In this document: in pieces, positions 1 to 64,000 of the stretch
How the letters are laid out: each line of letters begins with the position of its first letter
Position numbering within the stretch: position 1 is the first letter of the stretch
Notes under the pieces: generated by a model
What the model saw: only the letters and a program-made list of their open reading frames with translations
What the model was told of the DNA's origin: nothing
Database searches by the model: none
Translations under genes and position numbers: made by a program
Origin: Amphiscolops sp. MND2022
Lineage: Eukaryota
Assembly: GCA_964187785.1 (NCBI GenBank)
Contig: OZ076409.1
Span: forward strand, 68,946,001 to 69,010,000
DNA length: 64,000 nt
Direction of reading: 5' to 3'

Positions 1-405
1 TTGAAAACAATGTTGAAGATTCAACTCAGAAAAGAGTGAAAAATGTTGTTATAAATGCTCCAATTTCGAGAGAAACAAAAAACCTAAGTTTCAGCATTGA
101 AATTTTATAATTATCAAAGTCTTAGACACCTCGAAAAACTAACTATTAACATTATTTTGAATTTTCTGCTCAAAATGAAAAATTCGAAAGAAAGAAAGGA
201 AGAAAAATTTTCACGCTGCCTTAAATTAATTTGGGGCGCCAAATTTTCTGAACAAGTCTTTTTTTCCTAGGGCCGAAACTGCGCCGACCCGCCTATGATA
301 TGCGGGCCACGGGCGAATAAAGCGAGCTGCGGGCCACGTCTTGCGGACCGTTTAAAAACATTTTGGGACTAAGAAAAGTAAATTGTGGTACATTAAAAGG
401 TAATT

Positions 406-1399
406 ACGGCATAGATTTACACGAAGCTCTCGACGATGCCGAAGAAGACTGAAAATTAATTTTTGCCTAATTAGGTATGCCTAAATTAGTTAATCAGTTA
501 TTATTTTTGCCTAATTAACTCTAACTTTTCCGAATACTTAAGTATTCCGAATACTTAACTATTAGTATTAGGAAAAGTTTGAGCTGAGCAAAAGTAATGT
601 AATGAAAAGCGCTTAGCGTTTGTTCGCTACAAGGGGTGGAGGAACTGATGTCATGGATTAAGATTCGGGACCAATCACCATAACTCCAGTCCATTTTGTC
701 CTCCTAAGGAATGCCGGTCCCGAGAAGGGAGAACCGTTTCTAGGGATGCTTTCTGACCTGTTCCGGTCTGTTACTGCTACTAGTCACATGAAATACGCTT
801 TTTTCTTCGTATCCACTGCGTAAATAACCTGTAAAAAGGGGCTAAGTTGCATAGAACTAAATTAAACGATCCAGATGGGAATCTAACGTAAATGACATCA
901 ACATTAACAAGGGTAGCTCTCGGATCAAGAAATCATCAAACAAATCAGTAAACACATCAAAGAAGAGTTAAAATCCAGTTTGGCGAATTGGGTCTAGGTG
1001 GCATGGCACTGGCATTCGGGTTTGGCACAACCCTGGGTCCGGATATTGCTATCACTCCGACATTCTGGTTCTGCACGAGCTGTGATGGGCACCGTTGAGA
1101 TTAGCGCATAGGCTATAGTTTTTCGGTTCCGTGGCGTTTCACGGGTCTTTTCATACGCGTTTTCTGCTTTTTCCGCCTTTTTGCTTTTTTCTACGCCTCG
1201 CGGGGTCTGCTTCGTATGTCTCTCTATGATTTTTGCGGGCTGGTACCTCGTGAAATCATGTTTGAGGGCCACGTCACTTTTGAACGAATTTTTCAGAAAA
1301 TTGTCAAAACTTCGAAAATTTTGTTAATCACAGAATGCCGTTACATAAGTTTTCAGTCTTCTTCGGCATCGTCGAGAGATTCGAATAAATCTATGTCGT
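406..1399. mobile_element. Non-autonomous TIR element (MITE-like), ~1 kb
   Basis: ~55-bp imperfect inverted repeats: 406-460 (acggcatagatttacacgaagctctcgacgatgccgaagaagactgaaaa) vs 1345-1399; no clear TSD; no coding content. Confidence 0.5.
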
Positions 1400-2639
1400 C
1401 ATCTTCTTGCATAACCTTAAATCTCCTGACTGACTGCCCCAACCGCCAGAGTTGTATTAAACTTTTGAGAAATGCAACTAGCCATGTGTATCGTTCTTAT
1501 CGCATAGCGGCAGGCCATTTCTGAGAAAAGACGGGCGGCGGGCCGCGGGCAATAGTTGCGGGATGCGGGCCAAAATGGCCCGCATTCAACTGTAGCTTAT
1601 TTTCAAAAAAGTGCTCTAAATTATTGCTAATGATTGAAATTATTCCATCACTTAAGAACGTGTTTGAAAATTTTAATGACCAGCTTTTCAAGACGTGGTT
1701 GAGTATTAGCGTTGAAATTGAATAAACTAATCAAAACTTAGTCTCAATTTCTACATCCTTTTTATATAGGCTCAGCTGGCTTATCCTCAGACAATAACTT
1801 TTTCAACCAGTTAGGTGCAAGTGAATCTCAGCTGGTATGAATTAATTTCTGTATGACGTAACCGAGGCCCCATTGCATCGAAAAGCTTGGAGAATGAGGG
1901 GATTAGCCATTGAAATAAGAAATGAACATAATGAGGCATTAGCAATTCAACCAGTCTAATTTACATTTCTATTTCAAGTTGTTGATTGACATTAACAAGG
2001 AAAATAGCAAATAATTGATTACTTTACTTTCTTTTCACAATTCAGTGCTTTTTCGACGAAAATAGGCTTGAAAACCCTGTTCCCTGATGAACTTTCTCAG
2101 TTCTAAAATTTGTGACGAAAGTTGAACGAAAAAAAAACAATTTTTGGACAGTTGCTTCTCGATTTATTTAGAACCAAAATTGCAACCAAAGTATTTGAGG
2201 TCGAATTATTTAGAATGGGACAATTCAGGGCCCCAAACTATTAAACCGGTACAGTATCGAAAATGATAACTTTAAAATGAATTCAAGAGCAAAAATTAGT
2301 TGGAAGCCTATAGGGTTTTCCCTTCCGTGGCACTTCGCACACGTCCAAGTGCAGCTTCGTCAGAACCTGCCACTGGTCAAGTAGTGGCATATAAAAAACA
2401 ACTTGATCAGAATAAACAAGCCGGGAACGGCCGAAGTCGGCGCACCGCTCAATGTTCAAAAACAACAAGTGTTTAAAATATTCAGGGGCTACCTATTACT
2501 CAGCCAAAAATACCGGAAAGGATACCCATAAGACTCAAAGACCGCTTTTCTTCTAACTGGAAAAATCAGAAAACCCAATAAATTTCGAAAAAATTTCCAA
2601 AAATCTCACAATGTCGAAAGAGTGTCAGAACGTGTCGAC

Positions 2640-2939
2640 GTCTCTGAATTTAGGACGTCTTGATTGTTCCCTTCCTCACTGTTCGACATTTTCTCAGTAA
2701 GGGCTTTCACTATACTGGTTAACTCTCCAATTCATATCTAGGAATCTTTGCTCTATTCTGAGCCTCTCATGATCTCTCTCCAGAGATCTCATCGTTTCTC
2801 CATCATTTTCGTTAAAATAACTCTCTTCATAATGGTCAGAAACGCTAACATTATCATCATCATCATCATCAGTCAATCTATCAGCTTCTGACTGTTCGAT
2901 TCGGTTCTCTCTATGAACTTGTGACCTAGTATTTACCAT
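2640..2939 (-). pseudogene. Gypsy gag N-terminus / LTR remnant (MVNTRSQ...)
   Basis: Short acidic/coiled-coil ORF starting MVNTRSQ, similar in style to the LTR-encoded Gag N-termini elsewhere in this window; frameshifted and truncated. Confidence 0.4.
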
Positions 2940-4236
2940 TTTAGAAGAAGAGATTAGTTTTAGTATGGGTTGAATTGAGTTTTGAATCTAGAACTGTAAT
3001 TTTACTAAATTGGAAGCTAAGCAAGAATTGTATGTCGAATTTAAGCAGTTACGTCTGTATATCATGGTAGCAAAAAATCAACTGGTCGATTTCTATTTCG
3101 TTCTAGCACCTTCATGAACTTCAGTCATGCGTTAATAACGCTTAATTGAGTGCGTCTACTTTTTTGGTTTTACTGGTTAAGCCAGCAATTACCACTTCAA
3201 GGTGCGTTAGACGACTGGTTACTTCGGTCGTCACTAATCTTCACCGCAGCATTTTCGCACCTGTTAACACGTTACTAAATTTCTCACTCTTTAGCTCCGA
3301 CTAATTCACAATTAAAAGTGGTGAATATGGCTACAAAACTTTTACATATTATAAATCAATGCACTTATTGTTGACGATGACTAAGTCTTTTGGTTGTTAA
3401 TGTTGCTCGACGCACTATACATTGAAGGTTACTACTACTAAATAAAAAAGTATTCGATGGTTATTTCTGATAAATGGGAAGTGATTCTCACGAATTCTAA
3501 TCCATGCTCTGTTTAATCATGTAAAATATTTTGGACTGCATGCAAAGTTTTAGGTAAAATGACGACTGGATAGGCCTGTCGGTCTTTTCGTTAAAAATAG
3601 TTTCTAAATTGCCAGTTTGTGTTGATCTGCAATTAAAGTCTTTGACGACTGGAATGCGTCGTTGTTGAAATCCATCATGCCGTCCGGCATGACAAGGAGC
3701 TTTAAGCTCGTAAAACGCCTTTTCAAGCCAAGAACTTTTCAAAAACAAAAGAGTACCTGTTGACCAGAATCCTAGGTCTTTTCCACAGGTATTGGGAAAA
3801 CACTGATCAGTCTCACAGGATCACAAATTATGCCAAGATGCACCTTCAAAAGAAAAGAAGAAAAAACTTTTTGGTTCAGTTCGCTAGGCCAAATGGTTCA
3901 ATTTGACACAATAGAATTTCGTCAATTTTTTAGGATCTATTTTAGTCAGTTCGTGTGGATTGAAAAAAAACACTTATATATTCACCGCCAAAGTTTTAGC
4001 AACAAGGTATGGTTGAAAAGTAAATTTTTTCCCAAAAACGAAGGCCGACAAAGAAACATCGACAATTTCAAAGGTTTGACGATAACGATCGAGTCTCAAA
4101 TTTTATTTATCATAGAGTTACAGTCGCTGGGGTATTCTATCATCACAATGCTTCACAGCTAGTTGTTTTGGACTATCCCATACGTTATCGACTTATATAG
4201 AACTCATACATCTCCTTAAAATCATATCTCATTGAT

Positions 4237-7200
4237 TGTTACGACTTGTACATGGGTCGTTTTTTCGAACAGGGTTTATCTTTACTGATCTAGTTGGAGT
4301 GTATAAATTTCTAGAAGCGGCGTCTATAGCATTTTCTTCACTTTCTTCTCTCACGTTCTCTCCTTTTTTAGATTTCAACAGCTTCAACAGTTCGTTTTGG
4401 GACTCTCTCAACAGTCCTTTGATTTCCAACGTTGTTTCCTCTTTTAAAGACGCTCTCAAACTGTCCAAAACGCTTTTTTTCGACTCTGGACGACTTAGTA
4501 CGGGAAGAACCCGCGATCATCAATTTGGACAGGTAGCTATTATAAGATAACTATGATGACTAAATATAAAAACACATGTTTAAAAATACTCTCGAAATAC
4601 AAAAACACATTCACTGTGCTTCAGTGCAGTTATAGATTGTCACTTTTTAATTGTGAGGCATAAAAACACCTTCAAATTAGAATACATGCATAAAACCAGC
4701 CTTAATTTCCATCTAAATCTTTTAAACTCCCTTTAACAAGACCTAGACATGTGATCAAAATTAAATTGAATGTTTCCTAATCATTGACGTGATCGTAGCA
4801 AAATTTTCAACTAGTTTTCACTTAAGTTGCCTTTTCGAAATAACATTTTCATAAAGTTATTATTAGCTACTTTCAAACACTTGTCACGTCATGTTCACGA
4901 GTTTTATTGACAATCTTGGCAGTTTGACAAGTTCGACGAGATGCTGACAAGTAATTTGGAATGACATTCAGCCGTATTAGTGAAGTAACGCTGACGTCAC
5001 AGTCATATTGGTTACAGTGGTCACAATTGTTTACACAACAACATGTATTCGTCTCATATCACTTTAACTGCTTTTCAGAGAGCAATTAAGTTTCGTTTTC
5101 TAAGAAAGGCGTTATCATTTCATTTTACATCTCAAATGTACTTCCTGTTTTAGATCTGTATGTGTTCTTAATGCAAAATTTGAAGATGAATATGTCCAAA
5201 ATTTCTTTTACAATGACCTATGGTTGGTTCCGATTAGAAGACTGGTTTCAATTTAGCTTTCAGATTGAGAATGTCTAAATTTTTGGCGTGACTTAAACGT
5301 CTTGGTGGAAATGTGTGAAATCATTTCAATCTATTCAATATTAGTGCTCATTTTCATTGTTAGGTTTTCGTTGAGTGTTCTCAATAAGTCGCAGTTTACT
5401 TGTTAAAGTTTATGTTTAATAGTTTAAGTACCAGTTCAGGAATCATGTTGCAAATCTCTGTCCTCTCTCAAACCCGATTTTCGAGCAACCACAAGCCAGA
5501 CTGGGCGCGGACTGTGACAGGGCCACTGTCATGTAGCGGAACACTCTTCTGTGTAGCGAAATTAGTAATGGAACATGAGTTTCTTGCACATTGACGTATG
5601 CTGCTCATTCCGTTGGGCTCTGGGTTATTCTGGGCTCCCCTATGTCGTTTACATGTTGGATTACATCAGGCCCAATTTTTATTAGTGAACCAGGAGGGGT
5701 GATAAAAATTTGTTCCGAGTCTTCTTGAGCCACCTGTTCCAAGTAGTTTGCAATCGCGCAGCTGGATTTCGATTGTGTTTCTTGTGTGCGGTGACTTTGA
5801 CATTGAAAACGTCTGATCCTTGGGAAAAGGTAGGGCTTTCAGGGCTATCTGGCATTTCTTCTCCGCTCTGTGTGTTTAAAAGTAAGCTCGGATGGGTGTT
5901 ATTTTCAGTATTGCCGGCTTAAATTTCTGAGACTAGCTCCTTTTTCTGACAGTTGGATTCAAGCTACTCCTGGGATAGATCAGAGTAGCTCTCCTTCCCT
6001 GAAGCCCTTCTCAACCAAAGCAACGAAAAATTTGAAAGCTCTATTTTCACCCTGTAAATTGGTTGCACATACTTTGGAAGGGATGTCGAGACTCTTTCTT
6101 GTATCTCTTCGTATTCACTTGCTGAGGACAAATCAATCAATTCGTAGACTGTATTTACATCGCTCAAAATGTTCCTGTAATTTTCGGTGCTTGTTTTTTA
6201 GCTGCTGATTAGTACTCTTGAAAATTCCACAATAACTTTAAAATCGGTTAGGTTTACTGGGTTAAATCCTTTTTTTGATTGGTTATAATTCTTTTCAATA
6301 CTTTTTAGTCCTTGGTGTTGGCGATTTGCCAACGTCACGTTTTTATTTTTTGTGAAAATAAATTAGTTCGCTCAGCCATAAAAGTCAACGTTTTGCTGAC
6401 GTCAAATCTGTTTCAACAATTTGCTAACCTCAATTTTGTTTGTCACCGTTTTGATGACGTCAGATTATTTATCAGCGTTTTGTTGATTTTTTTTCTTCTC
6501 TTCAAATTTACTATCAACATCGTAAAGTCGTCGGACCATTATTGGGCTGTTTCAACCCTGTCCTTGTTTTTCCAGATTCTCTGCTGTTTTAAATGCGTCT
6601 TGAACGTCTTCTCTTCTGCATTGACTCTAGAGCACGGGGTGGGAATGAGACCCAATTCCTTTTTACAGAGGGAGACGTTCGTCAGTATGACGCCGATGAC
6701 ATCCGTCGATCGCAACTGGTAAGTTTCTCATTTCCCAATCCTTTAAACATTTTTGGAAAATAATTTGACAGAGAAGATTTTCTGTTTCTTGTATTTCCAA
6801 AGCTTAGATTTTCTGACGCGTCAATACGTGAGTTTTGCTTTGATGCTACTTCCGAAGTGTTCTTCTCTGGTCGGAGCCTCTGTCCCTTCCGTTGCAGCTT
6901 CCCTTCCTGCAGATCTTTCTGGTATTGCAATTGAGTCTCTTGGAGTTCCTGCTGGGCTTGTCGATGACGCTGCGGGTACTGCCCCTGTTTGTGTTGTTCT
7001 TGGCTCTCCTGCTTCTTGTTCAGAGGAAATAGATGCCACCCTAGCCGCCATTGCCAAGGGTCTCACCTCTACGTTTGTTGTGGATGCTCACCGAGGTGAG
7101 GAGCTTCACCCTGATCAATCAGTGAAAGAAGGTACTAGTCAACCTTGCAGTTTAACGGCCGTTGCGGACGGTCAGATAACACTTTCAGCGAATTTCTCGT

Positions 7201-10200
7201 CTAATTTGCCTAAGTTTGGCCAGACAACAGGACGTCGGACTCCCTCCCCCGTCGTCAAGGTGGTAAGTATGTCTTTCAAACGATTTGAGTCTTTCTTCCT
7301 TGTTTTCTGATCATGGCCTTGCATCCTTTGTTTTGGCGTACGGCTTTGTCTAAAGGTAGTGATTGTCGTATGGTTCTGATAATTCTTGTTGTGGCTCTTG
7401 AGGAAAAAAAGACTGGTGGGCAGCTTACATCAAAACAAACTGGTCTGTTGACGTCTGGCGTAGCTCTCGCAAGTGGTGTTCGATGGACGGTTGTGACAGG
7501 AGTTGTTCGTCGCGCGAGTTCTCATTTTGGGTTTCTGGTGGAGCGGTGATGTTGTTTTTGGAAGTGTGGGAGGATTGGTCGTATGTGTCTGATTTATTCC
7601 GAGGGTCTCTTCGTTAGTCTTTGTCAAATGTGTAAGAGCGTTTTTGGTTCAGTCTTGCAGTGCTCGTTGATGGTCATGTATTGGTCGTCAAACTCAGCAA
7701 TCCATTCGTGGTATTCTTTGGGTTCTGGCATTGTATCGCTTTATAGCTGCGACTTTGTCCTCTCTGCCAATCCTCTGTTGGTACTTTGTTAAAAAAGGTA
7801 GTTGAAGTTTGAGTGTATTCTGTGTGGGGATGGTATTCTATTGAGTAAGCCCTCGCGTCTACTGTTTCCCTGAAACTCAGGTGCGACGTTTCAAGGTTTT
7901 TGATTAATCAGTTGGGACTGATGTTGTCGATTTGGCGTTGTTTTCTGGTTGGCGCTTCATTTGAAGGGTGAGCTTCGGTCTAGCATCGTTGGCTGTGTTG
8001 GCTCCGTTCCAACAATCTTCCGTTTGTTGAGTTTGCCGCACGTGTTGCATTTTGACCTGTTGCCAGCGTCGTTGTTATTGGGTCGATTGTGTCGCCTGGT
8101 TTGTTGCGACTTGTCTCTTTTCATTTTCCAACATTCTGCTTTGAAGTATCCAAACTTGTTTCAGTAGAAGCAGTAGCCCCTTTTGAAATCTTTACTTCTA
8201 TCTTCTGCGGGTTTTTGTTCCTTTAGGCCTGGGATTGTTCTATTCTAATCAGTGGGACGAGGGTGACTTCGTCAGAAGCACATTGCCCATTAAGTGTCAT
8301 TTTCCGTTACAGATGGAGTACTATGTCGTTGTAGGTTTTATCTTCTAAGTAGGCTCTATTTAATATCTTTTGGACGTACTCCGACATCTTGGCATAGATC
8401 GCCTTGTCTATGAACTGTTGGGTTCCTCCTCCAAGGGCCTCTTTTGTATTTTTTTGGAGTGTATCCAGGAATTAATCCAATTTCTGCGCTGTGGGGTCGC
8501 ATTTGAGTGCATCCCAGTCACATCGTGCCTTTGCCATCGATGAGTAGTATTCTAAATGGCGTTTGGAAACCGTCAGTATTTCTCTAAGGGAATGTTTTTT
8601 AAGTGTCTTCCAGATTTCGAAATGCTTGTAGAGCATTTCTGCGGAGTAGAGATTGGAAAAAGCTAATTTTTTCGACTTCCGTAAGATGTGTGTCTTCAAA
8701 CAAATAAATGTTTTTGGGTTTTTCGTCAAATGTTGGAAGCGAAGCTGTTTGTGCCTTTGGCATGGTCAGCGTAGTGTTGTCAACCTTAGCCGGCGCGAAG
8801 TGTGTCCGAGCGACTATGTGACGTTCTTTGGACGCTGGTGGCCTTTGGGATTTTATTTTCGTTATTTTTACTGATTTGTGATTTCGTTCAAAAATTCTGT
8901 CACCATGTTAAGACTTTTACGTGGCTCGTTGTTCAAAACAGAGTTGATCTTCACCGATCTTATTGGAGTGTAAAAACTTCTAGAAACGTTTTGTAGAAAC
9001 AGCCTTTTCACTTTCTTCACTTACGTTCTGTGCTCTTCAAGAGACGCTCTCAAACTCTCTAAGACGTTATTTTCGTCTCTGGGCGACTTAGCACGAAAAG
9101 GAGCCGCGTTCATCGCTTCTTGCTCGGCTAATTCCTCGTTTTCAACCAAGATCGGTGACACTAGATTTTCACCTACATTTACGGCGCTCTTTTGAAGATT
9201 GGTTTTTCTCGAGAATATTTTTCAAGACAAGTTTGAGTTGAAGTTCTTTGAAACTGTCGTTTTCAAAACGCAAAGTGAACTCAGTATCGAATCGCAGGTT
9301 AAATAAATCATTTCACAGAAATTAGGATATGTATACCTTCCCAGCGTCATTTGATAACGATTGTTTATTCAAATTTTTCCTCGTACAATTAGTTATTTCC
9401 TGTGTTATCAAGTCAAATAACACTTGCATTCCTAAATTCACATCGACTTTTCGTCTAGGTTTGAACACATGATTTTTAATTCGATATTAGTCATCACACA
9501 TGATCACATCATTTCATTTCTGTGTCCTTTTTATTTCCTACCAAGCGGGAAGTAGATTTTACTTCATCCTGTAAAACCAATTTTAGACAAGTTTGAATTC
9601 AAGTTTTGTTGTTCAAAGCTGTCGTTTTCAAAACGCAAATTGAACTCAGTATTGAATCGCAGATTAAATAATTCAGTTTACCGAACTTAAGAAATCATCC
9701 TGTCAAACCGGAAACGTTTCCTGCCAGTTTTACTGCTTTGGTTCGCGGGAACTGAACAACTAATGTCTTATTTTGAATACAAATGTGAAAAATGTTATGA
9801 TTAATTCTCAAAATGACTATTTGAATGATCCTAGGAGAAACGCGAAAGCTGAATGGCGTGATGAAGGTTCAAATGCTTTTCTCAAATAAATCTCTTGCTT
9901 AACTGAAAGCAACAATTAGCGTCAAATCATCGTTGACATTTTACAAAAATTTAACTAATTGTATAAAAAACATTACCCTTCTGAAAACAACATCAATATT
10001 GCGCAACATCATAATGACAGGTGGTAATAATCTAAACGCTCAAATGATTTGCAAATAACGAACAACATTTCTTTATCAACAAAACATCATAACTGGTTAT
10101 TTCAAGGTGTCTGGCAATTAGGACTAAATTGAATGACGACGTGACAACCTCAATTAGGACAGGTAGCATTATAAGATAACCATGATGACTAAATATGAAA

Positions 10201-11600
10201 ACATATTCAATAAATTACTCTCGATATGCAAAAATACGTTCACTGTGCTTCATTGCAGTTATAGGTTGCGACGTTTTAATTGTGAACTATAAGAACACCT
10301 TCAAATTAGATTACATGCATAAAACCAGCCTCATTTTTCATCTATAACCTTTTAACTCCCTTTAACGTGACCTAGACATATGATCATACTTCCATTGGAT
10401 GTTTCCCAATCATTGACGTGATCATAACATGATTTTAAACTAGTTTCCATTTAAGTTTAGTTTCTATGTCGAAATAACATTTTCATAAATTTAATATTAG
10501 CTACTTTCAAAAACTTGTCACGTCATGTTCACTAGTTGTATTGGCAAGCTTGGCAGTTTGACAAGTCTGACGAGATGCTGACGAAGAATTTGGTAAGAAA
10601 TTCAGCTATCTACTGTATTAGTGGTGTAACGCTGATGTCACAATCATAGTGATATTGACTACAGCGGTCACAATTGTTCACACAACAACATGTATTCGTC
10701 TTATTTCACTTTAGTAGCTTTTCAGACATGAATTAAGTTGCCTTTTTAAAATCTCAAATGTAGTTTCTGTGTTAGATCTGTATGTGTGCTTAATCTAAAG
10801 ATGATTATGTCCATAATTTCATTTATATTAACCTATGGTTTCGATTAGAAGACTAGTTTCAATTTAGCTTTCAGGTTGAGAATCTTTACATTGTTTTGGC
10901 GTGACATAAGCGTCGCGGCGGAATTGTGTGAAATCATTTCAATCTATTCAATGTTGGTGTTCATTGTCTTTTTAGATTTTAGTTGAGCGTTCTCCCTAAC
11001 CTCGTTAGCGATTTCGTCCTCAAATGAGGACAGCGATTTTTTTCACAATCAATAAAAAATTACAAAACACAAAAAGCATATAGGAAAACAAAAGGCTGTC
11101 TTTCTTATCAACAATCTAATGGACTATTTGTTGCGAGTGGTTATTTGAGTCAATGTAGTTTGTTTTACGAACCACCGGCAAATAAATAACTGGAAAAATG
11201 AAAGTTTGCAAAAAAATAATTTTCAGAAAAATAGCCTCTTTTCAATAATACAGTAAATGTTGGCTAAGTTACTGTGACACTCTAGTAACAGTGTGCCACT
11301 ATTGAAAACGCATATAGAAGTTTTTTCAATGACGCTCAAGGTAAGGGTTCACCCCAATATATGGCTCCAACTCCCAGCCTTACTAGTGTGCATTTGAAAG
11401 CTCAGGTAAAGGGCTTTCAGGAGTAGAAAAATTTTGCGACTTCTCGGTGTGCTGACGACCCTAAATCACAGTTTATTTGTTAAAGTTTAGGTTTAATAGT
11501 TAAAGTACAATTTCGGGAATCTTGATGCACATCCATGTCCTCTCCCAATCCCTCCCGATTCTTGAGCAACCACAAGCCAGTCCGGGCGCGGACTGTGACA
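4237..11600 (-). mobile_element. Element C: old, decayed Ty3/Gypsy LTR retrotransposon (no RT/IN visible)
   Basis: Diverged direct repeats 4237-5519 and 8906-11600 (tgtta... to ...ggcgcggactgtgaca; the right copy has extra internal sequence). PBS TGGTGACAG on - strand at 8897-8905. Decayed gag between them. Right flank CTCAT matches the left flank once a 4-bp attg slippage is removed. No PPT seen. Confidence 0.65.
7950..8905 (-). pseudogene. gag: Decayed gag of element C
   Basis: Fragments FFQSLLR..ALQ, AKARCDWDALKCDP, FIDKAIYAKM and a broken CCHC knuckle are colinear with the Gags of A and B; many stops and frameshifts. Confidence 0.7.
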
Positions 11601-14600
11601 CTCATAATCAGTGTTCATGATAACTAAGTCAAAGCTAAAAAATATAAATGAAAATGCTGATCGGATCGGTTTCATTTGATTCATTGACTCATTTCATTAG
11701 TCGGGAAAATTCAGCACAATAAGACTTACTGATCCAAAGAACGTTTCAATCTAAATGAAGCAGTCTATAAAAATTAGCAATGCCAGTAATCGATTAAGTC
11801 TATGAAAACTCTCAAGAAAAAGACTGAAACATATTGTATAAATTTGTTGGCCCCAAAACTGGGAAACGCAAACAGCCAAACAATTTCAAAAAGATGCGAC
11901 AGATTTTTACAACTTTAATTTTTAACACGAAATCTTGAGAAAATAGAGCACTTAAGATTCTTTCTATGCATGCTTGAAAACATGGCGACTTTTATTTGCA
12001 ACCCTTTTCAGAAGAACCAATGCTTCAGAAATTATTTGAATTGACATTTTTCAAAGCATATGCTATCCAAGAAAACACAAAACATCGCTGAGAAGTAGAT
12101 GATTAGTTCTCCTGGAAGAATGCAAAAAATCTCCAGCAGAGAAAAGGGTTAATGCAGGATCAAGTGATAGCACAGAAGTAACAAGTTCTGAAAATGGAAC
12201 AGAATGAAAACAGCTACGAAACCTATATATAGGTTTCGTAGCTGTTTTCATTCTGTTCCATTTTCAGAACTTGTTACTGAAATATATTAACATTTCATTT
12301 TGGTCATGGCCTGTTTTGTTGCTTCGAATCCAGAGGTAACACCTTGAACTGAAAAAGTTTCTTCTATCGCACAGAACTGGAAACCTCGAAGGGAGAAGTG
12401 TTTGTTTTCTTTTGAACCATGCCGAGATCAAAGCCAATTTTCGCCATTTGTTGTACCAGCATACAACAAAGACCATCATTCGTCGAATACGTTTTCACTG
12501 GTGGCCTTCGGTGGTTCATGTGTGCGTGCTCATCAGTGGAGAAAACTTTCATTTAAATTTCCAAGCTACAATTTTTAGCTGCAAACCACGACACCTAAAT
12601 TGTTGAATCCACAATATTTTTATGAGATACTTTAATGAACCGGTAGCTTTTGGAGATACTTAAATGCACCGCGTAACTTGAAGCCGCTATTCAGGCATTG
12701 TTGAATTCAACAATTTAGCAACAACAAAAATACTAAAATTTGGCGAAGTTGACAACCATTTGGAAGCGATTTGAAACAAAGACAACTCAATTCAATAAAT
12801 AGATGCGAAGTGTAGATTTGAAGTCAATCTTGAGAAAAGTAGCAAACTTTCGGAAGCTAATCAAAAGTTTAGTCAACTAAATCCTAATTTCGATGAAATG
12901 AGAATCACGTCAAATATTGGACAATGAGAACGAAAGTAGCTGTAGTCGTTCCAAAATGGCGTAATCGTCACAGTTCAGGTTCACTGTCTCGCATGCCACT
13001 GAAATTGGACATTCTCAGTCATTTATTAATTCAAATTTGAATTCAATTCATTTCAAGTGCATCGTATTCTTTCATTTTCATTAAGACTAGACATAAAATC
13101 AGACTGATAAATAACTATTGCAATATTATTCATACTGAAAAATAAGTTATTTTTACGGCGTTCGGTTCTAAAAAAATTATTGCAAATTTCGCAAAAATTT
13201 TTAAATATTAAAATATTGTTTCGAAGATTGAACTCAACTTCAATTTAAACTTATCATGAATCAACAATTTTACGTGACAAAACTTTATCAACAGTTTCTG
13301 GGCTACAAAGATTTCGATTTTTTTTCGAAAAATTTTACAAATGCACTGGAGTAAGAATTTGCCGATTGTCATGCCAGCATGATGGAAATGTAATCTACTA
13401 AATATCTGTAATGTAAATATTATGTCTTATGTACTTAGATATGGGCAATATGATGTCATATAATAAGGGCCATGGTTGTGAGCAACCCTACGTTACTTGT
13501 ACTTTAATCCCTTCCCCCTTTGAGAAAAATTTTGCGACTTCTCGGTGTGCTGACGACGCTAAATCACAGTTTATTTGTTAAAGTTTAGGTTTAATAGTTA
13601 AAGTACCATTTCGGGAATCTTGATGCACATCCATGTCCTCTCCCAATCCCTCCCGATTCTTGAGCAACCACAAGCCAGTCCGGGCGCGGACTGTGACACT
13701 CATAATCAGTGTTCATGATAACTAAGTCAAAGCTAAAAAATATAAATGAAAATGCTGATCGGATCGGTTTCAGTTGATTCATTGACTCATTTCATTAGTC
13801 GGGAAAATTCAGCACAATAAGACTTACTGATCCAAAGAACGTTTCAATCTAAATGAAGCAGTCTATAAAAATTAGCAATGCCAGTAATCGATTAAGTCTA
13901 TGAAAACTCTCAAGAAAAAGACTGAAACATATTGTATAAATTTGTTGGCCCCAAAACTGGGAAACGCAAACAGCCAAACAATTTCAAAAAGATGCGACAG
14001 ATTTTTACAACTTTAATTTTTAACACGAAATCTTGAGAAAATAGAGCACTTAAGATTCTTTCTATGCATGCTTGAAAACATGGCGACTTTTATTTGCAAC
14101 CCTTTTCAGAAGAACCAATGCTTCAGAAATTATTTGAATTGACATTTTTCAAAGCATATGCTATCCACGAAAACACAAAACATCGCTGAGAAGTAGATGA
14201 TTAGTTCTCCTGGAAGAATGCAAAAAATCTCCAGCAGAGAAAAGGGTTAATGCAGGATCAAGTGATAGCACAGAAGTAACAAGTTCTGAAAATGGAACAG
14301 AATGAAAACAGCTACGAAACCTATATATAGGTTTCGTAGCTGTTTTCATTCTGTTCCATTTTCAGAACTTGTTACTGAAATATATTAACATTTCATTTTG
14401 GTCATGGCCTGTTTTGTTGCTTCGAATCCAGAGGTAACACCTTGAACTGAAAAAGTTTCTTCTATCGCACAGAACTGGAAACCTCGAAGGGAGAAGTGTT
14501 TGATTTCTTTTTGAACCATGCCGAGATCAAAGCCAATTTTCGCCATTTGTTGTACCAGCATACAACAAAGACCATCATTCGTCGAATACGTTTTCACTGG

Positions 14601-17600
14601 TGGCCTTCGGTGGTTCATGTGTGCGTGCTCATCAGTGGAGAAAACTTTCATTTAAATTTCCAAGCTACAATTTTTAGCTGCAAACCACGACACCTAAATT
14701 GTTGAATCCACAATATTTTTATGAGATACTTTAATGAACCGGTAGCTTTTGGAGATACTTAAATGCACCGCGTAACTTGAAGCCGCTATTCAGGCATTGT
14801 TGAATTCAACAATTTAGCAACAACCAAAATACTAAAATTTGGCGAAGTTGACAACCAATTGGAAGCGATTTGAAACAAAGACAACTCAATTCAATAAATA
14901 GATGCGAAGTGTAGATTTGAAGTCAATCTTGAGAAAAGTAGCAAACTTTCGGAAGCTAATCAAAAGTTTAGTCAACTAAATCCTAATTTCGATGAAATGA
15001 GAATCACGTCAATTATTGGACAATGAGAACGAAAGTAGCTGTAGTCGTTCCAAAATGGCGTAATCGTCACAGTTCAGGTTCACTGTCTCGCATGCCACTG
15101 AAATTGGACATTCTCAGTCATTTATTAATTCAAATTTGAATTCAATTCATTTCAAGTGCATCGTATTCTTTCATTTTCATTAAGACTAGACATAAAATCA
15201 GACTGATAAATAATTATTGCAATATTATTCATACTGAAAAATAAGTTATTTTTACGGCGTTCGGTTCTAAAAAAATTATTGCAAATTTCGCAAAAATTTT
15301 TAAATATTAAAATATTGTTTCGAAGATTGAACTCAACTTCAATTTAAACTTATCATGAATCAACAATTTTACGTGACAAAACTTTATCAACAGTTTCTGG
15401 GCTACAAAGATTTCGATTTTTTTTTCGAAAAATTTTACAAATGCACTGGAGTAAGAATTTGCCGATTGTCATGCCAGCATGATGGAAATGTAATCTACTA
15501 AATATCTGTAATGTAAATATTATGTCTTATGTACTTAGATATGGGCAATATGATGTCATATAATAAGGGCCATGGTTGTGAGCAACCCTACGTTACTTGT
15601 ACTTTAATCCCTTCCCCCTTTGAGAAAAATTTTGCGACTTCTCGGTGTGCTGACGACGCTAAATCACAGTTTATTTGTTAAAGTTTAGGTTTAATAGTTA
15701 AAGTACCATTTCGGGAATCTTGATGCACATCCATGTCCTCTCCCAATCCCTCCCGATTCTTGAGCAACCACAAGACAGTCCGGGCGCGGACTGTGACACT
15801 CATAATCAGTGTTCATGATAACTAAGTCAAAGCTAAAAAATATAAATGAAAATGCTGATCGGATCGGTTTCAGTTGATTCATTGACTCATTTCATTAGTC
15901 GGGAAAATTCAGCACAATAAGACTTACTGATCCAAAGAACGTTTCAATCTAAATGAAGCAGTCTATAAAAATTAGGAATGCCAGTAATCGATTAAGTCTA
16001 TGAAAACTCTCAAGAAAAAGACTGAAACATATTGTATAAATTTGTTGGCCCCAAAACTGGGAAACGCAAACAGCCAAACAATTTCAAAAAGATGCGACAG
16101 ATTTTTACAACTTTAATTTTTAACACGAAATCTTGAGAAAATAGAGCACTTAAGATTCTTTCTATGCATGCTTGAAAACATGGCGACTTTTATTTGCAAC
16201 CCTTTTCAGAAGAACCAATGCTTCAGAAATTATTTGAATTGACATTTTTCAAAGCATATGCTATCCACGAAAACACAAAACATCGCTGAGAAGTAGATGA
16301 TTAGTTCTCCTGGAAGAATGCAAAAAATCTCCAGCAGAGAAAAGGGTTAATGCAGGATCAAGTGATAGCACAGAAGTAACAAGTTCTGAAAATGGAACAG
16401 AATGAAAACAGCTACGAAACCTATATATAGGTTTCGTAGCTGTTTTCATTCTGTTCCATTTTCAGAACTTGTTAATGAAATATATTAACATTTCATTTTG
16501 GTCATGGCCTGTTTTGTTGCTTCGAATCCAGAGGTAACACCTTGAACTGAAAAAGTTTCTTCTATCGCACAGAACTGGAAACCTCGAAGGGAGAAGTGTT
16601 TGTTTTCTTTTGAACCATGCCGAGATCAAAGCCAATTTTCGCCATTTGTTGTACCAGCATACAACAAAGACCATCATTCGTCGAATACGTTTTCACTGGT
16701 GGCCTTCGGTGGTTCATGTGTGCGTGCTCATCAGTGGAGAAAACTTTCATTTAAATTTCCAAGCTACAATTTTTAGCTGCAAACCACGACACCTAAATTG
16801 TTGAATCCACAATATTTTTATGAGATACTTTAATGAACCGGTAGCTTTTGGAGATACTTAAATGCACCGCGTAACTTGAAGCCGCTATTCAGGCATTGTT
16901 GAATTCAACAATTTAGCAACAACAAAAATACTAAAATTTGGCGAAGTTGACAACCAATTGGAAGCGATTTGAAACAAAGACAACTCAATTCAATAAATAG
17001 ATGCGAAGTGTAGATTTGAAGTCAATCTTGAGAAAAGTAGCAAACTTTCGGAAGCTAATCAAAAGTTTAGTCAACTAAATCCTAATTTCGATGAAATGAG
17101 AATCACGTCAATTATTGGACAATGAGAACGAAAGTAGCTGTAGTCGTTCAAAAATGGCGTAATCGTCACAGTTCAGGTTCACTGTCTCGCATGCCACTGA
17201 AATTGGATATTCTCAGTCATTTATTAATTCAAATTTGAATTCAATTCATTTCAAGTGCATCGTATTCTTTCATTTTCATTAAGACTAGACATAAAATCAG
17301 ACTGATAAATAATTATTGCAATATTATTCATACTGAAAAATAAGTTATTTTTACGGCGTTCGGTTCTAAAAAAATTATTGCAAATTTCGCAAAAATTTTT
17401 AAATATTAAAATATTGTTTCGATGATTGAACTCAACTTCAATTTAAACTTATCATGAATCAACAATTTTACGTGACAAAACTTTATCAACAGTTTCTGGG
17501 CTACAAAGATTTCGATTTTTTTTTCGAAAAATTTTACAAATGCACTGGAGTAAGAATTTGCCGATTGTCATGCCAGCATGATGGAAATGTAATCTACTAA

Positions 17601-17723
17601 ATATCTGTAATGTAAATATTATATCTTATGTACTTAGATATGGGCAATATGATGTCATATAATAAGGGCCATGGTTGTGAGCAACCCTACGTTACTTGTA
17701 CTTTAATCCCTTCCCCCTTTGAG
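11427..17723. repeat. Tandem triplication of a ~2.1-kb unit (11427-13524, 13525-15624, 15625-17723)
   Basis: Three near-identical copies differing by scattered SNPs and 1-bp indels. Each runs from the outer end of LTR-C to the first 158 bp of LTR-A. Confidence 0.97.
12177..12278. repeat. Perfect 102-bp palindrome (also in units 2 and 3, near 14275 and 16375)
   Basis: agtaacaagttctg...gaaacctata|tataggtttc...cagaacttgttact; 51-bp arms, no spacer. Confidence 0.95.
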
Positions 17724-19807
17724 TGTGAGTTATATATATTTACTTAATACTGAGCGCTCTAGTTCCGGTGTCCGCATAAATGATCTTGCCAGAATCTGGC
17801 CTTGAAAGTGCTATATTCCATAAACATTGGTTTGTCACGACAAGGGAGAGAAGTTTTCCGGTCAGACTGGACCGAGGAATATTGGAAGTAATAGAAAGTA
17901 TAACGTCTACTAACTCCCTGCCTCAGAGTATGTAGTTGTGACAAATTCCATTTAATTCATCACAATTTCATCGTCGAATTTGGTGACGATTTTGACCTGA
18001 TCAGAAATGTCAATTGGATCCATCAGCGGATTCAACGGTGCTTTTAACCAAATTTCATCGCAACCCCATCCTTAAAGTTTGCGAGTGAACAAAACATGGG
18101 ACTTTAAACTGACTTTCATCATAAATCCATCAACGGATTTTATGGGACTTATTCTAGTAAAACTCATCTTTAATTCATCGTGATTATTTCATTTAGTAAT
18201 TCCTGAATGTGCTTCTCATTTCTAAGGAACAGTAGTTCATCCTTTATTCATCACGTTCACTAGTACAGAAGGGAAATGAGAAAGTACATCCTTAATTCAT
18301 CCTAAAAAAGAGTAAAAAAGCTGGTTATCTGAATTGTTTAGTAAACCCATCCTTAATTCATCTTGATTCCGTTTGTGCTGAAAATAGACCATCTTAGCGG
18401 ATGAGTTCATCCTAAACTCATCGCTAGATTGAATTGGCTTAGTATTCGGTGTTTTAACTGGTGAGTTCATCCTAAACTCATCGCCAATTTGTATTGCTTT
18501 GGTATTTGCTGTTTTAATTGACAAGTTCATCCTAAACTCATCACCAAAATTCTCCTGTACTAGAATTAGCGTTTATCGACTGAATTCATCCCGAATTCAT
18601 CGTCATTTGAATCTGTGCTGGAAATTGGCAAGTTATACATGGAGTTCATCCTTTTGTCATCGTCAGTTTGAATTGTGTTGATTTCCGAGCGAGAAAGACT
18701 ACCATTCATCGCATTTTCATCCAGAGCTAAACTAGACTTGGAAATCAGCAAATATTCTTACAGGTTCATCGCATTTCCATCTTCAAGTTTTAAATCATTG
18801 ATTTTGGCGCTAGAATCAGCGGAAAACATCGTTTTCCCATCCCAAAGTGTGCTTTACCTTAAATTTGCTTGAAATTAGTGCGTTATTGAATGATTTGAGT
18901 CCATTTTAGTTGCTATAGAAACCATGATGTTATGTGCAGGCAATTGCGACATTGTAAATTGATGACTAAACACCATTAACACATGTAAATGTACCATGGT
19001 GCGTGGCCACTTTGCGGCAGTTCACAACACTGGTCACGTGACTTACCATTTTAACACCAGCTGGTAACAGCTAATGAGAGAAGGTTGGTAAGAGATTTAG
19101 CGTCTTACCAACCGAAAAGACACGTGAACTGCTGTAATTTGGTCCGCCATTAAATATTACTCAGCCCGAATTGCGACAAGCTACCGACCAGTTGGATATT
19201 TTAACACGCGAAAGTCACAAAACATCTCTATTTCATCTTCAGAAATTAAAGAGCTTAAACTGAGTAATTTCTTGGTACATCTACGACTGCGATAAAAATT
19301 GGATGAACTTCTCCTGAATAACTTGCTAGTTTTCCTTCTCCTTATCTAACTGCTTACTTATTTGTACAACTTTTTCTAAAACATCTCAGTTCAGATTAGT
19401 GAATTTGAGATCGAATATTCAGTTAAATCAGCAAAATACATTGAAACAATATCTCAGATAATCCAGTCTTCACTCATAATTCTTTTCTCTCGATTACATG
19501 AACCCAGATCAAGGTACCGAACTTAGAAGCGGTAGAGTCATACATTCCTCGTCAGGAACATCCTCTCCAATAGATCCAGACATGGCCCAGTCGTCCGCCA
19601 ATGACTCTGACAACAATGAAACTTCAGATATCTCGTCCCAGTTGTCTGAAATAAGAGAGAACTATGAAAAGAAGATAAATGAGTTGCAAAGCGAATTTAG
19701 TCAACTGAAGAACTTATTAATGGCAGTTATTAGTAAAAATGACGAAAATAACTTACCTTCGACATCGCAAAGTTCTTCAAAGCCGACCCACAGAGTGGGG
19801 TTATACA
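17566..19807 (+). repeat. 5' LTR of element A (2242 bp)
   Basis: Starts TGTCATG after the TSD, ends TTATACA before the TGG PBS; matches 34617-36860. Confidence 0.95.
17958..18841 (+). promoter_or_regulatory. Phased array of CATC-N7-CATC motifs in LTR-A (15 copies)
   Basis: Motif starts 17958, 18056, 18117, 18165, 18238, 18287, 18348, 18408, 18468, 18528, 18587, 18647, 18707, 18767, 18827; ~60-bp period from 18287; regulatory role is inferred. Confidence 0.8.
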
Positions 19808-20982
19808 TGGTGACAGGAGTTACAGAAACCCGCTCCACCCGCCCGACATCCAGCTTCACAAACTTCAGGCGATACCAGGAAGACGACTCGGACGAAGAAG
19901 GTGAATCAACTCCTAGAAGCAATGAGGAACGACTACTCAATGCAATCGAGACGATCCCCCAACGAATCAAAAGCACCACCACCAACACGAAACTACTACA
20001 GACACACGTCCCAAATTTCAGAGGCCAAAAAGACAAATTCGTGGAATTCGAGCACCTTCTCCTCAACCACCTTAGCCCGCTCGCCAACAAAATCACCGAA
20101 GAGAACAAACTCCACTTCTTTCAAAGCCTTTTGAGAGATGATGCAATAGAGTACTGGCAATCCATCCAGATAACGCCACTAACAACGCTGAAAGATGTGC
20201 TCGACCTCTTCAGGAAAGAATTCGCGAAAGAGGACCTTAAAGAAGTAGCTCGATACAAATGGGATCAAGCCCGTTACGATCCCACCACAAAAACATTCAG
20301 CGACTTCCTCAAAAACTTGAAAAAGATTGCGAAACAAGCATTTGGGGAAGAAGCGGATAAAATCATCAAAATGTTCTTGTTCGGTAAACTCCCAGTCGAA
20401 ATACAACAAGAACTTACGATGGCCAATAAGGAGGAGAGCTCACCAGAAGAAATCAAGACATACTTGATGAGAAAGTACCAGTACCAACAGTACGTTGCGC
20501 CACCAACGGCAATTCAACCATTTAACGCGGTCACCTCCTCGGTCGCAACGACCAACACAACGATTAAACCAGCAACAACGACGACAACGCAACCGACAGA
20601 ACGAAAACGATTTGAGGGACAATGCTTCTACTGCGTAAAAACAGGTCACCGCAAAACGGAATGTCGCGCCCGACAACGTGACGAAGCAAACGGCATTAAG
20701 AAAGAAGATGCAATTCCGATGAAGAAAGCAACTGACCCAGACAAACCGAAGTACAATCCCAAGCTGGTTTGCCAGATTTGTGGATACACCGGCCACTCTG
20801 CAAGAGATTGCAGACGACGCATTCCCAAGGAAAGCAGCTCTGCATATGGAAAGATTCCATACACAACGAATTCACAGGACGACAACAAGGCTAGACGACA
20901 AGATTTAAAACGACAGCAAAAGCCGATGAATCCAATGCAAGCAATTACTGAGGACGACGAACAACTAAGCTACTCTGATTAA
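19498..20982 (+). CDS. gag: Gag of element A (starts inside the 5' LTR; two zinc knuckles)
   Basis: 494-aa ORF; CFYCVKTGHRKTEC and CQICGYTGHSARDC; capsid-like region homologous to the Gag of B. Confidence 0.92.
   Translation: MNPDQGTELRSGRVIHSSSGTSSPIDPDMAQSSANDSDNNETSDISSQLSEIRENYEKKINELQSEFSQLKNLLMAVISKNDENNLPSTSQSSSKPTHRVGLYMVTGVTETRSTRPTSSFTNFRRYQEDDSDEEGESTPRSNEERLLNAIETIPQRIKSTTTNTKLLQTHVPNFRGQKDKFVEFEHLLLNHLSPLANKITEENKLHFFQSLLRDDAIEYWQSIQITPLTTLKDVLDLFRKEFAKEDLKEVARYKWDQARYDPTTKTFSDFLKNLKKIAKQAFGEEADKIIKMFLFGKLPVEIQQELTMANKEESSPEEIKTYLMRKYQYQQYVAPPTAIQPFNAVTSSVATTNTTIKPATTTTTQPTERKRFEGQCFYCVKTGHRKTECRARQRDEANGIKKEDAIPMKKATDPDKPKYNPKLVCQICGYTGHSARDCRRRIPKESSSAYGKIPYTTNSQDDNKARRQDLKRQQKPMNPMQAITEDDEQLSYSD
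19808..19821 (+). other. Primer binding site of element A
   Basis: TGGTGACAGGAGTT directly after the LTR-terminal CA; the same TGGTGACAG is in element C; resembles tRNA-Leu-type PBS (TGGTGTCAGGAGT), tRNA identity not verified. Confidence 0.8.
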
Positions 20983-20999
20983 GACATTAACCAGGGTTT

Positions 21000-23900
21000 T
21001 TGATTCAGCCACGATTTCCGCCCGCTAGAAATACAACGCGCGACAAACGACTTTCGACTCAACCGACTACACACAACCGTCCAATGAAGAAATGGCAGCC
21101 TTCACTGGACAAACGACCAAAAGCTGACGACGTCTATCAGCGAAGACTTTCCAACGATGAAAAAGCGATGGGAAATGCACGTCAACGCAACGGCAGCCGC
21201 TTTTCTTCACTCGCTGAAATCAACGATGAACAAACGATGAACTGGCACCAAAACACCATGAGGCAGGTGGACGATGCCAAAGAGATGGACACCAACCATC
21301 TAAACGACGTTTCGACTTCATACTCAACAATTGACAAACGGCTTAGTATTAAAAAACATGCAAAATATAGTAGTATTAACATTTCAAAAGCTAACAAACA
21401 TGCAACTAAAACAGAAATTCACGTTCTTAGTCCCACTTTACATTTAAACAAGAAAGATAAAATGCTGTACGTCCCTCTTCAGTTTGATAAATACGAAAAC
21501 CATGCACTGTTAGACACAGGCGCAATTCAAAGCGCAATGTCTGAAGCAGAATTGCGAAAAATAACAACGGCTCATCCAGAAGCCATCCTTCAAGAACTCC
21601 CCCTCCGAATTTCAAAATTCAAATAGCAAACGGGAACTTAGTCCCAGTGCGTAAGCAAGTCTTACTTAGATTTTACGTTGCTGGAAAAGTCTTTGAAGAA
21701 ACGTTCCTAATCCTTCCAACAATGGGCACAATTTTAATTGGAATGTCATTCTTTGAAAAGTACTCAGTCAACTTAGACATAAAAAACCACCTTGTCCACT
21801 TCCCTAATCACATGATGTCCATGCAAGTTAGACAGCAAAAGAACAACAGATTCAAAACTGGTTTAATTGATTTGTGTTCCAGTACTAGAACAGTGATCCC
21901 TCCTCTCCATCAAGTGATGATACAGGTCCACAGTGACGCGGACATCTCACTTACAACTGGTACAGTTGAGGGCTCACCTGGATTCATGCGAAAGACGTGT
22001 TTGCTTGTTTCCCCAGCTTTGGTTGACCTAGACGAGGGCAAGACGACAATCCAGGTCACCAACCCCAACAACCACACGTTCACACTTGATGCCAACACCA
22101 CTCTGGCACACTTTCGCATACCGACACCACATCAGGCGGCAAACATCACACCCATGCCAGTCGAACACTTGAACCTGATCACCAAGTACCCAGATGAGTC
22201 GGAAGCAGTGATCAACCAACTGTTCGTGAACCCTGAAGTGAAGTCAACTAAGTGGTACCCAACTCCCGAGACGTGCAGTGAGCCAGACAAACTCAACGCA
22301 ATTGAGCGACGAATCTATGATGAGATTCTGGCACTGCGAGAGCTCGAGAAGCTTGACCCGTCCCAATCCGATGAACAACGGATGAACTTCATGAAGAACT
22401 TCAACTGGGACGACTCGCTTCTTACTCCGTCTCAACGGTTACAGGTAGAGGAGTTGCTGGTAAAGTACAACTCCATTTTTGCTAGACATCGTTTTGATAT
22501 TGGCATGAACACTGATTTTAAAGTTAAGCTAACACCCCAACATGAAGAACCTGTTTATTCACAAAGTCTCCCTACTCCGACAAATTTGAAGGACGATTTG
22601 CTCGTGGAGTTACCTTTAATGCAAGAGTACGGGATCATAACTACTTTGCCTCATAGCAAATACTCATCTCCGATATTTGCTCAACGTAATCCTAATGGTA
22701 AATTGAGGATTTTAGTTGACTTGAGAAGAATAAACCACTTGATCAAAAATGATTACGGTGAACACAACCATCCCGTAACAACAATTGCTGACGCTGCCCA
22801 ACACATGGCCGGGAAAAAGTATTTCTGTAAACTTGATTGTTCCCAGGCCTACCATTGCATTCCAATGGCCGATGAGCAGTCTGTCCAACTGTTATCGTTT
22901 AATTTTGGTTCTAGAACTTTTGCCTTTTTACGTCTAGCCCAAGGTCTTAACCGTTCTTTGTCAGCATTCACAAGTGTAGTCCGTGAGTATTTGGACCCCT
23001 TGGTCAAAGCGGACCTGTGCTCAATATGTTGATGACATTGGAATTGCAGCACACACCCCTGACGAACTGATTAATAACCTTGAACTTGTTTTTCAGCAGA
23101 TGAACAAAACCGGTCTCAAACTTAGCATGAGTAAATGTGAATTTGGACAAAAGCAAATTGAGTACTTGGGAAAAACCATTTCTAGCACCGGTATTGCTCC
23201 CATTGAGAAACGAGTAACTGACTATCTGACCAAATTGAAACCCCCAACTCAGTGAAAGCGTTGCAACGTTATCTTGGTTTTGTAAACTTTTACAGGTCTT
23301 ATATTCCCCGCCTAGCTGATAAAACTTGTTGTTTACAGGAGTTGATCAAGAAGGACGTCCCTTTCAAACTGAATCAACAACATAAAGATGCTATTTTTGA
23401 AATCAATGAAAGTTTGTTAAAAGCAACAAAAGTGTCCCTGAAATTGCCATTACCTGATAAACAATTGGTAATCATGTGTGACGCCAGCGAACACGCTGCC
23501 GGCTATGTTTTGTTAATTGAGGATTATGCTGACCCGTCAGTCAAACAAACATACGCCCCTGTTGCATTTGGCTCTAAGAAATTTCAGGGCGGCCAGATGT
23601 CTCTAACAATGTATGCCAAAGAGTTTTTAGCTATGCACTTTGCCTTCGATGAATTTGGCCACATTTTGTGGGGTGCGAAAAAACCCATCATTGTTATGAC
23701 TGACAATAAGGCCTTGACTAGATTTTTTCAGGCGAAGCATATCCCGCCTTCACTTTGGAATTTTTGCGATCAAACCCTTCAGTTCAATTTTTTATTAGCA
23801 CATGTTCCAGGAGTTGAAAATCCCGCAGCCGATTACTTATCTCGGCTTGAGATTAGACCTGAAGACCGTGTACATTTAAAATTGACTGATACTATTCCAA

Positions 23901-26078
23901 TTCACAGAATCGAGATCGACATCGCCTCCCGTACACCAAAACAGGAGGAAGACGAGCCTGATTACTTTCCCACGAGCGAACCGCTCAGATGCAAACGCCA
24001 GAAGGATGTCAAAGAGATGAAATTGGCAACTGGCACTGACGTGGCTCATGACGATGGGAAAGGGATGAAGTTCACCAACTGTGAGAGAACAGCGGCCTCA
24101 GATGACTTCGCGACTGACAACCATCTGACGTACCGCCTCACAGACGTGGACGAGCCGATTCAACTCTCGCAATTCATCCGTAAAGTATCACTATCACACC
24201 CGGTAATGAGTCAGGTTAGCCCCGCTGAGGGGATCGATCTAATTCAGGTCCAGAAAAATAACTGGGTTATTCAAAAAATGATTAGATTTTTAGAAGGTAC
24301 TGAAATTTTGCAACACCCAGTTAATATGCAAGATCAGTTTTTTCAAAATTGCACAAAAATCGAAAACGCCTACAAGTTGTAAACGGTGTCTTGTACAGAC
24401 AGTTTTTTGATCACACGGGACTGGAGTCTCACAAGCAGTTAGTTGTTCCTGAAGACTGTATTTTGAAAATAATTAGGACTCTACATAACAGCCCGGTACA
24501 AGGACACCCTGGTTTAAAGAAAATGTTGTACGAACTTCGTAAAAGATATTACTCTCCTAACTTAGCCTGTAAAGTTCAAAAAGTCCTTGACGGATGTGAA
24601 AACTGAATGAAATCTAAAAGTGTAAGAGAAACGCAACTACGTCCACCGTTACAAAAAATCTACGACCCGTGCGACGGACCAGAAGACCTGTTGGAAATAG
24701 ACATCGTTGGTCCACTCCCGGCGTCGAACGGTTTTACGCACATTCTGACGCCTGTTGATGTTTTTTCACGCTACTTGTTCGCCGTTCCGCTGAAGAGACC
24801 TGATACACATTCCGTAGTCAGAGGATTACTGTCGATCTTCACGAAACACGCATATGTGCCCAAGCACATTCTGACGGACAAGGGCACGGCGTTTACGGCT
24901 GAACTTCTGTCTGAAATCGCGAGAGCGGCTGATATTCACATCTCCCATGCCACGATAAAGCACGCACAGACAATAGGCATGGTGGAGAGAACGCACGCGA
25001 AATTGAAAAAGATCCTTAAAATTAGTGTAAACGCAGACCGACCACAATGGGACCGCTATGTCGACATAGCAATCATGGCCCATAACACAACGTATCACGA
25101 TTCACTGAAATGTTCACCAACTGAAATTTTCCACGGAAGAACACCATACAACCCACTAGATCTGCAATTCCGAAACGCAAACAAACCGGCTGAAACAAAG
25201 TGCAAGGACGTGAACGAAAGTGCAAGGACGTGAACGAGACTATCTAGATAACATCATTTCCGCCTATCATAAGTACAAAACGTACTATGATAGAAAAGCA
25301 CGAGCACAGCCACTGAAGGTGAACGAATTTGTGTTCCTACTAAATCCTAAGTACGACTCTCAGAGAAGCAAAGAAGAGTTTAAAACTTTCCATTGGAAAG
25401 GACCGTACAAGGTGATGAAAGTGCTATCCGAAGCAACTACATCATCCGCAAAGTAGGCACACACCAAACTCAGTGCGTACATCGCATGCGACTGAGATTG
25501 TTTAAACCGGAATTTCCGATTGATGACATCAACGTGTCCAAACATCTCTACCCAGACACTGAAAGGGTTGAAGACACGGACATTTTCGACTCGAATATTC
25601 CGACGACCGACGAAGTAGATCAGAATGAGAATGACAATCTAGATCAAGACTTAGTCGAAGAAGAGCCTTCAGAAGAAATAATTCCACAGATACAAGAACG
25701 ACACAGTCCACAAGTAATTCCACCAGAAATAACCACGAGAATAGAATATCAGCAAGTAGAAACTGACCACAACAACTTTAAACCACCTACAGTTAGATTT
25801 GGAACGCAAGAGGAAATTATTCTACCGCCCCCCCCCGCGATGAGAGTAGGATAAGAGTACCTCTGAGAGACGAACAACACGAAAATCAGTCACAACAGAC
25901 AAACACGCAAACTGAAGATGAGGAAAGGATGAGTTCTAGACCGTCTAGAAACAATCAGAGTAGGTACAAGTTACGCGAGAACCCTACACCGAAAAAATAT
26001 GCTGACTTCCTTATTCATGAGATTACATCAGCCAGAAACTCTCTGAGAAAGACCAACAAAGTAAACGTAACGAGTTAG
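21000..26078 (+). pseudogene. pol: pol of element A (PR, RT, RNase H, IN), disrupted
   Basis: LLDTGA protease; QYVDDIG RT; MCDASEHAAG and VMTDNKAL RNase H; integrase H..GHPG, DIVGPLP, TDKGTAF, GMVERTH; several frameshifts and a stop at 24604. Confidence 0.95.
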
Positions 26079-28685
26079 CCAAGTAAAACAACATTTCAAA
26101 ACACACGATGTGTTAAAGATGAAAAATTCACAAAAACGAGCCAATTACATGCAATTTCAATTTAAAAAGAACATGAAGATGTAAAATGGATGAAAAGCTA
26201 CTAAAAATCACATGAAAAACGCATAAAAACAAAATACGATGTAAAACGGATGAAAAACGACCAAAAACCCAGAAAAAAAACAACACACAAAAATTTGAGA
26301 TGAAAAAAGGATGAAATCACATGAAAATTTATCTCAGACACCCGAGAGATGAAAAGGTGATGAACTCAGTCAAAAATTCGACCAATCAACATGCAATATT
26401 TACTAGCGATGCATTTGAGATGGAAAATGCCATCAGAATGCGAGCGCACTCACGTTCATGCTATCATAATACTCTAGCTCGACTAGAGGATGAAATAGCG
26501 ATGAACTCGATCCAATTATTCAGAAATTACTTGAAATCAATTAACGATTAACGAGATGAATTTGTGATGGACACTACCATCAAATCGTGACCGAATTTAT
26601 CGTTAGCCTGACACAATACTCTAGCTTCGCTGGAGGATGTCAAAACGATGAATTTAGTCTAAATGGAAATTCGAAAATATTAAATGACTTACGATAACCT
26701 CCTTGTGATGGGAAACACCATCCACACAAAGTCACAATAAATCAGCTAATTCTCAAACAACATGTAACTCCACGAAACGATAAAAAACCGCCGACCTTAT
26801 TTCGAATCACGCAAATAGAATTATGACTCACAAAAACGAAAATGATCAATACATGTAAGGTTCAAAGACCTGCCAAATCAATGACGTCACGAAAGAAATT
26901 GACAATTCCAAACTACATGCAATACAAATGAGCAACACACGGAAATATACATGTACCGTTTAAAAATGAACGAGATAATATATGCAATTCACACCAAAGC
27001 CATCCAAACCTAGACGAATAAAAATGAAACAAACAATCGAAAATACATGAAGCCTACTAACTAACATGCAAAATATAAGAACTGACGAAACACCCACAAA
27101 ACGAATAAAGGAGTGAGCACCCCCCAGTAAACATCAGTTCATAACAAGCAAAATACCCCTATCGAAAAGCCAAAAACATTCCTTCGTGCTGGCTGGCATT
27201 TCTCTGAAAAGAGTGCTGGTTAGTTGAGGCGGGGAGCTCACAACCATATTCGGATGAAGCTTGCTGCGTTGGTTATCCAGCGGCTAGTGGATTCTCAGTT
27301 AGTTTTGTAGGGGCTTTGTGACGACAAAGCCCTGTCCAAATGAACGAAAATAAAAACACCAAATTAAAATACATGAAACTAACACCGAACATATAACAAC
27401 ATGTCGATAATGGGGCAACCCATTTAAAGGAATACATTATGAAAACACGCAAACATGAAACCACACAATATCACAAAACTTAATAATTCGAAACATGCAA
27501 AGCCGTAGATGTCAATCACCTTGATTGATCAGATTAAATGTCAAATGGACAAACCCACTTCGACGACTGATGACAAACAACCGACCGTAAAAAATAACAT
27601 GAAAACTATATATAGCTCAAAACTGAGAGATTTCATTCATCTGAATGGAGCGGAACAGCTCCACTCACCCAGCTTTGGACTGGTACCTCAAGTACCTTGC
27701 ACGCCTACGGGGTTCCAATACCATTGCTGAGTGAACATCTCTTCGACTACCACGCAAGCGGCAGTCACAAGAGTCCGAAAAATGATTCATGCAATAATGT
27801 TCAAACTATGACAAATCCGAAACGCAACGAAAATGAGTATAACACATGTACACTGAATTTCATGCAATTTCGACAAACTAACAAACGATCAACACCATAT
27901 GACACTAAAATACATGAAGAAAACACTCCCAAATTACCGGAAAATTGATAAAATACACTCATCTACCATGAAAAATGCAACTCTCGATTACGTTATAGTA
28001 AAATAAACACGAAAAACACGCAAGATAAATATTTTCCAAAATTACGATGAAAAGAAGATGAACTATGCAGCAAAATGAGCAAAATTCGACAAGTCAAAAC
28101 TTGCGATGCAAAAACGATGAACTACAGCAAATAACTCGCCAAAATGATAAAATGAAAACGCAAGATGAAAAAACGATGAACTTTGCAGAAAAACACATAA
28201 AACAACATGCAATGATTTCCACACAACGAAAGATGTAAAAAAGATGAGAAAACAGTTTTCGCGACGTCGCTCGGTCGACTGAGGAAAACAAGATGAAAAT
28301 GAGATGAGACATCACAATGAAACACTGATGAATTAGCCACACCTACACGAGATGTAACAACGATGAACACCGTAATAAAAGTTATCTAAAAGGCGCGAAA
28401 ATAAAAAGCGATGAGAAAGCGATGAAGACTATCCGCAATTCTAACCTATCCCTATCCTCACCTAAAAATGTCTCAAGAGAAAAACAAATTTCGGGTGCCA
28501 AATACTAAATATGTATATATCTACGCTACCGAACTTTCCGACGTAGCATCTGTTGTTCTCCCCCCCTGTAAATTCGTTCAATTGGTCACCCATTTGCTAG
28601 ATACAATACTATAACATACAGTAATATAAAATAACATGAAAGATACAAACAATTTCAAAAAATAATAATAAACAGAAAGTCAATT

Positions 28686-31600
28686 CTAAACCTCAGGGCT
28701 AGCTGCGCGCTCTCCAGCAGCTGTAAATCCGATCGCATCGTACAACGACTGACGGTATTCTTCATCCGCGACTACTCCTACATCATCCCACAGCATCTCT
28801 TCTGTCAAATCGGCTAAAGCTGTGAAATGACCAATTGACTCCGTAACCTCCTCAGGTAACGGCCCACTCACAGTTTCGAACTGTCTGATGGAATGCGTCC
28901 TCAAATAACTTAGAATACTTGAGCAAACACTTGTCGTGACATCACTGCTCAACCCTCCCACGCTGACGCAACTGATACCTGCTGGGAATACAGGTGTCTC
29001 ACCCAGACACATCAAGAAACGGAAGAAGCGTTGACACGATGAACTCTCACATGCCCGCAAAATGTCCACTGCTGAACTTGCACTGCTTACGGACATATCA
29101 ACTGCATTCTGCCTGAAGTTGGTCACGAATGAGACGAAGCTCCCATCAATTTGTCTCTTCTCAGCGAGTCCTATCCTCCCCAGATCCAGGAGCAATCCAG
29201 TAAATTGTTCAGCTTCATTTCGCAACACGTCAATTTCACCACGCAACAAAAGAGCAGGACAACCCTCACTCAAATGGTATGTCACTTCTTCTTTCATCCC
29301 GGAAGCAGCTAGAATGTCTTCAACCACTACAAACATGAAGCTTTGCACCATCGCCAAGTGTTCATCAATTACGGCAGCTTCTGCAACTTGCCCTAAGTAG
29401 GGACCAAATTCATCCCTCATGGTTCGCAACTTGGCATCTGACACAGTCAAATTGTCCACGTCCACTTCCAAGCAAGCCCGCACCTCGGTCACACTAGGCA
29501 GGTCATCGTCGTCTATCAGCTTGACTGAGATTGCGTGCACAAAACACGCACTCTCGTAGGCCCAATGAAAACTTCTCAATGGACAACTGCTGAAGCTCCA
29601 ACGATACGAATCGACGACTGAAAACAACAAAAATTAATGCAAAAAAAACCATAGTCAAGTCACACGCTCTCTACTCGATTCCCGAACCAAATATCTTTTA
29701 TTAAATTAAGACACTGTAAATAACGAAACGACATGGACCAAGAAAACAAAAAACATACATACGTGCACGAAAGACACTAGCTAAGGCCTGCAAACGGAAA
29801 GGGATAGCACGATCCCCACACAGCACAAAGTCCAAAGATTCAATGATGCCGGATCCACTAGGCACTCTCAACAGATTCGAGATCTCTGCCCAATTCTCAG
29901 ACAACTCAGCCAACACGTCCGGTACGTCCCAGAGGGTTACCTCTCCATCTAACACGGACTATAACAAACAAGAATTTATAAAAATAAAAAATTCCCAAAT
30001 TACACACGATACAACCACGAAAAGCATCACCCCCCCAAAAAAAATCGACACATCAGCATCAGTGAAAAATAATCGAAAAATAGCAAATAGTTACCTGCAA
30101 GAGCTTTGGACAAGTTAAAAAGATTGGGTCCTGGACGAATTCTTTTAGTCTTGATTGCAAATGGTTCAATATCGTATGTACATCTGTCCCGCCCATCACA
30201 CGAATGCTCGCATCCACCAGACGCTTGTTTAGCTCGGTAAGTTTTAACGACACAAGTGAGACTGTCCTGGGTCCAGAGCGGCTGACCAACACTCTTTCCA
30301 GCCCAGACAACAGTCGACAATTGAGGCCAACAGGTGTCAATTGCCCCACAGCGCAACACAACATATTGACAGCCCACGAGACCACTCGCTGCTCCCACTC
30401 TTGTCCATAAGCAAATGAAAAGACCACATAGTTCGCAGGCCCTTCCGAGGTACATACATTCAGCGTGCCCACCACTCTGTCCGCCACTAATGTGACACCG
30501 AAACTGCTGTATTCTGTTTCGGACCACGAACCAATTACTCGTCTCATCACAAACGGCCAGAGTCCAAGAAGAACAACGCTCTAAAACAAGATCATACATT
30601 CATCCTACAATCATCGTTTTACATTCTCATATAGTTACCTACTCACCACTCACTTAACACACACCCCAACTTCGTAATTTTTTTAAACAAAAATAAAAAA
30701 TTTTTTTCATACAAATACGCCAAAATTATCGGAAGTTTCACATGTACCATACAAATATCAATACATGCAACATGTAATTATTTCATGCATCCGGAAAAGA
30801 TTCATAATAACCAGAACGTCGGATTCTCGACAAGTCGCGCCAAACATGACAGCATGCTGCGAATTGGAGGCAACCATCAGGTCCCAAAGATGTCGCACAC
30901 TTGCAAAATTACAGTCCCGATAGACCGCATCAATCACTAGACACACGAACAACCGAAAACTGTCAGTGTGGTCGTCATCCTCTGCGACTAGCCTTGTGCC
31001 CCACACTGAACCATCACTCGCATCGATCTGCAGTGCCTCCAGAACAGTCACATCTGGACACGTCTCAATCAACGGCACTGACTCACCAATCAATGCGGCA
31101 CCACATACGTCTGCCTCGGCTTGGGACATCAGTGTCCCATCTCGTCTGCGCAGCGGTAGGCCCCTTCGCAATCGCGTCAGACAGTCCAGCCGGTGGTGTC
31201 TGACTCCCCGGCAGTGTTCAAAGAAGGTTGTTATACCGCGGCTACCGATCTTGACATCTTGCCTGCAGAGTAGACATCTCGCGTACGAATCGCGCGTCAG
31301 GTGATCCTTCGGGAAACCGAGCGCCAGTCCACAATAAGCGTGGTCAAACCACGCTGACTTGAGAATTTTCCTTCTTGAAATCAAAAGAACAACGAAAAAT
31401 GTTAACCCCATCCTCTACACATCCTAGAATACCGAAAAATAGAAAATCAACCGAACATTTCAAAAAAAAAACAAAAAACCTCACCCGGAGTGATGAAAAC
31501 ATGATGTAAAATAATATTTTCATTGGAAATATAAGCGAAAAACGAAGAAAAAACGGAAAGATGAAAAAGAGATGTGTTTGCAAGCCACCAGGACAGAAAA

Positions 31601-33480
31601 TTGAAACTTTAAAAGACGAAAGCCTCGAACGATGAAAAAGAGATGTATAGAACAACTTTGAACCAAAATTGAGATAATTTAGAACGAAAATAACTTAACG
31701 ATGAAAAAGAGATGTAAACTGAAAAGAAAACGACAAAAATGGCTAAAGACCGAGCAAGGAAAATTTTAAGGATGTAAAAGAGATGGAGAGTTATAAAAAA
31801 TGATCAGAAAAGAAAAACGCTATACTCAAGACTTTTAACGATGAGAAAGTGATGGAAAATGAAAAAACGGCAGAAAATCATATGAAAAACAGAAAAACGA
31901 TGGAAAATAGATGGAAAGGAAGAAAGACGTGAAAACACTGGTGAAAGTGGAAATGAAAAGAAATGAATAAAAGTTACCGATCAAATACTTCACAGAGTTA
32001 AAGATGTTTAGGTAACCTGGCAAGCGAGACGCAATGGGCTCGTCGTCGGAATCCACGAGACTGGGTCCCATGGGAGATGTCTCAGCAGACACAGGAACCA
32101 GACCAGGAACAGCACCTTCTGGAGCAGGCTCTGCAGACAGAGGATCACCAGCAGGGACATTCTCGGCTGCCTCTAGTAGGGTATCAGTGCTGTCGGCTGA
32201 CGGCACGTCAGACTGCTCGACGTCAGCCTCCAAAGTTCCAGAGACGCTAGCAGCTGGCGAAGAAGGAGCAACCGGAAGGGTGTCCACGGGAGGATCATAA
32301 ACTGTGGAAGTCTCGCCAGTTTCCACAACGGCCTGAATGGACTGATCAGCAACAGCCACGCAGGCATCGACCGCCACATCCACAAGAGTGACGACGGCAC
32401 TGACTCCTGTCTCTACGGTGATACGAACAGGAGGAGGAGGACTTTGAGTTGTTGATTCACGGTCCAGAAATCGCTGAAAGCTTGGCGAGAGCACAGACAC
32501 TGGGGCACGTGCCACAGGGGAGCTGATCGCGCCCAGAGACAAGTCCTGGAGGAACGAGGACATCTCCAGGGAAGAAGGCCCTCCTTGGGTAGCAGCGTCA
32601 ACCTGTGTTGCACCAAAGTCGCTCGTTCCTATACCCACGGAGTACGTAGTAGGGCGAGGCCTTGGGGCGTGGATAGGAGTCGGGCCTGAAAAAAGAAAAA
32701 CAGAAATCAGACGACGACAGATGATGAAGAGAGTGCGCGTACGCCGCGCGAAGAAAGAAAAACAGGAAACGAAGTCACCAAAATTTCACCCTCAAAATGG
32801 AATTCGGAAACGGATTAGCCACGAAAGGACAGTGAATGTCCATGACGCATCCCAAATTCATCTTAAAAAAAAAGAATTTTATAGGTAATCGACCGTGAAG
32901 GGCACTACATGCAGATGAGATGTTTACATCGGAATTACATCGGAGTGTCTGGACGATACCTTAGTACAGGCGGAAATGTGAAAGGGAGTCAACTCACTAT
33001 ACTGCTGGATGCTATCTCGTAGCATGTCCCGCATGTGGCGATCGTACCACTCGAAGGTGATGCTACCGAGGGAGGCATGCCAAGGATAGTGATCTAAACT
33101 TCAAACGGAAAGAGTCAACGTCTGAAGGGACCAGAGATGAGAAATGAAGAGATTGTGGACTGAATTGAAGATCTGGAAGGACAGAACTTACACTGCGGAA
33201 GATACGGGACATTGGGAGCCTGACCAAACGGTTGGTCAGGTTGAAACTGAAGTTCAGGAGCTGCTGCCTGAGCTTCGGGAGCCTCTTGGGGCGGCACGTT
33301 CTGCAAAGTGGTCAGCTCAGAGACGACACCGACAGATTGAACTGAGTCCGCTAAAAAGCCAAGACGCGTTTTCAGCACCTAATTGTTCCCCGACCCGTTT
33401 GTGAAAGAAAAGAAAATGGTGCACTTACTTTCTGTAGCTTCGGTCTCTGGAAGAGAATGAACGAAATGGATGTCAGACAT
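28686..33480 (-). CDS. Antisense, spliced accessory gene of element A (~1,066 aa; low-complexity N-terminus, zinc finger, hAT-transposase-like body)
   Basis: Exons 33480-33429, 33350-33192, 33093-32998, 32685-32017, 31423-30812, 30580-30095, 29958-29763, 29617-28686. All introns GT-AG with matching phases; one extra nt near 31380 must be assumed. Finger CLLC-x16-H-x5-H; homologous to 53408-57716. Confidence 0.8.
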
Positions 33481-34616
33481 CACTGTAAATTGCAAAACAA
33501 TCTGAAAAGGAACGGAAGAGAGTGAGGAAGGAACGAAATCGAAGAATCTGGTGACAAGAATTTGATCAGTAATTAAATGGCCTGATCAACCATGATTGCG
33601 GGATACAAATTCGCGAAAAATCTCAAAGAGCGCGGATGCAGCTTGAGTGCCAGGACAAACCAAATACTTGAAATTCAGAAGATGGAAAATCGATGAAAAA
33701 CTCCGATTTCAATGACTGCCTACACTTTTCTTCCTAAATCAAGCAACTTAACAATTTTCTCTGAAAATGAATCACCCCCCAGAATTTGACTACAAAAGCT
33801 TCAAGTATTTGATTTTGATGACAGCTGCCAGTCTCAGATCAATACCGATGAAGTTGAGCGGAAACGCGCAGAGGAAATCGTGGCGATTTTCAAACCGACT
33901 TGACGGAAGATGATTCAAGGATGAGAATATTTGTTGACAACCGGTTGGATTTCTTTCAGTTCAGAAAATTCAGTTTTCAACCAATCAGAATTAGCAGTGA
34001 TTGCTATGGCAACAGGCCATCTCTTTCTCATCGCTGAGATTTCAGACAGCGGAAGTAGCTTCAACGGTTACTATGGCAACGACTCATCTCTTTCTCATCA
34101 CGGAAGCTGATAGCAAAGCAACGGCGCCAGTCGTCTGCTAAATCAACATCGATGCCTCGCTGTGTAAACAATTCATCGTTCATTCATCCCCGACTCGCTG
34201 CCAATTTGTCAATGAAGCTAGTCGAATTGTTTATTCAGTGTAGGCGTTTTGGAGGGAAACTTTTCTCCGAGAAATCAGCTTCTACCAAAAATAACCAGCC
34301 GAAACTCCCATCAAAAGCATGACAACCAATAAAATGCAGATCAGCGGACATTCGATGGACCAAGAACTAGAGTTGCCGCGTCGATAAAATTTAACCGAAA
34401 TCACCCAGAATGAAACCAGACATGACGATTGCCGAAAGTCCTCTTCTCAGAGAAGATTTGCATAGGACGGAACAAACGAAGGACATGCCAATTCAGAACT
34501 AACGAAGGACATTTTCTCCCCAACCAAACCAAGGAAGCAGTCGAAGCCAACGCTGAGACAACCATTCTCTGCACATTTGGCCCCTGCACTCTCAATCCAA
34601 ATCCCGACCCGGGGAG

Positions 34617-36860
34617 TGTCATGCCAGCATGATGGAAATGTAATCTACTAAATATCTGTAATGTAAATATTATGTCTTATGTACTTAGATATGGGCAATA
34701 TGATGTCATATAATAAGGGCCATGGTTGTGAGCAACCCTACGTTACTTGTACTTTAATCCCTTCCCCCTTTGAGTGTGAGTTATATATATTTACTTAATA
34801 CTGAGCGCTCTAGTTCCGGTGTCCGCATAAATGATCTTGCCAGAATCTGGCCTTGAAAGTGCTATATTCCATAAATATTGGTTTGTCACGACAAGGGAGA
34901 GAAGTTTTCCGGTCAGACTGGACCGAGGAATATTGGAAGTAATGGAAAGTATAACTTCTACTAACTCCCTGCCTCAGAGTATGTAGTTGTTACAAATTCC
35001 ATTAAACTCATCACAATTTCATCGTCGAATTTGGTGACGATTTTGACCTGATCAGAAATGTCAATTGGATCCATCTGCGGATTCAACGGTGCTTTTAACC
35101 AAAGTTCATCGCAATCCCATCCTTAAAGTTTGCGAGTGAACAAAACATGGGACTTTAAACTGACTTTCATCATAAATCCATCAACGGATTTTATGGGACT
35201 TATTCTAGTAAAACTCATCTTTAATTCATCGTGATTATTTCATTTAGTAATTCCTGAATGTGCTTCTCATTTCTAAGGAACAGTAGTTCATCCTTTATTC
35301 ATCACATTCACTAGTACAGAAGGGAAATGAGAAAGTACATCCTTAATTCATCCTAAAAAAGAGTGAAAGTGCTGGTTATCTGATTTGTTTAGTAAACCCA
35401 TCCTTAATTCATCTTGATTCCGTTTGTGCTGAAAATAGACCATCTTAGCGGATGAGTTCATCCTAAACTCATCGCTAGATTGAATTGGCTTAGTATTCGG
35501 TGTTTTAACTGGTGAGTTCATCCTAAACTCATCGCCAATTTGTATTGCTTTGGTATTTGCTGTTTTAATTGACAAGTTCATCCTAAACTCATCACCAAAA
35601 TTCTCCTGTACTAGAATTAGCGTTTATCGACTGAATTCATCCCGAATTCATCGTCATTTGAATCTGTGCTAGAAATTGGCAAGTTATACATGGAGTTCAT
35701 CCTTTTGTCATCGTCAGTTTGAATTGTGTTGATTTCCGAGCGAGAAAGACTACCATTCATCGCATTTTCATCCAGAGCTAAACTAGACTTGGAAATCAGC
35801 AAATATTCTTACAGGTTCATCGCATTTCCATCTTCAAGTTTTAAATCATTGATTTTGGCGCTAGAATTAGCGGAAAACATCGTTTTCCCATCCCAAAGTG
35901 TGCTTTACCTTAAATTTGCTTGAAATTAGTGCGTTATTGAATGATTTGAGTCCATTTTAGTTGCTATAGAAACCATGATGTTATGTGCAGGCAATTGCGA
36001 CATTGTAAATTGATGACTAAACACCATTAACACATGTAAATGTACCATGGTGCGTGGCCACTTTGCGGCAGTTCACAACACTGGTCACGTGACTTACCAT
36101 TTTAACACCAGCTGGTAACAGCCAATGAGAGAAGGTTGGTAAGAGATTTAGCGTCTTACCAACCGAAAAGACACGTGAACTGCTGTAATTTGGTCCGCCA
36201 TTAAATATTACTCAGCCCGAATTGCGACAAGCTACCGACCAGTTGGATATTTTAACACGCGAAAGTCACAAAACACATCTGTATTTCATCTTCAGAAATT
36301 AAAGAGCTTAAACTGAGTAATTTCTTGGTACATCTACGACTGCGATAAAAATTGGATGAACTTCTCCTGAATAACTTGCTAGTTTTCCTTCTCCTTATCT
36401 AACTGCTTACTTATTTGTACGACTTTTTCTAAAACATCTCAGTTCAGATTAGTGAATTTGAGATCGAATATTCAGTTAAATCAGCAAAATACATTGAAAC
36501 AATATCTCAGATAATCCAGTCTTCACTCATAATTCTTTTCTCTCGAATACATGAACCCAGATCAAGGTACCGAACTTAGAAGCGGTAGAGTCATACATTC
36601 CTCGTCAGGAACATCCTCTCCAATAGATCCAGACATGGCTCAGTCGTCCGCCAATGACTCTGACAACAATGAAACTTCAGATATCTCGTCCCAGTTGTCT
36701 GAAATAAGAGAGAACTATGAGAAGAAGATAAATGAGTTACAAAGCGAATTTAGTCAACTGAAGAACTTATTAATGGCAGTTATTAGTAAAAATGACGAAA
36801 ATAACTTACCTTCGACATCGCAAAGTTCTTCAAAGCCGACCCACAGAGTGGGGTTAGACA
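34617..36860 (+). repeat. 3' LTR of element A (2244 bp)
   Basis: Preceded by GGGGAG (34611-34616), ends TTAGACA followed by TSD CCGAT; contains a copy of the Gag N-terminus from 36551. Confidence 0.95.
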
Positions 36861-37920
36861 CCGATGATCATCAAACTTCATTCCAGCAGTACTGAATAGC
36901 CGTTCGATGACATTGGTTGTGGCAGGTATCCGGGCAAGTTCTCCGGAGAATTTTTAAAATAAATATTGCATCATTGAGTACTCGATCCGCAAAAGAGCCC
37001 GAATCAACTGCAGAAACTTTTTCACTGGTCCTAAAATCGTCCAAAATTTTCAAATCATCAGAGTCAAGTCACGCTCCAGAAATAATGTTCTTTATTGCGT
37101 TCTCAACTTTTTTCGAAAGTATCGGAAGTACAATAGTAACATTACAACCGATGTTGTCAAAGGTGTCAGGGTGCTCCCCAGGTAAGGCGTCAAAAAAGTT
37201 AAGATCGTCCCAGAGATTTGTGCTATCTTCCTCCAAGTTCATAGTAACATTTTGAAGTTTTTTCATAGATTAATGCTTTGAGGTCACTTGCAAGTAATGG
37301 GAAGCGTTGGACACGAACATCGCCACTTCTGAGTCGCTGGAATCCAAAAAAGAAGTATATCAAAGTATCTTCGAACTGTCGTGTAAAAAGAACACCAGAT
37401 TGTTTCGACTAGGAGTACAGTACTCAAATGAGTGCACTTTCTCAATTTTGGACCATGCATGGGTCCCCTCAGCTTTTTCTTCTGCATTTGCTCCATCTGA
37501 AGCACATTCTAGTACCTGGATTGAACGTTCTTGACGCATAAGTTTAAACGATGACTTCGCACCTATCCATGATTTGTCCATTTTTGGCAAGGGCTTTGTT
37601 TCGGTTTTCATTGTCAGCAATTTTAAAAAAATTTCCACTGATTCGTCAAAGAGACCGTTTGTTTCCCTGATAAGTTCCACATGGCTACCTGGATCGAGAT
37701 TCTTCTTCTCAACAGAAAGTGCTAAGAAATTTTGGACCCCGGAAGTAGGCAGCAATAGCTATAAAGTGCGTTGAAAACGATGACCTTCCGTTAATCATGA
37801 TACCGAAATTCTCGGGACGATGCTTGGCAATTTGTCCCACTTCTCTCGTCATTTCATCCAAGTATTTAACGAGAGTCTTGGTGGTAGTGTGCTGTAGTTT
37901 AATGTACATCCTGACCAGAA
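36861..37920 (-). pseudogene. Decayed hAT transposase 1, interrupted by element A (C-terminal tail continues leftward from 17565)
   Basis: TKTLVKYL..NFGIMING..STHFIAI, and dimerisation-domain motif IPATTNVIERLFSTAGMKFDDHR, which continues in frame as QILTPVHL across the TSD. Confidence 0.85.
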
Positions 37921-38281
37921 TAGTTAGATTTCCCCTAATACAAGCTTAAATTTTCTTTTACTCGAAACAAAAGCGCAAATACTACTTAACTTGCCACTGA
38001 CAGCTTCTTGTTTAAAATCGATTTTTGAAATTTTCGGAATCGGGATGAGCCATGGCAATATGAACAATAGAAGTAGAAATTCCCGTGCCGATTTGCGGTT
38101 TTCGAATTCGGCCACATTTGCGTTTCTACGTTTCCAGCCAGGGCCTCTGTAAAAATAGTTGCAATAATATTGAAGTCTTCCCCTCACTTATACCCTTTTT
38201 CCTATCTCACCAATCAATAATTTCCCTAACATTGAATGAAAAATGAATAATTGCAATAATTTAGAGTATTGAAACATTTAT

Positions 38282-40620
38282 TAGGATTGTTTTTACGATT
38301 TACAACTTTCGACACCAATTGAGCATTCCAGTAATTTCAATTTAGAAACAAAAATAACGGCGCTTCGGGATGCCTTGGTGACCGACCTTGGCGAAGATAG
38401 CCGAGAGTGAATTTCGCTCGACTAAAAAGTCGTTCACACTGATAGGAAGTTCCTGGTAACCAGTGTAAGCGCTCATAGCTATTTGAAGCCCGCTTCATCT
38501 TTTTCGCCCTCAAGGCACACTCTGCAAAACTGATATCTTCGTTGGGATCCAGAACTTCTTCCGATATCTCGGTACTTTTAGCGTTTGTTTTTCTCGATCA
38601 GTTCAATCAGACGCTTTTCCATCTATAATTTTCACCATGCCGTTTTCAATATCTTTGCTGTGAACAATGTCTGCATTTTGAGATAAATATTGTTCCATTG
38701 ACGGAAACTTCACGATTAGTGCATCATACAATGCACGCATATCAGAAAGCGAGACACCGCGTTCTTGCTGCAGCGTCTTTGTCACAGTCTCGATTTCTGT
38801 CAACCGTGCATGTGATGATGTAATTACAGCTTCCTCAGTCTCGTCCAGAATATATGGCATCAATTCCAAATCGTCTCTCGGAATAAAACTTTTTAGTTTT
38901 CCGTATCGAGATATCGTCTCAAAAGTTGTAGACCGTCTTGTTTTATTACGCAAAACGGGTCGTAACTGCGTCTGTTTTCTCAAACTGGCACTTCGTTCAA
39001 GAGTTCTGAGTTTTATAATAATTGTCGAGATTTTCTCCAATTTAAATTTGGATTCGGAAAAGTAACGTGCCACAGCAAGGTTTAGGCGGTGACTGGCACA
39101 TCCGATCATTGGCGATTTGAGTAGACGTGAAAGAGACCGGTTTGTCTGCTATAAGAGCTGAAATTGCAGCTAGAGTCTTACCAAAAAGTTTGAGTGTCGA
39201 TGATATAAACTCGGCGTGTCTAGCAGAAACAAATTTCGCCTCGTCATGAAGAGGCGCAATAGCAAGTAAAGGACTGCAAACGCTTTTTGAAGCATGATCG
39301 TAATAGGAAGCAAAAACACCAAAATAATGCACGGCAATAGCCGTCCATCCATCGCAAACATTTGCGAAGTTATCGGGTAACGAATTAGCAACAACTCTTT
39401 CGACTTCTTCCACAACTAAATTTACGTATTTTGTTAAAGATTCAATTGATTAATGCAATTCATCCGTTTAATTTCGTTTCCGCAAAACGAAAAGGGCTGA
39501 TGACTCATTATAACCATTTCGAGCCAACCATGCAATTTGCCGCCAGAGCGACTCACTGTCGCGGAATCTATGTTTGATTGCTTGCTGAGGCTCGCGATCT
39601 CTGCCTGCCACGGGTGCTCAACCATAATATGGCTTGATAAGTTTGAGTAACCTCTATCTTTTTATTCGGCGCTCCATGAAGTGAAACGCGACTTTTATAG
39701 TGACTCTTTTTTTTTCTATCCACACGAACTGATCAAAATACTTCCTAAAAGTTCTACAAAACATTATTGCATCAAATTGCACTATTTGGGCTGGCGAACT
39801 GAACCAAAAGGGTTTTTCCTGTTTTTCCGCGTAGCATACCATACCGGGCGAGACCAAAGGGTCCCCCCTTTCATCTCTTTTTTGGCACTGCGAGACTTTT
39901 TTTTCGAAAAATTTTTTCCTCACATGGTCTTCCCTTCTATTTTTATTTGCTGTTTTGCGTCAGAATGGATGTTGGAAAATGCCAATGAGTCCCCCCTTAC
40001 AGTTTTTTTCGGCACTGTGAGATTTTTTCCCGAAAATAATAATTGCCCCCTTATTTTTTTGATGTTTTGCGACTGAATGGATGTTGAAAAACCCCAAAGG
40101 GTCCCCCCTTTCAGTTTTTCGGCATTTGTGAGACTTTTTTTCCCAAAAATATTTTCTCTCCAAAGTGTCCCCCTTTCAATTTCTTTGATATTTGACAACA
40201 GATTGGGTGTTTAAAATCCCAAAGGGTCCCCCCTTTCAGTTTTTCGGCATTGTGAGATTTTTTTCGAAAATTTGTTTTTTCTCCGAAGGTTCCCCCTTCA
40301 AGGGGGTCAACTGAAGTTCAACTGCGACAAAAGTGTTGACAATTTTGGACCTGTTCCCCTGGGGCGCTACTCGGTCCATTTTTTGAATATGTAGTTTCAT
40401 TGAAAATTTTTTTCGAGAAATTTTCGATTTTCGAGTACTGTAAAAGAGAATACTCGACACTTGGAAGTCTTTTTGCTATTTTTGAGCCTTGGATATGGCG
40501 CCGACTTGGGCCGGTCCCGGCTTTTTTCTGCTTAGGCTCGCGCCCACATTTTCACTGCCATTTATCGTCCACCTTGTGTTTGAAATGAAACTGAACAACG
40601 TACGGACGAGTTTTGCAACT
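38282..40620 (-). pseudogene. hAT transposase pseudogene of element 2, split by a repeat insertion
   Basis: BED-like remnant (WQ*KCG...GYSNLSSHI..HP), CDGWT, GCASHRLNLAV, PVLRNKTR, PGTSYQCERLFSRA. Confidence 0.88.
39654..40522 (+). mobile_element. Non-autonomous element with internal degenerate tandem repeats, inserted in hAT 2
   Basis: Repeated aagggtccccctttcagtttttcggcattgtgag units; terminal ggcgccgacttgggccggtcccggc shared with copies near 2420, 43690 and 48210; interrupts the BED-like finger. Confidence 0.65.
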
Positions 40621-43600
40621 GATGCACGCAGCGGTGGCTGACGCAATAGCCGCGAGCGAGCACCTCAGCCAACCACAGACGAGCGTCCTAACTTTGTGAC
40701 GGCCGCTGCATTGCGCACTATTGAATTCGAGCTGACCCCTAACTGTCAATAATTTGAACAATAAGTGCATTTGAGTTCCTCAAGTATTTCCCCAAAGCTC
40801 GGTTGAAAATAAATTGTTGCCCTTCAAAAAAGCCAAAAAAAATTATTTATTGAAAATATTTGCAATACAAGTATTTTTACGGAGGCCCTGCTCCCGGCTC
40901 AATCAAACTGGAAAAAGTGATCGACAAACTATTTTCAAAAACGAGGCATAATAATGTGACACAAGTTTAATTTAAGAACTGCAAAACAAAGTAATGTAGT
41001 AGGAAATGTGTGGTCAAGGGTAACGGGTATATTCAAATCATGCAACAGAGTAGTTATTTCATTGGCTGTCAGTGTACAGCCAGAAATCTAGTAGCATCCA
41101 TAGATGTTAGCAAGATACTACTCCAGCAAACCATGTTCTCGCAATAATACAATCACAGCACTTTCTCAACACATCTACGAACCCAGAGGGTGGCCACACC
41201 TCTAATCACATCCGCTAAAATAAAGTCAATGTCTCAAACAAAACGACGCATTGGCCTACACTTTTTGAAACGCGAGGAATCGACTGCGAACCGCATGTAG
41301 GACCTACAGGACCTGGAATCCGCTGTTTTAAATGACGGATTTCAAAGACATGCTTCATAACACGTGCACCGGAATCCACTTTCATTTTTCTGGATTCCGC
41401 AGACAAATATCTTTACATTAATTTTTTTGTTGAATCCTGAGGCAAACCTTATTTTATTAGACAGCAGCGGATTCCGCAGTCGCTGTACCGGAATCCGGGG
41501 TCATATAATATTGCACAGCAATAAAGCAGCGGGTTGTAGAAGCAAGCTTCAGTAATATAGAAGGAAAAACAGCGGAATCCACAGCTGCGACTGCGGAAGT
41601 CGGTGTAGCAGCAGTGGATTCCGCTGTTGTCCAAGCGGAATCCGCTGTTTGTAATTGCCGCTGCCCTTAACAGCGGATTCCACTTCAAGATATCGCGAAA
41701 TCAGCACCGTACCATGTTTAATCAGCAATGCACTCAACTTGTGCTTAAACATGTTTTATGTTTTAGGACCTCATGTACTCTTTCTTGTTCATCATCCATC
41801 AGCACACATCAATGAAACTTCAATGACAAACACAATTTGGATTAGGCTGCACAGGAAACTAAAGACAGTTTAAATGTTTTAATTAGTTGTCAGTTAATTT
41901 TTTTTGTCCATTTGTGTCGAATGTGCTGTAATTAAGTTAATGTAATTTTTAATACCTTTTTATTTTGCTCTTTTGGAACTTCTGCTCTTTTGGAGAATAA
42001 TATCAACTAAATAGGGTAATTGTTTTGCCGGAAATGTCAAAACTGTTGGATTGGCAATCTTTTTTTAAACATAAATTTGTTTCATCAATGAAATAATTTT
42101 TATTCAAGAGTAAAATGAGCATTGAGCAAGAGTTTTGGGGGTTCGCAACAATATTTACCTGGGGGGATTGAACACATGGCAACTTTCGACTATTTCAAAG
42201 TATATATCATTCGAAGGTCAAAACTTTTGGTTGTTCCAATTGAAGAAAGAATTGTCAAAATCCCAAACATCTTAATCTATATTGGAAAGTTTTAGTTCGA
42301 TTATTTCAAAGTATATGTCATTGCGAGGTCAAAACTCGTGATTGATCCTATCAAACGAGAATTTTGCCAAATCCCAAACTTCCAAACTTATAGTGCAAAA
42401 TTTTAGTCATTATTCAGTTGTCAATATTGGATTTTGTCAAACATTGTAAAAGCAATTTCAAAACCACTCTTTTCTGTGTTTAAGAGAATGCCTTGTTTAG
42501 GCCTACACGTGTCTAGTAAGTTGGACCAATTTATATTCCGCTGACTTCGCTGATTTGATTTATCGTAAACTGGAAACGCGAAAAATTAAACACTGCAGTA
42601 TTGGTCCCTGAAATCCGCTGTTTGTGCTTTGCATATTGTAAATCTTGGCCCAGGATTCCACTGCTCAGACGGCTCATCTTTGAGCCGCACTAAAAGTGTA
42701 AGGTTATGCGTCGTAATGAAGTTGAAAAACCACTTCTGTAAAGTTCAAGTGAAATGGTTAAATTTACAGTGTATAACTCAAACCGAATATTCTCCCGACT
42801 CCAAAATTACTATGATAAGGACAAGCTTTCCAGCTAGAGAAGTTTGACTGATGGAGAGTTTTAACGGACTGAGTCTTGGTTAGCTAAAATACTTGTTGAA
42901 GCCCTAAATTGAAATACATAGTTTCACTAGAAGGTACGGAAAAGAATTTCCTGAAAAATTTGTATAGAGAATCTTTGCACCTCTGTAAAGATCCTTGCAG
43001 ATCTGCAGTTGTCCTTACATAGCAGTGGCACGATCTTTACAGATCCTCAAGGAAAATTGGCTCACAGATCTGTACAGAATCTCAAAGAAAGCTCAACATG
43101 GGATTTCATTCGAAAGGGTCCGCATTTCAAACTGTTTGAGGGTTTGGCAGGCACTGTGCGACATTTATTCTGATTATTGTTTGCCACAAAACGGCTTTCG
43201 CTTCGTTTTTTTGGATGTATTTAGATCGTTTTTTGAGATGTTTTTCAAAAACGATGTGAACTACGGAGCCAATTTATGACGTCAACGGCTTGTTTAAATA
43301 TATAAAAATCAAATTTCCAATTTTTTTACAAGAGAGTTTCATAGACGGTTCGAGCTCTGCATATAACTAATGAACTAATGGTATCTTACAGACACGATTA
43401 CTGCCTAAAAATTTTCAACAAATGTCAACATTTTGATAAATTTATTCAATCTGAACCACTTCGAATTCGATTAACATATATAATTCTTATCGGTGGGTAA
43501 TACGAAGCTATAATGTGATCTCGAATGGGCTTCATTAGTTCACGTCTCGCCGATTTACTTGACTGACATCTTTTTGAGCTCCATGCATGGTTGTCCATGC

Positions 43601-44758
43601 AAAAATTCTCTAAATCAAATTTGGTTCCTTTTTTGCGACCAAAGCTTAGCTATTCGAATAGCATAAATTTGATTTAAATATAGAAGCGTGAACGGCCCAA
43701 GTCGCTGCCCCGCTCAAAGTTCAAAAAAAGCTAAGTGTTTCAAATATTCAAGTAAAACCTACGGTGAAACTTTTCATTTATCATACAGTGCCGAAAGATA
43801 TTCGAATATAAACTCGAGACTCGAAAACAGCTTTTTTCTGAACTGGAAACATCAGAAAACCACAAACTTCTGATGAAAAACTTTAAAGAATTTTTCGAGA
43901 ATAATTTTTGAGGAAAAGAGTACGGTGCCAGAAAAAACCCCAAGCTGACCCCCTTTCGTCTCAAATATTTTCGAGGATGAAGTAAATACTACGAAAAACT
44001 CAAATGAAATACCTCGTAGGCCCTCGGGTCCTTGGGTACCCTTTCCCACTTCAGCGTAAAGGTTGGGTGACATTGATTTTTTTTCCAAAAAGTTCCGACT
44101 AAAAACTAGACACTGTAAAACATCATTCATTCGAGCATTCAAACGAACTTGATTTTGTTTGGAAATGTATTGAATTGTCGGCGTTTCAGGAATCATTCAA
44201 TATTATGAAATCATGGAAATCATACAATGACCATATATGGAAAACATTAGGCCATCACATGAACACATGCGTTTTTCCATGCGTGAATTGCTCGGTAGGT
44301 CCATTGTGGTAATGATCAAAGTCTCTAGTAGTTCATGGTTTATCGTGTAGACATTCAGCTAAAAATAGTTCTCCGTGTGTGTGAGATAGTGGGTTCTCTT
44401 CAATTTTGTATAATTGCGTTACAAAGTAATTTAAAATTCCAAGGACATGTCAACTGAGACATTTCATGTAATTTCTTCATGCAAATTTGGTCATGCCGAA
44501 GATTTGAGAAGGAAATTGAACTTTCCAGAGTGGAATTTAAAAGTGAATCACATTAGGAATTACATATATCTTTTTCCCAATTGTTTAGCAAGTTGAGGAG
44601 GGGGGGGGGAGGTGTTGCAGAATGTGTCATCTGCAAGAGACTATTTAACTAAAAACAAGAAACATGGAACTAATTGAAAAAATGACAACATTAACATAAA
44701 TCAGTAACTGATTGCATGCATTTTTGTGTATACACATAAATGCATGGAATGCATGCAC

Positions 44759-46270
44759 GTTTTCTGTGTTGAGTTTTCTTGTGTTGAGTTTTCTGGTAAT
44801 CGAGAAAGAATCTAGGAAACCTCGCCGAAAATTCTCCGGCAGGCAACTCGTCACAAGAACAGAAAATAATTTGAGAATTTGAGAAATCTTAGTGCTTATT
44901 TTGTGATCGTAATGTGTTATGAAGTTCTAAATTATTACGTGGTATTGCACTGTAAACGCTCTATTATGGGTAGAACTCTTATGAAGAGCGCCAAGAATAT
45001 GTACGAGTTACAACTCTTGTTAAGAGTTTCAATATATATTTCGCCCATGGTTGCCGATTTATTAGGAAAATAACAAAATTACGTCCAGCTTCAAACTAAA
45101 CAAGTAAATACTGCATCGCACTATAGTGATCAAATTAGAGTAAAATAAAATGTTTCAAGGAATGTTAACATGTAATTTTAGAAAAATTCTTTAGGTAAAA
45201 ATTTAGTTATTCCAACGCGTATAAGGGGGGAAGAGCCAAAACAATGTTTTTTGTGTAGTTTTCTGAACACCCTAGTTGAGACTGCTGGAAATTTTTACAT
45301 GCTGCAGGCCTGTATGCAGGGTAATTTTTTATAAAACCTAGAAAATTCAGTAAGGTTCCGGTGGTAAATCTTGTAGAATTACACTGCATTTTCTACTACT
45401 GCAATTGAATTTTAAAATAGTTCCCACTTCTTTTACAGACACGATCACGTTGTATTCACACATTGATTTCTCAAATACTCATCTGATTAAAGCACCGCGT
45501 CTCAAATTGGACGCTGAAGATGACGCTAAGTTTGCTGTTTACATTGTGAATGAATTTAATTTACATTAAAATGGCGGCAAAATTTTTGAGGTCTCAGCTG
45601 CATTTAAAATTAGAACTGATGCATATTGAAACTTGTAGAACTTCACGGCTTGAAATTGCCGCCAAAACTTTGATGATTCTTTAAAGCAGCTTGATAAAAG
45701 TTGGTGACAACAGGGAAATATTAACGCATTAAAGTTTCCGTAAGATATTTAGATTATCATAATAAAAGTTGCTGGCAACATTAAAGTACATGTAAAAAGT
45801 TCAAGCATGTTCAACAAGGGCAGCTGAGTATTATATTACGCCGCCTAACGACATTTTTGTGCGATGCAGTATTTATTTGTTTAGTTTGAAGCTGGAAGTA
45901 ATTTTGTTATTTTTCTAATAAATTGGCAACCATGGGCGAAATATATTTTGAAACTCTTAACAAGAGTTGTAACTCGTACATATTCTTGGCGCTCTTCATA
46001 AGAGTTCTACCCATAATAGAGCCTTTTTTGATTAATATAATGGCTTGAAATGTTTCACTTCTATCGTTTACAGTGTAATACCACGTAATAATTTAGAACT
46101 TCTTAGCACATTAAGATCACAAAATAAGCACTAAATTTTCTCAATTTATTTTCTCTTCCGGTGAAGAGTTGTCTGCCGGAGAATTTTCGGCGAGTTGCTT
46201 CCGACGAGTTTTCCTAGATTCTTTCTCGATTACCAGAAACCTCAACACAAGAAAACGCAACACAGAAAAC
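44759..46270. repeat. Foldback structure with ~360-bp inverted arms
   Basis: 44759-45121 is the reverse complement of 45859-46270, apart from short indels. Confidence 0.85.
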
Positions 46271-47120
46271 TCAACACATTTTAAGCATTTTATAATTGTG
46301 ATATATATTATACATCGATATTCCTTGTTCGTACTGCTCATAATTTATGCATTTGACACAATTTTTCTAAAATATTTGTGTTTTCGTTTAAACTTTTTCT
46401 ATCGTTTTGTTTCATGGCTTGGGCCAAAGTAAACAACGTTTCAACGTGAAAAACAGTTTAATATAGAAAAAAGTCGCAATCATGACTAGGTGTTCAGTAA
46501 ATTATACATCTTTATATGTCTTTGAATTGAGTCGCAATTGTGTAAACGGAAATATAATAGGGATTTTACCAATTAGTTAGATTTCGGAAAATAAACTCAA
46601 TTGAGGTGGTAACTAAAATTAATGAAATATGTTGAGTTTTTGTGTTGAAATTTCATGTTGAGTTTTCTTGTGTTGAATTTTCTGTTTTTTACTCTGTGTT
46701 GAGTTTTCTTGGGTTGAGTTTTCTGAACCCCTCTTTCTCGAGAATGCAAGATTCTTGTCATGGACTCCAAGAATTTTCACTTTGTGAAGAGATATGTCTT
46801 CGTAACCTATGTAGAAGGATAAAGCATCAACCACTGTGTTCACTAACATGGCTATCGAATTTGTTGACGCTCCTTTTGTGTTTTGCTATATTCATTCAAT
46901 TGTCGAGCTCATGCGAGTTTCAAAAATAACAATTTTGCTATAACCCATTCAAGGGAAATGTTTTTAACGAACAAAGTAATCTAAACAAGAAACAGAGTTG
47001 CTACCTAGACTTCCCTAGTTGAAGCTACGTACATTCAACTTTCTAGTCTGTTTTTAAATGTAACTGTCTATAACAAATAATTTCACTGGAAATTACCTAA
47101 TAACAAGTTCTGCTTTCCGC

Positions 47121-47261
47121 TAAAATGATAATGATGTCCATTTGCAACCACTTGGTCGAGTGAAGGTTGTCTAGAAAGTGCTACAATTGTCAATTATGCA
47201 GCACTTTCTAGACAACCTTCACTCGACCAAGTGGTTGCAAATGGACATTATTATCATTTTA
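47121..47261. repeat. 141-bp hairpin / mini-MITE
   Basis: 62-bp inverted arms (one mismatch) around a 17-bp spacer. Confidence 0.85.
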
Positions 47262-47461
47262 ACCATGATTAATCACAGCACTGTGACGACGAACTTTTGC
47301 TCTTCAAATGGTAATTTTCTGCGAGACTTGTATTTTTCCTCCTTTCAGCTCGAAGTGAAGAATTCGAAGTTAAGAGAAACGAGAAACATCGAATACCACC
47401 AGCCAATTCTTAATAATTCTGTCCAATTCAGCATGCTCCCTCATTCATACTGATCAAAATA

Positions 47462-47645
47462 CAGTCGAACTCGGATAAAAGAAACACGGATAAAAGAAAC
47501 ATTCGGATATAAGATACGTTTTCACTCCTCCGATTTTATGCAAGCCAAACTTTCTTCGTTAATAGGACAACTGATAAAAGAAACTATGGATGAAAGAAAC
47601 CCTTTTCTCATCGCCCAATGAATTTCTTTTATCCGAATTTGACTG
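47462..47645. mobile_element. Tc1/mariner-pogo-type MITE
   Basis: TA|CAGTCGAACTCGGATAAAAGAAA ... TTTCTTTTATCCGAATTTGACTG|TA. Confidence 0.85.
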
Positions 47646-47789
47646 TAGGTATTTTGAATGTCATTAACCAAATGCATTTTTTTCTGTTTTTTTTTAGTCG
47701 GCGCATTTTGGTAGAAAATGTGCCAGACTCTTACAGTGGGTAGATTTTTCTAGACGCGTAAGGTCCACTTTTTTGTTCATTTGTTCAAC

Positions 47790-48236
47790 AACGTCAAACC
47801 TCAACAACTTCGAACCTCAACAACTCGAACCTCAAAAGCGCTTCCAAAACGAAAAGAAGAAACAAAACAGACGTCCAGAACCTCGAAATCACACTAAGGA
47901 TCCCCCCATGGCCCCACTTTTTCGGCACTATGGGACTTTTTGGAAACTTTTTGGATTGCACCAAAGGGCCCCCTTCATTTGTTTCGACATTTTGCAACAC
48001 AATGGATGTCAAAAAATCCCAAAGTGTCCCCCCTTTTACATTTTTCGGCACTGTGACACTGTTCAAAAATCTAATTGTAATTTTTTTTGGAAATTTTTTT
48101 TCAAGTCCCCAACGGGCTCCCCTTCAATTTTTTTGATATTTTGCAACCAGCTGGAGTTTCACAAAGCCCGAATGGTCCCCCGTTTTACAATTTTGAGCCT
48201 TAGATATAGCGCCGACTTTGGCCGTTCTCGGGTTGT
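47790..48236 (+). mobile_element. Second copy of the 39654-40522 repeat family
   Basis: Same ttttcggcactgtga and aaagggcccccct units; terminal gcgccgactttggccgttctcgggttgt. Confidence 0.6.
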
Positions 48237-48564
48237 CTTTCACTATTGAAGGGGGAATTTTCCAGCGAGTGTCTAGATTTGCATTCGACCCAGATATTAT
48301 GTAAGATTTTCATTTTTTTTGTAACCGTAGGTTTGATTTTTTTGCACCTGAACCAAAAATGCGCTTGGCTTTACGCACAGACAACTCATTGAGTCCACAT
48401 GAACCATATGTGAAGTTTACATGAGAGAGAAGAAAGAAAATGGTTTATTTCCACGTGGACAACGAATACACAGCTATGCTTTTCTAAGTCTCGATATTAT
48501 CTCCCCATAGTGAGCTATGGTAAGATGTTTCCTGCAAAGTCGTCAATCAATGCTCATCAAGCTA

Positions 48565-49060
48565 CTATGTGAACCAAAAAAACGGAACGCACAAAAACTT
48601 TTGAGCTCTCAAAATTTCAAAAATTTGTCAAAAAAAATTCAAAACAACTTTGGAAGCTGAAATCCAGCCTGTCAATCATTCAACTTGACAACATTGCATT
48701 TTATTCATTCGAGTGTCAATCGGTTTCACCCATAAGAAAGGCGAACAAAATTATTGGTGAAAATGTCTAGACTTTATCGGAAGGTTTAAAACATGCCTAT
48801 TTAAAGATGTAGTTACGTAATTCAAACTTCATTTTGAATTCTTGATTGAAAAAGGTATATTACCATTTTGAAGAGTGAAATTTTAATACGTTTCGTTTTT
48901 TTTTGGTTCACCTAGTACTAGGTGAACCATAAAAAACGGAACGGATGAAAACTTTCGAACCCACAAAGTTTCAAATATTTGTTAACAGATGTTTCAAAAA
49001 AACATGAACATTGCAATTCAGCTTGCCAGTCATTCAGTTTGAGAACTTTTCTTTGGAGAC
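48565..49060. mobile_element. Tandem TA-flanked MITEs (48565-48915 plus a truncated second copy from 48918)
   Basis: TA|CTATGTGAACC ... GGTTCACCTAG|TA|CTAGGTGAACC; the first ~120 bp is repeated. Confidence 0.7.
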
Positions 49061-50401
49061 AAGAAACTTTTCCACATCAAATGTGTGAGAGAAATTACTG
49101 GTGAAGACGCCCAGCGATCGAAGACACGCTACGCTTGCCAAGATCATGGTGTCAAATGCATAAATTATGAGCAGTACGAACAAGGAATATACATGTACAA
49201 TATATAACATTATCACGATTATTAAATGCTTAAAACGTGTTGAGTTTTCTTGTGTTCAGTTTTCTGTTGAGTTTTTTTGTGTTGAGTTTTCTGGTAATCG
49301 AAGCTTAGCATTTGAGAATACCTAAAGTGATTTCATAACGCCGGAAGAGCCAAAAACCACAAAAATTCCCACCTTATGTTATCGGGGTGTACGGAAATTA
49401 CGCTGAAAGACATTACGCCCAATAATTATGGGTCGACCGTAAATGACGTAAAAATTTTGGAAAGAAAATAACGACAAAGAAGGCAATCGTGATCTGCCAC
49501 GGCCGCATACCTCTAGTGCCCTGAACGCAGGAGCAAAGCGACGTGCCATTGGCAAGTCTAGCGGCTGATTTTGAATAAGGCTAGCCTGGAAAGGAGAAAG
49601 TCCGAGCCATACCACAAACTTTTCAAATTATTTGGTGTGATGTCCTTGGACTTAATGTCCCAGAACCAGTAACGGCACAGTACGGATGAACCCTAGTCAA
49701 TTCTTAAGGACCACGGAAACTTTCACGAAAATGTTCTTGAGAGATCACTGAATTCTTCCTGCTTGGAATTGTTTGCTAATCAACACACTTGTAAATTGGT
49801 TTCTTATTAGAATCAACTGGTTTTGGCATAAATCCCCGATGTTTTCAGATAGCATACCCAGTGTTCGAAGCCATGGAACCCTTGCCATGATCATGTTAAA
49901 TCTTGCTAAATCATGGTTAACCATGATGCCCTTGTCAAGATCATGGCTAATCATGATACATGGAACGCTTGTCAAGATCATAGCAAGATCTTGGCAAGAT
50001 AACCATGGTAAGACATGCGAGCTGTTTCCAATTTTATAATGTATTCTTTTCATAAAAAATTTCTTGTCGTTTCCAATTTCTGACTACGCCGTTGTGATAA
50101 CTTCGGACATAACCTTTATTTATCGAAAAAAGTTTTTTAGACTGAAAAGTATGCAACAATTCTCAATAATTTGCTGCACCTATTGACCAAGTTTTGTTAC
50201 TTGAGAGCACGGCATTGTTACTACTATCCTAAATTATCATACAAACCAAACCTCGAATCAAGTTATTACTACTTGCGGGTTTGCGATGTCGATGAATTCA
50301 AATTTTCTAGCCATGATTTATTATTCTTGCTAATACCTCACCTATTGAGGTAACGTGTTAAAAATACTGAAGTTCGAGAATGCAATAGAAACTAGTGCAA
50401 T

Positions 50402-50800
50402 TGTCGTAAGCACGGGGGTTCGTGCCCGTGAATCCGTCTTTGGGGCGGTCATTGGCCTGCTTACTCTTAGAATTATTCCTAGGTTCTAAGTTTTGCAGCA
50501 TTTCGGAATATCCTTCTGGTCTCTCGGCCGGAACGTTCCATCTCTCTTTGGTCAACTGTCCAGACCCGGCCATAACTGCGTTTTGGATTTGAGGCAAAAT
50601 TTGACTACTGATCGCTTCATTTATTGCCCTTTGAATCTGAACACTGACGCTGTTCATCATTTCGTCCATCTCTCGAGATAAACGGGAATTTAACTCGCTC
50701 GACAGTCTATTGATCGCAACACTTGAACTCTCCCTGATTGAATTTTGGCCTAATTCGGTATTTGGGCTAGGTCCATTATTTCACTGACACTCACATTTTC
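50402..50800 (-). repeat. Partial LTR (Gag-N-terminus-coding 3' part), probably the deleted 3' LTR of B
   Basis: Reading frame NRLSSELNSRLSREMDEMMNSVSVQIQRAI...RAYD ends at a TG..CA-type terminus as in A and C; no PPT or LTR 5' end found. Confidence 0.5.
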
Positions 50801-51710
50801 CACATATTATTGAAATGTTTACATACTCTAAAGGATCGTGAGATTTTACGAGGATTGGAAAATAGCTATTGCATCAAAGCGATTCAGGAATTTAGGGTCG
50901 GAAGAATTCCTGAGGAATGCACTCAATTACATACTCATGATGGCTTCAAAGTACGGGGGACGGTTTAGTCCGCATTCCCGTAACAATCAACATCAAGGCA
51001 AATACATGTTCAGACACTTCAAAGTAATATTTGTGTCAACAGGTATGTGAGATATCTAAGGCACGTGCCTGCACACGCAGGCTAATTCATCAGGTAGCAA
51101 CTCTAATTATATGCACTAATAAAAGGTGAGCGCGGCCCAATTCGGCCATTTGACAAAGGTACCAGCCAATTAAAGTGACCGGTTTAGTCCGCTGGACTAG
51201 TATTTAGAGTTTTATGACTGGTGGTCACAACTACATCAATTGGGTTTAAATAGCCCCATTAGCGCCTTCTAAATACAAATATAATCCTACATGACTTTAA
51301 ATAACATGCATACTCAAATTAAACAATTACAAAAGCTAATAGTCGGAATGGCCTAATCCGGCCATTTGCCTTTGGTTCGCTTACAAAATAAAGTATAGCG
51401 TCAAGTGGCCGTATACGGCCAAACAAATATGACAGTATAATGCACAGCAGGATAGAGCGTTCTGATTGGCTAATGAAATGAGCTCAAGTGACGTCTCCGG
51501 AATTGGAGTTTCGTTCACTTGAACTCGTTTCCTTTAAGCTTTACACTTGCCTTTATTACATTACGTCACTGCTAAACAATTCATCATATAAACATAATCA
51601 TCACCGTTTGAGTTCTAACACGGGTATTAATCAGACTAATATTCAATCCGAATACATAATGAATGTAATAAACCAACAGTGAGTTTTACTGAAAGTTTTG
51701 AATAATTCTC

Positions 51711-52502
51711 CTAAAATGTGGGTAGAGTGCCCGGTACGGCTTCTTGTTCGTTAGTAGTCGTTGTGATTCGTGTCCCATCGCAAGCGGCAGCCTGCGACAC
51801 TGCGGGTGCTAAGAAAAGAAGACTTCCGGCATGTAGACCATTTTCGTAGGCTTCTCTCCTCAAGTCCGTTATCTATGCCGGTTCATTGCGCGGTGTTGAT
51901 CTACTCATGTACCAATTCACCTTCTCTTGTTTAATTTCGTCCACTGATCTTCCACAGACCATACATCCACGGCCCAACTGTTTACTAAGATCCGAATACG
52001 GCTGTACTTGTTGGATGTGGTAAGATGCGTGGAAGCTGGTGCTAACTGGCTGTTCCATGAGCTTGTCTTGGGACGGCCCTCTCTCATGTTCGGGCGGAGA
52101 CAACGGCGATTCTAACACTGGCAGAATTGTGTTGCAAAGTTCTATCCGGGTTCTTTCTGCTTTTCTCATCGGCGCATACAGGAGTTTCTCGTCAAAGTGT
52201 TTGAATCCCAATTTCGGAGTCGAAGGCGGCCACATTTGAAGATTACTCGGTCCAGCTGCTGATTCTGTAGCCTGCTCCTCCACAGTCATCTTGCGACCTG
52301 CGATTAAAATTGGGCTTGACATGACTTCTCTATCGATTCTCTCTATGATAGCCTCGGTGTCCGTGGACCAATCGGAATCCCATGAGGTAGATGAGGTGCC
52401 TTCCTCCTCATCACTCGATAGGTAGATGACCGAATTTACGGAGGCTTCTGAGTCCGATTCTTCTAAGTCGAAAAGCCTTTTTGCTAAGTTAAATTTAGCC
52501 AT
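51711..52502 (-). CDS. Extra sense-strand ORF of element B, unknown function (acidic N-terminus, CxxC)
   Basis: MAKFNLAKRLF...SSDEEE...GCMVCGRS; TAG at 51873-51875, but the frame stays open to 51711. Confidence 0.55.
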
Positions 52503-53407
52503 TATTATCTTTTTTGCAATTTTGTTGATTCGCAGAGCGACTTGTTGCTTGCAAGGTTCAAAGTTGAATAAATTTGTCAAAATTTTCTTCAGACCAATTC
52601 AGGCTATTCTCCCGGAGTCCCATTTCGGCGGGAGAGACCATGGCCAATCGCCCTGATCCGTCGTAAACTTTCTAGAATGGAATTTCTCAGCGGCTTATTT
52701 ATCCTTTGAAATTCGGAATGGAACCCCCCTTTCTCACTCTCTCAAGTGAGTATGCGAAGGGGTGTTAAGTTGACAACAACAAATAATTCCACTTCGAGTG
52801 GGTAATCAACATCAAGCTTGATAGCAATTAACGGCACTTGTCGGATGAAACTCACTGAAATGGCTTCAGCCAATCGAATTTGAGTTTCGATAGATGTGGA
52901 AAATGAATAATAAAGATGGCAGAAAATAATAATTTTGAATAACTAAAATGGCGAAAATCTAACTAAGGTAACTAGGAAAACTGAACAAAACGGCAACATA
53001 AATTGGGGTAAACGGCCATAATCGGCCACTAATTGTAACAAGGTTGTAAATAGCGAGATACGTCCTGTACATTTCGCTGGCAGACTCCGTGTACAGATTT
53101 AAATATGTAGATAATCAAATAATATTAGTCTGGTAATTTTCTTCAGCCACGAACTCCAACTTTCAATCTCTTTGATTATTATTATATTCCAATTCCTTTT
53201 TACTCACGTAATTGTTATATTCGAATTGTCCATTCGTCTGAATCTTCGATAACGGTATACGATCGCTCCTGCTTTCGCTTCCACCGACAGCTATTCCCAT
53301 CGGATCATCTCCGACTTCCCTTCACCTTTAGCCGAGTTCGGCCTTATCCCCCAATTATCCAAGCCGATCTAGGACTGTTTCCCGAAACTCAGCGCTTCTA
53401 CGGCAAG

Positions 53408-56400
53408 ATGTCTTCTGATTCAGGTTGGTTTGGATTTTATAATTTGAACAAAGTTAACTTGATCCGAGCTAATTTGTCCGATAGGCGCTTCCTGTTTCCA
53501 TCAACTAATACGCGATAGCACGTTTCGTTCACGTTTCAAACACTTCCGGAAGATTTCTAATGCGGTTTAATGGATTCTTTCCAAGGAAGCTCACCGCGAA
53601 AATTCATCTCTTTCTGTTTAGAGAATCCAGTAGAAGAAACTCATTCGACACCAAATCCAACCTTTGTCCAAGTCTCTACCGCAATTGATGGCAAGGGTCC
53701 CAGGCCTGAGAATCAACTTGACCAACGGGCATCCTCAAAAGAAGATGATAGTGATGAAGACGTTAACGCATACGCTGCCAGCGTTGTGCGTCTGAAAGAG
53801 AAATCCCCAATTTTTGGGACAGAACAATCTGGAAACACTGAGGTCCAAGCCCAACAGACCCTAGAATCAGCAGTTACGGGCTCGGATATCGCAACCCAAG
53901 TCCGGACGAGTACCCCAGTACCAGTCGGTCCAACTGAGGCTCACCCCTCTAGTTTGACTTCCCTCGAGTCAGCTCTCAGGATTACTACCACAGCGGAGAG
54001 CAGCCTTCCAGAGTTGGTCCCAGTTACGACATCCCTCATCAGAGAACATTCTGGAACACACCTTTCTGCCGGCGAAGACACTTCATCTTCCATATATGAG
54101 GTCCCAGCACTGCCCGGATTGTCGGATCAAAGGATACTCCCGAACGAATTAAGTGACGCTGAAAAGACTGAAGATGAGATAAGTAGGTTGGGATATCATC
54201 ATACCCGAAATATTGCCTTTGGCGATCCAGAGTCAGGAACGGAGGGAGGAGACGAATCAGGTCCCGCTACCGAGATTACCAATCAGGCGGAACCCGGAAC
54301 TTCAGGACGTACGGTCAATGTCCCCACGCAGGAATTGTCGGGAAGGAGCAGGGCAATACTCAAACAATTTTTCGATGAAACGCCTCCATTTTCTTTGTCA
54401 GTTGGACATCCCACAGTGGCTTTTAGTGAGCCCCAATTATATCACCTCCTCAAAACTCTCACCAATGAAACACTGAGTCAGTCTTTCACAACCATGGAGA
54501 AGATGGTTTTAGGAGCAGTAAGGGGGGCCCCAGCGACTGCAGAGTCACGGACTGACCATTTTCGGTCTCGGCACCGAGCCCAAACTCCCCACCCTCGAAT
54601 GGACAGTGACACTAGCGAGGGAGGAACTGAGAGCGATTCGTACTTTGGTCCACCTGGTCCAGGTTCTTCAGGTACCTCAGCAGGAGAAGACATGTCGGTG
54701 AGTTATGGGGAATCGGACAGTGCAGCAGAAATGGCTTTGATTGCCGAGTCATTCCAGAAATCTACTGCCGATGGGTCCAAACAACGAGCCTCAGAAGCAA
54801 GGATCCCGGCCAAAATTGTTGACGCTGGAACCTCCAGTGAAATGAGTTGTCCCGATGAGACACTGTCCGCAATCAGGGAAGCAGCAAGTGAGGAGAGGAC
54901 TAACACAGCCCCTCAGATTAAGAAGACTAAAAGGAAATCTGTTGCAGTCCAACGTGGGGTCCCCATGCGGGAGGAGTTTTTCTCCAAAATTGGTTGGACG
55001 CGGTCCTTCATCTCCGGGCCTGCAGACCCTCTCCACAACCCTTGCATGGTGTGGTGCCACATCTGCAAGAAAAATATCTCTATAAAGACTAAAGGCACTT
55101 TCGAGATCATACGGCACCACAGGTCAGAGAAGCATTTGAGGCGCGATCAAAGGTGGAGATATGAACACCTTCGAAGTGTCGACCCCATCAGTGGAAAAGT
55201 TCAACACAGAGTACGAGGCCGGAACGGGAAGGTGTTGACTAAAATTGAGCTTGCCAAGGAGCTCCCGAAATTTATCCATGCCGAATTGGTGGACATAGGG
55301 GAGCGTTTCCCCTTTTATGACGATTTCCTTAAAGGAAGCTCTACAGCGCTGGTGACACCTGATTCGCGGGCCAAAACCCAAATCTGTATCATCTCGGACT
55401 ACATCCAGACGCACGGCGACCTGTCTTTACTTCGCAATTTGTGGGCAAGGATTGGGTCCTTCACAAACTACCAGGCTACGCTTTGTGATTTTGACTGGGG
55501 CGAAGAACGTCTCACTGTAAGTATAGTCTTCATTGACCGCTGGAAAAAGAAGGGGGGGTCGTATTAATCGTTATTGAGTATTCGTGTTTTTCAGGCCATA
55601 TTCCAGCATATCTTCAATTGTGCAATGGACGACATCTCCCAGGTGGTAGCTGCCGAACAATGTTTCTCAGTAGAGTTTGAAGACTACGGTAGTTATCGTC
55701 ATATGAGTGTACGCTTCTGGAAAGACGAAAAGTTGTGTCGCGTGTTTACATGCCGTAGTAAGCTCCCATCACCGCAACTCACAGGGGAGCTAGGATCACT
55801 GTCTCGGTTCCTTTCCGTGGTCTCCACCAGAGCAGACATCGTGGCGTGTTCTGGATGCTCAGTGGACTTTGTACGCACTCTTGACCATTGCAGTTACTTC
55901 CCCAGAGGAGTCCAAAGCTGTTCCCGATTCGAGCACTTGTCACTGTTCACACTGATGCATAAAGGAAGTTACAGCGTCTTTGGAAAGATTGACTTCTTTT
56001 CAGTGTTGCAAGCCCTCTTGGTCTCATTGGGAGGGTCTCAAACAGAGGACTGGGTCCTAGAGTCCCCCGAACTTCATCGGGTTGGTATGACAGTTAATGT
56101 GAATCACGGGTTCAAAATAAAGGCAGAGGTTTCACTCCCGTTCTATTATTCTAGGCAATCTCTTCATGCAAAATTGACCTTAAGGGCCTGCCCACACTGT
56201 GCACAGAGCTGGTCAACCAATGGAAGAATGTGCGCACTTATCTAACCGTTCACTCGGCCAGACAAGAAGGTCAAGGAGTCCGAAGCAGAGTAAGTCTTTC
56301 GTCCTAATCGTTCCACATCGTGGTTGATTCAGAGTTCCCTTGGTCTTTTACAGGCCACTAATTTCTTACTGATTGTTAACACGGTCTTTGTGTTTCACAG

Positions 56401-57716
56401 GTGCAGAGTTTTGAGTAGTCGCTCATTTGTGACGAGTTTATCACTGTCAAACTCGAGTTTTTCCAACGACTTGTCAGCGATTGTTAGTGGTTTCTTGTAG
56501 TTTCCTTTTGTTTTGTTCTGCTTGTTTCGGACATTTTCCTTTTATGGTTGTAGATTTATCCAGCTTCGTAGTCAACCTCCACCAGCGACGTGACGCATCC
56601 TTCTATCTGTTTGGTGAGGCTAGCCAATTTGTGTACCGGCTCTGTTCCCGCTGTTTCACCCCTGATACTGTCCCCTTAGAAAATTCCTGGTTCCATCTCA
56701 TGGGATTCAAAACATCGGAAGGAAAATTCAAAGAGGTGGAGGACTTCCTGATTCGGCTGAAGCTCTCTTCGAAAGTTGCTGCAGCCAGTAAAATCAAGGC
56801 TGAAGGGCTCTTAGTTGGCAAGAAACCTGATAAGGCCACAATCCAGAAGACCGTCAATGAAGTGAAGAGTGATTTTGTCCAGGAGGCACTCAGTTTCATC
56901 AAGCACGTGATAGAGGGAGTGTTACATCAGGTGGGGCTGAATTCCCACTTGGTCCAAGGCTTGGCAGCTTTCAATCCTCAGATCTTGTTTAGCCGTCCAA
57001 TTGATGTTGCTTTGCGGCATTTTGAGGTGCTCTATAACACTTTCCTGCAACGATCTTGGGTCACAAGCGCTGATGAATCTTCTTATCGCGAAGAATACCT
57101 CGGTCTGGTAGACCATTTGCGAATTACTTATCCGGCTGACTTCAACTTCACCGATTTATCTGCTGATTTGATCGAATTCCTCATGGGAGTTGATTTCCTC
57201 CGTTCTAAACCACGACTTCTCCGTCTCTTCAAGTTGTGCTGTCTGTGCATTACGGCTTGTAGTAGAGAATTCCCTCCTGTTACTTTTGGTAACAATGGTC
57301 TTGTAGGCCCTCATGGAAGGTTCACTGATGTCGTGTTGCCAGGACAAAGTTATTTGTCTGGGGTTCCCGATTCAATCCCATTCTGCAGTCAGGATTCAAG
57401 TCTGCCAAAATTCTCCTTGCTTGCCTCTGATTTCGGAAGGGCAGCCTTCGCCCCCACTTATGATCCTTGGGATTATGTGGACACGTTTGGGCGATCCAAA
57501 ATCTATAAGTCCTTACTTTCGTCCTACAAGGTAGCGGCAGCAGGCCCTCAAGGAAACGTTGTCAGCTTGGATCCCCGAGAAGTTTCTCCTATACCTGAGC
57601 AGTCTGCCTTACAGATCCCAAGTAGTACAAAGAGAAGACGGATGGGCACTACAAAGTCTCGGTCTTCTAGTTCATCTGTCACCAGTGTTCCCACACCCTC
57701 AACTTCTAAGAAGTAA
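53408..57716 (+). CDS. Antisense, spliced accessory gene of element B (~1,258 aa; low-complexity N-terminus, zinc finger, hAT-transposase-like body)
   Basis: Exons 53408-53423, 53622-55516, 55595-56080, 56155-56289, 56401-56482, 56554-57716. All GT-AG and in phase (3777 nt); one in-frame TAG at 56416. Finger CHIC-x16-H-x5-H. Confidence 0.82.
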
Positions 57717-57960
57717 CTTGTACATGTGTATTTATGTACGCTAGTTCACAAACTTTGTTTATTCTTTGTTGTATTTATTCTTTCGTTTGCCTTTGATTTC
57801 TGTTTCCTCATTGTTTGTATCTTTCACCCCCGTATTTATTTATTTTGAAAGGGGTCCTTCATTCGTCCCATTATTTATTCAAAAGATACTAGAGGGACTG
57901 GAAAAAACGGAAAAAAAAGATAATAAGAAAGAACTCCCATTTTCGGGAAGAATTCAATCT

Positions 57961-60900
57961 TTAGTATCTGAAGTCTTCTGAGTAGTTTGGATTAGGGTTA
58001 GGCCTGAGATTATATTTCCCTCCTCTAGGGCTCAGACTTTCATTTCTAGCATCGCTTTCGGATATTTCGGACACGATAATATCATCCCCCCTTTTTGGAG
58101 AGGTTTGTGCATCGTTTTCATTCATTGAATTTCTTTCTGAAAAAATTTCATCATTTTCCGGTCCACCTGCCGTACTCGGCAAAGAATTTTCTTGGTTTTT
58201 TGGGGAAACGGCCGGATTCGGCCAATCAGATTTGGTATTTTCTGTCACTGCAGTAGCTTTATTTCTTTCAGTGACGTCATCATCTAAGCGTTTATTCCGG
58301 CTGTGTGCCGCGTTGTCGTTGTTTAATTCTTCTCGCGTGATTATGTAATCCGCTTCGGTCTCGTCTACGTCATTTGCATTCGTTTCCGCCGTGTTCGGCT
58401 GTTCGCCATTCGGCAGGCTAGTCGGAATAGGAGTTCTGCCTCGCGTGACTAGCTGTTCGCCAAAATCAGTTTCCCACGTTATGATGTATAAATCATCTTG
58501 CGGAATTATAATTTCTTCATCTGGCTGCAACTGTTGTTCTCGGAAATTGTCCTCTAGCGGTTGATTGGGGACAAACTTTTTCAGGCGAATCCGATGCAAA
58601 ATTTGAGTTTTGTTTGTATTAAGCCGTCGTACTATGTAGTTTTCATTTGGTAAAACTTTTTGGACTATAAATGGTCAAACCCAGCGGTAATCTCGGAAGG
58701 GAATCTTTGATCCTTGATTGTCCGCTTTCGGCTGTAGGACGAAACAGTACTCATTCTCCTTTAATGGAGCAGCTTTTGCTTTACGGTCGTAATATTCTTT
58801 GTATTTAATATACGATTGCATGATATTCTGCTTCGTCTTGTCAATCAAGGCTTTAGTCCGGTTTTGGATTTCTTCTGCAAATTCGGTTGTAGGGTTGATC
58901 TTTTCGTTTGGATTATTTCCAAGCTTGTGATCCAGAATGTTATAGGGAATTCTGCCATGGAATACTCTCGTTGGCTCACAACCAATACTGGCATGATAAC
59001 TCGTATTATGATTAAGTACTGCTAATGGCAAATATTTATGCCATTGTCGGCGGTATTCCCCACATGCCATTTTGAGGTTTGTTTTCAACGAGGCATGGGT
59101 CCGCTCCAATTTCCCAATTGTTTGCGGGTGTTTTGTCGTTGCACATTTGAGTGTTATGCCCAAAATCTGCGTAATCTCCGCAATAATGGTAGAAGTAAAT
59201 GCAGTACCCTTATCAGTAATAAGAGTCGTTGGCAGATATGTATGTTTGGTCATTATATCAATGAGCGCTTTTGCCACATTGATCGCTGATGCATCCGCAA
59301 GAGGGTAAGCGAATAAATATCTGGAGAAAACATCAATTGCCGTTAGGACATTTTCATACCCTCCACTTGGGGGAAGATTCGGCAATAGGTCAATCTGCAT
59401 GGCGTCTTCAGGTCCAAGGTCCCATTCGGGCAAGTTGAGCAGCTCAGGTGTGATCGTTGCGTTAGGGACTCTCTTGTCTCTGGCACATTGTTCACACCCT
59501 TCTACCCACTTTTTGACGTGTTTAGCCAGGCTAGGGTAGTAATACCTTTGTCTGATTTCCTGCAACATTTTTGAAATCCCGGGATGTTTATGCGCTGTCC
59601 CGTGAAGGGAGTGAAGCAATTCCCGAAGTAGGTGTTGCGGGAGCAAAATCTGATGGTATTTAACATTCCCTGTTTCATCAAAATATTGCCTCGTCAGGAT
59701 TTCGTCCTTGAGTACAATTCGTTCCAGATTATTTGCATAGTGTCTATATCGGGCATCCTGTTGCAGTATGTTTTCTGAATAGTCTTCATGAAGGAGCTTT
59801 GCCTTCAATTGTTGCAATACTGCATCTTTGGACTGCTCGATGATTATCTGGTTTGTTTTCTTCAATCGGACTTGAATGTCTGGTTGTTGTTTGACCAGAT
59901 TGATTGACAGAGTTTCTATGGTAACTGTGGGCTCATCAGTCATTGGATTTTTCCTGATTGCTTCTTTTCTTGCCCAATACTGTTCCTCTGTCTCGTCATC
60001 ATCATTCGTATAGAATATTTGTTCTTCCTGTGATACCCCCGCAGATTGGACATTTATCTCAATGGGTAAAGTCTGCACGTCCTCACGGATCTTCATGATT
60101 AATTTATCCTTCGGATCTGCCTCCAATCGGGACAAATAGTCAGCCGCTGTGTTCTGTGCTCCCGGGATATGCGCTATGACAAAATTGAACTGAACCACAT
60201 AATCGCATGCATTCCACAGGGCTGGGGGTATTATTTTCGTTTGGAAAAATCTCGTAACGGCTTTGTTGTCGGTAAGGATAATGACCGGTTTGGGCGCACC
60301 CCAGAATATATGTCCAAATTCTTTGAATGCAAAGTAAATTGCCAGAAATTCCTTGGCATATATTGACATTTTGATCTGGGCTGGGGTGAAGGTTTTTGAT
60401 CCATAGGCCACTGGTGCGTAGGATTTTCGGAGAGATGTGAATTTCTGGTTTGGATCGTCCTCTATTAAGACCGCATATCCAGCTGCACCAAAACTTGCGT
60501 CAGTCATTAGTGCGATTTGTTTGTTTGGGATAGGCTGTTGTAGGGCTAAATCGCAACATTTGTCGAGTGCTTTGTTGATTTCTTCGAATTGTTGGACTAA
60601 TTCTTTCGATACTAGGACCTTTTCGTCACTTTTGAGCATCTTGTAGAATGGAGCAAGGCGTTCGGAGAGTCTTGGGACATAATTCCTGTAGTAGTTTAGG
60701 AATCCCAAATAGCGCTGTAAAGCCTTTTTCGACTTCGGGAATTTAGTCTTTTCCAGGAAGTTTTGCACATTCTGTTTCTGGGGTTTGACGCCTTGTGGGG
60801 TAATAGTCCGTCCGAGAAAATCAATTTCTTTTGCACCGAAGTGACATTTGTGCATTGTTAACTTAAGGCCTGCTTCCTGTATGCATTTGAATGTAGCTCT

Positions 60901-63174
60901 CAGGTTCATTATGAGGTGGTCAACATCATTGGCTGCGATGCCGATATCGTCCACATACTTGGCACACTGATCTGCTTTGATGACTTTGTCGAGGTATTCC
61001 CTCATGAAACTTGAGAATGCGGATAGTGAACGGCTAAGGCCTTGTGCCAAACGTCTGTAGGCAAATGTGCGACTGGCAAAATTGAAAGCTAACATTTCGA
61101 TTGAGCGTTGGTCGGCCATTGGTAGGCGGTGGTATGCCTGCGAACAGTCTAATTTACAGAACAGTTTTTTGCCTGCCAAGTGTTGGGCAGCATCAACCAA
61201 GGTGCTAACAGGGTGATTATTGTTGATATAATCATCCGAGATGAGGTTGTTGATTTTTCTCAAGTCAACCAAAAGTCGTAGCTTCCCATTTGGTTTCTTT
61301 TGGGCGAATATTGGGCTTGCATACTTTGAGAACGGTAGTGTGGTTATTATGCCATATTTGTGCAACATGGCTAATTCGACTAGGATGTCCTCCTTCAGAT
61401 TGATAGGAGCTGGAAGGCTTTGACTATAGGCTGGGGAATCGTCCTTAGGTGTCAGTTTCACTTTGAATTCCTCGTTCATGCCTATATCAAATCGGTGTCG
61501 TGCAAAGATGTCATGGAATTCCACTAACAATTCTTCAATTTTCTCCTTCTCTTCAGGAGTAAGGGTGGAATCTTTCCAGTCAAAGTTTTCTAAGAATTTT
61601 GCACGCGATTCTGCATCTGTGGTGGGGTCGAGTGTCTCCAGGTCCTGTAAGGCCTGTAACTCGCGTAGGATTCGTTTTTGTATAGGTGTGTGTTCCTCAG
61701 GATTTCCAGGGTTTTCTGGAGTTGGGAACCAATAATTTTCGGAGTTTTGTGGATTTCTATTGGTTTTGATGAGACTGCTGACATAATGGGCCGCTTGCTC
61801 CTGGTCATTCTGCAAAAGGTGCCAGGTTGATGCCGGGTCTACCGGTTTGACATACTTCATCTGTTCTGGCGTCATGACAGAGAAATTGGCAATATGTAGT
61901 CCCTTTTTGAGTTTATAAGGGTGGTCTGTGAAGTTGCTCACTGGTATCGATATATCGCCGTCATTCAGAGTGACCAAGGCTGGGCAGAATGTGATGTCTT
62001 TTTCTTCATGTAGGAGGTCGCTCGGTTGCAAAATCCCAGTGACAGCATTTTCAGGGTATAGTAAGGAATTAGTCCGGATTAGGACTCTGTCATTTGGCGG
62101 GATGGTTATTTCAGCAGGGTTGAGTATTGGTTCAAGTACGTTTGAGTACTTATGGTCAGCTGTTTTGAGCTGCATTGAAAAGAACGGGAAATTCAAAATT
62201 CCTTGTCTCATGTCCAGTACTGTATGATTTCGTTGAAGGAACATTAGGCCGATAATCGGACCTGTCAGGTGTTCCATGACTAGAAAAATCTCATGAAACT
62301 CAATGTCACCAACTTCAAATTTGAGCTCTATGGTACTCTTAGGAGTTTCCAATTGCCCATTAGCAACCATGATTTGGAAATTTGGAGGTGGACCTTCCCG
62401 GATAACAGATTGTGGAGATAGGAGTCGAATTTTCCGGAGGTCCATCTCAGGAATTGCACTGGACAGCGCTCCAGTGTCGATAAATCCGTCTATGGTCAAC
62501 TCCCCAAAGTCCATGGGGAAGTACAACATGCGTTTTTTGCATTTGAGATTGATGTTGGTTGACAATGGTACACAGTCTGGTTCACCGTCCCTGGTGATTA
62601 AGATATTCTGGAATTGCTTCTCGTCTAATAGTGATTGTGGTATGGGTTGAGCAACGTCTTCATGGGTCTCTGTCCCTAATGGGTTTGGGAACACTGGATG
62701 GTTGGTGCCATCATTCATTTGCCAGTTTTCAACTAGTGCTCTGGTCTTTTTATTGTGGGTGATTGGAGGGTTCTCGTGGACTGTTCTATTATAGTGCTCG
62801 ATGTCGTCTAAGACATATTGAAATTGTAGTTGTTCCTGGTTGTAGATTTCTGTGTCCCAATAAGGGTCTCTGCCGTAGTCTGGATCTATGTAGGTAGGGT
62901 TGTAATTGTCAACCAGGGGAATAGGCCTGAATCGGGTAGTGAAGGTAGTGGTATAATCAGGGTCCCAAACAGGAATTGGTTTTTGGAACAAATGTGTGTT
63001 GTTATATGTGATGGTTATTGCTTTATCCATCTGTTGCTGCCAGACAACAGAGGGATAGCCCATCAATTGCTGATTGTAATGGTGGAAAGTTTGCGTTGGA
63101 GGGTCCGATCTGATGTATTGTCGGACAGATATTAGTTCGTTATATTGGAGTCGTGGCGAAGTTACTTTTTTGAC
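57961..63174 (-). CDS. pol: Pol of element B (PR, RT, RNase H, IN); one frameshift near 58675 in the C-terminal region
   Basis: 1463-aa ORF with FIDTGA, KYVDDIG, MTDASFGAAG, ILTDNKA, HGTAHKH..C..C, DLLPNLP, TDKGTAF, GKLERTH; frame open from 63174. Confidence 0.96.
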
Positions 63175-64000
63175 TCATCATTATGATATGAGGATTGGGA
63201 GCCCGATGATGTCGATTTGGTCTGGGGTTTCTGAGCCTTTGGATTGGGCCTATTGTCAGTTGAGTCCTCAGGTCTAGTGCGTTTGGGTTTAAGATGTGCA
63301 CCAGCACCTTGCCAACATCGTTCTTCCGGGTGGTTCTTTTTGCCACAAGTTCCACACTCCGGGTATGTTTTCTTCTGAGTTGACTTGCCTTGTTGGGCAT
63401 CTTTCTCTTTTTTCTTTTTCAGTTTTTCGCAGTCTTTGACCATGTGGCCTTTTTCCTTGCAATAATTGCAAGTAATGTCTGACATTTGCCCAGTGGACAG
63501 AGGAGTTTTAGATTTTGTAGTCGAGGAGGTCATTGTGGCCATTGGTAGGTCATCTGATTCCTCAAGGGCGTTGAGTTCCAACTCTCTCTCCAAATGAGCA
63601 ACAATTTCATCATATGAGCCATTTTCTAGTCTGGCCATGTTGACAGACCGCTTCAACTTAGGTGGCAATTTTGCATAGAGCAAGCTGTCAATCATTCTCT
63701 GTGCATGATCACCAAACGCCTTCTCGGCTCCCTGGTTTAATTCTTCGAGAAAATCAGGCAGCTTCATCGTATTGGGATCGAAGACTAGGCGGTGCCATAT
63801 ATGTTTGGCAGTCGCCTGTGATTCGGGTTTGACGTATTTCCGTCTAAAGATGACTAGTACGTCCTCTAGAGTTTGTCGGTTGTTTGAGCTGATATTTCTG
63901 AACGTCTGAAGAGCATTCTTCCTCAATAAAGAGTGGAAGTGATTGATCTTCATTTGTTCAGTCATTTCTGGCTGCATCTTGATCATAGTGTGAAATAGGT
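63162..64000 (-). CDS. gag: Gag of element B (N-terminus outside the window)
   Basis: CNYCKEKGHMVKDC and CGTCGKKNHPEERC knuckles; homologous to the Gag of A. Confidence 0.92.
   Translation of the reverse strand, partial: LFHTMIKMQPEMTEQMKINHFHSLLRKNALQTFRNISSNNRQTLEDVLVIFRRKYVKPESQATAKHIWHRLVFDPNTMKLPDFLEELNQGAEKAFGDHAQRMIDSLLYAKLPPKLKRSVNMARLENGSYDEIVAHLERELELNALEESDDLPMATMTSSTTKSKTPLSTGQMSDITCNYCKEKGHMVKDCEKLKKKKEKDAQQGKSTQKKTYPECGTCGKKNHPEERCWQGAGAHLKPKRTRPEDSTDNRPNPKAQKPQTKSTSSGSQSSYHNDESKK

Follow-up and report, generated by a model that had tools for sequence, protein, structure and literature searches.

A hAT-like antisense gene and family-specific paired DNA words in Ty3/gypsy retrotransposons: a candidate self-recognition system

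The 64,000-nucleotide stretch of DNA analyzed here (the window) contains a Ty3/gypsy LTR retrotransposon of 19.3 kb, element A, in which the motif GATG-N7-GATG is present 74 times and is under selection. Element A also carries an antisense, intron-split gene under purifying selection, and the same gene recurs in sister families of this genome, where its finger has diverged and the paired word is another one. Taken together, the conservation of the motif and of the gene and the different word that accompanies each different finger strongly, if indirectly, support the idea that the motifs are sites for the element's own protein. We hold with moderate confidence that this gene encodes a transposase-derived, family-specific DNA-binding protein that acts together with its own sites, most likely to keep the element transcribed.

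Element A was assigned to Ty3/gypsy by its TG...CA LTRs, target duplication, primer-binding site, gag, and a pol in PR-RT-RH-IN order, the protease match coming from pol of the neighboring element B. The two LTRs of element A were 98.75% identical, and a search for inverted repeats of at least 40 nt found none within the element. The features are as follows, with the introns of the antisense gene placed from GT/AG ends and its exon limits read by eye.

17561 to 17565, forward strand: 5-bp target-site duplication CCGAT (right copy at 36861 to 36865)
17566 to 19807, forward strand: 5' LTR, TG...CA, containing the first ~100 gag codons
17958 to 18841, reverse strand: 5' LTR array of 15 GATG-N7-GATG motifs, 48 to 98 bp apart, mostly 59 to 61
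19223 to 19237: 16th motif of the 5' LTR
19498 to 20982, forward strand: gag with CCHC knuckle and a single motif (20707)
19808 to 19825, forward strand: primer-binding site, begins TGG
20991 to 25854, forward strand: pol, RT-RNase H-integrase order as in Ty3/gypsy, in several frames in element A's copy
21156, 21225, 21273, 21573, 22370, 24005, 24053: motifs in pol
25917 to 26650, forward strand: post-pol array of 10 motifs (25917 plus nine in 26107 to 26650)
28046 to 28424, forward strand: array of 7 motifs immediately downstream of the antisense gene stop
28686 to 29618, reverse strand: antisense gene, last exon, helical region, homologous to the last exon of element B
~29760 to 29960: antisense gene, probable further short exon
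30086 to 30580, reverse strand: antisense gene, RNase H-like exon without the conserved Asp
30601, 32848, 32927: other motifs in predicted introns of the antisense gene
30815 to 31381, reverse strand: antisense gene, exon with BED-type C2H2 finger and a helical, possibly dimerizing segment; motif at 31127
31409 to 31913: 8 motifs arrayed within the predicted intron that precedes the finger exon
32016 to 33480, reverse strand: antisense gene, predicted 5' exons with an acidic, Ser/Pro-rich, low-complexity N-terminal region (ORF 31835 to 32785)
33681 to 34188: five motifs upstream of the antisense gene (33681, 33909, 34018, 34085, 34174)
34617 to 36860, forward strand: 3' LTR, following a short purine tract and carrying the 15+1 motifs of the 5' LTR
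35009 to 35892 (15 motifs) and 36276: motifs of the 3' LTR
50747, 51134, 51350, 51407, 53014, 53332, 58210, 62924: GGCC-N5-CGG in element B
53561 to 57716, forward strand: homologous antisense gene of element B, which runs from 50785 onward with pol on the reverse strand

The 74 copies in element A were divided into 16 in each LTR and 42 internal, with 73 inside 17958 to 35892; the window outside element A contained only 2, and none were found between 50000 and 64000, the region of element B. The original prediction of approximately 66 copies, 15 per LTR and about 36 internal, recognized the abundance of the motif and the 15 copies of each LTR array but was too low in total. All 13 of its single sites and its three array counts (9, 7, and 7) were correct, and the copies at 19223, 36276, 20707, 21573, 22370, 31127, 31409, and 33681 had been missed. 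When spacers of k=3 to 12 were scanned, element A gave 74 copies at k=7 versus 0 to 2 at each other k, the sharp peak that had been expected, and the ~265 kb outside element A in a 284-kb stretch gave 13 at k=7 versus 5 to 22 at other spacings. Chance levels under Markov models of element A were 0.7 (order 1) and 2.3 (order 4), with a maximum of 5 in 30 runs. Across element A and 7 related loci, 83 of 185 neighbor distances were 58 to 62 bp, and 78 of the 102 remaining ended in 8, 9, 0, or 1, the sites behind these 185 distances being partly homologous and hence not independent. The arrays had been said to be phased at 60 to 70 bp; multiples of approximately 10 bp describe the spacing better. 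Genome-wide, 15,622 motif pairs were 59 to 61 bp apart, compared to 6 in the reversed control, and 474 pairs were 54 to 56 bp apart; a genome-wide control at k=8 was set aside because (GAT)n microsatellites swamp it.

In 288 aligned sites from 8 subfamily loci, the bases of the half-sites were 94 to 98% conserved versus ~73% for the flanks, and there were 14 one-mismatch variants versus 58 perfect copies. The motif was not restricted to non-coding DNA: the pol ORF of an A-clade copy contained 7, compared to 0.7 in codon shuffles. The words of two other clades were likewise enriched in pol, those of clade C numbering 8 to 10 versus 1.6 to 2.1 in codon shuffles and those of clade F 8 to 9 versus 1.5 to 1.7, levels reached by 0 of 300 shuffles in each case, and B-type words were barely enriched (1 versus 0.0 to 0.2). 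Nor was the motif strictly confined to the family as had been proposed, since another dispersed, unrelated-looking repeat with 11-bp CCATCGATGG units also matched it. An A-type copy without pol and the antisense gene (L093) was considered as a non-autonomous family and rejected, with only partial relatives among 40 scored candidates.

The antisense gene was a fixed part of many LTR elements, and counts of candidate finger loci were 2,461 and about 8,000. The dN/dS of the finger exon was approximately 0.12 (compared to loci L062 and L063), and the RNase H-like exon gave a dN of 0.21 to 0.27 with synonymous sites saturated. The finger retained a C-x2-C...H-x4/5-H pattern; its profile had a sole, weak match among PDB sequences, the ZBED2 BED finger (E 1.2), Pfam zf-BED weakly matched 3 of 26 finger members (best E 0.021), and its ESM neighbors were the hAT families FAM200/ZBED5/GTF2IRD2 (0.86). 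No Pfam family was assigned to the antisense exons, TRP28 having no match either, and an ESM search with the middle exon was uninformative. A model of the middle exon of a C-family homologue, folded alone, had RNase H topology and matched Hermes at Foldseek ranks 1 to 7 (E 0.016 to 0.052) and at VIA rank 1 (Z 6.1, rmsd 3.6, 103 aligned, Hermes 150 to 265), and a model of the last exon of B aligned to Hermes 364 to 609 (Z 5.4, rmsd 9.9, 183 aligned, rank 6), the longest alignment among the matches listed; the models are of B and C homologues rather than of A, and all of the structure matches fall short of the customary cutoffs (Foldseek E>0.001, Z<8). The last exon had no Foldseek match, and its similarity between families was weak (A-C E 3e-4, A-B E 0.014). 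The three parts of the protein that match Hermes or BED proteins (finger, RNase H-like core, C-terminal half) were collinear with Hermes, and from the agreement of these individually weak matches we infer that the protein is hAT-derived. Catalysis appears to have been lost: in a search for the catalytic Asp/DDE, neither 23 middle exons nor 67 last exons had an acidic column that was invariant or nearly so, the placement relative to the Hermes catalytic sites being based in part on predicted strands. The N-terminal region is a candidate effector or activation part. Protein searches returned no longer, full-length annotated forms (weak evidence, with the homologues found being assembly ORFs), and no relatives were found in metagenome contigs.

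The words of the sister families were GGCC-N5-CGG (B), ACG-N8-ACG (C), and GAC-N5-GTC (D), and each was counted in 25 stretches of 10 kb. GATG-N7-GATG occurred 28 to 40 times in all 9 A-clade stretches versus 0 to 2 in the 16 others, ACG-N8-ACG 18 to 40 times in 10 of 10 C-clade stretches versus 0 to 5 elsewhere, GGCC-N5-CGG 9 to 12 times in 5 of 5 B-clade stretches versus 0 to 3 elsewhere, and GAC-N5-GTC 16 times in the D stretch. The same pairing of finger and word was present in 4 of 4 additional loci and in 10 of the 16 loci that an independent query returned; L078, which an A-type copy interrupts, and L084, whose finger lies outside the stretch, were uninformative. An LTR pair picked solely for an array of GACG-N7-GACG proved to carry the same antisense gene, in a new subclade, and a related gene-less LTR element of 4.9 kb had 27 to 29 motifs and LTRs that were 99 to 100% identical. 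The word of clade F was four-part. Clade G had no clear word in any of the first 4 loci, and one whole element gave a weak one (GAC-N8-GAC, 16 versus 5.4); the signal at G5 was rejected as a clade G word because it arises from a neighboring element. One clade C locus (L057) also had 10 D-type words, and a B locus (L114) had 6 GAC-N8-GAC versus 1.6. Within clades C and B, the putative recognition segment varied and the word was constant. RT and finger clades agreed in all 25 elements having both, in an RT tree that leaves out L053 and L106 (no usable RT) and a quick version of the finger tree.

These observations could be explained if a large Ty3/gypsy clade acquired a hAT DNA transposase that became an accessory gene, antisense and with introns, and that would have lost its enzyme sites and retained the BED finger and scaffold. 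The protein of the element would bind the dyads, probably as a dimer or larger oligomer that contacts two 4-bp half-sites one helical turn apart, and dyads separated by ~10n bp would allow several units to load on one DNA face. With its own finger and its own dyad, each family's protein would mark only that family, and gene-less derivatives would be marked in trans. By occupying the LTR, the antisense promoter, and the element body, the protein would most likely keep the element transcribed, either activating it or shielding it from silencing by host chromatin, and would feed back positively on its own gene. On a more ambitious claim we are evenly balanced: that a domesticated transposase serves as a self-recognition factor, with at least five orthogonal protein-motif pairs in one genome spanning direct 11-bp dyads, inverted dyads, and the four-part word of clade F, with words reaching even into pol codons and with gene-less elements served in trans. 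If true, this would make the system a class I counterpart of VANC that does not depend on DNA methylation, and a natural library of BED-finger specificities.

Other readings of the arrays were weighed. They could be decayed tandem repeats of ~60 bp with no function, or could act at the RNA level, which we regard as very improbable. Part of the LTR array is a recognizable 60-bp tandem repeat, indicating that local duplication helped to build it, but selective conservation of exactly eight bases with few near-matches largely refutes decay, dispersed copies lie in pol codons, and the opposite orientation of the motif in the LTR and the body argues against an RNA signal. It is unlikely, in our judgment, that host factors (transcription factors or insulators) bind the dyads, one per family to suit a cell niche, with the antisense gene doing something else and co-varying only by descent. 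Such factors would fit the coincidence of RT, finger, and motif clades, the 11-bp dyads of the gene-less element and the other repeat, and the variable recognition segment; at least five would be needed, however, each reading short half-sites approximately one turn apart and tolerating sites inside pol. The words are also unrelated exactly where the finger drops to 44 to 53% identity between families whose RT is 82 to 87% identical, two nearby gypsy-type elements without the antisense gene (H258 and J0) had no such dyad, and the shape of the word fits reading by a BED finger as described in part of PMC10368747. With RT and finger clades coinciding and no swap between them, a finger that sets the motif and a family that inherits both are inseparable.

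The element's own protein might instead bind the dyads and compact, pair, or escort the cDNA or integrated copy, through hAT-like synapsis, nuclear import, or protection from nuclease or autointegration, or it might repress its own family and so limit host damage; we consider such roles rather unlikely. Retention of the whole transposase scaffold rather than the finger alone speaks for them, as do sites along the full length including pol, beyond the needs of a promoter, and the synaptic complex that Hermes builds on phased repeats (PMC10368747, in part). The densest arrays of A, however, surround the antisense gene and, within the LTR, precede the start of gag, and the acidic, low-complexity N-terminal exons look activator-like. 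Gene-less derivatives that keep their sites are compatible with activating and non-activating roles alike.

If the activating reading, with its family-specific, transposase-derived protein, is true, it would explain the coexistence of many families whose RT is 82 to 99% identical and that have hundreds to thousands of copies. It would also be a case of one transposon class domesticating the transposase of another, and would supply a set of BED fingers with predicted targets. For five or more families, both a candidate protein and a precise target matched to the family are available.

Plant VANDAL DNA transposons are an established case of sequence-specific counter-silencing. The region analyzed here had a CpG o/e of 0.93, and LTR pairs differed by 20 CpG transitions at 814 CpG sites compared to 90 other transitions at 4122 non-CpG C/G sites, which suggests little CpG methylation in the region; without CpG depletion or CpG-biased LTR mutation, VANC-type demethylation is unlikely. 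The originally predicted analogy to VANC holds in its logic only, and the protein looks more like a hAT transposase lacking catalytic residues than like VANC. According to parts of PMC5735166, VANC is likewise an element-encoded accessory protein, its short motifs likewise accumulate in non-coding regions and introns, partly via tandem duplication, and likewise differ by family, and gene-less elements can carry them. The VANDAL host is a Mutator-like DNA transposon, whereas element A is an LTR element with RT and integrase, and VANC resembles MAIN (PMC13547354, in part), from which the antisense protein was set apart by its hAT resemblance rather than by direct alignment. The motifs of element A are spaced dyads that include coding DNA, there is no sign of CpG methylation to remove, and binding is inferred.

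In Hermes and other hAT transposases, a BED finger is followed by an RNase H-like core and then a helical C-terminal half, the order that the weakly matching parts of the antisense protein appear to share. Hermes BED domains bind a 4-bp word followed by A/T-rich DNA, cooperatively and with exact phasing (PMC10368747, in part), an arrangement like that of the element A dyads. The antisense protein differs from hAT transposases in lacking the conserved catalytic Asp, and element A, with its LTRs and 5-bp duplication, differs from a hAT transposon in having no terminal inverted repeats (at least 40 nt searched) or 8-bp duplication. ZBED, FAM200, and GTF2IRD2 were domesticated by the host; the antisense gene would have been domesticated by a retrotransposon, with sites over 14 to 19 kb.

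Foamy virus Tas (Bel1) has few response elements, whereas element A has dozens of phased dyads with family-by-family divergence. Parts of PMC8670036 describe Tas as an element-encoded DNA-binding protein with a second promoter in the 3' half and response elements at the LTR and that promoter, an arrangement similar to that of element A; Tas is sense-encoded and no hAT relation is claimed in those parts, in contrast to the antisense, hAT-like gene here.

The roles of extra antisense ORFs in LTR elements are described as largely unknown in parts of PMC11963269 and PMC7264820. The plant elements Retand, Grande, and RIRE2 likewise have a conserved antisense ORF between pol and the 3' LTR, with nearby tandem arrays and a proposed DNA-binding regulatory role (PMC11963269 and PMC7264820, in part). 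Their TRP28-domain ORFs are a different protein family from the antisense gene, which had no TRP28 match in Pfam, and no cognate motif is identified for them in the parts of PMC11963269 and PMC7264820 cited, whereas element A has a candidate one. In literature listings, with most subscription papers outside their coverage, we found no account of an LTR element whose antisense gene derives from a hAT transposase, and nothing on elements of the A type. The self-tag system of element A is best read as one that would work like VANC or foamy virus Tas while being a member of neither.

Element A, the 19.3-kb LTR retrotransposon bearing the GATG-N7-GATG copies, has a PBS and is flanked by a CCGAT target duplication. 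Its gag, RT, RNase H, and integrase follow the Ty3/gypsy order, and pol is broken across several frames in the copy in the window.

Features of elements A and B and of a noncoding element at three other loci (L131 to L133, local coordinates)
17566-19807 and 34617-36860: LTRs of element A, which share 98.75% identity and have TG...CA termini
Between pol and the 3' LTR of element A: antisense gene, several exons with predicted splice sites
51873-52598, minus strand: short acidic ORF of the neighboring element B; similar positions in L073, L031, and L136
L131 1773-6638, L132 1623-6372, and L133 1831 onward: 4.9-kb noncoding LTR element with 1.56-kb near-identical LTRs

The gag start (first ~100 codons, 19498-19807) lies inside the LTR, as in elements B and C and at L136-L137, and in all of these the gag frame crosses the LTR end and PBS, so that the 3' LTR holds a gag-start copy. 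Three tandem 2.1-kb units (11425-17723, 99% alike) extend into the first ~160 bp of the 5' LTR and contain one perfect ~100-bp palindrome apiece (12177-12278, 14275-14376, and 16377-16474); they are explained either by recent duplication at this site or by an assembly artifact. The short acidic ORF, in gag-pol sense beside the 3' LTR of B-, C-, and H-type elements, has a possible C-x2-C and no Pfam match. Elsewhere in the window, minus-strand fragments at 38603-39449 resembled ordinary hAT transposase by eye, carrying what we take to be its CxxH and TRW-like motifs, and had no Pfam match; two adjacent MITE/foldback-like elements (44759-46270 and 46226-49301) had long terminal inverted repeats of GTGTTGAGTTTTCTT units.

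The motif excess described in the original prediction was real: 73 copies of GATG-N7-GATG were counted in 17958-35892, 74 in all of element A, and 2 in the remaining window, compared to 0.7 to 2.3 expected in element A from Markov models, and each other spacer gave 0 to 2 copies. The spacer was A/T rich, often with A directly after each half-site. The minus strand bore the LTR copies and the plus strand most of the internal arrays. Arrays occupied the part of the LTR that precedes the gag start, the regions following pol and the antisense stop, predicted introns of the antisense gene, and sequence upstream of its start. The proposed phasing of 60 to 70 bp held only partly, since 59 to 61 bp was among the common distances but peaks also fell at 48 to 49, 68 to 73, 79 to 81, and 119; the best-fitting period was 10.0. 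Genome-wide, 15,622 motif pairs were 59 to 61 bp apart versus 6 in the control, and 474 were 54 to 56 bp apart; a k=8 spacer control was swamped by microsatellites. Confinement of the motif to the A family was not strict, as another dispersed repeat also carries GATG at an 11-bp period. This repeat, of 11-bp CCATCGATGG units (L135 2159-2265), matches GATG-N7-GATG without similarity to element A and is possibly a hitchhiker or an unrelated transposon end.

Other families in this genome carried other paired half-sites, or words. Element B has the same antisense gene, with a C2H2 (putative BED-type) finger 23% identical to that of A, and the word GGCC-N5-CGG; just outside the window, elements C and D carry ACG-N8-ACG (43 versus 6.4 expected) and GAC-N5-GTC (25 versus 3.6 expected). 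Throughout 25 10-kb stretches the word tracked the finger clade (A, 9/9; C, 10/10; B, 5/5; D, 1/1), one C locus holding 10 D-type words besides, and 4/4 more loci agreed. Sixteen extra loci, retrieved with a distant homologue as the query, comprised 10 clear cases, including the clade F word TGCCGTC-N4-TGACC-N4-GTC, 2 uninformative loci, and 4 clade G loci without a clear word. One whole G element had GAC-N8-GAC only (16 versus 5.4); another seeming G signal was traced to a neighboring element. RT-RNase H of D, F, and G was 82 to 87% identical to that of B, and the finger exon 44 to 53%. Words also exceeded codon shuffles within pol: 8 to 10 per 3 kb versus 1.6 to 2.1 for C, 8 to 9 versus 1.5 to 1.7 for F, and 7 versus 0.7 for the A clade (0/300 each), with a weaker signal in D (1/3 loci at 0/300) and a marginal one in B. 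In a prospective test, an LTR pair chosen solely for its GACG-N7-GACG array (pairs 53 to 55 bp apart genome-wide, 1,067 versus 5 in the control) contained the same antisense gene, from a new C-related subclade (finger 41% identical to C), and 57 ACG-N8-ACG. The 4.9-kb element, which resembles this one patchwise (75 to 84%), has no internal ORF of 120 amino acids, LTRs 99 to 100% identical in 3/3 copies read, and 27 to 29 GACG-N7-GACG motifs, which a trans-acting factor would predict. The copy at L095 (4771-6215) matches A at 90 to 96% identity in its LTR and pol and at 70% in the finger region; it is a swap that arose naturally inside the A clade, with one motif shared by both parents.

The finger exon gave dN of 0.12 to 0.21 against dS of at least 1 in 5/6 comparisons and 0.059 against 0.178 in the closest. 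Assemblies contained 462 homologues at E up to 0.001. No Pfam family scored for the protein. Four hAT leads, each weak, agreed among themselves: the sole finger-profile match was the ZBED2 BED finger (E 1.2); ESM neighbors were the FAM200/ZBED5/GTF2IRD2 hAT families (0.86); a middle-exon model (family C homologue, pLDDT 71) showed RNase H topology, and Hermes took Foldseek ranks 1 to 7 (E 0.016 to 0.052) and the top VIA place (Z 6.1, Hermes 150-265); and a last-exon model (family B homologue, pLDDT 81), without a Foldseek match, gave an alignment with Hermes 364-609 over 183 residues at rank 6 (Z 5.4, rmsd 9.9). Finger, middle, and last exon pieces were collinear with Hermes. Because neither exon alignment (middle or last) had a conserved acidic column, the protein looks, on these models, like a disabled hAT transposase. 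According to PMC10368747, Hermes BED fingers bind cooperatively and in strict phase to a 4-bp word and then A/T-rich DNA, the same shape as GATG-N7-GATG.

Duplication contributed to the LTR array, part of which is a 60-bp tandem repeat; that the dyads are neutral repeats is still highly improbable. Across 288 site comparisons, from alignments of A to 8 subfamily loci, identity was 94 to 98% at the eight half-site bases, 77 to 91% in the spacer, and 62 to 85% in the flanks, and one LTR plus the body held 58 perfect copies and only 14 with one mismatch. Drift cannot account for this pattern; the motif is under selection and is part of a wider family-by-family code.

We judge it quite probable that the dyads are bound, in one way or another, by the element's own protein. 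In the version that we modestly favor, the antisense protein would bind the dyads of its family in oligomeric form, sustain transcription of the element, and feed back on the promoter of its own gene; that the same binding serves cDNA handling or self-repression seems rather unlikely. RT and finger clades match in 25/25 elements with both, so the word/finger pairing could have arisen by common descent and the words be read by host factors. The presumed base-reading segment of the finger, constant in A and F but variable in B and C, and the separate repeat with GATG at an 11-bp period also weigh against binding by the element's own protein. We consider the host-factor explanation unlikely.

A literature search at the listing level returned no such system. 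The likeness to VANC of VANDAL transposons drawn originally holds for the way of working (PMC5735166) but not for the host element or the hAT-like protein. With CpG o/e at 0.93 and no CpG-biased transitions between LTR pairs, a VANC-like protein would find little methylation to remove, and any anti-silencing would presumably act at the histone or small-RNA level. Since its host is Ty3/gypsy and its protein looks hAT derived, the system is not of the VANC, Tas, or Retand type; it shares its layout with foamy-virus Tas (PMC8670036) and the position of its antisense gene with the plant Retand antisense ORFs.

What the first reader, a model, noticed from the sequence alone, without database searches (positions are those of the whole stretch)
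50958..58400. Element B has a different, palindromic spaced motif GGCC-N6-GGCC
Seen: exact copies at 51134, 51350, 51407, 53014 and 58210, and variants at 50958 (GGAC..GTCC), 51177, 51728, 53330 and 58387. They lie in non-coding DNA, upstream of the accessory gene, and in the low-complexity tail of integrase. I did not see the A motif arrayed in B. Inference: each family has its own motif matched to its own diverged zinc finger, a lock-and-key co-evolution between protein and cis-sites.
Basis: partly seen in the sequence, partly recalled or inferred. Interest (0 to 1): 0.75.

Follow-up and report, generated by a model that had tools for sequence, protein, structure and literature searches.

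The report
Retrotransposon lineages with private DNA tags
One of two related jumping genes in this animal DNA carries five exact and about ten weaker copies of a short near-mirror-image DNA word, the other carries a different word, and their extra zinc-finger proteins differ at the positions predicted to read DNA, so each lineage likely tags its own copies for its own regulator, although binding is untested.

Summary
The motif is real. Five exact GGCC-N6-GGCC copies sit where stated (0.13 expected). All five extend to an oriented 15-mer, GGCC-N5-CGGCCA, the top gapped word of element B (0 of 200 nulls). A matrix from them finds 15 further sites in B (4.3 expected), only at this spacing, and no excess in element A, which has 58 GATG-N7-GATG sites that B lacks. 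Corrections: three exact copies lie in B's 3' LTR; weaker sites also occur in pol; two-mismatch variants are mostly chance; B's sites are sparse, not arrayed. B is a Ty3/gypsy element with an antisense gene that likely derives from a hAT transposase. Its finger and A's are homologous, and the positions matching Hermes' base-reading N67/R70 are fixed and different (B: E/R, 114 of 115 each; A: T/E, 59 of 59). The integrase-tail site is a conserved WPNPA island in relatives. Best reading (0.5): clade-specific self-recognition sites, working like VANC/TnpA. It rests on two elements; no sister DNA was reachable; a near-match occurs in an unrelated repeat. The scan noted the accessory gene on other DNA of this genome and a similar self-tag in a fungal element, but no returned note had this motif.

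The parts
50402..51799 (-). 3' LTR of element B (this copy lacks the first ~71 codons of the gag head that sister LTRs carry; junction near 50781)
   Evidence: LTR end: 13 of 14 sister ORFs agree up to PRAYD and then diverge. Missing head. LTR start at 51799 inferred from TG..CA ends with a 7-of-9 inverted repeat (sequence); the 5' LTR is outside the window.
50402..50780 (-). remaining part of the gag-head ORF inside the LTR
51134..51148 (+). exact site GGCC-N5-CGGCCA, in the LTR
51350..51364 (+). exact site, in the LTR
51407..51421 (+). exact, fully palindromic site in the LTR, 40-80 bases from CCAAT-like (51462) and CRE-like (51489) words (labels recalled)
53014..53028 (+). exact site about 380 bases upstream of the predicted start codon of the antisense gene
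58210..58224 (+). exact site in the integrase tail; encodes WPNPA on the coding strand
   Evidence: conserved island in relatives
53329..53343 (-). strong variant (16 bits) about 65 bases upstream of the predicted start codon of the antisense gene
50558..50572 (+). variant (13.7 bits) in the gag head in the LTR
50746..50760 (.). variant (11.8 bits) in the gag head in the LTR
51176..51190 (-). variant (11.9 bits); shares 13 bases with the variant at 50957
50957..50971 (-). variant GGAC..GTCC (8.9 bits), still palindromic
58168..62938 (.). scattered weaker sites in the integrase tail and pol (58168, 58719, 59371, 59418, 60282, 60939, 61027, 62071, 62924; 10.4-12.6 bits); in excess as a group, uncertain singly
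51873..52502 (-). extra sense ORF ('ORF Z'), acidic and serine-rich, with one CxxC; rival binder
   Evidence: no family at the curated cut-off
53408..57716 (+). antisense, intron-containing accessory gene, likely hAT-transposase-derived; first coding exon 53408-53423 and acceptor at 53621 read from the sequence, untested
55055..55135 (+). C-x2-C-x16-H-x5-H zinc finger; E515 and R518 (ORF numbering from 53561) at the positions of Hermes N67 and R70
57961..63174 (-). pol (protease, RT, RNase H, integrase), with an in-frame stop at 58675 before the integrase tail
63177..64000 (-). 3' part of gag; the element runs off the window
   Evidence: read from the sequence
17563..36860 (+). element A, the comparator: 2.25-kb LTRs at 98.8% identity, antisense homologous gene, 58 GATG-N7-GATG sites in 19808-36860

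Best explanation
The oriented near-palindrome GGCC-N5-CGGCCA is enriched along element B, densest in its LTR and ahead of its antisense gene, and is likely the binding site of B's own zinc-finger accessory protein, which likely descends from a hAT transposase and would use these sites to recognise B-clade copies and keep them transcribed or unsilenced. Shown: the motif, its spacing, its absence from A, A's different motif, homology of the two fingers, and fixed clade-specific residues at the positions matching Hermes' base contacts. Inferred: two fingers read two half-sites one helical turn apart (10 bases in B, 11 in A), as Hermes BED fingers read an imperfect palindrome; the bound protein acts on the LTR promoter and on its own promoter (feedback); changes in the finger and the sites were selected together between clades. 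Whether it activates, protects from silencing or represses is open; activation is the more likely by analogy with VANC and TnpA.
For: Enrichment: (0 of 200 family-wise nulls). Training sites removed: 15 extra sites vs 4.3 in B (0 of 150), 2 vs 2.6 in A (107 of 150). Native spacing only: 15 vs 2-8 at seven other spacings, null 4-5. Reciprocal: 57 A-matrix hits in A, 0 in B at 14 bits. Fingers homologous: hhalign 91%, E 1.1e-6, 19% identity; zf-BED weakly matched by 10 of 31 A-type members, best E 0.002. Same C-x2-C-x16-H spacing as Hermes C51/C54/H71 (PMC10368747 section 7); N67/R70 positions are E/R in 114 of 115 B-type fingers each and T/E in 59 of 59 A-type; they fall on a predicted helix (residues 50-56 of the model). 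Tail site: WPNPA in 88 of 120 relatives, 106 of 118 with letters compatible with an exact site, best of 134 five-residue windows among 33 representatives under 75% identity, the query included; the commonest change (P to E, 9 rows) falls on the motif's free letters. hAT-derived fingers often prefer CGG-containing words (PMC8097297).
Against: Only two elements compared at DNA level; no sister DNA obtained. B's sites are sparse (0.37 exact per kb), and no tandem array lies in 50402-64000, whereas VANC and TnpA need dense clusters (PMC5735166 Results; bioRxiv 2026.08.24.746577 main text part 1). A core two letters from site 51134 is conserved in 4 copies of an unrelated dispersed repeat; A's LTR has one 13.9-bit site; the left flank shows an excess at 8 bits (12 vs 6.2, 2 of 150). 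WPNPA may be a protein motif: DYIIT is as conserved, and codons of relatives were not seen. 0 of 34 B-type proteins match zf-BED; the finger model is poor (pLDDT 56); two neighbouring contact positions (Hermes T65, S66) vary freely among B-type fingers. hAT origin is moderate here: Atlas score 0.89 (lead only), Hermes Z 5.5, no Foldseek match.
Confidence: 0.5

Rival explanations
1. The sites are bound by a host transcription factor that element B has recruited; the accessory finger has other targets.
For: Three exact sites are in the LTR among CCAAT-like and CRE-like words (labels recalled). A near-match is conserved in an unrelated dispersed repeat (4 copies). Two sites continue as GGCCATTTG, reminiscent of YY1 sites (recalled). 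A carries two X-box-like words near its antisense promoter, so these elements do appear to use host factors.
Against: I recall no animal factor with GGCC half-sites 10 bases apart (no motif library was available to test this). It does not explain the reciprocal A motif or the clade-fixed finger residues. No excess in host flanks at 10 bits (4 vs 1.8; 2 vs 1.7).
Confidence: 0.2
2. The sites are small RNA hairpins (GGCC pairs with GGCC around a six-base loop) in the genomic RNA, used as packaging, export or dimerisation signals and read by Gag or by the finger acting on RNA.
For: The motif's own stem is in the minimum-energy fold of 6 of 8 windows, kept by a G-U pair at 53330 and by a double change at 50958. 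The half-site CGGCCA is strand-biased in B, 11 to 1. H-x5-H fingers of the matrin/JAZ type bind RNA (recalled).
Against: Any palindrome folds so by construction; only 3 of 8 windows fold better than shuffles (z -2.4 to -3.0), one of them without the motif's stem. Variants at 50558, 50746 and 51176 break the stem. Extra sites at 10 bits or more are 8 on + and 7 on -. A's motif is a direct repeat on both strands (33 and 43) and cannot be a hairpin.
Confidence: 0.12
3. The sites are self-recognition tags, but the reader is ORF Z (51873-52502) or another element protein rather than the hAT-derived finger.
For: B has ORF Z with a CxxC pair and no significant counterpart in 1-49000 by tblastn (best E 0.88).
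Against: ORF Z has no recognisable DNA-binding domain. A has the stronger motif and shares the finger gene with B.
Confidence: 0.1
4. The copies are chance words, old local duplications and protein-level constraint (WPNPA), with no common function.
For: The plain 8-letter word is not significant after full correction (0.24); two-mismatch variants are mostly chance; 50958 and 51177 share 13 bases.
Against: Family-wise test 0 of 200; independent extra sites at native spacing only; spacers differ among the five exact copies, which are spread over 7 kb.
Confidence: 0.08

Closest known systems
VANC proteins of Arabidopsis VANDAL (Mutator-like) transposons (PMC5735166; abstract and Results read)
   Same: Element-encoded accessory protein; short motif enriched in its own family, different between families, often in one orientation; protein and sites proposed to co-evolve.
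   Different: VANDAL is a plant DNA transposon; VANC has DUF1985/DUF287 domains and removes DNA methylation; its motifs are unspaced 8-9-mers in dense tandem arrays. Here: animal LTR retrotransposon, hAT-like finger, spaced dyad, sparse sites in B, binding untested.
TnpA of Spm elements and transposase-derived regulators (bioRxiv 10.64898/2026.08.24.746577; abstract, main text part 1 of 3 and passages)
   Same: A transposase-derived protein without catalytic role binds clustered family-specific motifs and activates cognate copies.
   Different: There the regulator stays in a DNA transposon of its own kind; 'LTR' does not occur in that main text. Here a hAT-like protein rides in a retrotransposon.
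hAT BED domains on subterminal repeats (Hermes, PMC10368747; passages and section 7) and CGGBP-type hAT domesticates (PMC8097297; parts 1-2 of 3)
   Same: Same cysteine-histidine spacing up to the first histidine; two fingers read an imperfect palindrome with a strong and a weak half; hAT-derived fingers have diverse, often CGG-containing specificities.
   Different: Hermes reads adjacent AAGT/AAGC halves next to a terminal inverted repeat and is CCHC; here the halves are 10 bases apart, there are no hAT ends, and the finger is C2H2 with H-x5-H.
Retand (plant Tat) Ty3/gypsy elements with antisense TRP28 ORFs (PMC11963269; passages)
   Same: Antisense ORF between pol and the 3' LTR, predicted DNA-binding, with family-specific repeats in the same region.
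   Different: TRP28 (PF04195) is not matched here; the passages read propose no link between the protein and the repeats.

Membership tests
Ty3/gypsy LTR retrotransposon | protease-RT-RNase H-integrase order in pol | tested here: met
   Pfam hits in this order
Ty3/gypsy LTR retrotransposon | LTR at the 3' end with TG..CA termini | tested here: met
   end fixed by 13 of 14 sister ORFs; start inferred from the sequence
Ty3/gypsy LTR retrotransposon | 5' LTR, primer site and target duplication | not testable with these tools
   element B runs off the window; no genome held
VANC-type anti-silencing system | element-encoded accessory protein besides the mobility enzymes | tested here: met
   conserved antisense gene, 207 relatives of the finger region, 430 of the last large exon
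VANC-type anti-silencing system | short motif enriched in the own family and rare in related families | tested here: inconclusive
   met for the two elements in the window; no other full-length copies at DNA level; near-match in an unrelated repeat
VANC-type anti-silencing system | motifs in dense tandem arrays | tested here: not met
   B: 0.37 exact per kb, no tandem array in 50402-64000. A does meet it: 19 of 57 gaps are 55-65 bases.
VANC-type anti-silencing system | DUF1985/DUF287 domains, Mutator-like host element | tested here: not met
   no such Pfam match; the element is a retrotransposon
VANC-type anti-silencing system | protein binds the motif and relieves silencing of cognate copies | not testable with these tools
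   needs binding and expression assays
hAT transposase / BED finger | C-x2-C-x16-H zinc finger with the recognition helix before the first histidine | tested here: met
   115 of 120 B-type and 59 of 69 A-type proteins have the spacing; helix in the model; weak zf-BED match in 10 of 31 A-type and 0 of 34 B-type
hAT transposase / BED finger | hAT core fold (insertion and C-terminal domains) | tested here: inconclusive
   model pLDDT 86; Hermes 8edg Z 5.5, rmsd 5.4, 161 aligned, tied in Z with short helical matches but the only row of 50 above 100 aligned residues; Atlas 0.89 to DUF4371/hAT clusters
hAT transposase / BED finger | DDE catalytic triad | not tested
   earlier notes report it lost (e1-8616659 and others); not re-examined here
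hAT transposase / BED finger | sites are subterminal repeats next to terminal inverted repeats | tested here: not met
   sites lie in an LTR, a promoter region and coding DNA; no inverted repeat of 40 bases or more within B
Retand/TRP28 antisense ORF | TRP28 (PF04195) domain | tested here: not met
   no match

The most novel reading that the evidence does not exclude
An animal LTR retrotransposon lineage captured a hAT transposase, kept its finger as a private transcription or anti-silencing factor, and split into clades in which a two-residue code in the recognition helix (E/R versus T/E) co-evolved with entirely different spaced sites (inverted GGCC pair versus direct GATG pair) written into LTR, promoter and even pol: a VANC-like self-recognition system in animals with a readable protein-DNA code.
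Probability: 0.35. Interest if true: 0.85.

Novelty: new variant of a known kind. Interest (0 to 1): 0.62.

Why it matters
The sequence-specific self-activation systems I read about (VANC, TnpA, Mu transposase) are plant DNA transposons. Six literature searches (listings only) showed no title or abstract start on an animal LTR retrotransposon that encodes a transposase-derived factor with clade-specific sites. If true, it gives a natural series of hundreds of finger variants with matched sites, names the sites and residues to test, and offers a mechanism for how very abundant LTR families (one pol cluster has 1,547 members) escape host control.

Tried and rejected
No genome held. No sequencing run was listed for B. 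DNA of relatives: viral contigs gave no locus; metagenome contigs gave none for the finger; prokaryote genomes gave none; the alignment of the last exon was too diverged to scan with. The RT query gave 15 short gag-pol fragments from another assembly (49-69% identity, 31 kb) with 0 copies of either motif and no clear dyad of their own. They lack LTRs and accessory genes, so they test little, and their assembly could not be searched. Pairing tails with accessory proteins by equal contig length was inconclusive (12 of 120 B-type vs 4 of 69 A-type, p 0.42). The count of 8 for GGCC-N5-CGGC counts two sites twice (6 distinct), so it was replaced by the distinct-site test. Fold search of the finger model: nothing at Z 5 or more (poor model). 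Foldseek for the last exon: no match at E 0.001. PDB sequence searches: 0. Homodimer prediction of the finger region: no answer, not used as evidence. The exact look-up of ORF Z began one codon late and says nothing. The exon-junction check used a wrong offset; the first exon is read by eye. The sigma-70 scan is irrelevant to a eukaryote. Anti-methylation as the specific mechanism is not favoured: CpG o/e is 0.97-0.98 in the flanks and 0.81-1.01 in A and B's LTR, though 0.68-0.71 in B's coding parts; a search on acoel methylation gave nothing direct (listing only). Sequence look-ups in earlier findings returned nothing.
Full report
Context. The window is eukaryotic repeat-rich DNA with two Ty3/gypsy elements. 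A (17563-36860, + strand) has LTRs of 2.25 kb at 98.8% identity. B lies on the minus strand and runs off the right end; its pol carries protease, RT, RNase H and integrase in that order. Their pol proteins are 39-51% identical over the matched segments. Each has an antisense, intron-containing gene between pol and the 3' LTR. Earlier scan notes call the host an acoel and the antisense protein a catalytically dead hAT transposase; the host was not verified here.

The observation. Five exact GGCC-N6-GGCC copies exist, at the stated places and nowhere else in 64 kb; 0.13 are expected and 0 of 100 shuffles reach five. Because the word was picked by eye, I corrected for search: p 4.6e-7 over about 524,000 dyads is 0.24, not significant. 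The five copies, however, all read GGCC-N5-CGGCCA on the + strand, with a loose AWTC core. This 4+6 word is the best gapped word in B (5 distinct sites, 0.020 expected, p 2.7e-11); the best word in each of 200 third-order Markov nulls never reached it (minimum 8.5e-10). So the motif is an oriented imperfect palindrome with a strong half (CGGCCA, 11 on + and 1 on - in B) rather than a plain palindrome.

Independent sites. A matrix from the five copies, with those copies removed, finds 15 further sites at 10 bits or more in B against 4.3 +/- 1.9 expected (0 of 150 nulls), 2 against 2.6 in A (107 of 150), and 4 against 1.8 and 2 against 1.7 in the two host flanks (20 and 74 of 150). At 8 bits the left flank shows an excess too (12 vs 6.2, 2 of 150). 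Within B the excess is in the LTR-to-promoter region (5 vs 1.1) and in pol/gag (8 vs 1.5), not in the accessory gene body (1 vs 1.1). Changing the spacer removes it: 15 at the native spacing, 2-8 at seven others, null 4-5.

Where the sites are. B's 3' LTR ends at 50402: 13 of 14 listed sister ORFs (cluster of 18) agree with the window up to PRAYD and then diverge, each into its own flank. Its start is inferred at 51799 from TG..CA termini with a 7-of-9 inverted repeat. This copy lacks the first 71 codons of the gag head found in sisters, and they are nowhere in the window, so there is a junction near 50781; a deletion is simplest, but a foreign piece within 50781-51799 cannot be excluded. Three exact sites and four variants lie in this LTR, one exact site and the best variant lie 380 and 65 bases before the predicted start of the antisense gene, and one exact site lies in the integrase tail.

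The reciprocal motif. A has 58 GATG-N7-GATG sites in one copy, on both strands, many at about 60-base intervals; B has none exact and no matrix hit at 14 bits. A's system is nine times denser than B's.

The fingers. The A and B finger regions are homologous (hhalign 91%, E 1.1e-6, 19% identity). zf-BED is weakly matched by 10 of 31 A-type proteins (best E 0.002) and by 0 of 34 B-type. In Hermes the zinc ligands are C51, C54 and H71, and N67 and R70 make the key base contacts, with R63, Q64, T65 and S66 helping; two fingers bind an imperfect palindrome without touching (PMC10368747 section 7). The same C-x2-C-x16-H spacing is in 115 of 120 listed B-type proteins (120 of 207 found were listed) and 59 of 69 A-type. 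At the N67 and R70 positions B-type has E and R (114 of 115 each), A-type has T and E (59 of 59 each); the T65 and S66 positions vary in B-type and are nearly fixed in A-type. E and R suit C and G bases (general knowledge), and hAT-derived fingers often prefer CGG words (PMC8097297; its motif figures and supplements were not seen and may bear on this). The mapping rests on spacing and on a low-confidence model (pLDDT 56) that puts both residues on a helix. For hAT origin, my own tests are moderate: Atlas hits to DUF4371/hAT clusters at 0.89, a lead only; a confident model of the last large exon (pLDDT 86) aligns to Hermes at Z 5.5, rmsd 5.4 over 161 residues, tied in Z with short helical matches but the only row of 50 above 100 aligned residues; Foldseek found nothing.

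A proxy for sister copies. No DNA of B-clade copies could be fetched. The site at 58210 encodes WPNPA. Among 120 listed tails (of 452 found) 88 keep WPNPA, and 106 of 118 with letters there are compatible with an exact site (one of the 12 misses is a mis-cut protein). It ranks 2nd of 134 five-residue windows in the variable tail and 1st among 33 representatives under 75% identity, the query included. Its alanine is 96% conserved against 45-87% for the 11 other alanine columns, and the commonest change, P to E, falls on the motif's free letters. This fits selection on the DNA word across the clade, but a short protein motif would look similar (DYIIT is as conserved), and codons were not seen.

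Against. n = 2 elements. B's sites are sparse, while VANC and TnpA need dense clusters (PMC5735166 Results; bioRxiv 2026.08.24.746577 part 1). A dispersed repeat unrelated to B has a conserved core CGGCC-N-AAGTCG in 4 copies, two letters from site 51134, which fits a host factor, or an element whose own transposase reads a related word; VANC6 motifs likewise occur in an unrelated element. The RNA-hairpin reading is not excluded.

Mechanism. Most likely (0.5) the accessory protein binds these sites with two fingers one helical turn apart, marks B-clade proviral DNA, and promotes transcription from the LTR and from its own promoter or shields them from silencing. Enrichment, exclusivity, finger homology and residue pattern are shown; binding, dimer state and sign of regulation are inferred. 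Flank CpG is not depleted (o/e 0.97-0.98), so the silencing opposed is more likely chromatin- or small-RNA-based than DNA methylation (inference).

Comparison and novelty. It works like VANC/TnpA if the inference holds, but is not a member: other domains, other element class, no tandem array in B. The closest retrotransposon case is Retand with antisense TRP28 and family-specific repeats, where the passages read make no protein-repeat link. Six searches (listings only; open-access library) showed no report of this arrangement. Papers seen: PMC5735166 abstract and Results; PMC10368747 passages and section 7; PMC8097297 parts 1-2 of 3; PMC11963269, PMC9911081 and PMC12859917 passages; the bioRxiv preprint abstract, main text part 1 of 3 and passages; no supplements were opened. 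Labels for CCAAT, CRE, YY1, X-box and matrin-type fingers are recalled. Verdict: observation confirmed and sharpened, interpretation partly supported at clade level, new variant of a known kind, interest 0.62.

Noticed in passing
window 2395-2490 (+), 40465-40560 (-), 43660-43755 (+), 48175-48270 (-): Dispersed repeat, 66% mean column identity, with a conserved core CGGCC-N-AAGTCG two letters from B's site at 51134; class unknown.
   Followed up: partly
window 34000-34013 and 34067-34080: Two X-box-like words (RFX type, label recalled) near the likely promoter of A's antisense gene; 0.04 expected.
   Followed up: partly
window 17563-36860: A's GATG-N7-GATG sites form 60-base arrays: mostly CATC-oriented in the LTRs, GATG-oriented in three internal non-coding clusters, with 9 more in gag-pol.
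   Followed up: partly
window 50781: B's 3' LTR lacks the first 71 codons of the gag head that sister LTRs encode.
   Followed up: partly
window 19480-19820 and 36533-36860: A's gag frame starts about 310 bases inside the LTR and reads through the LTR edge; B-clade LTRs encode a 198-residue gag head.
   Followed up: partly
window 11425-17723: Three tandem 2.1-kb units at over 99% identity before A's 5' LTR, each ending in the first 160 bases of the LTR and holding a perfect palindrome of about 100 bases (12177-12278 and copies).
   Followed up: no
window 51873-52502 (-): ORF Z, acidic and serine-rich with one CxxC, between the antisense gene and the 3' LTR; no Pfam family at the cut-off.
   Followed up: no
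window 57961-58030 (-): The integrase tail ends in a highly conserved YNLRPNPNPNY motif (89-98% per column in relatives); A's tail ends in a similar YKLRENPTP.
   Followed up: no
window 44759-46362, 47121-47261, 48878-48956: Long inverted-repeat (MITE-like) elements and hairpins between A and B.
   Followed up: no
L001-L015: A second assembly holds gag-pol fragments of this retrotransposon group at 49-69% RT identity, without either motif.
   Followed up: partly

Follow-up and report, generated by a model that had tools for sequence, protein, structure and literature searches.

A spliced antisense gene of Ty3/gypsy retrotransposons, probably of hAT transposase origin, is also carried by a CACTA-like DNA transposon

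Two Ty3/gypsy elements, A and B, lie within the analyzed stretch of Amphiscolops sp. DNA (64,000 nucleotides of contig OZ076409.1, hereafter the window), and each carries an opposite-strand gene between pol and the 3′ LTR. We read this accessory gene as a spliced antisense gypsy gene that likely derives from a hAT transposase and likely encodes a nuclear DNA-binding, anti-silencing chromatin regulator, and we give this reading as a whole a probability of about one half. An earlier note on this DNA had proposed a domesticated, probably inactive hAT-type transposase co-opted by a retrotransposon; a further finding, outside that proposal, is the transfer of the gene to a CACTA-like DNA transposon.

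Gene structure and gypsy carriers

The element B gene (53570-57716; Table 1) comprises five exons and 1270 codons, and all its introns are of the GT-AG type. Its splice sites were deduced from their conservation and from a single intron that some loci precisely lack: the exon lengths of 486, 135, and 82 nt are nearly constant across clades B, C, and D, and 7 of the 35 B loci are without intron 3, in support of the splice model. The A and B genes have the 486-nt exon and three intron phases in common, at 21% identity over 486 columns, pointing to a single ancestral gene older than the split of the gypsy clades. Judging from the orientation, packaging of RNA from the other strand would let the introns outlast reverse transcription.

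In element B, a stop codon cuts off the integrase tail (57961-58674), the 5′ LTR lies just past the window edge (64292-66031 in extended coordinates), the LTR pair is 99.3-99.7% identical, and the target site duplication (TSD) is GCAAT. The LTRs of element A are located near 17.56-19.81 and 34.61-36.86 kb, its pol is frameshifted, and the pol proteins of A and B share 39-51% identity. The gag of element B begins within the 5′ LTR and reads across the primer-binding site (extended coordinates 64292-64883), and the gag frame of element A likewise starts inside its LTR (window 19480). The noncoding DNA and LTR of element A at 25900-28680 and 33600-36900 are GATGA(A)-rich, including 60-bp repeats in the LTR; over clade A loci the density of this motif is mostly 7-14 per kb versus 0-4 per kb in core introns. 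At 11425-17816, three units of ~2.1 kb stand in tandem; every one contains a perfect ~100-bp palindrome, and the units have sequence in common with the end of the element A LTR. A MITE- or foldback-like element whose long inverted repeats are nested occupies 44759-46270.

Table 1. Accessory genes and neighboring features in the window
Feature	Position	Strand	Remarks
Element A accessory homologue, core exons	28686..31373 (31373-30812, 30580-30095, 29958-29763, 29617-28686)	-	antisense to A pol
3′ LTR of element B	50402..51799	-	TG..CA ends
Small ORF, gag-pol sense	51873..52502	-	209 aa in window; no Pfam match
Conserved block between two divergent genes	52800..53150	.	CCAAT-like box; 1-4 AA[AG]ATGGC copies ~32 bp apart
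Accessory gene exon 1	53570..55516	+	~465 aa Ser/Thr/Glu-rich region, basic KKTKRK patch, zinc finger, helical segment
C-x2-C-x16-H-x5-H finger, BED-like	55055..55135	+	most conserved part of the protein
Exon 2, predicted RNase H-like sheet	55595..56080	+	486 nt in clades A-D
First strand FSVEFED, exon 2	55664-55684	+	
Gly at the second-Asp-equivalent site, exon 2	55853-55855	+	
Exon 3	56155..56289	+	135 nt
Exon 4	56401..56482	+	82 nt
In-frame stop of the window copy, exon 4	56416-56418	+	the one in-frame stop
Exon 5	56554..57716	+	helical domain, conserved L-x-C-L-C segment, low-complexity basic tail
Third-Glu-equivalent region, exon 5	57243-57275	+	acid not conserved
gag-pol of element B	57961..64000	-	zinc knuckle, protease, RT, RNase H, integrase

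Selection, module exchange, and a second carrier

The organism's own genome (1.07 Gb) was searched, and a first look gave 7929 candidates for the B finger exon and 2478 for the A finger exon, which are not copy numbers. Annotation covered 80 of the 81 loci fetched (35 B, 25 A, 13 C, and 7 D), a clade A locus with missing exons (L163) being left out; no longer homologues were found with a diverse profile in 7990 scored candidates. The spliced frame is open in 49 of the 80 loci and broken in 31, including the window copy, and protein alignments took 62 copies, those with more than one stop being excluded. The zinc finger that the earlier note had described is confirmed in 60 of these 62 copies, across four clades, and is the slowest-evolving region of the protein. 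An antisense piece of pol follows the accessory gene in 72 of the 80 loci; among the remaining eight, six are clade A stretches ending near the median pol distance of their clade and two belong to the CACTA-like element described below. Of 16 pairs, the 8 whose dS is not saturated give a dN/dS of 0.03-0.25 for the accessory core (integrase, 0.02-0.05 in 8 pairs), and such strong purifying selection, together with the fixed place beside pol, supports the idea that a retrotransposon co-opted and maintains the gene.

The accessory tree and the integrase tree both recover clades B, C, and D2 as monophyletic. Within clades, the two genes are uncoupled, some pairs sharing 97-99% integrase but 56-63% accessory identity, and similarity to pol starts immediately past the accessory stop codon (57719). 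On the other side, the conserved block at 52.8-53.15 kb, likely both promoter and module junction, divides the accessory gene from U3 and the small sense ORF, which stands head-to-head with it, swaps along with U3, and in 19 of 20 relatives has ~260 aa with an acidic N-terminus and a CxVC motif. Of 21 pairs whose accessory genes are near-identical, just 7 have the module of small ORF and U3 in common, and neither co-segregation of accessory gene and U3 nor a B-specific motif array was found when looked for. Tight pairing of the accessory gene with its own LTR is thus not supported, and uncoupling from both integrase and U3 shows the element to consist of three reassorting modules.

Two D loci (L184 and L185) have no pol nearby and sit in a 35-38 kb element (for example, L227/L226/L211/L184/L212, G000 C2:29298733-29334033), whose copies are 98-99.6% identical and carry 43-bp terminal inverted repeats (TIRs) and a 2-bp TSD that is clean in three of four copies. 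It shows the EnSpm/CACTA features of a transposase, short TIRs, a short TSD, and subterminal repeats; its own CMC-type transposase matches DUF1258 above the cut-off (E 3.9e-9) and Transposase_21 and DUF4218 weakly, and tblastn detected neither gag nor pol in it. The element further contains two SET-domain ORFs, which come nearest to KMT5B/SUV420H1 and of which one is SUV4-20-like (E 4e-9), as well as six arrays of 88 bp, long hairpins, and a piece similar to another gypsy small ORF. A 31-nt word of its TIR has 165 exact matches in the genome, some in pairs 1-1.5 kb apart that probably mark short derivatives, and among the matches listed seven accessory copies on contigs C1-C8 lie between TIR pairs.

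The nearest relatives of the CACTA-borne accessory genes sit in ordinary gypsy elements (L186 and L187; 71-77% identical). Right behind the CACTA accessory gene, on the opposite strand, lies a remnant of the integrase tail of gypsy, 72% identical at the DNA level over 343 nt, that ends, as in gypsy, in a NLRP(N/T)P..EYRY-type motif, which shows capture from gypsy. The direction of transfer rests on this remnant, since the tree does not settle the order within the D1 subfamily (support 0.36 and 54). A part of the gypsy tail, two units long, is similar to the six 88-bp arrays, and their unit is matched in 4 of 7 D loci (those of D1), in none of the 35 B and 13 C loci, and, weakly, in 1 of 25 A loci. 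Two CACTA variants have transposases 98% identical and accessory genes 75% identical (pN 0.16, pS 0.89), a disparity that implies more than one capture or replacement, or later gene exchange. Selection maintains the accessory gene in this element, which has no gag or pol.

These observations bear on the alternative that survives best, in which a gene of the same origin encodes an integration or nuclear-entry cofactor that binds cDNA, integrase, or chromatin and steers insertion. The fixed place beside integrase, with antisense pol downstream in most loci, and the basic patches at both ends of the protein would suit such a cofactor, a role also raised for antisense ORFs in PMC7264820, but the free swapping relative to integrase and the selection on the gene inside the CACTA-like element make it unlikely. 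Usefulness in an LTR element as well as in a DNA transposon, combined with swapping relative to integrase, likewise argues against a role in the particle or in reverse transcription.

Ancestry and catalytic state

The accessory gene probably descends from a hAT transposase. The ESM-Atlas neighbors of the last exon are uniformly hAT families (0.84-0.88, at lead level) and carry Dimer_Tnp_hAT, the motif order is collinear with hAT transposases, and a Foldseek comparison, suggested in the earlier note, placed Hermes third over alignments of 197-309 columns, at an E-value of 0.058 that, with a poor model, lies below significance. This part of the earlier proposal therefore stands as probable on sub-threshold evidence, but the sequence-profile tests gave it no support. 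HMM, hhalign, and profile alignments against hAT ORFs of this genome gave no signal above shuffles; Pfam was blank for the accessory exons and homologues, with Dimer_Tnp_hAT (PF05699) in 0 of 76 and 0 of 48 proteins; and a PDB sequence search with three profiles was also blank. Searches of the own genome for the PF14291 and PF25431 families found no match, with the controls silent too, a fold search with the last-exon model did not return Hermes, and one of nine finger exons matched zf-BED, at no better than E 0.066.

These blanks, together with structure scores under significance and integrases that equal Hermes in VIA, speak for the second alternative, in which the zinc finger belongs to a protein of a different RNase H-like fold, or of an unrelated one, whose source was a host gene or some DDE superfamily other than hAT. 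Set against it are the uniform hAT neighborhood of the last exon, the place of Hermes in the top three Foldseek rows, and the collinear motif order, and we consider such an origin quite unlikely, more so than the cofactor role.

The assignment of an inactive enzyme is supported, as no clade has a DDE triad, a CxxH motif, or an RW motif. DDE sites were assigned by eye and structural register in 62 copies (18 A and 44 B-D). At the first site, Glu stands at 211 in all 44 B-D copies and at 213 in 33 of them, and neither position is acidic in the 18 A copies; the second is Gly in all 44 B-D copies; and the third is variable, with no conserved acid in the 62 copies. Of the CxxH motif, which together with a conserved Trp matters for hAT cleavage (PMC4763223), Cys occurs only in clade B (27 of 27), His occurs at a shifted position in 11 of these 27, and clades A, C, and D have neither; RW is absent. 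Without the full set of cutting residues, the protein is predicted not to be an active transposase. No hAT TIRs or 8-bp TSD surround the gene in the loci examined, in agreement with the earlier note, which had named an intact triad with flanking TIRs as contrary evidence; the flanks are instead LTRs with a 5-bp TSD, or CACTA-type TIRs with a 2-bp TSD and a separate transposase.

Proposed role and known systems

Returning to the chromatin-regulator reading, we propose that a single capture of a hAT gene probably preceded the A-D split, the common intron positions being observed and the hAT origin deduced. Expression would start from an internal promoter near 52.8-53.5 kb, the finger and scaffold would bind DNA, and the long acidic N-terminus may recruit activators or block silencing, so that the regulator would keep its carrier transcribable; the cassette moves among gypsy subfamilies and was picked up by the CACTA-like transposon. 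Its presence in an unrelated giant DNA transposon next to histone-methyltransferase-like genes suggests a probably portable DNA-binding helper, possibly anti-silencing. A DNA-binding chromatin regulator would fit the constrained finger, the dead transposase-like scaffold, the acidic N-terminus, the SET-like neighbors, and the clade-specific repeats, namely the 88-bp arrays in D1 carriers and GATGAA in clade A, with none such in B. Tentatively, and with more doubt than belief, we extend this to a dead hAT transposase turned into a portable transcription factor that counters silencing and is exchanged among classes of transposon, which would make it, with parts from three superfamilies, an animal-type equivalent of VANC. 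In this scenario, gypsy elements would have tamed the protein and would swap its gene as a cassette, and the giant CACTA element would then have taken the gene with a putative integrase-tail binding site and amplified the latter into 88-bp arrays along its own length, beside captured H4K20 methyltransferase genes.

H4K20 methylation is usually a repressive mark. The resemblance of the adjoining SET ORFs to H4K20 methyltransferases, and the existence of hAT elements in the genome, would accord with a repressor or self-limiter whose dead scaffold dampens the carrier or poisons competing hAT transposases; this role, which we place below both previous alternatives, is improbable given young and abundant carriers (LTRs 99% identical, with thousands of first-look candidates) and a protein too diverged from resident hATs for likely co-assembly. 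A nested hAT insertion, still autonomous or neutrally decaying, to which the broken loci might point, is refuted for the loci examined by the lack of hAT ends and of DDE, by purifying selection, and by the same position in four clades, and is very improbable overall.

Gypsy elements of plants and fungi are known to carry extra ORFs in antisense (PMC7264820; PMC11963269); such ORFs are common in LTR elements, their origin and function are treated as open questions, and the accessible text of PMC7264820 describes them as without similarity to other transposable elements. As in aORF-3R, the present gene is antisense, lies between pol and the 3′ LTR, and is kept in most copies; it shares with Retand-type ORFs (PMC7264820) family-wide conservation, an own promoter (predicted here from sequence), and a suspected nuclear DNA-binding role. 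It differs in its 1270 aa, its four conserved introns (the word "intron" is absent from the accessible text of the Retand paper), its likeness to a whole hAT scaffold, and its additional DNA-transposon carrier. With hAT transposases (Hermes and the FAM200/ZBED5 and ZMYM1/DUF4371 groups) and their domesticated forms it shares a BED-like finger, a predicted RNase H-like sheet, a long helical region, and similar motif order and spacing, but it lacks DDE, CxxH, RW, and TIRs, has an extra 465-aa N-terminus, and, unlike host-domesticated hATs, is kept by other transposons rather than by the host.

Spm TnpA and VANDAL VANC, which act as DNA-binding chromatin regulators in plants (10.64898/2026.08.24.746577; PMC5735166), are also transposon-encoded accessory proteins with tandem-repeat arrays in the carrier, and TnpA is transposase-derived. 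Both belong to plant DNA-transposon systems, and TnpA comes from the transposase of its own superfamily, whereas the case described here, known at the sequence level, involves three superfamilies: a likely hAT donor, gypsy as the main carrier, and CACTA as the second. The TET/JBP genes of fungal DNA transposons (PMC12730594) similarly represent one chromatin-linked accessory gene passed among unrelated superfamilies, with no retrotransposon carrier in the accessible text of that source; by contrast, the present gene has passed from a class I to a class II element, and its product is no known enzyme. In the articles searched (mostly titles and the starts of abstracts), we found neither a spliced hAT-like antisense gene in an LTR element nor a transfer of such a gene to CACTA. 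In this family the origin can be traced, candidate copies number in the thousands, swaps between backbones occur naturally, and the second carrier, unrelated to the first, has a candidate target repeat. This makes it directly testable whether retrotransposons encode sequence-specific anti-silencing factors and whether transposons domesticate each other's enzymes.

Scans of metagenome and viral contigs gave no confirmed relative of the accessory gene. Two proteins, P0269 and P0318, are divergent homologues whose best match in the own genome is 37% or below the cut-off, so that other organisms or strains probably have the family as well.
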